This document shows, piece after piece, positions 1-64,000 of a DNA stretch of 64,000 nt. This DNA is from Macrostomum lignano. Lineage: Eukaryota. How positions within the stretch are numbered: the first letter of the stretch is position 1; every line of letters starts with the position of its first letter. The position numbers and the translations under genes were made by a program. The notes beneath the pieces are model-generated. The model was not told where the DNA came from. It worked only from the letters and a program-made list of their open reading frames with translations, and made no database searches. The stretch lies in the NCBI GenBank assembly GCA_002269645.1, contig NIVC01000495.1, positions 62,001 to 126,000 of the forward strand, written 5' to 3'.

Positions 1-173
1 GATGGAAAGTTAATTTAGCAGCAGGAGGGCCGGCAGAGCAGCTTCTGCTCGACTTTCTCAGGCAAAAATGCTACTACGATTGGCTGTCCAGCAGCGTTCA
101 AGACTCTCAGTGGAGTTTTTAAGCGATTTGCTCGGAAAAGTTTGAAATCGAGGGGATGATGAAGCGAGGCTCA

Positions 174-302
174 TTCCTGACTTTCCTGACATTCCTAACT
201 TTCCTGACATTCCTCACTTTCCTGATATTCCTGACATTCCTGACTTTCCTGACATTCCTGACTTTCTGACTTTCCTGACATTCCTAACTTTCCCTGACTT
301 TC
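174..302. repeat. Degenerate 9-bp tandem repeat TTCCTGAC(A/T)
   Basis: Visible periodicity; lies in ORP intron 2. Confidence 0.9.
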
Positions 303-592
303 TCATCACCAGGCATGTACACTATTGTGCTGTTGACCCTCACGAGCGTGAACCCCACGACAAGCCCAAGCGGAATCGTCTTTCAAGAGTTACAGACACG
401 TTTCCAACCAGCCCTTTCAGGACTTGAAAAATGAACCATTTCAAAGAATTTCATTTTAATACTTTGAATTTAGGAACAATATAGTAGGCCTGTTGGTTCT
501 AGGGTAAATACTGTTTATCTCGCGCTCGTAATTAACGAGGGTACGCGCGTAAATAAAAAATTCCGCTAGGCGCCAGGTCTGCTCAACTTTAC

Positions 593-1327
593 CTTGCCAA
601 TGCAGTTTTTCAGGATGCTCCACACGTTGAACTCAGCTCTGGAGGGCATCTCAGCGGGCAGCTGGCAGCTGTGTCATGGAAAACGGGGGCAAGGATGTTG
701 GCCAGTCAGTTTTGATGTCCTTGAGGCATCGCCAAGGACTATTAATGATAAAGCAGAGTTTCAAATCGTCCAGCTGTGCATAGCTAGGCAATGGGGGGCT
801 CATCAAAAGTGCACGGTGCAGGCGCAGGTGGGCAGCCAGGCCTCAGGAGCCCCAAGCTAATGATCGGAGCGGCACGAAGCGCAGACTGCAAGCAGAAAAG
901 GCACGCTTAGGAAATAATGAGGACTCAGGCAGATGGCTGGGCGGGCCTTCGATCGGGCCGGCTGAAACGAAGAGGAAAAATTTCCTAACCGAGGAACAGA
1001 GAGCCGGGAGACTGCTCAAGCTTGATACGATTCAGTTGACAGTCTGTGTAACTTCAATTAGTTTTTTAAGGCCTCGTCAGACTATTGCAGAGTTGTGAAA
1101 ACCGGCTAAGAGAGACCCGAGAGCACATTTCGAGGAGAGTTTTGCTACTACGAGCTAAGGAGGGCTGCGCGCACCCTGGCGCAACGCCTTCGGCGACATC
1201 GTCCAAAACCAGCGGTGAGGCGATTCTGCCCATTGCGCTGACTGCAGAAAGCTGCGGCTCACCGGTATCCATTGACAGCGGAGGAGGCGGTCGCTTCGGT
1301 CTGCTCACCGTTCTCCTCGTCCGCCAT
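593..1327 (-). CDS. Oxysterol-binding protein family (ORP) gene, first two coding exons; gene continues beyond the left window edge
   Basis: Exon 1327-1263 (ATG...MADEENGEQTEATASSAVNGY, donor GTGAGC) joins exon 668-593 (acceptor ACACAG, donor GTAAAG) in phase 2. Product: ...YRCQLPAEMPSRAEFNVWSILKNCIGK, matching the 'WSILKxCIG' start of the OSBP-related domain. The next expected exon (ELSKI...) is not in the window. Confidence 0.85.
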
Positions 1328-1505
1328 GCGAGCGGCAAGCAGTGAAAGCAGATTAGGAATTGGCGCGCAAGACAACGGGTGGCCGTGGCCTCTCACAGTT
1401 AGCAGAGAGAACGCGAGGCCAGCTGTGAGTTCATTGCCAGCAAACTTAGGCGGCGCAGCTGCAGAGTTGAACAAGCAGCTGCGGTGCGGAGGCAGACTCG
1501 CTCCG

Positions 1506-1513
1506 TATTTATA
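1506..1513 (-). promoter_or_regulatory. Candidate TATA box (TATAAATA) for the ORP gene
   Basis: TATAAATA on the minus strand about 180 nt upstream of the ATG at 1327; motif only. Confidence 0.3.
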
Positions 1514-1640
1514 CAATGGGAGGACGGGATGCAAGGCGAGACTTGGCAGCAGGGCCGCTGAGGGCAAGTGTAGGAGAAAGAATTTGATTTGCTCAGCGCG
1601 TGCGGGGAGGCTGGAACTGAGGGACAGAATAGGCTGCATC

Positions 1641-1643
<3 letters not shown>

Positions 1644-1673
<30 letters not shown>
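1644..1673. repeat. (CAG)10 microsatellite
   Basis: Direct reading. Confidence 0.95.
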
Positions 1674-1674
<1 letters not shown>

Positions 1675-1864
1675 GCACGCGTCATCAAATTTGAGAACAA
1701 GCGGACGCGATTAAGCAACTGTCCCAGCCCCCTGGCCTAACCGGTCCCAGGACCGGTCTGCAGGTACAGCCGCTTCGATTGCTGCTTTTTCTGCTCTGAG
1801 AATTCTTTGCTACCCACACATGAATAAATGGGGCAAGGATTGATGACTGAAAGAGTGACCTGCG

Positions 1865-2370
1865 AGCTCTGAGGGTGAGGGAGTGACATTGAAGATCTGA
1901 GAGGGTGACGGAGTGACATGGGAGATCTGAGAGGGTGACGGAGTGACATGGGAGATCTGGGATGGTGACGGAGTGACATGGAAGATCTAGGATGGTGACG
2001 GAGTGACATGGAAGATCTAGGATGGTGACGGAGTGACATGGAAGATCTGGGATGGTGACGGAGTGACATTGAAGATCTAGGATGGTGGCGGAGTGACATT
2101 GAAGATCTGAGATGGTGACGGAGTGACATTGAAGATCTGAGATGGTGAAGGAGTGACATGGGAGATCTGAGAGGGTAACGGAGTGACATGGGAGATCTGA
2201 GCGGGTGACAGAGTGACATGGAAGATCTGGGATGGTGACGGAGTGACATGGGAGATCTGGGATGGTGACGGAGTGACATGGAAGATCTGGGATGGTGACG
2301 GAGTGACATGGGAGATCTGGGATGGTGACGGAGTGACATGGAAGATCTGGGATGGTGCCGGAGTGACCCA
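1865..2370. repeat. 30-bp minisatellite GATGGTGACGGAGTGACATGGAAGATCTGG, about 17 copies
   Basis: Direct reading; explains the periodic ORFs 1737-2339 and 2077-2490. Confidence 0.95.
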
Positions 2371-2810
2371 GTAGATCGAAGAGTGACAGAGTGTCCAGAA
2401 GGGGTCCGAGAGCAATCGTAAAAAGGTGTCAGTGACTTTAAAAGGCCAGCCAGGACGAATGACGCTGTAAGCAGGTGTAAATAGAAACAAAGAATTGTAT
2501 GCTACTTGAAGTAGCTATAGTAACTTCGGAATTTTAACTGTGAATCGACAGACCGGCTTTTAAAAAACTTTCTTTTCGATTCGCTGCAGTACAATAATAA
2601 TTAAATGGATCGAGACAAAAACTAGCTAAGCCAATATAGTTACTTCAAAGCTTTATAGCTTAGACGAATAACATCCTTAAACTGAATATTTAAATTTAAT
2701 TTAGCAGTAGGCTACATACAAACGTAAATGCGCGAGTTAAACAAAAATACTGTAAGCTTTACAGGCTGACTATAAATGACTCGCATTAGTGCGCGCGCAC
2801 TGCGGGCTAC

Positions 2811-4842
2811 TCAGTCAGCAGACGCGAGATTCTCCGCCAGCTCCGTCATCAGTTTCCGAATGCCATCGGCCGCGGCGGCGGCATCGGTGCCGCAGGCGGC
2901 CGCTTGCTCAGCCAGGCGCGGCCAGAGCTGCCGCAGCTCCGGCAAGTTCGGGTCGCAGCTCGCTGACGCCGAGACTGCGTCAGCGTCGCCGTCGGTGACT
3001 TCCACAACAAGAAGGTAGCCGCGGCACAGCACCTGGAAGCTGACCGTCTCGCGTTCCGTCTTTGACTGCGGCTGACTGGGCCGACTGTGGCGCGGATTCG
3101 CGATGCGGCAGTCGGCGGAGTCCCAGGCGACTGCGGGTGGCGGATGGAGGCTGGTGCACTGGGGAGAGAGCGGATGAAGGCTGGTGCACTGGGGGAGAGC
3201 GGATGGAGGCTGGTGCACTGGGGAGAGAGCGGATGGAGGCTGGTGCACTGGGGAGAGAGCGGATGGAGGCTGGTGCACTGAGGAGAGAGCGGATGGAGGC
3301 TGGTGCACCGGGGAGAGAGCGGATGGAGGTTGGTGCACTGGGGAGAGAGCGGATGGAGGCTGGTGCACCGGGGAGAGAGCGGATGGAGGTTGGTGCACTG
3401 GGGAGAGAGCGGATGGAGGCTGGTGCACTGGGAGAGAGCGGAGAGGCTGGTGCACTGAGGAGAGAGCGGATGGAGGTTGGTGCACTGGGAGAGAGCGGAG
3501 AGGCTGGTGCACTGAGGAGAGAGCGGAGAGGCTGGTGCACTGAGGAGAGAGCGGATGGAGGCTGGTGCACTGAGGAGAGAGCGGATGGAGGCTGGTTCAC
3601 TGGGGAGAGAGCGGATGGAGGCTGGGCCAATGCACTAGGAGAGGGCGGATGAAGGTGAAAACTCAAGATTTGATTATCAAAAAATTGATTATGGTGCTGA
3701 AATCAAGAAACGCTACTTACAATGTCCAGAAATTTCGGTGAGCACTTTAAAGAATGCGCCGAGTGAAGTTCCTTTGGCAATGGCAGACTGTTGCAGCTCT
3801 GGAAGAGATATTCAACCAGCTTTTGCTTTTAGACAGGAAGTTTCAGAAGCAACCATTTCATATACTAAAAATGGTTCTGACAATTTTTGTTCCATCGACC
3901 TGCCTTCCCGCTGCCTCAGGCAGTTCCTGAACCTGCCTTCCCGCTGTCTCAGTCAGTTCCTGAACCTGCCTTCCCGCTGTCTCAGTCAGTTCCTGAACCT
4001 GCCTTCCCGCTGCCTCAGTCAGTTCCTGAACCTGCCTTCCCGCTGCCTCAGGCAGTTCCTGAACCTGCCTTCCCGCTGTCTCAGGCAGTTCCTGAACCTG
4101 CCTTCCCGCTGCCTCAGTCAGTTCCTGAACCTGCCTTCCCGCTGTCTCAGGCAGTTCCTGAACCTGCCTTCCCGCTGTCTCAGGCAGTTCCTGAACCTGC
4201 CTTCCCGCTGCCTCAGTCAGTTCCTGAACCTGCCTTCCCGCTGTCTCAGGCAGTTCCTGAACCTGCCTTCCCGCTGTCTCAGACAGTTCCTGAACCTGCC
4301 TTCCCGCTGTCTCAGGCAGTTCCTGAACCTGCCTTCCCGCTGTCTCAGGCAGTTCCTGAACCTGCCTTCCCGCTGCCTCAGTCAGTTCCTGAACCTGCCT
4401 TCCCGCTGTCTCAGTCAGTTCCTGAACCTGCCTTCCCGCTGTCTCAGACAGTTCCTGAACCTGCCTTCCCGCTGTCTCAGGCAGTTCCTGAACCTGCCTT
4501 CCCGCTGCCTCAGGCAGTTCCTGAACCTGCCTTCCCGCTGCCTCAGTCAGTTCCTGAACCTGCCTTCCCGCTGCCTCAGGCAGTTCCTGAAGCTGCATCT
4601 CCACGCCCTCTCTTAAACGATGGATTGGAATATTAGTATAACAGCGCGAGTCCCCACGCACCCGACTGAGCATCCTGCAGCAATTTCTCATCGTCAGAAT
4701 TCATCAAACTGGTTGCCTTGTCAACAGAGCTGCAATTCTCAGCGGCTGCACGAAGCGACAGAAGCCGCAGGGTGCTGAGAACCAGATCCAGGTCCATTCC
4801 GACAGCTCCAACTGTTTCGATGCTTTTCGCAGTCAGAAGCAT
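2811..4842 (-). CDS. Three-exon gene of about 195 aa, uncertain product; weak resemblance to RWD-domain kinetochore proteins (CENP-P/Spc25-like)
   Basis: Exons 4842(or ATG 4797)-4662 (donor GTGCGT), 3798-3721 (acceptor TTCCAG, donor GTAAGT) and 3130-2811 (acceptor CCGCAG, TGA). Phases 1/1 are consistent and there are no stops. Product: MDLDLVLSTLRLLSLRAAAEN...ELQQSAIAKGTSLGAFFKVLTEISGHFAWDS...VSFQVLCRGYLLVVEV...SCDPNLPELRQLW...LASAD. The gene model is solid; the product call is speculative. Confidence 0.6.
3141..3640. repeat. 30-bp minisatellite GGATGGAGGCTGGTGCACTGGGGAGAGAGC, about 17 copies, intronic
   Basis: Direct reading; abuts the acceptor at 3131. Confidence 0.95.
3897..4590. repeat. 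33-bp minisatellite CCTGCCTTCCCGCTGTCTCAGGCAGTTCCTGAA, about 21 copies, intronic
   Basis: Direct reading; explains the ORFs 3738-4616, 3858-4691 and 3887-4636. Confidence 0.95.
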
Positions 4843-4921
4843 GAAATATTGATTTTAGACATTTTTAATATAACACTTACTACTCGTATAAGTAGTCTGC
4901 GTAAGCTGTTAACAAGTTTCA

Positions 4922-5086
4922 GCAAATTGTGTCACTCCTACATGGCTCCCAGAGGAACAGAAATGAGTCAGCAAGTGCAAATTGTGTCACTCCTACATGG
5001 CTCCCAGAGGAACAGAAATGAGTCAGCAAGTGCAAATTGTGTCACTCCTACATGGCTCCCAGAGGAACAGAAATGAGTCAGCAAGT
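4922..5086. repeat. 55-bp tandem triplication
   Basis: AAATTGTGTCACTCC... recurs at 4924, 4979 and 5034. Confidence 0.9.
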
Positions 5087-5617
5087 AAAGCACACCTGGG
5101 CTGCTAAATGAAGCACTGGCGGTCAAGCACAAAAACTGTAGAATTTACAGGTAGAAAACAGCATCGGAAACGCAAGCTTATATTTTATTAAACAGACAAT
5201 ATGATGACAGCTAAATGCCTGGCAACACAGATCAAAGTAGGAGACGCTGTGAACTGACATTATAACAGCACGGTGGAATCACGGTGCACTGAAACAGCAC
5301 AGCTTAACCCCCCCCCTCACGTCAACACTCAAGCAGCAACACAGATCGCACCTTGATAAATAAAATGCCATAAATAAAACGAATAAAACTAGGGACTTGT
5401 TTGGCAAACATAATAAAACAAATTTAACAGCATGAAAATAAGTAAAAAGGCTTGTACTAGCTTTTACTAGGTTTATAAACAGGATTATAAATGCGAGATA
5501 TCCCTTCAACTTGAATCACCTATATTTTTATTCTGTCATTGTTAGCAACCACTATATAATTCGGACAGCACATTAACTATTTATCCAGTTGGTCTTGCCA
5601 ACCTACCAGATACTCAC

Positions 5618-6345
5618 TGGGCCTGGCCCTATACAGTGATAGCCTGACATCCCTTGGCCCTATTACAGTTATAGCCTGACATCCCCTGGCCCTATACAGT
5701 GATAGCCTGACATCCCCTGGCCCTATACAGTGATAGCCTGACATCCCCTGGCCCTATACAGTGATAGCCTGACATCCCCTGGCCCTATACAGTGATAGCC
5801 TGACATCCCCTGGCCCTATACAGTGATAGCCTGACATCCCCTGGCCCTATACAGTGATAGCCTGACATCCCCTGGCCCTATACAGTGATAGCCTGACATC
5901 CCCTGGCCCTATACAGTGATAGCCTGACATCCCCTGGCCCTATACAGTGATAGCCTGGCATCCCCTGGCCCTATACAGTGATAGCCTGACATCCCCTGGC
6001 CCTATACAGTGATAGCCTGACATCCCCTGGCCCTATACAGTGATAGCCTGACATCCCCTGGCCCTATACAGTGATAGCCTGACATCCCCTGGCCCTATAC
6101 AGTGATAGCCTGACATCCCCTGGCCCTATACAGTGATAGCCTGACATCCCCTGGCCCTATACAGTGATAGCCTGACATCCCCTGGCCCTATACAGTGATA
6201 GCCTGACATCCCCTGGCCCTATACAGTGATAGCCTGACATCCCCTGGCCCTATACAGTGATAGCCTGACATCCCCTGGCCCTATACAGTGATAGCCTGAC
6301 ATCCCCTGGCCCTATACAGTGATAGCCTGACATCCCCTGGTCCTA
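5618..6345. repeat. 31-bp minisatellite CCCCTGGCCCTATACAGTGATAGCCTGACAT, about 23 near-identical copies
   Basis: Direct reading. Confidence 0.95.
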
Positions 6346-6484
6346 TAAAGTGTGGCTTTCTGATACCCCATGGCCCTCAAAAACAATAAAAGCCTCAGGT
6401 CTGTTGTTATTTTACAAAATCGAATAAAGCTGCCGATTGCAATGCAACCTCGGTTGCAGCTGGTCTGAGCCAATCAACGCCGAC

Positions 6485-7540
6485 TTATCGGCACCGGTCG
6501 CACAGGAAGTCGGTGGCCGCTAACTGATTCTCATCGTAGCCGGACAGCGAAGTGCAGGCGGCGTGGTACCAGGCCAAGCAGCAGTCGCAGCCAACCCACA
6601 GCAGGTTGGGGCCCAGCGGCAGGCTGCACTCGCCACCCAGAGCGCACGGGCCCTCGTCCGGCTGGGCGTCCGCAGCTGCGGCGGCAGCAGCGATGGCGGC
6701 CGCTGCATCGTCGCCGGCGGTCTCGGCTGCCGCTGTCACCAGGGCCACGGTTGTCGGCTGCGGCTGCTTCTGTTGGCGAGGCAGGCGCGACTTCCGACCG
6801 CCGCCACCGCGTCGATGTCGGCTTTTGCCGCTGCCCGGCGTTGCACCACCAGGTGTCCTCGGCGTCTTCGGCGTCTTCGGTGCGGCTGGCGGCGTCGCCG
6901 GAGGCAGTGCCAGCGAGTTCACCGGCAGCGGCGTGAGCGGCGCCAGAATGGCAGATTCGGGCGCTGGTGCCTCATCGCTAACCAGACGAGGCCGCTTAGC
7001 AGTCGGGTTCGCGTCGGCGCCAGCCTCCTGGTCGGGTGTCCCAGACAGCCTGCGCTTGGTGGTCCCGCCAACCGACTCCGCACTCGGCTCGGCTTCCGCT
7101 TTGGGCGTCGCCGCACGCTCAAAAATGAACTTCAACTCGGAGCGAAACGTGGGAACGGACTCCCCGTGCGGGATATTCACCCCGTTGCGATGCCCGAACA
7201 CCAGCACGTCTCCGGGCGTCAGTTTCACCAGCTTCATCTTTTCCACGCGAACAAAATTAACGTAGGTACCGTTGACGCTCAGGTCTTCGATTTCTATGCC
7301 ACCGTCGGCGCAGGGGTGGAGGCGGGCGTGCTGCCGGCTCGGCATCATGGACTGGGCGGTGGACTCCAGCACATAGTCTGGCCGCACGCTCTGGCTGCCG
7401 CGGCCCAGGAGGGTCGGCCGGTCAGCATAGATTGGCATCAGCTTAGGCGTGCGGCCATAGAAGGCCAGGTCGCTGACCCGGCGGAGCTGCCAGCGACAGG
7501 CTGGACTGCTGGGCTCGGCTGCCTGCGGGTGTGGAGACAT
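6485..7540 (-). CDS. TCF19: TCF19-like protein (N-terminal FHA domain, C-terminal PHD finger), single coding exon
   Basis: FHA motifs LLGRG, SRQHA, DLSVNGTYVN and LTPGDVLVFG. The PHD is CALGGECSLP...WVGCDCCLAWYHAAC...FLCDRCR. FHA + Pro/Ala linker + terminal PHD is the TCF19 architecture. First ATG is at 7540; the track's TTG at 7576 follows a TCTAG acceptor. Confidence 0.85.
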   Translation of the reverse strand: MSPHPQAAEPSSPACRWQLRRVSDLAFYGRTPKLMPIYADRPTLLGRGSQSVRPDYVLESTAQSMMPSRQHARLHPCADGGIEIEDLSVNGTYVNFVRVEKMKLVKLTPGDVLVFGHRNGVNIPHGESVPTFRSELKFIFERAATPKAEAEPSAESVGGTTKRRLSGTPDQEAGADANPTAKRPRLVSDEAPAPESAILAPLTPLPVNSLALPPATPPAAPKTPKTPRTPGGATPGSGKSRHRRGGGGRKSRLPRQQKQPQPTTVALVTAAAETAGDDAAAAIAAAAAAADAQPDEGPCALGGECSLPLGPNLLWVGCDCCLAWYHAACTSLSGYDENQLAATDFLCDRCR

Positions 7541-7615
7541 GCAGCAGCCATCTTCCTTGGATCTGGTTCTAGACAAATAAGGACTTATTTATTTAACATT
7601 TATTAGGAATTGAAA

Positions 7616-7825
7616 CACACTAATCACTACTGTTAACTACACTACACTAATCACTACACTAATCACTAAACACTTATCACTACATTAATCACTAAACACT
7701 AATCACTACACTAATCACTAAACACTAATCACTACACTAATCACTAAACACTAATCACTACACTAATCACTAAACACTAATCACTACACTAATCACTAAA
7801 CACTAATCACTATACTAATCACTAC
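7616..7825. repeat. CACTAATCACTA(AA) 12/14-bp alternating repeat (26-bp higher-order unit)
   Basis: Direct reading. Confidence 0.9.
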
Positions 7826-10800
7826 TTTTTAAAGAAAAATCTAAAAAAATATTTTTGTTGTTTTTGATTCTTATTAAGTTTATATTAAAATATAAATATA
7901 TAGTTATAATAATCATTGATAGTAATAGTTGTACATTAAACAGCTAAAGCCCACCATGAATATCCAAACTTGGTAATAGAGAGGTAAGTGTCCATCTAAG
8001 AGTGTTCTGACCCTATGCGCTTGCCTCTTATTTAGGGCCATCTAACTCTTCTATCCATATTTGCATTATTTTGGCTCACTAGACTTTAAAGATTTACCAT
8101 CTCTCTGGATCTATATTATTGCCTTAAGATATAGGAAAAACATGTTACGTGAAGACTAATAAATTGTAATAGGGTATTATTAAAGAAAAAATGTGAATAT
8201 TCATTTTTGCTTTTGTTTTCTTGGCTTTCCTCAAATAATTTACTTTATTGCAACTCTATTTTTTTGTAATCACTTATTTCTATTTTAGCATATAAACTAT
8301 AATAGGTTTATCTTTTGCTATTAATTTTTTATTAATTTTGCTATTCACTTTGCTTTGCTTTTGGATTTTACAGTTTATTAAGCCCTTTTAACTATTAATC
8401 CATAGTTTGGAAGGCAACATGTATTCCTGGCATACAACAAGGGTCTTAATATTTTTTAGCATACCTCAAGCTATACCTTGGCATACAAGACATAGTAGAT
8501 ACATTGTGTCAAATGATAAATTTTTTGTATTGACGCACAAACCTAACATATAAATGAGGTCACTCATTCATCACTCACATTGAACCTCAACCTCATATTG
8601 GACCTTATTGAGGTCACTCAATAAGGTCTCATCATTTTTTCTGGCAATAAACCTGGCATACACTATTGCACAATCCAAACTATAGCTATTAATGCATTAA
8701 ATTTTTATATTTATCAATTTTTGCTTGAAGTAGGTCTACTTTTAACTTTGAAGTTTGATTTGTTATTGCAGATAGCATGCAGCTATTGATCTAAAGATAA
8801 ATATAATTTTTTTAACCAAAAACTAAGTGAAAGAACAATATTTAACCCAAATTTCTATTTATCAAAATGTCTATAGGCCTATTTAAATATTGAAATATCT
8901 CATTAGTCCCCATAGAGAATGCCAATGGCAATCCCTATGGTATGGCTAAAAATACAGATTATAGGGCCTAACCAAAGGAGCACATAGGCCTAGTTCTAAT
9001 TTTCTAAGCCCATGTCTAGGGCCTATTGAAATTCATTAATTTTATATAACATAGACATATAGCCTAGTCTAGTTTGTTAGCAAGACTTTTACTTCCTCCT
9101 ATCCATTATTAAAGAATTTGAGTTTAAAGGAAGGAAGCCATATTATTGTGTTCATTTAATTCTTTTTAATTAGGCCTACCGCCTGCCTAGTAGGCTTACA
9201 CACACTACTAACAACTACAAGCCTGTACAGGGCCCTAAGCATAGCATATAGCATATATATTTCTTTTTTCAGACTTCCCTGTCCACTACATTGTATTATG
9301 CTATGTAATTGTAACTGTAGGCCTACAGTTGTATCTATCTAGTCTAGGTCCCTGCCGCCCCTAATTAAATCGAAAGTGCCTTTGAATGAATCATTATAAA
9401 ACTATTTATATTGCCTGTCGATTATTATTTTTTTAAAATTATAATATACATTATAATTGACAAATGAGATACCACAATTTTTAGGGCTCCCGCATACTAA
9501 CTACTGAATTCACCGGCACTTGGGTTCACCGGATTTTTAACTTTATTTTTAAGGCTTAAAAATATACATAATCGATAGCGCAAGTAAAACTAGAGATGCG
9601 CCTAGATTTTTGGCTCTGCGCGTTGCCCCTGGACATCAGGAGGGCGATTTTTGTTATTTTTTGGGGGGTGAAACCGGCGGTGAACCCAATAAATCCTTCC
9701 AGAGAGCTGAAAACCTGTCATGCAATATTTCAAAGCAAAATATAGGCAGATTTCGACGTGCGCATAAAATTTCAGCGTTGCGCGTTGCTCCTGAACTGCA
9801 GGAGAACGTTTTTTTGTTAAATTCCGGTGTTGAATGACTGCCGCTGAACTCCGCGGTGAACGAAATTAAGTGCGTTTCCCGAGTCGAAAAATAGTAAATT
9901 TTCCTATTAAAAAAGTTATCAAATTAAAGTTTTATCACTTTCATCAGCATTTTTGCACTCAATTTTGTGTTGACTGTTAAGCTATTTATTTTAATGCAAA
10001 GCGAAAACATTAAAAAATATTTCGAACTGCGAGTCTTTATTGCGCAACGTGGCAGCAGGCAGTTACAGCGCACTTGCGCATAAAAAATACATTATATTTA
10101 TACGCCGTGTGGTATTTTTGTGGCCATACTTAATAATGAAGCCTTTTATGCTGTTTTACTTCCTATATTTTTAGATTTATTTTTCAATTACGTCTTGAAA
10201 CATGCAGTCAAAGTGTTAATATCAGTATAGGCAATAAAATAAAATTGGCATTTCTTGGCTTGATGCTTTTTACAACTTGTTAAAACCTCTATTTTAATAT
10301 TTCTTCTCTTCTAATAAGTCAAATTATAAACATAATATCTATTTAAGATTCCATAGTGCTTTTCCATTAAGTATAAATTCAATTATATCAGGCAGGCACT
10401 TAGTATACTTTTATAAAATAATAACTATAACATGCAATAAAAATATTGACTATACTAGCCTATTTAATTACTTGTAATTTTATGTAATATTACTAGCCAA
10501 TAAATATTTTTATATTTGATTTCATTGTAATTATAAAAAATTTAAAAAATTCTGTATATTTATAACATTGTTGACTCATAAAATTATTTCTTGTTTTTTC
10601 TCCTAACCATAATTAATATTTAAAAAAATATACATCAAGAATTATTAATTTTTCTTGATTTGTAAATAAAAATATTACCCTGCAATTTTCAATATTTTTC
10701 ATGTATTTTATGTAAAATGCGCAATTTCATGTGTTTTTTGTGTTTCCATCAGTTTAGCTTGGGCTAACTAGAAACTGCAGACTGACAGAATGCATTTCTT

Positions 10801-11250
10801 TCTCCGGGATATTGCTTCTTTCTAAGTTAAAGAGACCAATATGCTCATTAGGAGTAGCTTTATGCCCAGAAGCACAGTACGCACAATAAATTGTGTTTTT
10901 TGTGTTTCCATCAGTTTAGCCTGTTATTGGGCTATCTAGAAACTGAAGACTGACAGAATGTATTCCTTTTTACGGATATTCCTCGTGTTGCTGATATGTT
11001 GACATCAATGTTGTCACAAGAAATTTTTTGTCGTGCCATTGTCAAAATTGGCAATGTTGTTGCAACAACATTGATACATCTTTACTACTTTACTATGAGT
11101 AGCGCAGCGAGAGTTGTGAATGATATAAAGTAAGGCATAAAATTGTTAAACCAGAATTATTTTAGCTCTGAACATACCTGCTATTCTAATTCAAAAGAAT
11201 GGAAACGTGTTTTAAAATTTTTAATTAGTAATATATTTGAGGTTTACAAT

Positions 11251-11860
11251 TCGAAGTTTTTCTCACGAATCAACCTCAACCAGTCGTATCTACAGCTGCC
11301 TCTGCACGATGACGCCAAGAATCTGACCTGCTTCTACACCGAATTCGGCCTCTACCGTTTCAGACGCATGCCGTTCGGCATCAGCTCGGATCCGGCGGCC
11401 TTCCAGAAGCTCGTCGGCAAGATCCTCCAAGGCATCAGAGGCGTCGTTCACTATCAAGACGACATCGCCGTTCACGCCGGTACTGAAGCTGAGCACGAAA
11501 GTCGCGTACTTCAGGTACTGGACAAGCTGCTGCAGCATCGAGTAACCGTCAACCTCAAGAAGTGCAACCTTCAAGGCGTCGGAGATCGAGTTCGTTGGAC
11601 ACCGCGTCAGCGCAGCGGGAATTCAACCTCTCCAGTCGCACACCGAGTCCGTATCGGGACTTAAGGCACCCACCAATACGGCAAAGTTAGCCTCATTCCT
11701 TGGCTTTGCAAAGTTCTTCCAGTTCTACATCAAGAACCTGTCTCACGTCGCCGAGCCGCTAACAGCGCTCCTGCGCAAGGACACGCCATGGAACTGGGAC
11801 GCAAAATGCGAGACGGCCTTCAGCGAAGCGAAGCGTCTCATCTCATCAGCACCGTGCCTC
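11251..11860 (+). pseudogene. Ty3/Gypsy reverse transcriptase fragment (cargo)
   Basis: FSRINLNQSYLQLPL...GLYRFRRMPFGISSDPAAFQ...HYQDD...NLKKC. After a +1 shift near 11569 it continues FKASEIEFVGHRVSAAGI...LASFLG...AEPLTALLRKDTPWNW. Confidence 0.9.
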
Positions 11861-11884
11861 ATCTCATCCTTCCCGCTTTCAGCT

Positions 11885-12715
11885 ATGGCGTCATCCGCCT
11901 CTTTCAACCCCGCTGAAGCCGGGGCCCCGGCAACTCCGGCCGGTGACTCTGGCACGAGCGCCGCCCCACTGGGGGCAGATGGGCTTGCCGCCGGCTCGGC
12001 CGGTGACATGCCCGCACGCGCAACCGGGCCCTCCGCTGAAGCCCGACGCGCCCGCAACCAACGCCGCAACGAGCGGCGACGGCGACTGCGGGCCGACCAC
12101 CGGCGGAGGGGGAACCTAGGGAGGACGAGGCTGCTGTTGGCCCGAAAGGAGCCACAGCAACCCCTGCCCCCAAGGATACAACCCCCGCTGGTGAGCTGGG
12201 AAACCGCCGCACTAATTACGCCTCAAAGGTCAAGCTCCAACCGGCGGTCATCGTCTTCGGGGAAGAGCAAGACCTCACGGCCGACGAGCTCGACAGTGCC
12301 TGGCGCACCATCGATGCTGCGCTCATCGACCAGCTCCTGGCGGGCCGCCCTGTGAGCGTGGTCAAGTCCGCCAAGACCGACGGCTGCATCTTCATCTGGT
12401 GCAGCTCGGAGGAGAGCAGCCGCAGTCTACGCGAGCTTCTGCCAAAGCTGAACTGGCCCAAGAAGCTCGGCAAGCTCGTCTTCGCCAGCGCTTTCGCGTC
12501 TGGATCCCGGCCGGCAGTGCCATTAAGTCCGGAGATCAGCTTAGGCAAATATTGCTAAAGCTGCACCCTGACCTTGAGGTCAACGGGCTCCTACACCACG
12601 CCACTTCCCGCAAGGAGAAGGGGGCTACGGTGATCCTAGGGCTCTCTAATGACTGGGCTGAGCACTTGCCGCCTAAGTCCACAATCCATATTGAAGGCTC
12701 TTCATATTGCTTGTT
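11885..12715 (+). pseudogene. Non-LTR retrotransposon ORF1 fragment (R1/LOA-like, DUF4780-like) (cargo)
   Basis: Ala/Gly- then Arg-rich N-terminus. Frameshifted blocks follow: KLQPAVIVFGEE...LDSAWRTID...KTDGCIFIWC and LRQILLKLHPDL...GATVILGLS. These are homologous by eye to the LINE relic at 61600-62721. Confidence 0.6.
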
Positions 12716-13282
12716 CTGGTTCTAGAACCAGAACCAATTTGTAAAGTATAACTTTTTGTCTCCTAAACTAGAGGGATATTAGTGCTTTAAAATTGTGATT
12801 ATTAAATGGCAATAGCCAAGAAGAAAGTGAAAAATAGTGCGAATTGAGGCTGTTAAGGCAGTCAAACATTCAACAAAGTTAAATAGTTATACTGCTTTTT
12901 TTCTTGGAAATCCGAACCGATTCTGGTTCGAGAATCGATTGCCGTGAAGAGGCTCTTGGTCTGACTCAGCTGACCATCCTCCGTTGCGAGGAGCGGAAAG
13001 CTGATGAAGCCAAGAATGCCAAGGCTTCCGAAACCGGAACTGGGGCCTAGGCTCCTCCGGCAAAGAAGCCGAGGCAAACGGCCGATCCTATGCCTGGTAG
13101 GGCAGTTCGCGCTGCTGAAACCGGAAATCGCAATCGCAGACCCGCCAGGAGCACCCGGAGGTCCGGCCTGATCCAGCGCGCGCTGGACCAGGCCAAGAAC
13201 CTTCGGGCGTATCGTGAGCGGGCCCGCGCTTCTCGCGCTTCACCCCAACAGCCAGAAGGACAGGCTGTAAGCTATCGAAGAT

Positions 13283-13545
13283 ATCGAAGATGCTGTTCTT
13301 GATCTCGTCGTTGTCAGGTTTGCTGTAGTTGCAGCGCTTCACGAGCTGGCGTAGAGAACCCATGAACTGGTCGAAGTCCTCCGCTTCTCCTTGCATTCTG
13401 GTGCGCAGCTGATAGCTTTCAAATGTCTCGTTGGAGAGAGGCTGGCAGTAGACATCAAACTTCTTGATCAAATCCTCGTACTTTTTCACTTCCGCAGTAG
13501 GAAACGTGGCATAGACATCTTGTCCATCTGGTCCTAGAGCTGTCG
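13283..13545 (-). pseudogene. Ty3/Gypsy gag fragment, antisense to the RT fragment (cargo)
   Basis: ALGPDGQDVYATF...KKYEDLIKKFDVYCQPLSNETFESYQLRTRMQGEAEDFDQFMGSLRQLVKRCNY; this pattern is typical of Gypsy gag N-terminal regions. Confidence 0.8.
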
Positions 13546-15914
13546 CTTCTTGAACATCAACTCAACTCAAACGCCGACAAAAAGCAGCATTCGCAGGTAG
13601 AGGACCTTGCGCTTCGAAAACAGTGTACGCATCGTTAATAAACGCGAGTAAAAAGGGAAAGTGGGTACCGAATTTATTGTGTTACTGTGATTTTAGCGAT
13701 TAAGACGTTGGTATGAAGCAGATTCGTCTCTTTAACTTGGAAAGAAACAGTATCCCTGAAAAAGGAATACATTCTGTCAGTCTTCAGTTTCTAGATAGCC
13801 CAATAACAGGCTAAACTGATGGAAACACAAAAAACACAATTTATTGTGCGTACTGTGCTTCTGGGCATAAAGCTACTCCTAATGAGCATATTGGTCTCTT
13901 TAACTTAGAAAGAAGCAATATCCCGGAGAAAGAAATGCATTCTGTCAGTCTGCAGTTTCTAGTTAGCCCAAGCTAAACTGATGGAAACACAAAAAACACA
14001 TGAAATTGCGCATTTTACATAAAATACATGAAAAATATTGAAAATTGCAGGGTAATATTTTTATTTACAAATCAAGAAAAATTAATAATTCTTGATGTAT
14101 ATTTTTTTAAATATTAATTATGGTTAGGAGAAAAAACAAGAAATAATTTTATGAGTCAACAATGTTATAAATATACAGAATTTTTTAAATTTTTTATAAT
14201 TACAATGAAATCAAATATAAAAATATTTATTGGCTAGTAATATTACATAAAATTACAAGTAATTAAATAGGCTAGTATAGTCAATATTTTTATTGCATGT
14301 TATAGTTATTATTTTATAAAAGTATACTAAGTGCCTGCCTGATATAATTGAATTTATACTTAATGGAAAAGCACTATGGAATCTTAAATAGATATTATGT
14401 TTATAATTTGACTTATTAGAAGAGAAGAAATATTAAAATAGAGGTTTTAACAAGTTGTAAAAAGCATCAAGCCAAGAAATGCCAATTTTATTTTATTGCC
14501 TATACTGATATTAACACTTTGACTGCATGTTTCAAGACGTAATTGAAAAATAAATCTAAAAATATAGGAAGTAAAACAGCATAAAAGGCTTCATTATTAA
14601 GTATGGCCACAAAAATACCACACGGCGTATAAATATAATGTATTTTTTATGCGCAAGTGCGCTGTAACTGCCTGCTGCCACGTTGCGCAATAAAGACTCG
14701 CAGTTCGAAATATTTTTTAATGTTTTCGCTTTGCATTAAAATAAATAGCTTAACAGTCAACACAAAATTGAGTGCAAAAATGCTGATGAAAGTGATAAAA
14801 CTTTAATTTGATAACTTTTTTAATAGGAAAATTTACTATTTTTCGACTCGGGAAACGCACTTAATTTCGTTCACCGCGGAGTTCAGCGGCAGTCATTCAA
14901 CACCGGAATTTAACAAAAAAACGTTCTCCTGCAGTTCAGGAGCAACGCGCAACGCTGAAATTTTATGCGCACGTCGAAATCTGCCTATATTTTGCTTTGA
15001 AATATTGCATGACAGGTTTTCAGCTCTCTGGAAGGATTTATTGGGTTCACCGCCGGTTTCACCCCCCAAAAAATAACAAAAATCGCCCTCCTGATGTCCA
15101 GGGGCAACGCGCAGAGCCAAAAATCTAGGCGCATCTCTAGTTTTACTTGCGCTATCGATTATGTATATTTTTAAGCCTTAAAAATAAAGTTAAAAATCCG
15201 GTGAACCCAAGTGCCGGTGAATTCAGTAGTTAGTCTCCCGCATAGAAAGTGAATCTTAACGATTATCGGGTTCCAAATTTGATTTTTCCGGGAAGTAAAA
15301 CAGTAAAACTAAATTTAGACCTGCCGAACGTATGATTATTCATCAAGACATCTTTGAAAAACTGATAAGTACAAGTCCAGAAGTTTAAATAGTAAAGTAC
15401 GAGTGTAAATACATGTATCCTATATTAGACGTGTAAACATGCAAATTTATTTTTTCAGAAACTATAAAATTCAAGTGGTGAGCCTCTCACCAGCAGAATC
15501 AATCGTTAAATTGATTGATTCATTAGTTAATTGATGCTAAATTTATATACGTGCATATTTTCTGTATATGTAATTAATACATAGTAAGTAGTGATCTAGC
15601 ATGCTGTATATTCCTCAAGACTTGCCGGAGTCGGAATTTCTGTTTGTTTGAATCGACATTGAAAAATAATTGACTTGGAATCGACATTATTTTGATGCTT
15701 ATTCCAGCTGTGGATGCTCGAGTTTAATTGGCATCTGTCTTCAAAGTCCACTAGTGGAGAAATTGAAGTCCTTTGTTATGTGCACCAGCAACTCCCTGCA
15801 ATGTATGCTTGTGTACATGCATGATCTACATGTAAATGAGAGGGCAAATATGGCTGCAAAATTGATTTTAGAAAAGCTAACACAAACCATATGTAGTTTA
15901 AAAAAATTAGGTTG

Positions 15915-16069
15915 GGGTCGCTTCACAAGCTCGAAATTTCACAAACTCGAAAGTGTAAAAGGGTTATAGTTCAATAAAGTACACATGCTTGTTGTACTGA
16001 GCTTCGATGGCTTTTTTGATTTTTTTTAAATTTCGAGGTTGTGAAATTTCGAGCTTGTGAAAGCAACCC
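15915..16069. mobile_element. Small MITE (about 155 bp) with about 40-bp TIRs
   Basis: GGGTCGCTTCACAAGCTCGAAATTTCACAAACTCGAAA versus TTTCGAGGTTGTGAAATTTCGAGCTTGTGAAAGCAACCC; TSD not resolved. Confidence 0.75.
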
Positions 16070-16880
16070 TATTTGGTTGTGTACACTAACACACTGATTT
16101 CCGTGCTAATAACCTCTTGGTACGGCCAATAGTCCGCGTAAGAGAAGCCAAAATTTAATACAATGCAGCAGATAAGCTCGAATAGTGCAAAAAAGGGATT
16201 TCTCCGAACTCCGAAGCTCCGAACCAACTGTGTAACTGAAGCGATTTAAACTCATGGATTTGCATAACATGTAGATTTGGCAAGTTTAACCAGAAATTGT
16301 ACACAAGTTTATCTTTAATATTCAATAAAGCTGCTGACGTCCCTAAGAAAATATACCGTGACAGCTTGAAGCAACGCTAATGTTTTATTCATCATGCAGC
16401 AGATCTCGAGATTGAAGCGGACCCTTCAAACTTGGATTATAGGCCAGATGGCCAGACTGCAGGGTTGGAACTGCGGAGGCCTGACAGATGTTTGATGCAG
16501 GCGCTCCCGGGCCACCCAATCAGGGATGGGCAATGCAAAACTCGCCGCGATATAATGAAGAGAAGCAAATGCAGCAGAGGTAGGAGCAGATTGCGAGCTG
16601 TCGCTGGATAAAAACGCTTGAGCAGCTGCAGCCAATTTCGAGTCAACAATGGAAGCCGACAACAAGTGTGCAGACACCGCCGAGGCCATGGGCTGTGAGT
16701 TGAAAACTTGTCTACTGTTTTATATACTACGAGTATCTAGCCCGAAACTGTCAGGACAAGAAGCGGCCAAATCACCTTGACAGCTGCAATACCCCATTAG
16801 TGAGAACGAGTCCATGTGAATTTGCCAGCCGAGCTTCACCTGCCATCGAAGTTCCAGTTTTGGGATTTCCAAACCCAGGG

Positions 16881-17890
16881 GCAACAGCTACAGAGAGGGG
16901 ATGCCAGCTACAGAGGGGACGCCAGCTACAGAGGGGACGCCAGCTACAGAGGGGATGCCAGCTACAGATGGGAGGCCAGCTACAGAGGGGATGCCAGCTA
17001 CAGAGGGGATGCCAGCTACAGAGGGGATGCCAGCTACAGAGGGGATGCCAGCTACAGAGGGGATGCCAGCTACAGAGGGGATGCCAGCTACAGAGGGGAT
17101 GCCAGCTACAGAGGGGATGCCAGCTACAGAGGGGATGCCAGCTACAGAGGGGATGCCAGCTACAGAGGGGATGCCAGCTACAGAGGGGATGCCAGCTACA
17201 GAGGGGATGCCAGCTACAGATGGGAGGCCAGCTACAGAGGGGATGCCAGCTACAGAGGGGATGCCAGCTACAGAGGGGATGCCAGCTACAGAGGGGATGC
17301 CAGCTACAGAGGGGATGCCAGCTACAGAGGGGATGCCAGCTACAGAGGGGATGCCAGCTACAGAGGGGATGCCAGCTACAGAGGGGATGCCAGCTACAGA
17401 GGGGACGCCAGCTACAGAGGGGACGCCAGCTACAGAGGGGACGCCAGCTACAGAGGGGCGCCAGCTACAGAAAGGGGTTGCCAGCTACCGACGGTATGCC
17501 AGCTACAGAGGAGATGCCAGCTACAGAGGGGACGCCAGCTACAGAGGGGACGCCAGCTACAGAGGGGACGCCAGCTACAGAGGGGATGCCAGCTACAGAG
17601 GGGACGCCAGCTACAGAGGGGACGCCAGCTACAGAGGGGATGCCAGCTACAGAGGGGACGCCAGCTACAGAGGGGACGCCAGCTACAGAGGGGCGCCAGC
17701 TACAGAAAGGGGCTGCCAGCTACCGACGGTATGCCAGCTACAGAGGAGATGCCAGCTACAGAGGGGATGCCAGCTACAGAGGGGATGCCAGCTACAGAGG
17801 GGATGCCAGCTACAGAGGGGATGCCAGCTACAGAGGGGATGCCAGCTACAGAGGGGGTGCCAGCTACAGAGGGGATGCCAGCTACAGAGG
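16881..17890. repeat. 18-bp minisatellite GCCAGCTACAGAGGGGAT, about 56 copies
   Basis: Direct reading; open in three frames (QRGCQL / YRGDAS / MPATEG), so the long ORFs are artefacts. Confidence 0.95.
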
Positions 17891-18359
17891 GGGTTGAGAG
17901 GCGCTTTCAGAATTTTGTACAAACAACTTTTTGTTGAATTTGTGTGCAGAAAGTTTGAAATGGGTTGCCTCATAAAGACTATACTCTTAAATTGCCAAAA
18001 CCAGCGAGGCTGGTTCAGTTCGGCTCAAGCAAAGACAATCGGTGTGTGAGACGGCGAAAATGACTTTGCAGACGAATTGAATCAACCCAGCCAACTCTAA
18101 GGCTGCTCCATTCAGTTGAGCCAATTTCCCGTGCCAATCTCTTGTGAACTCGCTGATACTCGTAGATGCCAGAGGGGGGATTCCCAAACAGCGATTAGCA
18201 TCGCTTGCTCCGGAACTACAGACTGACTCGCTTGCCAATCAAGAGTAAGTAAGGTCAATGTTTGTATGCATTCAGACTGGATGACAACAGCTCACAGTCA
18301 GCTCACTGTTGATGCACACAAACTCCTTGACAGCCTGAGTCAGCTCACGAGTCTACGAC

Positions 18360-19560
18360 ACTTGACTGCCGCAATTTGACTGCCAGTGACATTTGACTGC
18401 CAGTGACATTTGACTGCCAGTGCCATTTGACTGTCAGGGACATTTGACTGCCAGTGACATTTGACTGCCGCATTTTGACTGCCAGCGACATTTGACTGCC
18501 AGTGACAATTGACTGTCAGTGACATTTGACTGCCAGTGACACTTGACTCCCAGTGACATTTGACTGCCAGTGACATTTGACTACCAGTGACATTTGTCTG
18601 CCAGTGACATTTGACTGCCAGTGACATTTTGACTGCCGCAATTTGACAGCCAGTGACATCTGACTGCCAGTGACATTTGACTGCCATTGACATTTGACTG
18701 TCAGTGACATCTGACTCCCAGTGACATTTGACTGCCAGTGACATTTGACTGCCAGTGACATTTGTCTGCCAGTGACATTTGACTGCCAATGACATTTTGA
18801 CTGCCGCAATTTGACAGCCAGTGACATTTGACTGCCAGTGACATTTGACTGCCAGTGACATTTGTCTGCCAGTGACATTTGACTGCCAGTGACATTTTGA
18901 CTGCCGCAATTTGACAGCCAGTGACATCTGACTGCCAGTGACATTTGTCTGCCAGTGACATTTGACTGCCAGTGACATTTGACTGCCAGTGACATTTGAC
19001 TGCCAGTGACATTTGACTGCCAGTGACATTTGACTGCCAGTGATATTTGACTGCCAGTGACATTTGACTGTCAGTGACATTTGACTTCCAGTGACATTTG
19101 ACTGCCAGTGACATTTGACTGCCGCAATTTGACAGCCAGTGACATCTGACTGCCAGTGACATTTGTCTGCCAGTGACATTTGACTGCCAGTGACATTTGA
19201 CTGCCAGTGACATTTGACTGCCAGTGACATTTGACTGCCAGTGACATTTGACTGCCAGTGATATTTGACTGCCAGTGACATTTGACTGTCAGTGACATTT
19301 GACTTCCAGTGACATTTGACTGCCAGTGACATTTGACTGCCGCAATTTGACTGCCAATGACATCTGACTCCCAGTGACATTTGACTGCCAGTGACATTTG
19401 ACTGCCAGTGACATTTGACTGCCAGTGACATTTGACTGCCAGTGACATTTGACTGCCAGTGATATTTGACTGCCAGTGACATTTGACTGTCAGTGACATT
19501 TGACTTCCAGTGACATTTGACTGTCAGTGACATTGGACTGCCAGTGACATTTGACTGCCA
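18360..19560. repeat. 17-bp minisatellite GTGACATTTGACTGCCA, about 70 copies
   Basis: Direct reading. Confidence 0.95.
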
Positions 19561-20924
19561 ATCTAGCCAAGCTCTACAATGTAACTCTAACCAAGGACCA
19601 ACTACTATAATAGTTAAACTAGTCTATAAAGTCCTTGACTCTAACATTAAACTTATACTAATCCCAAACTCTAACCTAAAAACCAAACCATAACCTGAAC
19701 CCTAACTCTAACCCAAAACCCAAACCTAATTTCTGGCGCCACTGCTCAATGGTAGCATAGCAGAAGACTTATTCCTTCCAGCAAAACTTACAAATGACGT
19801 CCCCAAATCAATCCAGACGTGAATCTTGGAACTGTTTTGAAACTCTGCAAGCTTCTGCGCACCTGCATAAGACCGGCTGGCCCGGTAAATATTTGCATTC
19901 TTCCCCTCCAGTCTCCAAGCGCCGATATCTCCATTCGCTAATTCCCATTGCAACCCCATGGCTGCAACTGACACTGGTCGGACAGCCTTCCCAAGGGAAA
20001 GCCGCTTGGGGGATTCGCTTCCGCCCCAGACGCTCCCATTAGGGCGGCCGGCACGAGCTGCACCAGCCAGCAGAAAAACCGGCAGCTGATGTATTGTTGC
20101 CGGGCTGTCATGTCCAGCTGCCAGAATTTCCTTCATCAACTCTCTGGTGCTGGTGCTGCAGCTCTGGAAGAACGGAATGATTGAACGGTGAATAAGATGC
20201 ATTGATTTCCGTTTCCCCGAGCTGTCTCTCAGGTTAATTGTAAATGCATACAGATTACACGGAGCGCTCTGGCCTCAGGGCAACCTGAATGGGGGTTGAA
20301 CAGAGCAGAGCTGATCGAAGAGAGCCTGTATAGGACAGCTAGTATGCCAGTATGCAGGACACGGCAACGTGGGGAAGATAGTCCCACACCTTCAAGAACT
20401 TTTCACAGGGCCTCAGGATGAAGATGCATAAACAAAGTTTCCAGTGAATTTGTCAGAAAAATTCTTGTCAATTATTGACACCTCAGCAGGACACGCGACC
20501 TGAATAAATCATATTCGACTTCGCATGCAGAGGAGCCTCACACAGATTCCCGCCGGAGAATTCTAGGCTCAAGATTGACTCAACTGGAAGCCTGCGAGTC
20601 AAGCAGTGTGTTTGCTCAAGCAGCAAATTTTGTGAGAAGGCGAATCACTTCTCAAATTCTGCGAGCGGCTGCTAGCAACCCGGTCATAAATTATTGAGCG
20701 CGCTGAGGCCAAAGGAATAGAAAAACACGGGACGCTGCCTAGGGTTGCCTGTTGGCCACCTCTTAAAAACGCGACTATGTTTTCATGTTACAACCAATGT
20801 TGCCCTTGCAAGCTGCCTGAATTTATTGAGTCAAACAAAAAATTGAAATATATTCTGCAAGCAAGATCACTAACCCGATTTAACTAATCAAATATCCTTT
20901 CGGAATCACGTCTTCTACTTTGTC

Positions 20925-21645
20925 CAGCTGCTGCTTCTACCACCACTCTCAGCCACCTGCTCTCTACCATCACTCTCATCCACCTGCTCTCTACCGCCAC
21001 TCTCATTTATCTACCCGCTCTCTACCATCACTATCATCTATCTACCCGCTCTCTACCACCACTCTCATCCACCTGCTCTCTACCCCACTCTTATCTATCT
21101 AACCGCTCTCTACAAACACTCCCATCTATCTACCCGCTCTCTAGCACCACTCTCATCTATCTACCGCTCTCTAGCACCACTCTCATCTATCTACCGCTCT
21201 CTAGCACCACTCTCATCTATCTACCGCTCTCTAGCACCACTCTCATCTATCTACCGCTCTCTAGCACCACTCTCATCTACCCGCTCTCTACCGCCACTCT
21301 CATCTACCTCTCTACCTCTCTAACATCACGCTCTCTACCACCACTCTCATTTATCTACCCGCTCTCTACCGCCACTCTCATCTACCCGCTCTCTACCATC
21401 ACTATCATCTATCTACCCGCTCTCTACCGCCTCTCCTACCAATCTACCCGCTCTCTACCGCCTCTCCTACCAATCTACCAGCTCTCTACCGCCTCTCCTA
21501 CCAATCTACCCGCTCTCTACCGCCTCTCCTACCAATCTACCAGCTCTCTACCGCCTCTCCTACCAATCTACCCGCTCTCTACCGCCTCTCCTACCAATCT
21601 ACCCGCTCTCTACCGCCTCTCCTACCAATCTACCAGCTCTCTACG
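20925..21645. repeat. Composite pyrimidine-rich minisatellite (30-bp then 31-bp units) ending just before the PDFR acceptor
   Basis: CTAGCACCAC recurs every 30 bp (21141-21260); TCTCTACCGCCTCTCCTACCAATCTACCCGC recurs every 31 bp (21421-21645). Confidence 0.9.
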
Positions 21646-21688
21646 GACACTCACCGCTGGCACCGCCCCTCCCGCCCCCCAATTCCAG

Positions 21689-24600
21689 CCGAGCTCAGCC
21701 CGAACCAGTCCAGCCCGCGGATTTGTCCCGCCTTCTTTGACGGCATCCGCTGCTGGCGGGCCGCCGCCAACGGCTCCACTGTCCGGCTGCCCTGCTACGA
21801 AGGTGAGGACTGCATGGCGTGCGGCGCGGGGATCTTGGGTCTGTGCTAGACTGGTACATGCACACAGATGATAGAGTTACTCCGCTCGGCATGACCGCTT
21901 AACTCCCCCTCACAAGGGCGACCTTGGGGGTTATCGCAACTCTATGTATTCATTTGTGTACTAACCACTCTGAATCTGCTTAACTTGCATTCTGTAATGA
22001 TGGCTACCCTACAATGAGAGGAGATAAGGTAAACAAAAGGTAATTAATAAACAAAGAAATTAAGAAAAACTATCAGGTGTCTTTGCCTAATTATTTACTC
22101 AAACTCATTCCCTGGGAGCGAATTTTTATCCACCATATTTTATTGAGCTCTCGTTTTTATCGAATTATTCTAAGTTCATTATTAACGCGACTCACGACTC
22201 ACCTTTGACATCACCACGCCTTTGACATCACCACGCATCAAAGCATCTCACCGAAGACTCTGTTCTAAGAACCGTCGCATAAATTAATAAAACTCTTTCT
22301 CAGTAAAGACAACAAGCGTCATTTTCAGGCATTACAAAATTTAATAAGCATCTGAACACGCTTTCCCGCTCACGTGCCTCTCTCCAAACATGAGAAGATG
22401 TTTTTGTTGTTGGAAGTCCCAAATTTCCAGTTTCGAACCACGCGCAAAAGTGCAAAATCGGCAAAAATCCTCATGCAAAGCGTCGAATTCGCTATCTGGC
22501 ACAATAAATGAGACACTGGCCCGCTCTCAGCTCGGGGGGGGGGGATTCACTCGATCCGCAAGTCCGACTTCCCCCGCTGCCGCCGGATTTTAACTGGAAA
22601 TTTATAGCTGTATTTTGATTTCTAGATTTTGCTTTTTCTATCTAGAATTCGACTATAACAAGGGAGGGGCGCAGCAGTCCAAGTGAATGCCAAAGTAATT
22701 TACCTGCCGTTTGCTAATCATTTACCTGCCGTTTGCCAGTCATTTACCTGCCGTTTGCTAGTCATTTACCTGCCGTTTGCCAGTAATTTACCTGCCGTTT
22801 GCCAGTAATTTACCTGCCGTTTGCTAGTCATTTACCTGCCGTTTGCCAGTAATTTACCTGCCGTTTGCCAGTAATTTACCTGCCGTTTGCCAGTCATTTA
22901 CCTGCCGTTTGCCAGTCATTTACCTGCCGTTTGCCAGTAATTTACCTGCCGTTTGCCAGTCATTTACCTGCCGTTTGCTAGTCATTTACCTGCCGTTTGC
23001 TAGTCATTTACCTGCCGTTTGCTAGTCATTTACCTGCCGTTTGCCAGTCATTTACCAGGCATTTGCCAGTAATGTACCAGCCATTTACCAGACATTAACC
23101 AGCCATTTACCAGACATTAGCCAGTCATTTACCAGCGATTTGCCAGTCATTTACCATTCATTTATTTGTTAATCCGCCCATCCCGACGGACTCATCCACA
23201 GGCGCCGACACATTCGCCTTTCGGGTCTGCCACAGTTCGGGGCGCTGGCTGGGCCCGGACGGGCGGCCGGCGGCCAGCGCCGAGAACTCTTACTCCAACT
23301 ACTCGGCCTGCATCACGCAGTTCTCGGCGGCCTTCGTCAAGAATAAATCCGTCAGGGAGATCTTTGTGAGGCCGATAAGCTGCGCCGCTGACTTGGAATA
23401 GAAGCATTGGTTCTTGTGTGACTGACAGCTGTAGCTTTGATGTGATTGACAGCTGTAGCTCTGGTGTGATTGACAGCTGTAGCTTTGAAGTGATTGACAG
23501 CTGTAGCTTTGATGTGATTGACAGCTGTAGCTTTGATGTGATTGACAGCTGTAGCTTTGATGTGATTGACAGCTGTAGCTTTGGTGTGATTGACAGCTGT
23601 AGCTTTGGTGTGATTGACAGCTATAGCTTTGATATGATTGACAACTGTAGCTTTGAAGTGATTGACAGCTGTAGCTTTGATGTGATTGACAGCTGTAGCT
23701 CTGGTGTGATTGACAGCTGTAGCTTTGATGTGATTGACAGCTATAGCTTTGGTGTGATTGACAGCTGTAGCTTTGATGTGATTGACAGCTGTAGCTCTGA
23801 AGTGATTGACAGCTGTAGCTTTGGTGTGATTGACAGCTGTAGCTTTGATGTGATTGACAGCTGTAGCTTTGATGTGATTGACAGCTGTAGCTTTGATGTG
23901 ATTGACAGCTGTAGCTTTGAAGTGATTGACAGCTGTAGCTCTGGTGTGATTGACAGCTGTAGCTTTGATGTGATTGACAGCTGTAGCATTGTGTGATTGA
24001 CAGCTGTAGCTCTGAAGTGATTGACAGCTGTAGCTTTGGTGTGATTGACAGCTGTAGCTTTGAAGTGATTGACAGCTGTAGCTTTGTGTGATTGACAGCT
24101 GTAGCTTTGATGTGATTGACAGCTGTAGCTTTGAAGTGATTGACAGCTGTAGCTCTGGTGTGATTGACAGCTGTAGCTTTGATGTGATTGACAGCTGTAG
24201 CATTGTGTGATTGACAGCTGTAGCTTTGAAGTGATTGACAGCTGTAGCTCTGGTGTGATTGACAGCTGTAGCTCTGGTGTGATTGACAGCTGTAGCTTTG
24301 ATGTGATTGACAGCTGTAGCTTTGGTGTGATTGACAGCTATAGCTTTGGTGTGATTGACAGCTGTAGCTTTGGTGTGATTGACAGCTGTAGCATTGTGTG
24401 ATTGACAGCTGTAGCTCTGAAGTGATTGACAGCTGTAGCTTTGGTGTGATTGACAGCTATAGCTTTGGTGTGATTGACAGCTGTAGCTTTGGTGTGATTG
24501 ACAGCTGTAGCTTTGTGTGATTGACAGCTGTAGCTTTGATGTGATTGACAGCTGTAGCTTTGATGTGATTGACAGCTGTAGCTTTGATGTGATTGACAGC

Positions 24601-27600
24601 TGTAGCTTTGATGTGATTGACAGCTCTACGCATAGGTTTTGATAAAAGTAAAATAGGAAAGATAAACCGTCTCGCGGTCCGCCTCCGCAGTTGATTGACA
24701 TGGCCGTTCGAGTCAACGAAGTCGTGGAAATTGTCGGCGATATTCTCTCCTGCGTGTTTCTCGCCAGCGCAATTCTCATCTTCTTCCGCTGCAGGTGAGC
24801 TAATTAACTCGAGGAATTAATCACGGTAATTATCGGGGTGAAAGTTCGTGTCAATCATTGCGAATGGGTCGGAGCAATCATCAGAAATTGAGCAATCAGT
24901 ATTCCACTTCCATCTCTGCCTCTCGTTTGCAATTTGTCCTTTGGTTGTCATGTCGTGTCGTGTCGCTATCCACCTGACTGCGTACTTGTCGAACTTGCAG
25001 TCCATCAGTGGGTAGGCAATGAATGGCTGAACCAGGCAGTGCGAGCTCTCAGGGTTTATGGACAGGCTGTGTACTCTGGGTAAGAAGCCAGGTATGTACA
25101 TCAGGGAAGGAGTCTTAGAAAGGCTGTGTACTCTGCTTAATAAGCCAGGTATGTACATCAGGGAAGGAGTCTTAGAAAGGCTGTGTACTCTGGGTAATAA
25201 GCCGGGTATGTACATCAGGGAAGGAGTCTTAGGAAGGCTGTGTACGCTGAGGAAGAAGCCGGGTATGTACATCAGGGAAGGAGTCTTAGGAAGGCTGTGT
25301 ACTCTGCGTAATAAGCCAGGTATGTACATCAGAGAAGGAGTCTTAGGAAGGCTGTGTACTCTGAGGAAGAAGCCGGGTATGTACATCAGGGAAGGAGTCT
25401 TAGGAAGGCTGTGTACTCTGAGGAAGAAGCCGGGTATGTACATCAGGGAAGGAGTCTTAGGAAGGCTGTGTACTCTGAGGAAGAAGCCGGGTATGTACAT
25501 CAGGGAAGGAGTCTTAGGAGGGCTGTGTACTCTGAGGAAGAAGCCGGGTATGTACATCAGGGAAGGAGTCTTAGGAAGGCTGTGTACTCTGAGGAAGAAG
25601 CCGGGTATGTACATCAGGGAAGGAGTCTTAGGAGGGCTGTGTACTCTGAGGAAGAAGCCGGGTATGTACATCAGAGAAGGAGTCTTAGGAAGGCTGTGTA
25701 CTCTGAGGAAGAAGCCGGGTATGTACATCAGGGAAGGAGTCTTAGGAAGGCTGTGTACTCTGAGGAAGAAGCCGGGTATGTACATCAGGGAAGGAGTCTT
25801 AGGAAGGCTGTGTACTCTGAGGAAGAAGCCGGGTATGTACATCAGGGAAGGAGTCTTAGGAAGGCTGTGTACGCTGAGGAAGAAGCCGGGTATGTACATC
25901 AGGGAAGGAGTCTTAGGAAGGCTGTGTACTCTGAGGAAGAAGCCGGGTATGTACATCAGGGAAGGAGTCTTAGGAAGGCTGTGTACTCTGAGGAAGAAGC
26001 CGGGTATGTACATCAGGGAAGGAGTCTTAGGAAGGCTGTGTACTCTGAGGAAGAAGCCGGGTATGTACATCAGGGAAGGAGTCTTAGGAAGGCTGTGTAC
26101 TCTGAGGAAGAAGCCGGGTATGTACATCAGGGAAGGAGTCTTAGGAAGGCTGTGTACATGTACGTTGGAGAAGCCGAGAATGTACACCAGGGAAGGAATC
26201 TATCCTTAATAAATGTTTCATGCCATATCAGAATCGGTGCAGGGAACTATTAAACTACCTTTGATTGCAGCTGCCTCCGGAACCAGCGCACCAAGATTCA
26301 CCGCAACCTATTTCTGGCAATGCTGGCTCAGACGCTGCTGCACTTGCTCCTGGCGAGTAGGGAGATCGTGCTGAGCAGGGCCACTGGCAGCCCGGCTGCT
26401 AGCGGCTTGAAGGCTCTGGTGAGAAGACTGTTCAACTGAACCGAAGTAGCATTCAGTAGTTGTTCAATGAAGAGTTCATTTGTTAGAAAGAGAATTTTTT
26501 ACGTTCTAGTAAGCTTAGAATTGTAATTGTAATATATTAGTAGCATAAGACATTCAAGTTTCAAGGAGTTTCAAGACACGAAATTCTGCCAGAAGGTCGG
26601 ATTTCTTTTCCATAAGCGCCAGTGTATTCAGTACAATCCTGTGCGCCAATCAGCACTGCGCCTCAGTGCAGCCTTGCCAAGCCTCCAAATTTCATCAGCA
26701 CGTCGATCACATGTGTCTGCATCAGCTATGACTTCGTTGGTAACTGGCCTTCACTCAGGCGGAGCTTCTGGACCTTCAACAGGTGGCACCAGGTGACTAT
26801 GGAAACCCTTTCCCCTTGGTAATTCGACGGGCAGAAAAAAGTAGTAAACTAATTAGTACGGAAAAGAGCAGAGCGATACACTGCCACGTGCTACTGCCAC
26901 ACTGCCAAATTCAGGGAATATGGGTAGTTAGTTTATTGATGCATTCAAACATAAACAAGTCAAACATTTTTTTACATTTTTGTCCTTCTTTGCTGAGTTA
27001 AAACTGTTTTAAAGAACACATTGGATGAGCCGTTCTGAGCCATTCTAAGCCACTCAAGCCTCTCCAAGCCTCTCCAAGCCTCTCTAAGCCTCTCTAAGCC
27101 ACTCCAAGCCTCTCTAAGCCTCTCTAAGCCACTCAAGCCTCTCCAAGCCTCTCTAAGCCACTCCAAGCCTCTCTAAGCCTCTTTAAGCCACTCAAGCCTC
27201 TCCAAGCCTCTCTAAGCCACTCTTAGCCTCTCTAAGCCACTCAAGCCTCTCTAAGCCTCTCCAAGCCTCTCTAAGCCTCTCTAAGCCACTCAAGCCTCTC
27301 TAAGCCACTCCAAGCCTCTCTAAGCCACTCAAGCCTCTCCAAGCCTCTCCAAGCCTCTCTAAGCCTCTCTAAGCCACTCCAAGCCTCTCTAAGCCTCTCT
27401 AAGCCTCTCTAAGCCACTCCAAGCCTCTCTAAGCCTCTCTAAGCCACTCCAAGCCTCTCTAAGCCTCTCTAAGCCACTCAAGCCTCTCCAAGCCTCTCTA
27501 AGCCACTCCAAGCCTCTCTAAGCCTCTCTAAGCCTCTCTAAGCCACTCCAAGCCTCTCTAAGCCTCTCTAAGCCTCTCTAAGCCACTCCAAGCCTCTCTA

Positions 27601-30600
27601 AGCCTCTCTAAGCCTCTCTAAGCCACTCCAAGCCTCTCTAAGCCTCTCTAAGCCACTCAAGCCTCTCTAAGCCTCTCTAAGCCACTCAAGCCTCTCCAAG
27701 CCTCTCTAAGCCACTCCAAGCCTCTCTAAGCCTCTTTAAGCCACTCAAGCCTCTCCAAGCCTCTCTAAGCCACTCTTAGCCTCTCTAAGCCACTCAAGCC
27801 TCTCTAAGCCTCTCCAAGCCTCTCTAAGCCTCTCTAAGCCACTCAAGCCTCTCTAAGCCACTCTAAGCCTCTTTAAGCCACTCAAGCCTCTCCAAGCCTC
27901 TCCAAGCCTCTCTAAGCCTCTCTAAGCCACTCCAAGCCTCTCTAAGCCTCTCTAAGCCTCTCTAAGCCACTCCAAGCCTCTCTAAGCCTCTCTAAGCCAC
28001 TCCAAGCCTCTCTAAGCCTCTCTAAGCCACTCAAGCCTCTCCAAGCCTCTCTAAGCCACTCCAAGCCTCTCTAAGCCTCTCTAAGCCTCTCTAAGCCACT
28101 CCAAGCCTCTCTAAGCCTCTCTAAGCCTCTCTAAGCCACTCCAAGCCTCTCTAAGCCTCTCTAAGCCTCTCTAAGCCACTCCAAGCCTCTCTAAGCCTCT
28201 CTAAGCCACTCAAGCCTCTCCAAGCCTCTCTAAGCCACTCCAAGCCTCTCTAAGCCTCTCTAAGCCTCTCTAAGCCTCTCTAAGCCTCTCTAAGCCACTC
28301 CAAGCCTCTCTAAGCCTCTCTAAGCCTCTCTAAGCCACTCCAAGCCTCTCTAAGCCTCTCTAAGCCTCTCTAAGCCACTCCAAGCCTCTCTAAGCCTCTC
28401 TAAGCCTCTCTAAGCCACTCCAAGCCTCTCTAAGCCTCTCTAAGCCACTCAAGCCTCTCCAAGCCTCTCTAAGCCACTCCAAGCCTCTCTAAGCCTCTTT
28501 AAGCCACTCAAGCCTCTCCAAGCCTCTCTAAGCCTCTCTTAGCCTCTCTAAGCCACTCAAGCCTCTCTAAGCCTCTCCAAGCCTCTCTAAGCCTCTCTAA
28601 GCCACTCAAGCCTCTCTAAGCCACTCCAAGCCTCTCTAAGCCACTCAAGCCTCTCCAAGCCTCTCCAAGCCTCTCTAAGCCTCTCTAAGCCACTCCAAGC
28701 CTCTCTAAGCCTCTCTAAGCCTCTCTAAGCCTCTCTAAGCCTCTCTAAGCCTCTCTAAGCCACTCCAAGCCTCTCTAAGCCTCTCTAAGCCACTCAAGCC
28801 TCTCCAAGCCTCTCTAAGCCACTCCAAGCCTCTCTAAGCCTCTCTAAGCCTCTCTAAGCCACTCCAAGCCTCTCTAAGCCTCTCTAAGCCTCTCTAAGCC
28901 ACTCCAAGCCTCTCTAAGCCTCTCTAAGCCTCTCTAAGCCACTCCAAGCCTCTCTAAGCCTCTCTAAGCCACTCAAGCCTCTCCAAGCCTCTCTAAGCCA
29001 CTCCAAGCCTCTCTAAGCCTCTCTAAGCCTCTCTAAGCCTCTCTAAGCCACTCCAAGCCTCTCTAAGCCTCTCTAAGCCACTCAAGCCTCTCCAAGCCTC
29101 TCTAAGCCACTCCAAGCCTCTCTAAGCCACTCTAAGCCTCTCCAAGCCTCTCCAAGCCTCTCTAAGCCTCTCTAAGCCACTCAAGCCTCTCCAAGCCTCT
29201 CTAAGCCCTCCAAGCCTCTCTAAGCCACTCTAAGCCTCTCTAAGCCTCTCCAAGCCTCTCAAGCCTCTCTAAGCCTCTCTAAGCCACTCCAAGCCTCTCT
29301 AAGCCTCTCTAAGCCACTCAAGCCTCTCCAAGCCTCTCTAAGCCACTCAAGCCTCTCCAAGCCTCTCTAAGCCACTCTTAGCCTCTCTAAGCCACTCAAG
29401 CCTCTCTAAGCCTCTCCAAGCCTCTCTAAGCCTCTCTAAGCCACTCAAGCCTCTCAAGCCACTCCAAGCCTCTCTAAGCCACTCAAGCCTCTCCAAGCCT
29501 CTCCAAGCCTCTCTAAGCCTCTCTAAGCCACTCCAAGCCTCTCTAAGCCTCTCTAAGCCTCTCTAAGCCACTCCAAGCCTCTCTAAGCCACTCAAGCCTC
29601 TCTAAGCCTCTCTAAGCCACTCCAAGCCTCTCTAAGCCTCTCTAAGCCTCTCTAAGCCACTCCAAGCCTCTCTAAGCCTCTCTAAGCCTCTCTAAGCCTC
29701 TCTAAGCCTCTCTAAGCCACTCCAAGCCTCTCTAAGCCTCTCTAAGCCTCTCTAAGCCACTCCAAGCCTCTCTAAGCCTCTCTAAGCCTCTCTAAGCCAC
29801 TCCAAGCCTCTCTAAGCCTCTCTAAGCCTCTCTAAGCCACTCCAAGCCTCTCTAAGCCTCTCTAAGCCTCTCAAGCCTCTCCAAGCCTCTCTAAGCCACT
29901 CCAAGCCTCTCCAAGCCTCTCTAAGCCTCTCTAAGCCACTCAAGCCTCTCCAAGCCTCTCTAAGCCTCTCTAAGCCTCTCTAAGCCACTCCAAGCCTCTC
30001 TAAGCCTCTCTAAGCCTCTCTAAGCCACTCCAAGCCTCTCTAAGCCTCTCTAAGCCTCTCTAAGCCACTCCAAGCCTCTCTAAGCCTCTCTAAGCCTCTC
30101 TAAGCCACTCCAAGCCTCTCTAAGCCTCTCTAAGCCTCTCTAAGCCACTCCAAGCCTCTCTAAGCCTCTCTAAGCCACTCAAGCCTCTCCAAGCCTCTCT
30201 AAGCTACTCTAAGCTACTCTAAGCTACTCTAAGCTACTCTAAGCTACTCTAAGCTACTCTAAGCTACTCTAAGCTACTCTAAGCTACTCTAAGCTACTCT
30301 AAGCTACTCTAAGCCTACTCTAAGCTACTCTAAGCCTCTCTAAGCCTCTCTAAGCACTCCTAAGCCTCTCTAAGCCTCTCTAAGCCTCTCTAAGCCACTC
30401 CAAGCCTCTCTAAGCCTCTCTAAGCCACTCCAAGCCTCTCTAAGCCTCTCTAAGCCACTCTCAAGCCTCTCTAAGCCTCTCTAAGCCACTCCAAGCCTCT
30501 CTAAGCCTCTCTAAGCCACTCAAGCCTCTCTAAGCCTCTCTAAGCCACTCCAAGCCTCTCTAAGCCTCTCTAAGCCACTCCAAGCCTCTCTAAGCCTCTC

Positions 30601-33600
30601 TAAGCCTCTCTAAGCCACTCCAAGCCTCTCTAAGCCTCTCTAAGCCTCTCTAAGCCACTCCAAGCCTCTCTAAGCCTCTCTAAGCCTCTCTAAGCCACTC
30701 CAAGCCTCTCTAAGCCTCTCTAAGCCTCTCTAAGCCTCTCTAAGCCTCTCTAAGCCTCTCTAAGCCTCTCTAAGCCTCCAAGCCTCTCTAAGCCTCTCTA
30801 AGCCTCTCTAAGCCACTCCAAGCCTCTCTAAGCCTCTCTAAGCCTCTCTAAGCCACTCCAAGCCTCTCTAAGCCTCTCTAAGCCTCTCTAAGCCACTCCA
30901 AGCCTCTCTAAGCCTCTCTAAGCCTCTCTAAGCCACTCCAAGCCTCTCTAAGCCTCTCTAAGCCTCTCTAAGCCTCTCTAAGCCTCTCTAAGCCTCTCCA
31001 AGCCTCTCTAAGCCTCTCTTAAGCCACTCAAGCCTCTCAAGCCTCTCTAAGCCTCTCAAGCCTCTCTAAGCCACTCAAGCCTCTCTAAGCCTCTCTAAGC
31101 CTCTCAAGCCTCTCTAAGCCACTCAAGCCTCTCAAGCCTCTCCAAGCCTCTCTAAGCCACTCAAGCCTCTCTAAGCCACTCCAAGCCTCTCTAAGCCTCT
31201 CAAGCCTCTCTAAGCCACTCAAGCCTCTCCAAGCCTCTCTAAGCCTCTCTAAGCCACTCAAGCCTCCAAGCCTCTCTAAGCCTCTCTAAGCCTCTCTAAG
31301 CCACTCCAAGCCTCTCTAAGCCTCTCTAAGCCTCTCTAAGCCACTCCAAGCCTCTCTAAGCCTCTCTAAGCCTCTCTAAGCCACTCCAAGCCTCTCTAAG
31401 CCTCTCTAAGCCTCTCTAAGCCACTCCAAGCCTCTCTAAGCCTCTCTAAGCCACTCAAGCCTCTCTAAGCCTCTCTAAGCCACTCTAAGCCTCTCTAAGC
31501 CTCTCTAAGCCTCTCTAAGCCTCTCTAAGCCACTCAAGCCTCTCTAAGCCTCTCTAAGCCACTCAAGCCTCTCAAGCCTCTCTAAGCCACTCCAAGCCTC
31601 TCTAAGCCACTCTAAGCCTCTCAAGCCTCTCCAAGCCTCTCTAAGCCTCTCTAAGCCTCTCTAAGCCTCTCCAAGCCTCTCTAAGCCCTCCAAGCCTCTC
31701 TAAGCCTCTCTAAGCCTCTCTAAGCCTCTCCAAGCCTCTCAAGCCTCTCTAAGCCTCTCTAAGCCACTCAAGCCTCCAAGCCTCTCTAAGCCACTCAAGC
31801 CTCTCCAAGCCTCTCTAAGCCACTCCAAGCCTCTCAAGCCTCTCTAAGCCTCTTAGCCTCTCTAAGCCACTCAAGCCTCTCTAAGCCTCTCTAAGCCACT
31901 CCAAGCCTCTCTAAGCCACTCAAGCCTCTCAAGCCTCTCCAAGCCTCTCTAAGCCTCTCTAAGCCTCTCCAAGCCTCTCCAAGCCTCTCTAAGCCTCTCT
32001 AAGCCACTCCAAGCCTCTCTAAGCACTCTCTAAGCCTCTCTAAGCCACTCCAAGCCTCTCTAAGTCTCTCTAAGCCTCTCTAAGCCACTCCAAGCCTCTC
32101 TAAGCCTCTCTAAGCCACTCAAGCCTCTCCAAGCCTCTCTAAGCCACTCCAAGCCTCTCTAAGCCTCTCTAAGCCTCTCTAAGCCACTCCAAGCCTCTCT
32201 AAGCCTCTCTAAGCCTCTCTAAGCCACTCCAAGCCTCTCTAAGCCTCTCTAAGCCTCTCTAAGCCACTCCAAGCCTCTCTAAGCCTCTCTAAGCCACTCA
32301 AGCCTCTCCAAGCCTCTCTAAGCCACTCCAAGCCTCTCCAAGCCTCTCTAAGCCTCTCTAAGCCACTCAAGCCTCTCCAAGCCTCTCTAAGCCACTCCAA
32401 GCCTCTCTAAGCCACTCCAAGCCTCTCTAAGCCTCTCTAAGCCTCTCTAAGCCACTCCAAGCCTCTCTGAGCCTCTCTAAGCCTCTCTAAGCCTCTCCAA
32501 GCCTCTCTAAGCCTCTCTAAACCTCTCTAAGCCACTCCAAGCCTCTCTAAGCCTCTCTAAGCCTCTCTAAGCCACTCCAAGCCTCTCTAAGCCTCTCTAA
32601 GCCACTCAAGCCTCTCCAAGCCTCTCTAAGCTACTCTAAGCTACTCTAAGCTACTCTAAGCTACTCTAAGCTACTCTAAGCTACTCTAAGCTACTCTAAG
32701 CTACTCTAAGCTACTCTAAGCTACTCTAAGCTACTCTAAGCTACTCTAAGCTACTCTAAGCCTCTCTAAGCCTCTCTAAGCCACTCCAAGCCTCTCTAAG
32801 CCTCTCTAAGCCTCTCTAAGCCACTCCAAGCCTCTCTAAGCCTCTCTAAGCCACTCAAGCCTCTCCAAGCCTCTCTAAGCCACTCCAAGCCTCTCTAAGC
32901 CTCTCTAAGCCTCTCTAAGCCTCTCTAAGCCTCTCTAAGCCACTCCAAGCCTCTCTAAGCCTCTCTAAGCCTCTCTAAGCCACTCCAAGCCTCTCTAAGC
33001 CTCTCTAAGCCTCTCTAAGCCACTCCAAGCCTCTCTAAGCCTCTCTAAGCCTCTCTAAGCCACTCCAAGCCTCTCTAAGCCTCTCTAAGCCTCTCTAAGC
33101 CACTCCAAGCCTCTCTAAGCCTCTCTAAGCCTCTCTAAGCCACTCCAAGCCTCTCTAAGCCTCTCTAAGCCTCTCTAAGCCACTCAAGCCTCTCCAAGCC
33201 TCTCTAAGCTACTCTAAGCTACTCTAAGCTACTCTAAGCTACTCTAAGCTACTCTAAGCTACTCTAAGCTACTCTAAGCTACTCTAAGCTACTCTAAGCT
33301 ACTCTAAGCTACTCTAAGCTACTCTAAGCTACTCTAAGCCTCTCTAAGCCTCTCTAAGCCTCTCTAAGCCTCTCTAAGCCACTCTAAGCCTCTCTAAGCC
33401 ACTCCAAGCCTCTATAGGCCATTCTAAGCCTCTCTAAGCCACTCTAAGCCTCTCTAAGCCACTCTAAGCCTCTCTAAGCCACTCTAAGCTATTCTAAGCT
33501 ACTCTAAGCTACTCTAAGCTACTCTAAGCTACTCTAAGCTACTCTAAGCTACTCTAAGCTACTCTAAGCTACTCTAAGCTACTCTAAGCTACTCTAAGCT

Positions 33601-36600
33601 ACTCTAAGCTACTCTAAGCTACTCTAAGCTACTCTAAGCTACTCTAAGCTACTCTAAGCCTCTCTAAGCCTCTCTAAGCCTCTCTAAGCCTCTCTAAGCC
33701 ACTCTAAGCCTCTCTAAGCCACTCCAAGCCTCTATAGGCCATTCTAAGCCTCTCTAAGCCACTCTAAGCCTCTCTAAGCCTCTCTAAGCCTCTCTAAGCC
33801 ACTCTAAGCTACTCTAAGCTACTCTAAGCTACTCTAAGCTACTCTAAGCTACTCTAAGCTACTCTAAGCCTTTCTAAGCCTCTCTAAGACTCTCTAAGCC
33901 TTTCTAAGCCTCTCTAAGCCTTTCTAAGCCTCTCTAAGCCTCTCTAAGCCTCTCTAAGCCTCTCTAAGCCTCTCTAAGCCTCTCTAAGCCTTTCTAAGCC
34001 TCTCTAAGCTTCTCTAAGCCTTTCTAAGACTCTCTAAGACTCTCTAAGAAATATAAATCATTCTAGGCCACTCAAACGCACCCAATATATGTGCAATCCT
34101 CCTTTTTTGACGCGAATTCGAATTGAGAATAAATCGGCACTAGAAGCCCACGACAAGTGAGTATGAATTTATTATGAAGAAAAAATTTGCATAATCAATC
34201 TAGTATAAATGCTTTGCTCGGATTCCACAGCCACTGAGCCAGTCCAATGGCAGCTGCAATATGGCGCCTACCCGACCCGGTTTGCCGGGGAGGCCGCTCA
34301 CTCCCTTGCGGACAGCTGTTTTATTGATTTGCGCGAGTGGACGAGACGGCTAAGACTGCTTTAAACCCAGAGGCTAAATAGAATAGAGGGCCCGCCGATT
34401 ACCATTTTGCTGGCGGGTGGCCGGGTTGGGGGGGGGGGGGCAAGTCCCACTTTAATGGCAGATTCACTTCACCGGCTGCGTTAATTAGAGTTCTGCAGGC
34501 TGCTCACGATGTCCAGATCGGCAGATCCGGGATCTCTGCAGAATTCGCCTACCTCCCTTGGGGACTTGGGGGGAATACTGTGTAGTACTTGGGTACACTT
34601 TTTCCCTTCAATCATGATAGTTTGGAATTAGGCATCAGGATGGATCGCTATTCCCTGTCAAGGAAGCTGTCGTTGAAAAAAGCGATAAGCGGGAACGCCG
34701 CCATTCTTCCGAGCCCCTGGGTCGTCTGGTCATTCAGTCCATCCGTCATTTTCAAACTACCGAAACAGTTTTCTATGTGCTATAATGTACTATCTCTCTC
34801 GCGTGTCTACAAACTTAAATTATAAACTACTAAAAAACCGCAACCAACAGCCGTATCTCTGCATTCTGCTCAAGTGCATCTGGGAAACCACGCGAACCTC
34901 CATCTTCGCGTGGATGCTGGCCGAGGGGATTAATATTCACGATAGGATCGCGGTCACCGTGTTCCAGACCAACACCGGAATGTGGCGCAACTACCTGCTG
35001 GGATATGGTGAGTCCTACGGGTGGCTCTTGATGCTGGTCTTGATGCAGTGAGTCCTGCGGGTGGCTCCTGATGCTGCTCTGGGATGCAGTGAGTCCTGCG
35101 GGTGGCTCCTGATGCTGCTCTGGGATGCAGTGAGTCCTGGGTGGCTCCTGATGCTGTTCTTAGATGCAGTGAGTCCTCCTGGGTGGCTCCTGATGCTGGT
35201 CTTGATGCAGTGAGTCCTGCTGGTTGGCTCCTGATGCTGGTCTTGGATGCAGTGAGTCCTGGTTGGCGCCTGATGCTGGTCTTTGATGCGGTGAGTCCTG
35301 AGTGGCGCTTGATGGTGGTCCTGGATGCGGTGAGTCCTGAGTGGCGCTTGATGGTGGTCCTGGATGCGGTGAGTCCTGAGTGGCGCTTGATGGTGGTCCT
35401 GGATGCGGTGAGTCCTGAGTGGCGCCTGTGAGTCCTGAGTGGCGCTTGATGGTGGTCCTGGATGCGGTGAGTCCTGAGTGGCGCCTGTGAGTCCTGAGTG
35501 GCGCTTGATGGTGGTCCTGGATGCGGTGAGTCCTGAGTGGCGCTTGATGCTGGTCCTGGATGCGGTGCGCCACGTGTGACTCCTGGGTCCTGATGGTGCT
35601 TTTGGATGCGGTCAGTCCTGAGGGTTCTATCGGGAGCTCCGGAATGCGGTGAGTCCTAAATGATTCTCATTCGGCATCCCAGTTTCCCAGTTTGCCCTGG
35701 TGCATCCCACAGGTCTGCCCGTGGTTCCAACCATCGTCTGGTCTGGTGTTGTTCTGTGGCACAATGAGCACAACCCGAATAAGTAAGTCTAAGTGAAATA
35801 TCATCAGTTTTCGTGAGTCCAACTGCTGAAAATGTCCTCTGCGACACCCACCTCTAAACTTGACCGCAAAACTTTCAGGTGCTGGAAGGAGTCATTTTTC
35901 TCGAATTTCTACTGGATTCTGAGCGCCTGTCGAATTTTTACCTTTGCTGTGAGCTAAAAAAATGTTCAACTCTTGAAAACTTCTAACGATCCACCAATCG
36001 CTTGCAAACTGATGCCGATTGTCCTCAACTCACTCAGATCAACATTGGCTTCTTGCTCAACGTACTTCGAGTTCTGGTGATGCGTCTGCGAGAGATTCGC
36101 TCCAATGAGACCCAGCAGATGAGGTGGGTGGCCGGTGGGTAATTTTTAGTTCTGAATGGTGACAAACTGCTATTAATACTACTTATAGCGACTATAAAAC
36201 CTTTTTATAGTTACTCCTAGGCCGAACTATCTCAAACTTCGGCAAGAATTTCCATTGAAACGTTTCTAGGAAAGCGCTCCGCGCCGCCTTCCTCCTGCTG
36301 CCCCTGCTGGGCATCACCAACGTGATCTGCACGGTGCCCGACCCGGTCAAAACAGTCAACTTCATCGTCGTCACGACGCTGAAATCCTGCCTGCTGAGCT
36401 TCCAGGGCCTGTTTCTGGCACTCATGTACTGCTTCCTGGACAAGGAGGTGAGACGCGAGCTCAGTACTGGAATAGCGGTGGATCAAAGTGAGATCAAGCT
36501 GAGATTTTTATCAGATCTCAGCCAGAGGGCACAGGGTACACATGCTTAAGGAAGATAAGAAGGCTTAGCGGTCAGCAAAACAGGCATGGCTGCTTGGTTG

Positions 36601-36920
36601 CTTACTCGCTTCAGGTCAAGGTACGAGCTATATTTGTGGCCGCAACACCCACCATACTACCCCCCTCCCCCTGTTTCAATCCCATGCAGGTCCAGGCCAC
36701 CCTCAGCCGCCTGCTTGCCCGCCATCGCCTGCGCCGAAGTCGAACACCCGGAAGCGCCTGCAGCGCCGGCGGCGTTGTCGGAGGCGGCATCGGCAGCGCC
36801 GGCGGAAGCACCAGCCGACGTGGCAACGGGAAAGAGACGATCGCCGACGAAGCTGGACTCCAGCTGACTGCCACCGCCGCGATCTGTCACACGGCTGGAG
36901 TGCAGAGTCCGGCTGACTGA
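21689..36920 (+). CDS. PDFR: Class B (secretin-family) GPCR, pigment-dispersing factor receptor-like; N-terminal exon(s) not firmly located
   Basis: Ten GT-AG exons with consistent phases: 21689-21802, 23202-23365, 24691-24794, 26271-26418, 34851-35007, 35713-35782, 35879-35948, 36038-36123, 36270-36447 and 36690-36920. Hormone-receptor domain: CPAFFDGIRCW...LPC...VCHSSGRW...NYSAC. PDFR-type motifs: LRNQRTKIHRNLFLAM, PYLC, WMLAEG, VLVMRLR, KALRAAFLLLPLLGITN, SFQGLFLALMYCFL. Confidence 0.9.
22697..23155. repeat. 22-bp minisatellite AGTCATTTACCTGCCGTTTGCC, about 20 copies, intronic
   Basis: Direct reading. Confidence 0.95.
23418..24625. repeat. 24-bp minisatellite GTGATTGACAGCTGTAGCTTTGAT, about 50 copies, intronic
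   Basis: Direct reading. Confidence 0.95.
25062..26190. repeat. 57-bp minisatellite, about 20 copies, intronic
   Basis: Direct reading; gives 19-aa periodic pseudo-ORFs. Confidence 0.95.
27038..34030. repeat. 7-kb 10-bp satellite (TAAGCCTCTC) with variants TAAGCCACTC(C) and TAAGCTACTC, inside a PDFR intron
   Basis: Direct reading; about 700 units with higher-order blocks. Confidence 0.97.
35008..35657 (+). repeat. Degenerate 39-42-bp repeat whose unit contains the 5' splice site GTGAGTCC
   Basis: Starts exactly at the donor (35008); at least 15 GTGAGTCC copies. Confidence 0.9.
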
Positions 36921-37834
36921 AATTTGATGAAAAAATTCTACATTAACAGTGTCGACACTGGGATTTTGTTCTGCAAGGTCGAGGTCCAGCCTAGCGACGA
37001 GCTACTCTGCTTTTGCCGTCATTCATGCTGACACCCCGTCAAGCTAGTCAGTTCGGTGTGCTTCTAGTCGTTTCATTCTGTTGTGCGTCGCTTGGCTTAG
37101 ATCTGAGTTTGAAGGCTGTTGTAGTAGCGCCTTCAGAGAGCGCTTTTTTAGCTTGTAGTCACAATCGCTTATGAGCATGCGCCCCAGGACCACTAGAAGT
37201 TACTATCGTATAACAGCGTTAACTTCTAGCGGTTCTTGGATAAGTAATAAGCAAGTCTGCAATGAACTTTTATTGTTTTTTTTTCAATTTTCGAGTGGAA
37301 GCTTGAGGTCTGAAGACAAGCAAGGCGAGACAGTTGAATTGTGGCTGAATGCATACACGTGAATTGCAGAGCCAGCCGACCAGATTAACCTGCCGAGTGT
37401 CCCAGTTCTTAAATCGAAAGGAAATGCTAAACTAGCGGAATTTGTTGACCAAGTTTTCCAGAAGAAGTTTTCTTATCGAGGGGCCTTTTGTGATGGAACT
37501 TTCCGTTCGCATTGGCAGCCAGTCACGCCGCTGAGGTCAACGCGACAGGGCGTTTCGCTGTAACGGTTTTGATAGACATGGTGGCAGCTCGGGCACGTGA
37601 GCCGCTTTTGCCGATTCTCCCGCTATAAAAGTCTGCACTGGAAGGACAGGTTGAGGAATTAAACTGAACTTCTACGGAAACTATATTTAGAAATAAGCTG
37701 CGAGCTACTAAATCTGCACTGCATGGTACAGACAGTGGAAAGGATGGACTGCTTTTATGATTATCTTCACCATGCTTTACTGCCCGAGACAACTTTGGGG
37801 CGGAGAAGAGTACGAGTAGCCAGACTCAGAGAGG

Positions 37835-38830
37835 GATTTGATAGGCGAAGATAGGAACTTGATAGGGCAAGAGCGGGATTTGATAGGTGAAGATAGGAAT
37901 TTGATAGGGCAAGAGAGGGATTTGATAGGTGAAGATAGGAACTTGATAGGGCAAGAGAGGGATTTGATAGGGCAAAAGAGAGATTTGATATGGCAAGAGA
38001 GGGATTTGATAAGGCAAATGAGATTTGATATGGCAAGAGAGGGATTTGATAAGGCAAATGAGAGATTTGATATGGCAAGAGAGGGATTTGATAAGGCAAA
38101 TGAGAGATTTGATACGAGCGTATGGCAAGAGAGGGATTTGATAAGGCAAATGAGATTTGATATGGCAAGAGAGGGATTTGATAAGGCAAATGAGAGATTT
38201 GATATGGCAAGAGAGGGATTTGATGGGGCAAATGAGAGATTTGATATGGCAAGAGAGGGATTTGATAAGGCAAATGAGATTTGATATGGCAAGAGAGGGA
38301 TTTGATAAGGCAAATGAGAGATTTGATATGGCAAGAGAGGGATTTGATAAGGCAAATGAGAGATTTGATATGGCAAGAGAGGGATTTGATGGGGCAAATG
38401 AGAGATTTGATATGGCAAGAGAGGGATTTGATAAGGCAAATGAGATTTGATATGGCAAGAGAGGGATTTGATAAGGCAAATGAGAGATTTGATATGGCAA
38501 GAGAGGGATTTGATAAGGCAAATGAGAGATTTGATATGGCAAGAGAGGGATTTGATAAGGCAAATGAGATTTGATATGGCAAGAGGGATTTGATAAGGCA
38601 AATGAGAGATTTGATATGGCAAGAGAGGGATTTGATAAGGCAAATGAGAGATTTGATATGGCAAGAGAGGGATTTGATAAGGCAAATGAGAGATTTGATA
38701 TGGCAAGAGAGGGATTTGATGGGGCAAATGAGAGATTTGATATGGCAAGAGAGGGATTTGATAGGGCAAGAGAGGGATTTGATAGGGCAAATGAGAGATT
38801 TGATAGGGCAAGATAGGAACTTGATAGGTG
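37835..38830. repeat. 21/42-bp minisatellite GATTTGATATGGCAAGAGAGG-GATTTGATAAGGCAAATGAGA
   Basis: Direct reading; two alternating 21-mers. Confidence 0.95.
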
Positions 38831-40012
38831 AAGAGAGTTTTGATTTACTGTAAGCGCCTCATACGTAAATGGTTTCCAGTAAAGTTTTTAATCAAAACTT
38901 TAAAACTAATTGTGACAAATTCTAAAGCCCCATCTCAATGTGCAATCTCTCAATAGAAGTAGTGATTGAAAATTGGGACTCAGCAGGTTCAAAGCTAAAA
39001 CTCAAAACCACTGGTCACCGAGAAATGTCAGTAAATAAAATTCGAAGATCGGCACTTTCAGACAAGTAAAGCAAGAGAGTAATATTCGATCAGATATATT
39101 TAAGTTTCTCTGCTCCATAGCACGATAGAACGCGTTACAATCTACGCATGCAGCACATCGTTGAAATACAGTTAGCTATTTATATTACATTCGCACGAGC
39201 ACAATACGAATCCTGGTCTTATAGTACGCAAGAGAACAATAATTGGAAACATCTGACACATCAGGTTAAGCAGCAACTGCACAGAAGCGCCGCAGGTGGT
39301 GGCACACAGATTACAGGTTAATCGGAAACAATTAGTGCGTAGGATGATGCAACAAAATACAATGAAGTCGAGCACAGGAAATCAGGGAGTTTATATCAAC
39401 AAACATCTGCTACACTGATTTTGAAGTCGCCAAAACAAGAGAGGTGCAAGCTGTAAGCTGCGACAGTAACATACATGGCGTTAATGAATTAAAGAGTTAA
39501 TCACGCAATGCTTCGAATGCTTCGTCTGGAGACCGACACTCCGCATCCAGATTTCTCCCTATCCTAGCAATCTTGCTTTCACATCAAATCTCGCTCTGCT
39601 ACAGTGTAGTGCGACTCCATTCTAAACATTCGACTAAAATATAAACTCATAGAAAAACACGCATACATCTATAAATATTGCTCTGTGCGCGCCAGTGCTA
39701 CTAAGAGAAGTACATACGAGTAGTACGTGCGAGAGTACAGCTAAAGCAATCGTTCGAGCGCTGGCTGAAATGCACGGCCAAGGCTGGACGCGATACGCGC
39801 CTGGCCGCCAGCGGGCGGACCAGACATACGGGGGGCTCACAACGCAGAGCAGATCGCAATAAGTGGTATTAATAGTATCGTCTGAGATCAGCGCGGCTGG
39901 TCAGGACGGCCTCTGGCATTCGAGAGCCGCTTCGGGCATCAAGCAACGCGGCACCCACTGAATGCGGTGGAATGTCATAAAAGAAGGCCGTGGAAGCCAC
40001 CAAAGACGTGGC

Positions 40013-42848
40013 TTACTCGCTGACCAGCTCCTGCATCAGGGGCGGCACCTTGGCCAATTCCAGCGCCTTGGCCGCGTCGCTGTAGCAGGTGTCCAGCCAG
40101 CGAATCTGCACCAGCAGCAGCAGCGCCTTCTTGCTGGTGTACCTGGCCACCTGGCCGTCCAGTTTGCAGCTGCCAGCCGCAATATCGTCCAGGTAGTTCA
40201 GGTAGTTCCACTGCACCTGGCGCAGGCTGGACTTCTCGGCATCCGTGAGGGCCAGCGGAACATCCTCCTCAAGCAGGTACAGGGCCATGAGCACCACGGC
40301 TGCCAGGTGGCAGCGCTCGCGAAACAGGCGCTGCATCTCTCGATAGAAGCCGATCAATGCGTTGTACATTCGCTCCACGTCTGCTGGGGTGTACAGCGCC
40401 CGGCCGTCCGTCAGACAGCGCTTGGTGAGGCACATAAAGGTGCTGTAAACGCCATCCCTGGCCGGTATGACGGCCTCGTCCAGTACCGGCCGGCCGCTGT
40501 CCACCGAATAGACCCACGCGTCCCTGTCCGGTTCGTAGTTCAGCTGGCTGATGATTTGCAGGGCGCCGAACACTCGAAACTGGCGGGGTGGATGGGGGCG
40601 GGAGCTCCGAGATTTAGAGGGGATAGGATCCCAACGAAATCTCAAATCCCGACATTATGAAGACTTTCTCAAGTATTGATAAAAGTGTCTCTGTAGCCGG
40701 TGGCTCATACGTGTCTTTAGGATGTAACACTAGTCCTTAATGAATGTCCCGATGGCGAGCATGGCCAAATCCTGTCCAGACTTGTCCCGCCACAAAAGCT
40801 ACAGAGCCAAAAGGCACCCAGCCTCACCTTGACGATGCGGCCAAGCAGAGCCTTGTCCAGCTGGTCAAAGTAGGGCAGCTGCGGGATCAGGCGGATCATC
40901 TTGCGGATGGGGTTGTCCATGCAGGCGAACCCGTCCTCCAGGTACAAAATCTTCATCAGCAGGGCGCCAGCCGACTTTCTGTCCTGCGGTTCTCGGTATT
41001 CGCGGACGCAGCTGGACAGCGCGCTGAACTTCGGGCTGGCCTCGAGCTGCTTGCTGTCAGGGCTGAGCTCCGGCTCGCTGGGCGACTCTGCGGCGTCCTC
41101 CTTCTCTTCGTCATCTTCATCATCTTCGTCTGTATCGGCAAAGTCGGCGGCCTCCTCCTTTACGCGCAGCTGGTGCGGCGGCGAGGGCTGCGACTGGGAT
41201 CTGCCGGAGCCTGACGGGGCTTCGTCGCTGATGCTGCTGCGGCTGCCGCTGACGCTGGCGAGGGGCAGCGCGGCGAGCAGCTGGTTGATGTCCACGCTAG
41301 CCGGGATTCGACACCAGCGGTAACGCGGCTTCTTGAAGGTCGGCCGGGCCCGGCTACGAAGCTTCTCGTCGGCTGCACGGAGGTGGCATAGTAAGCAGAA
41401 TGGTAGGGTCAGAGTAGATAGAATAGAGAGAGAGAGTTGTCAGAATCGTGCATCAGAAAGGCTGCTTAAATCTGAATACAAATGCAGAGTTGTAGTGGTT
41501 TAAGCCAGGGGATAACAACATCCAGTTTCAATTAGAAGCTAAAATTTCCCAGTTAATCCCGGGCGGTGTGAGAGGCAGCAAAGAGTCACATTCATCGGAA
41601 GGCTTCTACTCACACAAGATGAGCTCCTTCCGCATGCCCACAGCGAAGCACTTCCTCAGCCGGCAGGCCGTGCAGGAGCGGCGGTACTCGCGCAACACGT
41701 TGCAGTTGTTGTAGTGCAGGCAGCGGATTTGCGACGGCTGCGAGACGGCGGACAGTGGGTGTTGCTAGGTGACTGATTGGCACAACAGGATTTATCAGGA
41801 TCCTCACCGTCTCCCCTCACTGTCTCCCTCACTGTCTCCCTCACCGTCTACCCTCACTGTCTCCCTCACTGTCTCCCTCACTGTCTCCCCTCACCATCTC
41901 CCTCACCGTCTCCCTCACCGTCTCCCTCACCGTCTCCCTCACCGTCTCCCTCACTGTCTCCCCTCACTGTCTCCCCTCACTGTCTCCCTCATAATCTCCC
42001 CTCACTGTCTCCCCCACTGTCTCCCTCACCGTCTACCCTCACCGTCTCCCTCACTGTCTCCCCTCACTGTCTCCCCTCACTGTCTCCCTCACTGTCTCCC
42101 CTCACTGTCTCCCCTCACTGTCTCCCCTCACTGTCTCCCCTCACTGTCTCCCTCACTGTCTCCCTCATAATCTTCCCTCACTGTCTCCCCCACTGTCTCC
42201 CTCACCGTCTACCCTCACCGTCTCCCTAAATGTCTCCCTCACCGTCTCCCTCACCGTCTCCCTCACTGTCTCCCCTCACTGTCTCCCCTCACTGTCTCCC
42301 CTCACTGTCTCCCCTCACTGTCTCCCTCACTGTCTCCCTCATAATCTCCCCTCACTGTCTCCCCCACTGTCTCCCTCACCGTCTCCCTCACTGTCTCCCT
42401 CACCGTCTCCCTCACTGTCTCCCCTCACTGTCTCCCTCACTGTCTCCCTCATAATCTCCCCTCACTGTCTCCCTCACTGTCTCCCTCACTGTCTCCCTCA
42501 CTGTCCCCTCACTGTCTCCCCTCACCGTCTCCCTCACTGTCTCCCCTCACCGTCTCCCTCACTGTCTCCCTCACTGTCTCCCCTCACTGCTTCCAATCGG
42601 CCCTGCCTACCTCTCGCTTGGCATTCCGCCTGAAAAAGGTTTTGCACGACTCGCACGTGGCCACGCCGAAGTTGTTGCCCGAGGCGGCCAGCTGGCAGAC
42701 CAGGCACTCGGCGTCGCCAGACAGAACCGGCTGGCGGCTTCGCCGGGCAGGCTGCTGGTGCTGGTTCTGTTGTTGGTGCTGGTACTGCTGGTGCTGGACT
42801 TGCTGTGGCCAATAGATATCATCGGTAACCTCTTCCAGTTCAACGAAG
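40013..42848 (-). CDS. HR96: Nuclear hormone receptor, HR96/NR1J-like; first coding exon not identified
   Basis: Exons 42848-42611 (ZF1: CLVCQLAASGNNFGVATCESCKTFFRRNA), 41737(alt. 41764)-41614 (ZF2: CLHYNNCNVLREYRRSCTACRLRKCFAVGMRKELIL), 41372-40828 and 40579-40013 (LBD: ...NYEPDRDAW...PPLMQELVSE). Phases 0/1/0 are consistent. The CESCK P-box and GMxKExIL motif are typical of the NR1J group. Confidence 0.8.
41805..42590. repeat. 12/13-bp minisatellite CTCACTGTCTCC(C) in the intron between the two zinc fingers
   Basis: Direct reading. Confidence 0.95.
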
Positions 42849-45800
42849 CTGAAGATTGAGTTTAATTAACAATTAGTTCAACTCTTTCTTTTTGTGCTTT
42901 TAGTGGTTACGATATTCATTATTTGCTTATTTTATTATATTTATGGTATCATTTGCACAATTATATTAACAATTACTATTAAACTACTTATAGTAGACGT
43001 GCCAATGGATTTGAAAATCAACTGTAATGTCTATAATTTCTATCAATAGTATATAAGAAAATACAATGTGGCATGATATAGCTTTTTGCTATCGGTTTGA
43101 GCTTATGGGCAGCAGGGCAGTTGACTAAATCCAGAGGGGTAGAAAGATGCACTCAAGTCTCCAGACAACTGCTGCTCCCAGTCTATGGGCCGAAAGTGTG
43201 ACTGACTGTGACTGGTGAGCAAAGACGATCTTTGGAGCTTTAACTTAGTCCTCTTGTGTCTGCTAAAGACTTACCATCGCTCTCTAACCTACAAATCAGC
43301 AACAATATGAGCTTGGAAGATGAAGATAGCGACACTAGCTATGCAAAAACGGCCCCTGCAGACGAGCCCGCAACCAAAAACATGGACAAAGATCAGTGAT
43401 AGTTGAAATGGAGCTTATAAAAACAAATTTATATAAGTCGATATTTTTATAATTACCTATTCGGATCGCTGTCCCATAGCGACATGGCTGATTTAGGGCA
43501 GTAATAATCTTATGTAACTTATAAAGTCCGGTCCAAATACAGTTTTACATGTGCCGCCGTCGCCTGCGGAATAGCTCGATGTCGAGATGGACGAGTGCGA
43601 AAATAAGAGAATCCAACGCCAGGGATAAAGAATGGCAGAGCGGGGGTCCGAAACGGGGGGTTGCCACTAGCTGGGGTGCCCGCGGCTGTCTGTCTGTATA
43701 TACATGCAGTTTGTGTGCCAAACTGGCTGGCTCAACTGGCTGGGCGGATTCGCGGGTCCGCCGGGAATGGGGGGTGGGGGGTGGGTGCGCCGCAAACAGC
43801 GGAGGCGGGGAGGCGGCGCCCAGAAAACCCACCGGCCAATGCTAGGCGGGCTGGGTAGGCGAGGCCTGCACTATACAATCGTACACACGCGCGCAAGTGA
43901 GTAATGCTGGTGAAGAGAGAAAAATAGACCTGAAATACGCGTCAGGGACGGGGCGGAACATGTGAAGGACAAACAGCGTGCATGCCCTGAACTGTCCCGC
44001 GCCCACCTCTTCCCCGCTCTCCCCTTCATCTCTCCCGCTGCAATGTACTATAAGTGCTGTTGCACTTTTAACCATGCTCCTTCCAGAGAAGCTTTCCTTC
44101 TATTTTGCATGCTTTTTAGTTTAGTCTGGCAGGCGGTTCAGTGGCGTCAGTTAAGTGAGTCTGCTTGCGGACCGATGGTGGGTGCATGGCCCCACTTGTA
44201 GAATAATAGAACTGCTGCCATTACTTTGTCTGCTTTGTACTGAGCGAAGCTCGGAGATTCTGTATGGCTTATCTCCTCGTATCAGGCGATTCTTTGTCTG
44301 TAATCCACGGCGTGTGCGACCCGAATATAACGCCTTATCTCCGACGGAGATAATGAGTTTCAGTTACCTCCGCTAGCCATGTATAGCACGGATGCTTAGA
44401 TAGCGCGGATACTTTTCACATGCGACAGATGTATGCTGAAAGGCTAGCTGGATGGGGGACAAATAATGTCAGGCGATACTGCAGTCTGCTGCGGCTGGAT
44501 TTCCCGCTAGATAGACACCTTCCCAAAAAAAGACAGGATGGGCAAAAGGGAAATCGAGGTAATAGGACTGCCGCCTTCCCATAAGAGGAGGGGCTCCCAT
44601 AGCGCGCACTTGTAGAAGGGTTGAACTTTCGCTGGGAACTGGGAAGACCCATCAAGACAGCGGACGGACTTTTATCCGTCTTCCCCTTGTTGCGGTGTTC
44701 CAGCTCTTCATTGCTACCCACGACAGGAGCAGACCCATGCAAAACATTTAAGGTTCAACAAGCCTATTCCGGGCCGGACCGACTTGGGAGCAATCGTAAG
44801 GTCAAACCGACTCCATGCACAGCTCAATGAAATTCCTAAGCTCAAAAAATCGATTAAAACTTAAGCTATAGGTTGCTCACAAAAACACGTGGCTGCATTT
44901 CTGCATCTAGGGAGTGGATCAGGATCAGGTGACAGAAAAACGGGGGAGCTGATAAGCAGATGAGGAGCAAGGAAAAACGGAACTGCCACACGTGTCGTCA
45001 TTTGGAAGATTTTCTATACATCTACTGCTGCAGCAAAAGCAGAATTTGAAAGCGATTGTCCAGTTGCTCGCCCCCCCCCCCTCCCGCAGATTCAGACAGA
45101 GCCAAACAGTTGTGACAACAATAACACGGCAAGCACTCAGCAACCCTGTCACAGTGGCAGCTCAACTGAGCACCGGACTGCAGGGGTTAGACAGGCTTGG
45201 CTGGCTGAGGTGGGTGAGCAGCCGCCCCTCATTCACTGTCTCACCCACCCGTCCTCGCAGCAGGCCAGCCAGCAACCCCAAACCCGCCCTAAACCGGATC
45301 AGGCATTTAGCAAATATAGCTCTATCCAGCGGCCCAGCCCGCCTCACTCCACTGGTCAGGTCAGGCCAAGCGAATGCAGAAACTGGCAAAATTTGTACAA
45401 CGGCCAATTATATCGGGGCAGACTCGTAGTAAGTCGGATAGAGAGGCAGATGGAGAGTCAGGGAGATGTGCGAGAGAACTGAGGAAAGAAGACCTTTGAA
45501 AGCGCAGCCGGTTTGTTGAAAGGGTCTCTTTCCAGCCGCGCCTACAACTCGCTAATCCGGGAAGAAGGCGGGTTAGCCGGATTGAACGGCCTAAGAAAAG
45601 TAGGCCGACCGGTCATTGCGACGCGCGACCTTTGCTGATTAAGGAGCCCGCAGAACACGGAGACTGTTTAACAAGAGATTGATTAGGTCTCGCGTGCCAA
45701 CAAACTTGAGTACCCTCAATTAAATTGAACTGAATAGAGTCTGAAAACTGATCTTTTCAATACGGAAAGCTTGTTGTCACGGGGCAGAGCAGCAGGCATT

Positions 45801-45999
45801 TTCCTTGAGCGACTCCAACAGGAAAATGATTGAGCAACCCAAATGAAATGTTTACGAATAAAATCTGAATTTACCGGACACATTGTACAGTCGAGAAGCT
45901 TTGTGTATAGGGAAAAATATTACTATACTCGTATGCAGGCAGTTAAGGTTCCGAAAGGTCTGGAAGCAGAGGGACATCATTGCAGTGGCGCCTGTCTGT

Positions 46000-46860
46000 C
46001 TGTCTTAGTGCCGATCTGTCTGTTTGTCTGTCTTAGTGTCTGCTAGTCTGCCCGCCTCTCTGTCTGTCTGCCAGCCTGCCTTGGTGCCGCTGTGGGTTAG
46101 CGGGTTAATTTAAAGTACGCTATGCGTCACCCATCTAATTGTCATTCACTCTCAGTCTGATTGCGTCATCCACAGACTCATCTCTCATCGTACAGCATTG
46201 GGGTTATTTTTATCGTACGCGATTACAACGTGCTAACTTGTTAACATGCAGTACGCTAGTATAAATACGAGTATATAGCAAATCGCGAGCAACTCAAATA
46301 GCAACTCTCTATTAACAAATCATTGAAGCTCAATTCAAACACAACAGTGTCGGTTTGCCAGCATGCCTTAGTGCCGGTCTGTCTGTCTGCTTGCCTGTCT
46401 GTCTGTCTTAGTGTCTGCTAGTCTGCCAGCATGCCTTAGTGCCGGTCTGTCTGTCTGCTTGCCTGTCTGTCTGTCTTAGTGTCTGCTAGTCTGCCAGCAT
46501 GCCTTAGTGCCGGTCTGTCTGTCTGCTTGCCTGTCTGTCTGTCTTAGTGTCTGCTAGTCTGCCAGCATGCCTTAGTGCCGGTCTGTCTGTCTGCTTGCCT
46601 GTCTGTCTGTCTTAGTGTCTGCTAGTCTGCCAGCATGCCTTAGTGCCGGTCTGTCTGTCTGCTTGCCTGTCTGTCTGTCTTAGTGCCTGCCAGTCTGCCT
46701 TAGTGCCGGTCTGTCTGTCTGCTTGCCTGTCTGTCTGTCTTAGTGTCTGCTAGTCTGCCAGCTTGCTTTAGTGCCGGTCTGCCTGCCTGTCTTAGTGCCT
46801 GCCAGTCTGCCTTAGTGCCGGTCTGTCTGCTTGACTGTCTGTCTGTCTGTCTGTCAGTAT
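46000..46860. repeat. 68-bp minisatellite built on (CTGT)n
   Basis: GCATGCCTTAG recurs at 46361, 46429 and onward; degenerate flanks. Confidence 0.9.
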
Positions 46861-47688
46861 GCCCATCTTTCTATCAGTATTTTAAACTGCTATAACTCTA
46901 ATAAGGTAAAAAAACTCACGAAAAGTTGAAATTCATTGTTTCGACTTCTTTCACAAGGCACACAGTAATAATATAATATGATATTAATAAGCTCACTCTA
47001 AGAATATTTTATCAGAGTGCGGTAACTGGAATCAGTGAGCAGCGAATCGATAAAATTTATTGAATATTTAAACAATTCTGCAAGAAAACAAAAGAGTTTG
47101 GCCGGACGAAAAACTCAGGTGCCAACAGATTTGCAGAGCCCAAACTTTAGTTTATGTACATGCCAGCGGCTCTTTCGCAACCAGCGCTACTTGTAAGTAG
47201 AGTAGTTGGAGTGCAGCCGCGCCGAACTAAAAAAATAATAGAAATTTTGCTAAGCAGTCGGTTTGAAAGATTGCAAAAATTTTAGATGCTAATACAGGTA
47301 GATAGGCGCAAATAACATAATAAGATAATTATGATTTTAATAAAGTCTAATAAGATCGACGTACACGAACATAATAACCACATCTGTTGCAGCGGATCTA
47401 CAGTAGATGAAGGGACATCCATACATGTATACATGTACACAACGCAGGCATGAATAAGAAGTTACCTTAATCCATAAAATTTCTAAATTTAACAGTTATC
47501 GAAATCGGAAACTAGCGCTTTGCAGAGCATTTTGAAAGCAGAAAAATGTAAGCCATGGCAGTCCAGGGACGCGAAATTACAGCTTGCATCTACAAGTAAA
47601 AACAAAACAACAACACAAGTCGCGGGGTTTCAACCCGCATTCAATTCAGGCAGCAGGCGAACGCAGACTTCTAGAGCAGCAACTCGAA

Positions 47689-50600
47689 TCAGTCCTTGGG
47701 CCCCTGGTAATAGGAGCAGCGCACCTTGGCGTCCCAGCCGGCGGACAGCAGGCGCTGCGAGTCGAACGGATGCCAGCTGACGTCGCGGACTGGCGCGTTG
47801 CCGTGGGCGCCAGGCAAACGGCGAAGCAGGCGGCCGCTCAGGCAGTCCCAGATCAGCACGTCGCCGTTGGCTGAGCCCGCGTACACGTAGCGCTGGCCGG
47901 TGGTGGCCTGGGGAGAGAAGCGGGCCCTCAGCAGGGTGCGGGACACCACGTGGCCGGTGAGGGTGGCCAGGCTCGGGTCGTCTGACAGCGGCGTCGAGTC
48001 GAATTGCGGCACGGACTGGTAGCGGTAGTCGAACTGGTGGCTGGGGCGGGAGCGGTTTGGTTCGGTCCAGTTGATTCTTGAACTCAACTGCACCCTCCCA
48101 GATGCTCTCAAACTCAATCGCACCCTCCCAGATGCTCTCAAACTCAACTGCACCCTCCCAGATGCTCTCAAACTCAACTGCACCCTCCCAGATGCTCTCA
48201 AACTCAACTGCACCCTCCCAGATGCTCTCAAACTCAACTGCACCCTCCCAGATGCTCTCAAACTCAACTGCACCCTCCCAGATGCTCTCTAACTCAACTG
48301 CACCCTCCCAGATGCTCTCAAACTCAACTGCACCCTCCCAGATGCTCTCAAACTCAACTGCACCCTCCCAGATGCTCTCAAACTCAACTGCACCCTCCCA
48401 GATGCTCTCAAATTCAACTTCATCCATGCAGATACTCAAAGCCACGCCTTACCCAGCCACTTTTCTGCGACACTCGTTAGTGAAATTGTTGGAGGCCGGG
48501 CGCCGCAGATCCCACAGCTTGATGCTCTGATCCTTGCTGTTGCTGAGGAAGTGCCGGCCGTCCTGCCTGCTGTCCAGATAGACAACTCCGCATTGGTGCC
48601 CGCTGAACATGGCGGCCGGAGGCGCAGTTGACGCGGACCGGAGGCAGCGCAGGTCCCACAATTTGATGATGCCGTCGTCGCCGGAGCTGAGCAGCAGATT
48701 CGAGCCCCGGCCGCCGTCGGCCCAGCAGACGGTGTTGACATCGTTGTGATGCCTGGCCGGGTACCACATGGGCCGGCGCATGGCCAGGTCGTACAGGCAG
48801 AGGGAGCCGCCGTTGCATCCCACAACGAGCAGGTCGCCGCAGGAGGACCAGCGGTGGCAGAACATGCCCCTGCTGGGCCCAGGGGTGTGGAATTGGGATT
48901 TATTGCGGACACTCTGAGAGTAGCTCGGCATGCCTGAGCCTAAGCATGCGGGTTTTGGATTATGAAAGTGAAATTCGGGATATTGAGATTGGAGGATGAT
49001 GGAATCTGAAATTTAGGATGATTGAATTTCAAACAGGGAATTCGGGATGATTGGGATTGGGGAAATCGGGATGATTGGGATTGGGGAAATCGGGATGATT
49101 GGGATTGGGGAAATCGGGATGATTGGGATTGGGGAAATGGGACGATTGGGATTGGGGAAATCGGGATGATTGGGATTGGGGAAATCGGGATGATTGGGAT
49201 TGGGGAAATCGGGATGATTGGGATTGGGGAATTCGGGATGATTGGGATTGGGGAATTCGGGATGATTGGGATTGGGGAAATCGGGATGATTGGGATTGGG
49301 GAATTCGGGATGATTGGGATTGGGGAATTCGGGATGATTGGGATTGGGGAAATAGGGATGATTGGGATTGGGGAATTCGGGATGATTGGGATTGGGGAAA
49401 TCGGGATGATTGGGATTGGGAAATTCGGGATGATTGGGATTGGGGAATTCGGGATGATTGGGATTGGGGAATTCGGGATGATTGGGATTGGGGAAATAGG
49501 GATGATTGGGATTGGGGAAATAGGGATGATTGGGATTGGGAAATCCGGATGATTGGGATTGGGGAAATCGGGATGATTGGGATTGGGGAAATAGGGATGA
49601 TTGGGATTGGGGAAATAGGGATGATTGGGATTGGGAAATCCGGATGATTGGGATTGGGGAAATCGGGATGATTGGGATTGGGGAAATAGGGATGATTGGG
49701 ATTGGGAAATCCGGATGATTGGGATTGGGGAAATCGGGATGATTGGGATTGGGGAAATAGGGATGATTGGGATTGGGAAATCCGGATGATTGGGATTGGG
49801 GAAATGGGACGATTGGGATTCGGGAAATAGGGATGATTGGGATTGGGGAAATAGGGATGATTGGGATTGGGGAAATAGGGATGATTGGGATTGGGAAATC
49901 CGGATGATTGGGATTGGGGAAATCGGGATGATTGGGATTGGGGAAATAGGGATGATTGGGATTGGGAAATCCGGATGATTGGGATTGGGGAAATGGGACG
50001 ATTGGGATTCGGGAAATAGGGATGATTGGGATTGGGAAATCCGGATGATTGGGATTGGGAAATCCGGATGATTGGGATTGGGAAATCCGGATGATTGGGA
50101 TTGGGGAAATGGGACGATTGGGATTCGGGAAATAGGGATGATTGGGATTGGGAAATCCGGATGATTGGGATTGGGAAATCCGGATGATTGGGATTGGGAA
50201 ATCCGGATGATTGGGATTGGGGAAATGGGACGATTGGGATTCGGGAAATAGGGATGATTGGGATTGGGAAATTGGGATGATTTCAAAAGTGGAGAATAAG
50301 AAAGTGAAAATCAAGCAAATAAAAGATGATCAATCCCAGGTGCTAAGCTGCAAGACCCGCACACACCTGTAGGCGCCTTCGTCCGCATCGTCAGCGCTGA
50401 GCAGTGACAGCGGCTCGTGCAGGTCGGAGTGAACGCCAACCAGCTGCAGACAGTGAGACCAGCTACTGTACACCAGGTGATGGCCGGTCGGACTCAAAGA
50501 CAGGTCAAGTACGCTCCAGCCAACGTCCCGGGCGAGCACCTGACACAGGATGGAAATGACAAATTTGACTAAACAGCTGAGAAGTGAAATTCCACCTTGA

Positions 50601-52282
50601 AAATTCCATTTGATGCTCCAGAATTGAGAGATTCGAGTGCGTACCAGCCTCCCCAGTGAAAACGGTACCTACCGAGGCCAGTAGGCGCCCCAGTGTCACT
50701 TGCGTCGCCCAAAAGTCGTTTCAAAGTCGTTGCAAAGTCTTGGGCGACGCAAGTGACACTGGCGCGACGGTAAAGCGACTCTGGGGCCGTAGAGTCGTAT
50801 TTGAGGCGTGCTGGAGTCGCTTGATGAATTAGACTCACATCTCTAGCGAAAGTTAAGCACCAACACGACACGCCAATAAAAGTGCACGTACGATCCCGGT
50901 CGCTGGGATTTTGTTTTAGTTGTAATTATAAATCCAGTTGCTTAGCTGGAACCTGGGGTTCAAAACTGGGACTTATGGAAGTCTGTCTGAGCTTTGTTGC
51001 TGAGTAATTAATTGTATAGTTGCTGAAAATTTGCCTTCGATGTCGAAAATTAAGTAAAAAAATGGCAATTTTAACCATGGGCCACTCAGCACATTTGCGT
51101 GTAAGTCACCTGCAGTTCAGGAGTGAGTTTAATATAAGTACTTTTTCATTTAAAGACAGACTCGTTTATTGGCCCCCCGATCCCCTTAGATTACCCACCC
51201 GTCAAAGTCACTTGAATTGTTATTCTTTTCATATAAAAAAGCTTTCCCATTCTTGCTTGCTACTGAAAGTAGAAAAGCAGCATTTCAAGTCCGAAATTTC
51301 GACTCACCGACTTGAGCGGCCGAAAATTTCCTTCACGCGTGTCGAACAGCCGGATTGGCGAGTTGGTGCCCTGCGCCGCGCACATGAACACATCGCCTGG
51401 CTCGGAGAACAGGCCGCAAAAGAAGAAGCTGCGACCCTTCAGCACTACCCGGGTGTTGTTGGGCAGGTGCTGATGTGCCAGGTGGTAGCGCTGCTTGGCG
51501 CCAAAACTGAGACACCGGTTCAGCGCCACGTTTGCCACGGAAACTCGAGAGGCGCCGCCTCCGCGAGCGGACGCATCGCTGGCTGAGCTGGACTCGGCCG
51601 GGCCGGCGGCAGAGGTGCAGGAATTGAAGGGGAAGCAGAAGGATATGCCGCCTGCTTTTTGCCCGGCTGCGTGCGAGTGGCTGCAGCTCTCGGCCGCTCC
51701 GCCGCTGGAGTCCAGCAGCAGCCGGTGAACGCTGTGTCGGAGGCGGCTGTTTGCGAAGTCGGCCGACAAACGCGGCGGAGCATCGTGCAGGCGGCTGCGG
51801 GAGCGGGTCGCGTAGGCGCTGTCGCGACCGCTGAGGGTTGCGAGCGGCGGTGGCTCAGTGAGTGCTGTGAGGCATCAGCTGGGGAGAGTCAACTGAGGGG
51901 TCAGCCCAGGTCACGAGTGAACTAGTGAAGGGTCAGTCCAGGTCACGAGTCAACTAGTGAAGGGTCAGCTCAGGTCATGAGTCAACTAGTGAAGGGACGG
52001 TCAAGGTCACGAGTCAACTAGTGAAGGGACGGTCAAGGTCACGAGTCAACTAGTGAAGGGACGGTCAAGGTCACGAGTCAACTAGTGAAGGGTCATTTAA
52101 ACTCACAGTGAACTAGTGAAGGCACATTCAAGGTCACAAATCAAGGGTCAACAGCGCCAGCATAAAACTCACAGCAGGTGCAGCAGCGACTCAATGCCGG
52201 GATGATCGAAGCTGTTATCACTGTCATCGCTCTCGTCTGACACGAGCTCAACATTATCGTCAATTTCCAACCGTCTGTGCAT
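47689..52282 (-). CDS. DCAF11: DDB1- and CUL4-associated factor 11 (WDR23/LEC14B-like WD40 protein)
   Basis: Exons 52282-52173, about 51830-51308, 50539-50367, about 48869-48453 and 48040-47689. Motifs: IRLFDT, ARDVGWSVLD, LVYSSWS, HHNDVNTVCWAD, GDDGIIKLWDLR, SNSKDQSIKLWDLR, FDYRYQ, TLLRARFSP, VRDVSWHP. The acceptors of exons 2 and 4 have alternatives. Confidence 0.92.
48079..48420. repeat. 30-bp minisatellite AACTCAACTGCACCCTCCCAGATGCTCTCA, about 11 copies, intronic
   Basis: Direct reading. Confidence 0.95.
49040..50280. repeat. 23/24-bp G-tract minisatellite GGGATGATTGGGATTGGGGAAATC, about 52 copies, intronic
   Basis: Direct reading. Confidence 0.95.
50691..50761. other. Perfect 22-bp inverted repeat with a 27-nt loop (mini-MITE or RNA hairpin)
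   Basis: CAGTGTCACTTGCGTCGCCCAA (50691-50712) / TTGGGCGACGCAAGTGACACTG (50740-50761). Confidence 0.85.
51885..52125. repeat. 32-bp minisatellite GTCACGAGTCAACTAGTGAAGGGACGGTCAAG, about 7 copies, intronic
   Basis: Direct reading. Confidence 0.9.
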
Positions 52283-52744
52283 GTCAGGGGGTGTCGCTGG
52301 AAATGACAGACCAAGTATTATTGGAAAAAAATTGTTAGAATAAATAAAACAAATAAAAGGATTTTGACTCAACTACTGTAGACCCTATAAAGGATATATT
52401 TGAGAACTGAGAGCAGCAATGATTCTTGATGAGTAGCTTTATAATAACAAAGTAAATTTATAATAATAAACATCGGGTCATAAACGCAGCGGTGAGCGTT
52501 ACGTCAGCAAATTAACACAAAATTTATTTCATTTTATTGCAGAATGGGAAGAGAAACACGGCCCTCTGTAATCCGGGAACGGGCGGTATCAACTCAGTCA
52601 CAATTTGGTCAATGCAAAGGGACAAGAATGCATAAAAGACATCAGAGCCAAGCCAGGAAATGCTTGCAAGCAACCAGGCGATAGGGAAACACACAACAGT
52701 TACACTGTAAGAAATTAAAAATTGTGCAGCTGTGACACCCCAGC

Positions 52745-55700
52745 TCAGCTGAATAGGTCGCCAACACTGGGCAGGGGCGCCAGGCCGCCGGACACAGCGG
52801 GCAGGGAGGCCAGGTCCGGCAGGTTGGCCAGGTGGGAGCTCAGCTCCTTCTGCAGGCTGCGCAGCTCCCGCAGTCGGCGCCGCTGGTCCTCAAGCCGGCG
52901 CTGACCGGTGGCCAGGGCGGCACGCTGCTGGCGGCAGTAGGCGCGCAGGTCCGAGTGGAAGCCGCGGCGCCGCGCCACCTCGCTGGATAGCTGGGCGTTG
53001 TAGGCGGAGCAGACTTCGTCCGCCTGCGTCACCTCGCGGAGCAGCCGCTGGCAGTCTCGCCGGTTTTTGCAGGCGTCCACGGAGGCCTCCTCGACGATGT
53101 GCTTCGGGAAGCGAGATATTCGACGCCGCATCTCGGCGCTGCCGCTGGGTGCGGCGGCCAGGAACTGCAGCTCGGCGAGGATCTGCTCCGAGTCCGGCTG
53201 CTCCTCCACCGCTTCGGCCTCGGCGGCTGCGGCAGCCGCTTCCCGGGCCTCGGCCAGGCCGGCACGGAGTGCCGACGCCGACGCAGCGACACCGGCGCCG
53301 CCGCCGTAGCCGGTGGCGATGGCCGAACCGACGCCCACACCGTTGTTGTCATCATCGTCATCGCTGCCGACGCCGGCGTCCCGCAGTGCCGGGCTGACGG
53401 GACCCTCCTGCCCGCTGTCGTCGCTGTCACCCTCTTCTTCGTTCGGCAGATCGTCGTCATCGTCCTGCCCGACGGCCACACCGACGGCCACTGTCGCCGG
53501 AGCTGCTGCCGATGCGGCGCTGTCGGTGCCGGTCGACGCTGACGCGGTTTTGCCTTCGCTCTGCCGGCCGGCATTGCGTGGCGCGAATTTGTCCAGCATC
53601 TGGCGGCAGCACTGCAGCTGGTCGGGCTCGAACACGTGCCGCTCGTGCCAGATGCGGACCAGCCGGTCCAGGCTGGCCATCACCTTGGCGTCGGCCGCCT
53701 TGGCGCAGTCCTTCATGGCGTGGGACAGCACGGCGCTGAACACGCGTAGGAACTCAGGGCCCTGCTTGCGGCTGTTCTGCACAACATCGTTCATCAGGTA
53801 GAGCAGGGTCAGCTTCCGCTTTCGGTGCACTGTCAATGGGTGAGGGGTGGGCCTAAATTACATAAGTGCATATATGTGACATTACTATTTCTATAGCCAA
53901 TGCTTCATCAAAACAGACATTTTTGAGGCTTACTTCTTCACTAGCAAACAATCCTTGTACAAGCTATATATTGGTTTTGTCAGCCTAACTGAGAATAAAG
54001 CCATCCAAAGTGAGAATCCTGCCTACGCTGACTGCGAAGGGCCTGGCTGCGTGCAGCCTAGTCTATGAGCCATAGACTATAAAGTAAAAGCAAAATAAAA
54101 GAATACGACGCATAGACCAATCGATTCTCACATTGGATGGCTTTTTATCACTTTGCTTGTCCTTTATTGTCTATGACCCATAGACTAAGGCTGCACGCAG
54201 CCAGGCCCTTCGCAGTCAGCGTAGGCAGGATTCTCACTTTGGATGGCTTTATTCTCAGTTAGGCTGACAAAACCAATACTATTCATATTGGGTAGATAGA
54301 CTTAGTCAATGGGCCATATGCAGAAAGCTCTGTCTAGGGTAGTCTGGTCTTGAAAAGCTAGTCTGGACTTGGATTTGGTATGCAGAAACACAAACCCGTT
54401 GGATTTTGAGTTTTTAAAGTAGTCATGAAAGGTGAAGAGTTTTGCACCTTCTGCCTGACTTTCGCCTCTCTTATGCCTATTTTGTGCCACTTGTGCACCT
54501 TTCGTTCACCTGAGTGCCTCTGCAGGGTCAGAAGGTGAATTTAAGGCACGAACTAGGCGGTAGGGGCACAGGTGTCGTAGGGGAGTTAGGTGCATAAAAG
54601 GTGCACAGTGTGCATTATAGGCACAAAAGGTGAACAAAGTAGGAATTGGGGGCATTGGTGGAGTGAAAGGTGAAAAAGGTGCGCTGCGGTGGAGGTGCAT
54701 AAAAAGTGTACAGTGTGCAATGGAGGCACGAAAGGTGAATAAAAGGTGCACAGTGGGCACTTTAGGCGTAGAGGCAATGCAAGGGGCGTTAAAGTTTCAA
54801 TTGGCGAAGTTCTTTGCTACCTTTTCTCACTATTCGAAATTTTTCGTCACTAATGCAAACCTTTTTATCACTTTTCGGAACTTTTCCTGAGTATTTGAAA
54901 GTCATTAAAACTTATCAGTATAGGAAATGTTTACTTTCGTGGTTTGTCAGGATCAGGAAGGGGATAGCAGCGATTAGTATAGGTGTAAACAAAGCTTTTC
55001 TATGTTCAATCGGTGCATGCAATATACGAGTATGTAACTCTCAGTTAATTTTTTGTTACGAATTCTTAATGCGCTAATTCGTGCATAGGCATGAAAGGTG
55101 AGCGAGGTGCACAGAAGAGGCACTTTAGGGGTATATTTCGAGCGTGTTTTGGAAATGCACCTGTATACATATTTACGCCGCACATGTACACCTTATGAAC
55201 CTCTAATTCACCTTTCGTGCACTTTCTGCGCCCCTTCAGCACCTTTCCTACACCTGCTGTGCCTCACTTGTGAGCCTGCTGTTCACCTTTTGCGCACCTC
55301 CAGTGCCCCTTACGCACCTTTACTGCCCCTACCGCCCCAACCAATCAAAATTAAAAATTCACCTACTGCCTGACCACTTCACCGATTTTACACCTTTCAT
55401 GCCTCTTTTCAAAAATATTGGTGACATTTAGGCATAAAAGGTGCACTCAGGTGCATTTCCAAAACATGCACGAAATGGGCCACTAAGGTGCCTCTTTTGT
55501 GCACCTCGCTCACCTTTTATGCCTCTGCAGGTGCATAACTTTTCCAACGGGAAAGTTAGACCGATCTACTATAGACAGAACTAGGGTAGCTAGACCATAG
55601 ACTATAGACTGAACTACCCAAGTCTGAACTAGCTAGTCTGGACTAAGCTTTCTGCATATGGCTCATTCCATATAAGCATGGTCGTAACATGACAGGCTAT

Positions 55701-58700
55701 TTTTACTTATAAAATGAAATCTAATAATAGCATTTACTAAACCAATATTTTAAATGAAAGATTATTTTGTCTAGAATATATTTATAGAGTTTCATATAGA
55801 TATCATCATTAGTATAGATGCTATTAAACCTTAAATGACACTTATGGTCGTAACGACAGGATTTTTGACATATAGAAACTAAAAGGTAAAAGTCTTATAA
55901 CATTTTTCATTTTTGATATTTTGCAAAAAATTTTTTTAATTTGACTAAGAACATCTTTAGAAGTCATACTCTTTAATTAGAATATATAAACTCAAAAAGG
56001 CAACAAAGATACAAAAGAAAAGGCAGCCTTATGGTCGTAACATTATGGTCGTAACATATTTTTTTCTGTCAATTCAGTAACTTTGAGGTACTAATACATT
56101 AAAAATATAATAGATTATTTGGTCCCCAATGCTTTTATCTGATGATGTAAGTACTATACTTTTATCTATAGTTTGTTTCAACCTTCAAAAGCTTTCTATT
56201 TGTTTTTAAAAGGTACAAAATCTTAATGATGTCTTTTGCTTCGAAAAATGTCCAAATTTTTACAAAAATGACTTTTTGCCAATTGATAACATACTAATCC
56301 AACATTTTACCATTCCTTTATTCTTAGATTGTATATATTGCATATAAAAAACATTTGGTAAAATAAAAAAGGCTAATAAGGCAATGGCAAGCAAAAATAT
56401 TGACTTTTTCTATTTTCCAAATATGTCCATCTTATATGGAATGAACCATATGGCCCAATGTAAGGTAGATGCAGTAGACTTATAACTTAAGTAGTTGTGC
56501 AACTCAATTATTATAGTGCATTATTGAAACCATGGCTGGCCTCTTACTAGCAGCTACAACCATTGTTTATCATTGTTTTTATTTATATTAATTATAGAAT
56601 GATTTACTAGACTTTTTACTAGTTGAAAGTTGATCATCAATCTATTGAAACCCATTGTTCTTTCCATAAATATGTTCTACTTATACAAAGGGTGTCCAGA
56701 AAATAGTGTTACTTTTTCTTGTTGCGGATGTTTGATACAGCTGCATTGACATAAATTTGGTGTAGTTTGAAAGCAACAAGTCTCTTCTTTGAAATGACTT
56801 AAGACATGATAGATTTGAATTTGGATTTTAAGAGGTATATGCATTTAAGTAGAGGGAGATCAGTCATAGACTTACAGAAGATCAAATACAACTATACAAG
56901 TGTACCTGCTAAAATTAGCATTCTGCTCAATGGTAATCAATATTTTTGCATGCATGAGTTGTTTTATGGTCAAATGTGGCACAGTAAAAAGCTTTTTTTG
57001 AAAGAATTCAACTAAACCAGTTGGGTCAAAAAATCTTTACTGTTGCTTAATTTTGATCCATTAATTGGCAAATGAACATGCATTCAAAGACTAGGAAGCA
57101 ACATGCCAGCTGATATTCATAAGGCAACTCTGAACTACACATGGCAACTATTCTGTCAGCAAAATGACAATGAACAAGTGGGTAAATGAGTTCAGGGGTG
57201 GAAGAACTGACATGAACTAGAACTAAACTGACTGAAGGTCAGGATACCCTGAGATCCATGCCAGTAGTGGCCTCATCTTGGATCCATTCTTGACTTGATT
57301 GATAAAGACTACTACCAAAGCATCTGCAAAATCTGTCATACTATTTTATCAGAGAGATAATGAACAGGCAACTGAATGAGTTCAAGGGTAGAAAAACTAA
57401 TGTGAGCGACATGCCAGGGTCAGGATACCATGAGATGTGATAGTAGCAGCCTAATAGATTGCATTCTTGACTTGATCATTGATCAATGAAGACTGCCACC
57501 AAAGCATCTGCAAAATAGCTAATAAACTAGATTATTTAAAGTCCACAGTTTACAAATGTCTGCAGATGATTCATGTCAAGCTAAGTGCCTATTGGGTTCC
57601 CTAATAGCTCACTCACTGAGGATATAAAGCTAGATTGTCTATATAGAAAACTTGTGTCTAATGTTCTATAAGTCTATGACCAATCTCCTTTTATTTAAAT
57701 TAGTGATAGACCAAATGTGGATTTTTGCAAGTTTCTGAAACCGAATCCGAATGTACAAAAAAAATCCGAATTTGAATCCAAATGTTTCCGAATGCAAGCA
57801 AAAAGTGTAAGGTAAACGGTGGGAGTAACTATGACTCTTTTAATTTACGAAAATGTCTTGTCATCTAATTAGTGCGATGTAAATTGACTGACAAGATTCC
57901 ATCTCTCCTGGGCTTATTATTCGTACTGGCTCATTCCATATAAGCATGGTCGTAACATGACAGGTTATTTTTACTTATAAAATGAAATCTAATAATAGAA
58001 TATACTAAACCAATATTTTAAATGAAAGATTATTTTGTCTAGAATATATTTATAGAGTTTCATATAGATATCATCATTAGTATAGATGCTATTAAACCTT
58101 AAATGACACTTATGGTCGTAACGACAGGATTTTTGACATATAGAAACTAAAAGGTAAAAGTCTTATAACATTTTTCATTTTTGATATTTTGCAATACATT
58201 TTTAAAATTTGACTAAGAACATCTTTAGAAATCATACTCTTTTATTAGAATATATAAACTCAAAAGGCAACAAAGATACAAAAGAAAAGGCAGCCTTATG
58301 GTCGTAACATTATGGTCGTAACATATTTTTTTCTGTCAATTCAGTAACTTTGAGGTACTAATACATTAAAAATATAATAGATTATTTGGTCACCAATGCT
58401 TTTATCTGATGATGCAAGTACTATACTTTTATCTATAGTTTGTTTCAACCTTCAAAAGCTTTCTATTTGTTTTTAAAAGGTACAAAATCTTAATGATGTC
58501 TTTTGCTTCGAAAAATGTCCAAATTTTTACAAAAATGACTTTTTGCCAATTGATAATATACTAATCCAACATTTTACCATTCCTTTATTCTTAGATTGTA
58601 TATATTGCACAATATAAACATTTGGTAAAAAAATAGGCTAATTAGGCAATGGCAAGCAAAAATATTGACTTTTTTCTATTTTCCAAATATGTCCATCTTA

Positions 58701-61149
58701 TATGGAATGAGCCTACTCGTACTTTTATCTTAGGGGTCGGATGTGATCACAATCGTGAATTCAGGACCATTTTTTCACGATAGTGATTTTGTTGAAACCT
58801 GTTCCAACGGTTGTAAATTTCTGCTTACGTTTTTATTAGAAATATAACTTTTCTACTTGATTTAGCAAAAAACATGAACACGAATATGTAAAGAATTAAT
58901 AAATTTTAAATTTGTTGACTTGACAGCATTACGGCCGCAGAGTAGCTATTATCAATATACGAGTATGATTTCTTTTCTTGTTTGTTATTTTCAACACTTG
59001 TAACTTACGAGCTCAATATACATGTATGCTAATATAAATTCACAATCACGATCATGCCTGCTTTGAAAAATTCACGCATGACCAAAATCTTCTGCTTGTC
59101 CAACCTCACTGATATCTATCGCAAAAACAAATTTAAAGAGACAGACTTAGATAGGAAATTCAGTTCTACTTCTACCATGTTACATGAACATCTAATTCTA
59201 GTACTACTGACTATAGCTAATGAGTGACATATATATATACAGTCAGTGCAATTATGATAATTTTACTGTACGTACTGTACATACAGTCCATGTGACCCGT
59301 GCAGTTGCAATTTTGCATTTTGAAAAAACCTGTTATTACACTTAAACAATAATTATCAAAATATTTCTGTAACTTTAGGTTTATTGTCTTACGGGTCCCT
59401 AGCTTTAGTAAATTTACTTATTTGACTTTTTTTTAAACATATATTGCTGCAAAAATAGACAATCGTAGAAAAAAAGAATAACGTGATAGATTTTGCTCTT
59501 TGCCTTTTAAATTTCTTTCTTTTTAGTTTTTAGTTTCTTTATTTAATGGGTTACTTGCATGCTTTGGTTTCTTGATTTGTAATATTTATTTTAGATTTTG
59601 ATTTTAGAAGCACATTCGGAAATATTCAGAAAAAAAATTTCCGAATCCAAAACATTCGGATTCCTATAAAAGTAAGACTTTTTTTCGGATTTGGATTCCG
59701 AATCCGAATATTCGGATCCATCACTAATTTAAATGCACATATCTCTTAAAATACAAATCTAAATCAATTGCAGTTTAAATCATTTTTAAAGAGACTTGCC
59801 ACTTAACATTTTCAAACAATACCAAACTTATATCAATGCAATATATCAAATGTCTGCTACAAGTAAAAGTAACACTCTTTCTGGACATCCCTTATAGTAC
59901 TTACTCTTAAATTCCCTATTGGAATAAATGGACAAAATACATCCAACTGTTTACATACATGCGCAACTTTGGGTATCACCCAGCCATTTCTATTGGCAAC
60001 ACACACATGTAAGTCTCTATTGGCTAAGAGCAATCGCGTGACTACTATTCCATCCAATAGCAACTTACATGTGTGTGTTGCCAATAAAAACGGCCGAGTG
60101 AATCCCAAGGATTGCGCCCAAGCATGACTCTTTGTCATAATTTTGGAATTTTCTAATAGCATATTGCAGCTAGTAAGCTAGAGTCAAAGCAAATATTGTA
60201 AATAGAGTTTTTAGGTAAATAGCAAAAGTAACTATGATTGTCTAATTAAGGCTAATTTTTTTGTCATTTAATTAGTGCTTGTACATATATTCAATACTAA
60301 AGTTAATATGTTCTGTGCTGTATTTTGTCTTTGAGCTACAATTTTAGGCCCTTTGTTATGTGTTAATAGGTATTCTATACTTATTTTAATAGGTTAAATT
60401 GCTTAGAAAGTGTAAATTTTAAAGAAAAAAAATAAATATATTAAAATAAAAATACTTATTTATTTAATAGGCACAGCCTACCATATTGAATCTGTTATAA
60501 ATGCTTTTAATATTCTTTACCTTTTAAAAAATTATGAAGCCTAAAGCTATTTAACAATAATAACCTATAAAACCTAGATACGTAAAGATCTTTCAAAATT
60601 AAAATAAATCAAAAGAAAAAGACCCCTAAAAATTAATATTTTAATTATTGTAAAATATAATTAAAAGTGAACTTTATTGAATTTTTTAAGCACTTTTATA
60701 AATATAAAGTTTCTTATCTTATCTTGTGTGCCTTATCTAATTTTTTAAATAGGCCTAGAAAAGTCAATTTAGAAATTTAATTTACCATTTATACTATATT
60801 ATATATAGTATTTATACTTAAATTAAACTAAGCCCAGCATCTATTGACATTCTACTATAGTAAACATGTTACCTAATACATGCTATGCTAAAAGGGTACA
60901 ATCTTGAAATACTTGTAACCTGGCCTAGTATTAAAAAATAGCTGAAATTGTATTTTAGTAGACAGTTTGTTTCAAATTTAAAGGATGATAGTTATACTTA
61001 CCCTTTTTCAGCTCTTTGTACCACAATTTCCCTACGTGCTTACATTTGTTTTTATTCTGAATTAACCAGCTTGACAAATTCTGAATGCTTGCTTGGGTAC
61101 CATTTAGAGATCCAAGCTTCTCTAAAAATGTCTGATCAAACTGATCCAT
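52745..61149 (-). CDS. RPRD1: Regulation of nuclear pre-mRNA domain protein (RPRD1A/B-like, CID domain + coiled coil)
   Basis: Exon 1 is 61149-61002 (MDQFDQTFLEKLGSLNGTQASIQNLSSWLI...WYKELKK, donor GTAAGT). Exon 2 is 53829-52745 (acceptor TTGACAG; ...RKLTLLYLMNDVVQNS...RLVRIWHERHVF...LPSVGDLFS). The phase-1 join gives a continuous CID domain across a 7.2-kb intron. Confidence 0.9.
53971..54276. mobile_element. 306-bp hairpin MITE, about 100-bp near-perfect TIRs, TA flanks (Tc1/mariner-type)
   Basis: TTGGTTTTGTCAGCCTAACTGAGAATAAAGCC...GTCTATG is mirrored at about 54179-54276 with one indel; TA at 53969-70 and 54277-78. Confidence 0.85.
54307..56460. mobile_element. Non-autonomous TIR element X with internal AAAGGTG/CACCTTT foldback arrays; right TIR interrupted by element Y1
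   Basis: Left TIR CAATGGGCCATATGCAGAAAGCT; right TIR AGCTTTCTGCATAT-[Y1]-GGCCCAATG. Internal inverted segments at about 55088-55178 and 55431-55527. No TSD resolved. Confidence 0.7.
55660..56447. mobile_element. Element Y, copy 1 (788 bp): 17-bp TIR GGCTCATTCCATATAAG, 4-bp TSD ATAT
   Basis: TIRs at both ends (one mismatch); ATAT at 55656-59 and 56448-51; direct-repeat copy at 57928. Confidence 0.9.
57811..57900 (+). pseudogene. Decayed 28S rRNA fragment (region around the R2 target site)
   Basis: GGTAAACGGTGGGAGTAACTATGACTCTTTTAATTTACGAAAATGTCTTGTCATCTAATTAGTG...AGATTCC versus the conserved LSU sequence GGTAAACGGCGGGAGTAACTATGACTCTCTTAAGGTAGCCAAATGCCTCGTCATCTAATTAGTG...GAGATTCC (recalled). 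Confidence 0.85.
57928..58713. mobile_element. Element Y, copy 2 (786 bp): perfect 17-bp TIR, 4-bp TSD TACT
   Basis: GGCTCATTCCATATAAG / CTTATATGGAATGAGCC; TACT at 57924-27 and 58714-17. Confidence 0.9.
59958..60126. mobile_element. Palindromic MITE (ATTGGCAACACACACATG family), copy 1
   Basis: Hairpin 59969-60108; related copy at 62071-62263 shares the tail GCGCCCAAGCATG. Confidence 0.75.
60215..60277 (+). pseudogene. Second, more decayed 28S rRNA fragment of the same region
   Basis: GTAAATAGCAAAAGTAACTATGATTGTCTAATTAAGGCTAATTTTTTTGTCATTTAATTAGTG retains the AGTAACTATGA and GTCATyTAATTAGTG anchors at the expected spacing. Confidence 0.6.
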
Positions 61150-61599
61150 AGTACTAACAAGTGATAATTGACAAAAACAGAGTCTTTAGCAATAAAATGT
61201 TGTTCTTGCTCCGCTATACTTTTAATGCAAGTATGCAACAGTCTGATCGTCAGGCTTATATGGCTTGGCTTGGCAAGCGAAGCGAAGCGGCGCAAGATAT
61301 ATCTTGAAAATTATTTTTAAATCTTTATTCAAACTGGTGCGAAAATAAAATTACGATTGACAAAATCGCGATTTGGCTTCCCATTGGCAACTACAATATT
61401 AAGCTTGGCTTAAAGCTGTAAAAAGAGCTGTACTTGTGCACATGCGATCGCGAAAAGGCTAGAAAGTTTGTTCATTACTGACTGTGAACTGAGCTCGAGC
61501 GAGAGCCGTGACTGCATTTCAGCGTTCATCTATTATAAAAAATCACTGTTCCATAGTTTGTTCTCCCAAGCCTTAGTTAAGCACTGTTAGCTGGAGAGG

Positions 61600-62721
61600 A
61601 CATATTCTAGTCAGTGTGCTTCATCAGGTTAACTGATGCATCGATGCTATGCTGCCGGTCTGCAAGCAGTGGATGCCCTAGTAGACATTCATGCCTATTG
61701 TCCAGCGGAAGAGAAGAACAACTCATCCTCCCCCATCGCCTTATCGGTGAGGGTTGAGTTGCCCACGTCCATTGGTTCGGATTCACCCGCTTTTCCTGCC
61801 TCCAAAGAGTCTGAAAACCTTGTGGCAGGTGGTGTGTACACCTGGCCGCTTTGCGCCCCCTTCCCTCGGCGACTGGACTGCTGCTGCTGTTTTCTGTGCT
61901 ATAGTTGAGCTTGAGGAGACGCTTACAGAGATGTGTGCTCTTCTTTGAGTTGCAGCACTGGAGAATTCACCCGTTCGTCTTCGTTGACTTGGAGATTTCC
62001 ACGACGGATGCCTCATAGGGTCAGGTTGAACAGCCGCGGCCATTGTCGATAGTGCGCCACACTACGTCGAGAGCAGTTTGGGCTTGAGGTCCTTGGGAAT
62101 CACCCGGCCGTTTCTATTGGCAACACACACATGTAAGCCGCTATATTGGCTGAGAACAGTCACGTGGCTTCTATTCTGTCCAATAGCGACATACATATAC
62201 ACTGTATGTGTGTTGCCAATAGAAACGGTTGGGTGAATCCCTAGGCTGCGCCCAAGCATGCTCGCCGAGAATCATCACAGCGGGTTGGAGCGACATACAC
62301 TTCACCTTAGAGGCGTATGTCTCGTAGGTCGTCTCAAGGACCACTGTAGTCCTTGGGTTGTCTTTGAAATTCTTTGTCTTTTGGTCGTGGGTTGTTCGCA
62401 TGGTAGCCCCCTGGAGAGTTCGAGGACACCGTGCCTCCTGACGGCCCAGCCGCGTCTCCAGCCTCAGCCTCCAGCCTCGGAGGTTTGCGAAGGCCTCAAC
62501 CGTGGCCTGCTGGCCTTCCGCAGATGCAACAACGCAAACTTCTCCTGCCGCTTAAGGTTGCGGCGGATGTTGCGCTATCGTCGAACTTTAGCCGTGCGCC
62601 GATGTTTGGACTTGCGCTCAAGGTTGTCGGCGGTAGGCCCTCCAGTTGAGCCCAGGTTGGGCTGGGTTCGAGCTGCTGGTGCAGGTAGCATCTGAAGCGG
62701 CTGAGTACCGATGGAGACCAT
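61600..62721 (-). mobile_element. Degenerate non-LTR retrotransposon (R1/LOA-like ORF1 plus start of APE), interrupted by a MITE
   Basis: Broken frames give YASKVKCMSLQPAVMILGE, LDVVWRTID, ISKSTKTNG*ILQCC and LLKLN. Further on is QHSIDASVNL, resembling the QHSxAASxxL start of R1/LOA endonucleases. Multiple stops. Confidence 0.6.
62071..62263. mobile_element. Palindromic MITE, copy 2 (193 bp), inserted in the LINE relic
   Basis: TIR GAGCAGTTTGGGC / GCCCAAGCATGCTC; near-duplicated flanks GTCGA/GCCGA; the LINE ORF1 sequence resumes on both sides. Confidence 0.8.
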
Positions 62722-64000
62722 ATCAGTTTTATTTGAATTGACAGAAAGCCAATAGCTGAAAGCGGGAGTGGAGCTACTCGTTATGCGAGTTGAGTACCCA
62801 ACTGACCAACTCCCAAGCCAATAGCCAGTTAACAAAATGACAGCTATAGCGACAGGACTACTCTCCGGCCTTCCAGCCCCATCGGCACTGTCAAACACTT
62901 AGGCTTTAGAGGGTGAGCTAGTCAGTATATCCAACTTTGGCTGTAGCCACTGGATGGGTCGCTGGCTTCAAGGCTAGTAATTTGAGAGGCCTAGGTCGAC
63001 ATGCGAGACAGCGTAGGGGGATCTGAGGCTTGTAGACCTGCAGTCTTTACCCGCAGAATAGAGGGACAGGCGTGAAGCATCGCAGATCATGGCTCGAAAG
63101 ACGATAGATACATGCAGTCTGTCTCATACTTCACTGACATGCTGAATACGCCTTCGCGAGCTAGACGGAGAGAACTCGAAAGCATGATGTAGAGCAGAAC
63201 GCTCTGGTTGGTTGGGAAAAGCTGGATGTTCATTAATTGTTGAGACAGGAGTCAGCTATAAGGTAACCTCTAAGGCCAGAACAGTTTCTCGATACGATCG
63301 TCACCGGTGTGCTGAGGCTACGAGCGCTCGTACTGTCTTCCTGTTGATACAAAAAAAACTACGAACGTATATACTGAGAAATCCATGCGATTAGCTAGGG
63401 TAGTAGCCTTCTACAGGTACTTTAGCCGCAGCAGCATTAGTTGATTAGTACATGCAGTTCGAGTGTACATCTATTTCCATTCAGTTATAATTTTATAATC
63501 AAAATAAATGCCGATTGCAGAGAGCATGCTATTTAAGTTCCGTCATCGAGAACTTAATCTGCATTCGTGATCACTTGCAGTCGCAAAAGAGGGACTGCGC
63601 GGCCACCTACAGTTTGTGCAGAGTTGATTATGCAATGGGAGCAAGATTTTTCGAAAAATTGATGATTGCTAGCCACAAATTTTACTGGCCGAGTACTTTT
63701 ATGGGATAAAAGCTGAGTGAATTATCGACCGTCACTCCCACAGAAAGCGGCTTATCTCTGAGATCAGGGCTTCAAGTTCTCGGAGCTTCAAAATGTATCT
63801 GCCGCGCTCAAAGAAAATGGTAATACGAGTACAATACTTCGAGCACTCTAGCCGTACTCAAGTTCAGCTTTGCATGCAGGCTTGATGACGATGTGCTGAC
63901 ATGAAATTTATGGCTGGTGCTTGTGACTGAATAGTTTCAGTATAGATTCTCCAATGTTGGGAAATTCGCTTTCTTGCCTATAAACTTTAAGCAATAGAAG

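What the first reader, a model, noticed from the sequence alone, without database searches (positions are those of the whole stretch)
9487..15243. Transposase-less foldback/Mutator element packaging a collage of retrotransposon fragments (animal Pack-MULE-like)
Seen: 1476-bp inverted arms, an exact 9-bp TSD, and 2787 bp of cargo. In order, the cargo is an AT spacer, Gypsy RT (+), LINE ORF1 (+), an AT spacer, an unidentified GC-rich Arg/Ala fragment (12930-13280) and Gypsy gag (-). Established: 9-bp TSDs with long TIRs mark MULEs, and Pack-MULEs capture host fragments mainly in plants. Inference: this is a recently mobilised animal Pack-MULE whose recognisable cargo is all retroelement pieces, not host genes. 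It could be one member of a family that samples the genome's retroelements.
Basis: partly seen in the sequence, partly recalled or inferred. Interest (0 to 1): 0.88.

Follow-up and report, generated by a model that had tools for sequence, protein, structure and literature searches.

The report
Young foldback transposon carrying retroelement debris
This is a real and very recent insertion, in the flatworm Macrostomum lignano, of a 5.7-kb DNA transposon with no transposase gene, 1.5-kb inverted arms, and a middle filled with dead pieces of retrotransposons; it is a tidy example of a known kind of element, not a new kind.

Summary
The arms (9496-10971 and 13759-15234) are 1476 nt and 100% complementary, and the 9-bp repeat CTCCCGCAT flanks them exactly. 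The window is Macrostomum lignano (assembly Mlig_3_7). A near-identical second contig of that assembly carries the same locus without the element and with one copy of CTCCCGCAT. It differs by 1 substitution in 4.75 kb of flank. This is a precise empty site, so the element is a genuine, very young insertion and not an assembly foldback. The cargo labels are right and can be refined. There is a Ty3/Gypsy RT piece, then a nearly whole LINE ORF1. The "unidentified Arg/Ala" piece is the tail of that ORF1, separated from the rest by a 262-bp MITE-like insert. A Gypsy gag piece lies in reverse. All pieces are truncated and broken, so they were dead freight when the element last moved. Mutator/Foldback membership fits the 9-bp TSD, the long TIRs and the subterminal GTTCACCG repeats. 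It is unproven, because I found no transposase partner and no second copy, and AcademH also makes 9-10-bp TSDs. The "Pack-MULE" label fails on its defining feature, since no host-gene cargo is present. Nothing supports a family that samples retroelements. The closest known cases are fly FB4/Ssk-FB4 and the non-autonomous Aedes Muta elements. Interest is modest.

The parts
9487..9495 (.). Left copy of the target-site duplication, CTCCCGCAT
   Evidence: The empty-site contig L001 has this 9-mer once.
9496..10971 (+). Left inverted arm (long TIR), 1476 nt. The match continues to 10978 at 99.9%.
9496..9519 (+). Terminal tip ACTAACTACTGAATTCACCGGCAC. It occurs only twice in the window, at the two outer ends.
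   Evidence: 0 matches expected in shuffles; no inner copies.
9508..9861 (.). Subterminal cluster of GTTCACCG/CGGTGAAC motifs (3 exact and 2 one-mismatch per arm), plus two degenerate repeats spaced 162 bp apart (9597-9652 and 9759-9814). These are candidate transposase-binding sites.
   Evidence: Six of the 8 exact GTTCACCG sites in 64 kb lie in the outer 370 bp of the two arms.
10719..10978 (+). Inner end of the left arm: about 1.6 units of a 162-168-bp tandem repeat. The second unit is cut off at about 10978, and this is the left breakpoint of the cargo.
10979..11247 (.). AT-rich spacer of unknown origin (about 32% GC). It has no homology to anything found.
11248..11875 (+). Ty3/Gypsy reverse-transcriptase fragment: the C-terminal two thirds of RT plus the start of the RNase H-like linker. 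It has one frameshift near 11572 and is truncated at both ends.
   Evidence: Pfam RVT_1, E = 5.7e-16. All homologues have the RT-RNaseH-integrase order. tblastn coordinates.
11885..12692 (+). LINE ORF1, N-terminal and central part. It starts at its ATG about 10 bp after the RT piece ends. It has two frameshifts (about 12170 and about 12487).
   Evidence: P0035 gives E = 3.4e-105 at 73% identity. P0035 sits directly upstream of an APE+RT ORF2 on L004. P0036 is an M. lignano protein with ORF1-APE-RT-RNaseH.
12693..12954 (.). A 262-bp AT-rich, MITE-like insert that splits the LINE ORF1. It is flanked by GAAGGCTCTT and GAAGAGGCTCTT and has TTCTNGAACCAGAA palindromic motifs near both ends.
   Evidence: Protein alignments (P0036 aa 276, P0037 aa 216) and the DNA alignment to L004 (1544 then 1553) are contiguous across it.
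12955..13269 (+). It has an in-frame stop at 13048-13050 and is truncated before the ORF1 end.
   Evidence: It is 91.7% identical over 60 aa to M. lignano protein A0A1I8IR31 (P0043).
13286..13543 (-). Ty3/Gypsy gag (capsid-region) fragment, in reverse orientation.
   Evidence: Many hits to query positions 385-476. These include the N-termini of RT-RNaseH-integrase polyproteins P0060, P0085 and P0096.
13544..13670 (.). Spacer of unknown origin between the gag piece and the arm repeat.
13671..13758 (-). Extra, diverged (about 80%) part of the arm's 165-bp repeat array. It is kept only on the right side.
13759..15234 (-). Right inverted arm (long TIR), 1476 nt, 100% complementary to the left arm.
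15235..15243 (.). Right copy of the target-site duplication, CTCCCGCAT.

Best explanation
This is a non-autonomous, foldback-type cut-and-paste DNA transposon of Macrostomum lignano. It most likely belongs to the Mutator/Foldback group. It inserted very recently, about 1.9 kb upstream of an FHA/PHD-domain exon. A transposase encoded elsewhere in the genome would bind the identical 24-nt tips and the GTTCACCG repeats just inside them, excise the whole 5739-bp unit, and insert it at a 9-bp staggered cut, which produces the CTCCCGCAT duplication. The 2.7-kb centre is passive freight. It is a mosaic of a Gypsy RT piece, a LINE ORF1 (already interrupted by a small MITE-like insert) and an inverted Gypsy gag piece. 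The mosaic replaced the element's original middle at an earlier donor site, probably by template switching or faulty gap repair that began in the repetitive inner end of the left arm. It has been carried along since. Shown: the insertion, the TSD, the empty site, the youth of the insertion, the lack of a transposase, the cargo identities, and that the cargo was already dead when carried. Inferred: the superfamily, mobilisation in trans, and how the cargo was acquired.
For: Arms are 1476 nt and 100% complementary. The TSD is exact. The paralogous or allelic contig L001 has a precise empty site with one TSD copy. Its flanks differ by 1 substitution and one 1-bp indel in 4.75 kb. A more diverged homeologue, L002, is also empty. 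The terminal tip occurs only at the two outer ends. GTTCACCG is concentrated in the outer 370 bp of both arms. The arms have no ORF longer than 94 aa, arm ORFs have no protein homologues, and no transposase family appeared among the families listed for the window's ORFs. The cargo is retroelement-derived and broken: at least 3 frameshifts, 1 stop and 1 internal insert; all pieces are truncated, with no LTR or poly-A ends. That much decay cannot have happened since an insertion whose flanks are about 0.02% diverged. The left cargo breakpoint lies inside the 165-bp tandem repeat, while the right side keeps a further unit. This matches the repeat-associated template switching proposed for FB4 (PMC8277862). 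A 9-bp TSD, TIRs over 100 bp and subterminal repeats are typical MULE features, and animal MULE derivatives carry heterogeneous inserts (PMC5225508).
Against: No autonomous partner and no second copy were found, so family status and superfamily rest on structure alone. The 9-bp TSD is not unique to MULEs: AcademH makes 9-10 bp, and Merlin about 8 bp (PMC10045372). The 1.5-kb arms are much longer than typical MULE TIRs. They are mostly unique sequence, not the short tandem repeats of Drosophila FB arms. No parental locus for the cargo mosaic was found, so capture as a single block is inferred from parsimony. Perfect arm identity could owe something to assembly polishing or to gene conversion within the element.
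Confidence: 0.72

Rival explanations
1. The mobile element is the same, but it belongs to another superfamily that also makes roughly 9-bp duplications (AcademH, or less likely Merlin) and is mobilised by that group's enzyme.
For: AcademH generates 9 or 10-bp TSDs and occurs in animals, and Merlin generates about 8 bp (PMC10045372). No MULE transposase was found in the window. The TIR tip ACTAAC... was not compared with any reference library.
Against: Very long TIRs with subterminal repeats and heterogeneous inserts are the documented pattern for animal MULE/FB elements (PMC5225508, PMC8277862). Merlin's usual TSD is 8 bp, not 9.
Confidence: 0.22
2. The cargo was not captured as a block. Instead, retroelements and a MITE inserted one by one into the loop of an ancestral copy and were then whittled down by deletions, and the element stayed mobile throughout.
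For: At least one clean nested insertion exists: the 262-bp insert splits the LINE ORF1 with no loss of ORF1 sequence and has short flanking direct repeats. Loops of foldback elements tolerate extra DNA.
Against: None of the three retroelement pieces keeps a terminus (LTR, poly-A) or a TSD. RT and LINE ORF1 abut within about 10 bp, and gag is inverted. At least three insertions plus four or more deletions would be needed. None of this can postdate the present insertion.
Confidence: 0.25
3. This is a composite or macro-transposon: two separate copies of a shorter element in inverted orientation moved together with the genomic DNA that lay between them.
For: Drosophila FB pairs are known to mobilise intervening DNA (general knowledge). 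The cargo looks like ordinary repeat-rich genomic DNA.
Against: The 24-nt tip occurs only at the two outer ends, even allowing 3 mismatches. Each arm therefore lacks an inner terminus and is not a complete element on its own. The arms end inside a tandem repeat, not at a terminus.
Confidence: 0.05
4. This is an assembly artefact: a PacBio foldback or chimeric read produced a false palindrome.
For: The arms are exactly identical. The assembly (Canu on PacBio data) is known to be difficult and redundant (PMC5730564).
Against: An artefact would not create an exact 9-bp duplication of a sequence that is single-copy at a precise empty site on another contig. It also would not produce asymmetric inner arm ends or 2.7 kb of unique centre.
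Confidence: 0.03

Closest known systems
Drosophila melanogaster Foldback element FB4 and its derivative Ssk-FB4 (Tan et al. 2021, PMC8277862)
   Same: Non-autonomous. Long inverted arms (about 700 bp in FB4, 1476 bp here). TSDs of 9-10 bp. Repetitive inner arm regions prone to rearrangement. Foreign DNA carried between the arms and moved by transposition. Polymorphic, young insertions.
   Different: Ssk-FB4 carries an almost complete host gene and is multicopy with distinct TSDs. Here the cargo is dead retroelement debris and only one copy is known. The arms here are mostly unique sequence, not arrays of short repeats. There is no sequence similarity, and the host is a flatworm.
Non-autonomous derivatives of Muta MULEs in Aedes aegypti (Liu and Wessler 2017, PMC5225508)
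   Same: An animal host. TSDs of 8-9 bp. TIRs over 100 bp with short subterminal repeats. Derivatives share only the TIR and subterminal regions and carry heterogeneous internal sequences. There is evidence of recent activity.
   Different: Muta TIRs are about 145-150 bp with 12-15-bp tandem repeats, and their autonomous partners and transposase are known and tested. Here the arms are ten times longer and no partner has been found.
Plant Pack-MULEs / Pack-TYPE elements (PMC5861414, PMC8903248)
   Same: MULE-like ends and a 9-bp TSD around acquired, rearranged foreign fragments from more than one source and in mixed orientation. No transposase.
   Different: Pack-MULEs are defined by host-gene fragments with identifiable parental genes. 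The cargo here is entirely TE-derived and no parent is known.
AcademH DNA transposons (Kojima 2020, cited in PMC10045372)
   Same: TSDs of 9-10 bp; present in animals.
   Different: Nothing else could be compared. The AcademH paper was not available and no transposase or helicase partner was found here.

Membership tests
Mutator-like elements (MULE / MuDR superfamily, including Foldback) | An autonomous family member with the same termini encodes a MuDR/IS256-type DDE transposase | not testable with these tools
   There was no access to the whole M. lignano genome by DNA. No transposase family appeared among the families listed for the window's ORFs (only the top 25 of 61 families were shown). 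The tip is absent from all other loci fetched.
Mutator-like elements (MULE / MuDR superfamily, including Foldback) | Target-site duplication of 8-10 bp | tested here: met
   A 9-bp CTCCCGCAT duplication, verified against a precise empty site.
Mutator-like elements (MULE / MuDR superfamily, including Foldback) | Long TIRs (over 100 bp), often with subterminal short repeats | tested here: met
   A 1476-nt perfect TIR. GTTCACCG occurs 3 times exactly per arm within the outer 370 bp.
Pack-MULE / Pack-TIR | The internal region consists of captured host (non-TE) gene sequence with a parental copy elsewhere | tested here: not met
   Every identifiable internal piece is TE-derived: Gypsy RT, LINE ORF1, Gypsy gag and a MITE-like insert. 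No parental locus was found.
Pack-MULE / Pack-TIR | Non-autonomous element bounded by TIRs and a TSD | tested here: met
Pack-MULE / Pack-TIR | The same chimera is present at several loci with different TSDs (multicopy Pack elements) | not testable with these tools
   Only about 115 kb of M. lignano DNA was reachable, and it holds one copy.
Drosophila-type Foldback (FB) elements | Arms built largely of short tandem repeats | tested here: inconclusive
   There are only about 1.6-2 units of a 162-168-bp repeat at the inner ends and two degenerate 162-bp-spaced units near the tip. Most of the arm is unique and partly 16-20% GC.
Drosophila-type Foldback (FB) elements | Long inverted arms around a variable loop, with a 9-10-bp TSD | tested here: met
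   The arms make up 51% of the element and the TSD is 9 bp. Variability of the loop among copies could not be tested.
AcademH | A 9-10-bp TSD, with a partner that encodes a transposase plus helicase | tested here: inconclusive
   The TSD length fits (PMC10045372). The partner could not be tested.
MITE | Small size (usually under 800 bp) and high copy number | tested here: not met
   The element is 5739 bp and only one copy was seen. The nested 262-bp insert at 12693-12954 may itself be a MITE.

The most novel reading that the evidence does not exclude
M. lignano harbours a currently active Mutator/Foldback-type family whose long-armed, non-autonomous members repeatedly pick up retroelement fragments and drop them next to genes. 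That would be the first Pack-MULE-type family seen in an animal reference genome. It could also be a native mobile vector, or a mobile source of transposon-derived small-RNA targets, in the one flatworm where transgenesis works.
Probability: 0.07. Interest if true: 0.6.

Novelty: new member of a known kind. Interest (0 to 1): 0.3.

Why it matters
The main value is evidence of very recent DNA-transposon activity in Macrostomum lignano. The insertion is present on one of two contigs whose flanks are 99.98% identical. That implies a working transposase somewhere in the DV1 genome. This matters for genome stability in a model used for transgenesis and regeneration, and possibly as a native transposon tool. 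The locus is also a clean, datable example showing that foreign DNA inside a long-TIR element can be moved as freight. It supports the view from flies and mosquitoes that animal MULE/FB-type elements shuffle sequence much as plant Pack-MULEs do. The cargo itself is junk, and nothing points to a host function.

Tried and rejected
(1) Other copies by way of proteins. A concatenate of all arm ORFs searched against 5.8 billion proteins gave nothing. Exact look-ups of the 75-aa arm ORF and the 156-aa cargo ORF gave nothing. (2) Other copies by way of DNA. The 24-nt tip gave 0 hits in metagenome contigs and the 21-nt tip gave 0 hits in viral contigs. A gapped double-motif pattern gave 3 metagenome hits, but these are GC-rich contigs with no further similarity to the element, so they are chance matches. 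The tip is absent from all other fetched loci. (3) Near-identical parents of the cargo. The word-indexed search found only distant Gypsy RTs, the best at 65% over 110 aa. The exhaustive search found the LINE ORF1 family and gag relatives but no donor locus. P0043 has no contig on record. (4) Pfam on the ORF1 and gag pieces gave no hit, so I identified them through homologues and their neighbours. (5) Rfam on the whole window gave no family. (6) I rejected the idea that the window is heterochromatin or a piRNA-cluster-like TE graveyard. Apart from this element, the window holds host exons (FHA/PHD, WD40, CID-CREPT and others) and many minisatellites, and the only RT match is the one inside the element. 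(7) I considered and rejected reading 12693-12954 as an intron. It lacks GT at its start, and LINE ORF1s have no introns. (8) The AcademH paper (PMC7165386) is not held.


Full report
OBSERVATION. The repeat finder reports inverted arms at 9496-10971 and 13759-15234. They are 1476 nt, 100% complementary, and 2787 nt apart. Gapped BLAST extends the match to 1484 nt at 99.9%. Reading the ends shows CTCCCGCAT at 9487-9495 and again at 15235-15243, directly abutting the arm tips. The 24-nt tip ACTAACTACTGAATTCACCGGCAC occurs only at the two outer ends, even allowing three mismatches, and none is expected in shuffles.

SOURCE AND THE DECISIVE CONTROL. An FHA/PHD-domain exon lies at 6485-7576 on the minus strand. 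It led to protein P0001 and to assembly GCA_002269645.1. Papers identify that assembly as Macrostomum lignano Mlig_3_7, from the DV1 line. It was built with Canu on PacBio data and has 180 Mb of redundant duplicated blocks (PMC5730564). Cluster members of P0001 gave two more loci. BLAST shows that the window is contig NIVC01000495.1, since L003 matches it at 100%. L001 (NIVC01001548.1) is a second, near-identical copy of the locus. It aligns up to window position 9496 and resumes at 15235. Read base by base, L001 is ...TTTTTAGGG CTCCCGCAT AGAAAGTG..., with one copy of the 9-mer and no element. In 3.1 kb of left flank and 1.66 kb of right flank the two contigs differ by one substitution and one 1-bp indel. 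A more diverged homeologue, L002, is also empty. The 5739-bp unit is therefore a true insertion with a 9-bp target-site duplication. It arose after two almost identical haplotypes or duplicate chromosomes separated. An assembly foldback is excluded for the junctions.

THE VEHICLE. The arms have no ORF above 94 aa, and their ORFs have no homologue among 5.8 billion proteins. The outer 370 bp of each arm holds three exact GTTCACCG/CGGTGAAC motifs. These six account for six of the eight exact sites in the whole 64 kb. There are also two degenerate repeats spaced 162 bp apart. Further in, the arm becomes very AT-rich, at 16-20% GC. It ends in a 162-168-bp tandem repeat. The left arm stops about 100 bp into the second unit, at about 10978. 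The right side keeps that unit whole plus the start of a third, at 13671-13758 and about 80% identity. No inner copy of the tip exists, so each arm is not an element in its own right. This is the anatomy of a non-autonomous long-TIR, foldback-type, cut-and-paste transposon. The tips and subterminal repeats are the likely transposase-binding sites, and that role is inferred.

THE CARGO. From left to right the cargo reads as follows.
- 10979-11247: an AT-rich spacer of unknown origin.
- 11248-11875 (+): an RT fragment. Pfam RVT_1 gives E = 5.7e-16 over the C-terminal two thirds of the model. There is one frameshift near 11572. All its homologues have the Ty3/Gypsy order RT-RNaseH-integrase, which agrees with Gypsy dominance among M. 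lignano LTR elements (PMC12801592).
- 11885-12692 (+): a LINE ORF1 beginning at its ATG.
- 12693-12954: a 262-bp AT-rich insert.
- 12955-13269 (+): the Arg/Ala-rich continuation of the same ORF1.
- 13286-13543 (-): a gag fragment.
- 13544-13670: a spacer of unknown origin.

The exhaustive HMMER search supports the ORF1 call. P0035 is 73% identical (E = 3.4e-105) and spans both halves. On its metagenome contig it is followed by an ORF2 with APE endonuclease and RT domains. P0036 and P0043 are M. lignano UniRef proteins. P0036 has the ORF1-like N-terminus followed by APE, RT and RNase H. P0043 is 91.7% identical over 60 aa.

Protein alignments (P0036 residue 276, P0037 residue 216) and the DNA alignment to L004 are contiguous across 12693-12954. 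That stretch is therefore a discrete nested insertion. It is flanked by GAAGGCTCTT and GAAGAGGCTCTT and has TTCTNGAACCAGAA motifs near both ends, so it is MITE-like.

The gag piece matches the N-terminal region of RT-RNaseH-integrase polyproteins. The ORF1 has two frameshifts and an in-frame stop at 13048-13050. No fragment retains an LTR, a poly-A tail or a TSD of its own.

TIMING ARGUMENT. The flanks are about 0.02% diverged from the empty copy and the arms show 0 differences in 1476 nt. The cargo, by contrast, carries at least three frameshifts, a stop, a nested insert and six truncated ends. That damage cannot have accumulated since this insertion. The mosaic was already on board, and already dead, when the element last transposed. 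Whether the mosaic was copied in as one block or built by earlier nesting and deletion cannot be settled without other copies or a donor locus. One-block capture could have happened by template switching or abortive gap repair starting in the repetitive inner arm, as proposed for FB4 in PMC8277862. I favour capture on parsimony, but one true nesting event, the 262-bp insert, is visible.

SUPERFAMILY. A 9-bp TSD, TIRs over 100 bp and subterminal repeats are the typical MULE features. Aedes MULE families have 8-9-bp TSDs, and their non-autonomous derivatives have heterogeneous inserts that include host-gene fragments (PMC5225508). Drosophila FB4 has 9-10-bp TSDs and TIRs of about 700 bp. Tan et al. 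regard it as a MULE and regard Ssk-FB4 as a Pack-MULE (PMC8277862). TSD length is not unique to MULEs, however. AcademH makes 9-10 bp, Merlin 8 bp, and MuDR 4-10 bp (PMC10045372). No transposase family appeared among the families listed for the window's ORFs. I also could not search the rest of the genome by DNA. Membership is plausible, at about 0.55-0.6, but not shown.

THE 'PACK-MULE' LABEL AND NOVELTY. Pack-MULEs and Pack-TIRs are defined by captured host sequence, and here everything identifiable is TE-derived, so the defining feature is not met. The mechanism is likely the same. Tan et al. found no Pack-MULE in 100 animal reference genomes. But animal MULE/FB derivatives with foreign inserts were already described. 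Non-autonomous DNA transposons with TE-derived or unrelated centres are commonplace; that last point rests on my own knowledge. I found no second copy in the window, in L001-L003, or in the metagenome and viral collections. A family that samples retroelements is therefore unsupported. I file this as a new member of a known kind. Its main interest is as evidence of very recent DNA-transposon activity in a flatworm model.

CONTEXT. Outside the element the window is gene-bearing DNA with many minisatellites, not a TE graveyard. It has FHA/PHD, WD40 and CID-CREPT exons and others. It has many arrays of 10-68-bp units, including a 7-kb array of TCTAAGCCTC. It has no Rfam family. The only RT match among its ORFs is the one inside the element.

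Noticed in passing
window 12693-12954: A 262-bp AT-rich insert splits the LINE ORF1 cleanly. It is flanked by GAAGGCTCTT and GAAGAGGCTCTT and has TTCTNGAACCAGAA palindromic motifs near both ends. It is probably a small MITE nested inside the cargo. No other copy is present in the window.
   Followed up: partly
window 1-20751 versus L001 (NIVC01001548.1) and L002 (NIVC01001256.1): The Mlig_3_7 assembly holds this locus three times. There are two copies with about 99.98% identical unique sequence, which differ in minisatellite copy number and in this insertion. A third copy is a homeologue at about 85-96% identity. The protein database lists the window's FHA protein under the other contig.
   Followed up: partly
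window 27044-34048: A 7-kb array (about 708 copies, 88% matches) of the 10-bp unit TCTAAGCCTC with a very strong strand skew (GC skew about -0.6).
   Followed up: no
window 1874-6352, 16894-19560, 20936-26201, 35008-35567, 37828-38837, 41802-42589, 46356-46852, 48081-50282, 51894-52144: Numerous minisatellites with units of 12-68 bp. They create long spurious ORFs that hit low-complexity Pfam families (Cornifin, Collagen, DotD, Clathrin-link).
   Followed up: partly
window 6485-7576 (-), 48452-49012 (-), 52748-53857 (-): Host exons are present: an FHA + PHD-finger protein, a WD40 repeat protein, and an RPRD1-like protein with CID + CREPT domains. The ORF survey also showed nuclear-receptor zf-C4, 7tm_2 and eIF2B-epsilon matches that I did not place. 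The element sits about 1.9 kb upstream of the FHA/PHD exon.
   Followed up: partly
L004 (JGI metagenome 3300038379, contig Ga0394873_0103931): An environmental metagenome contig carries an intact LINE (ORF1 of 357 aa overlapping an APE+RT ORF2). It is about 76% identical in DNA to the cargo's LINE ORF1, which suggests DNA of a related flatworm in that sample.
   Followed up: no
window 15922-16061: A 39-nt inverted repeat (90% complementary, 62-nt loop) built from a 16-bp unit TTCACAAACTCGAAAT lies about 700 bp to the right of the element. It may be a small hairpin or a MITE remnant.
   Followed up: no
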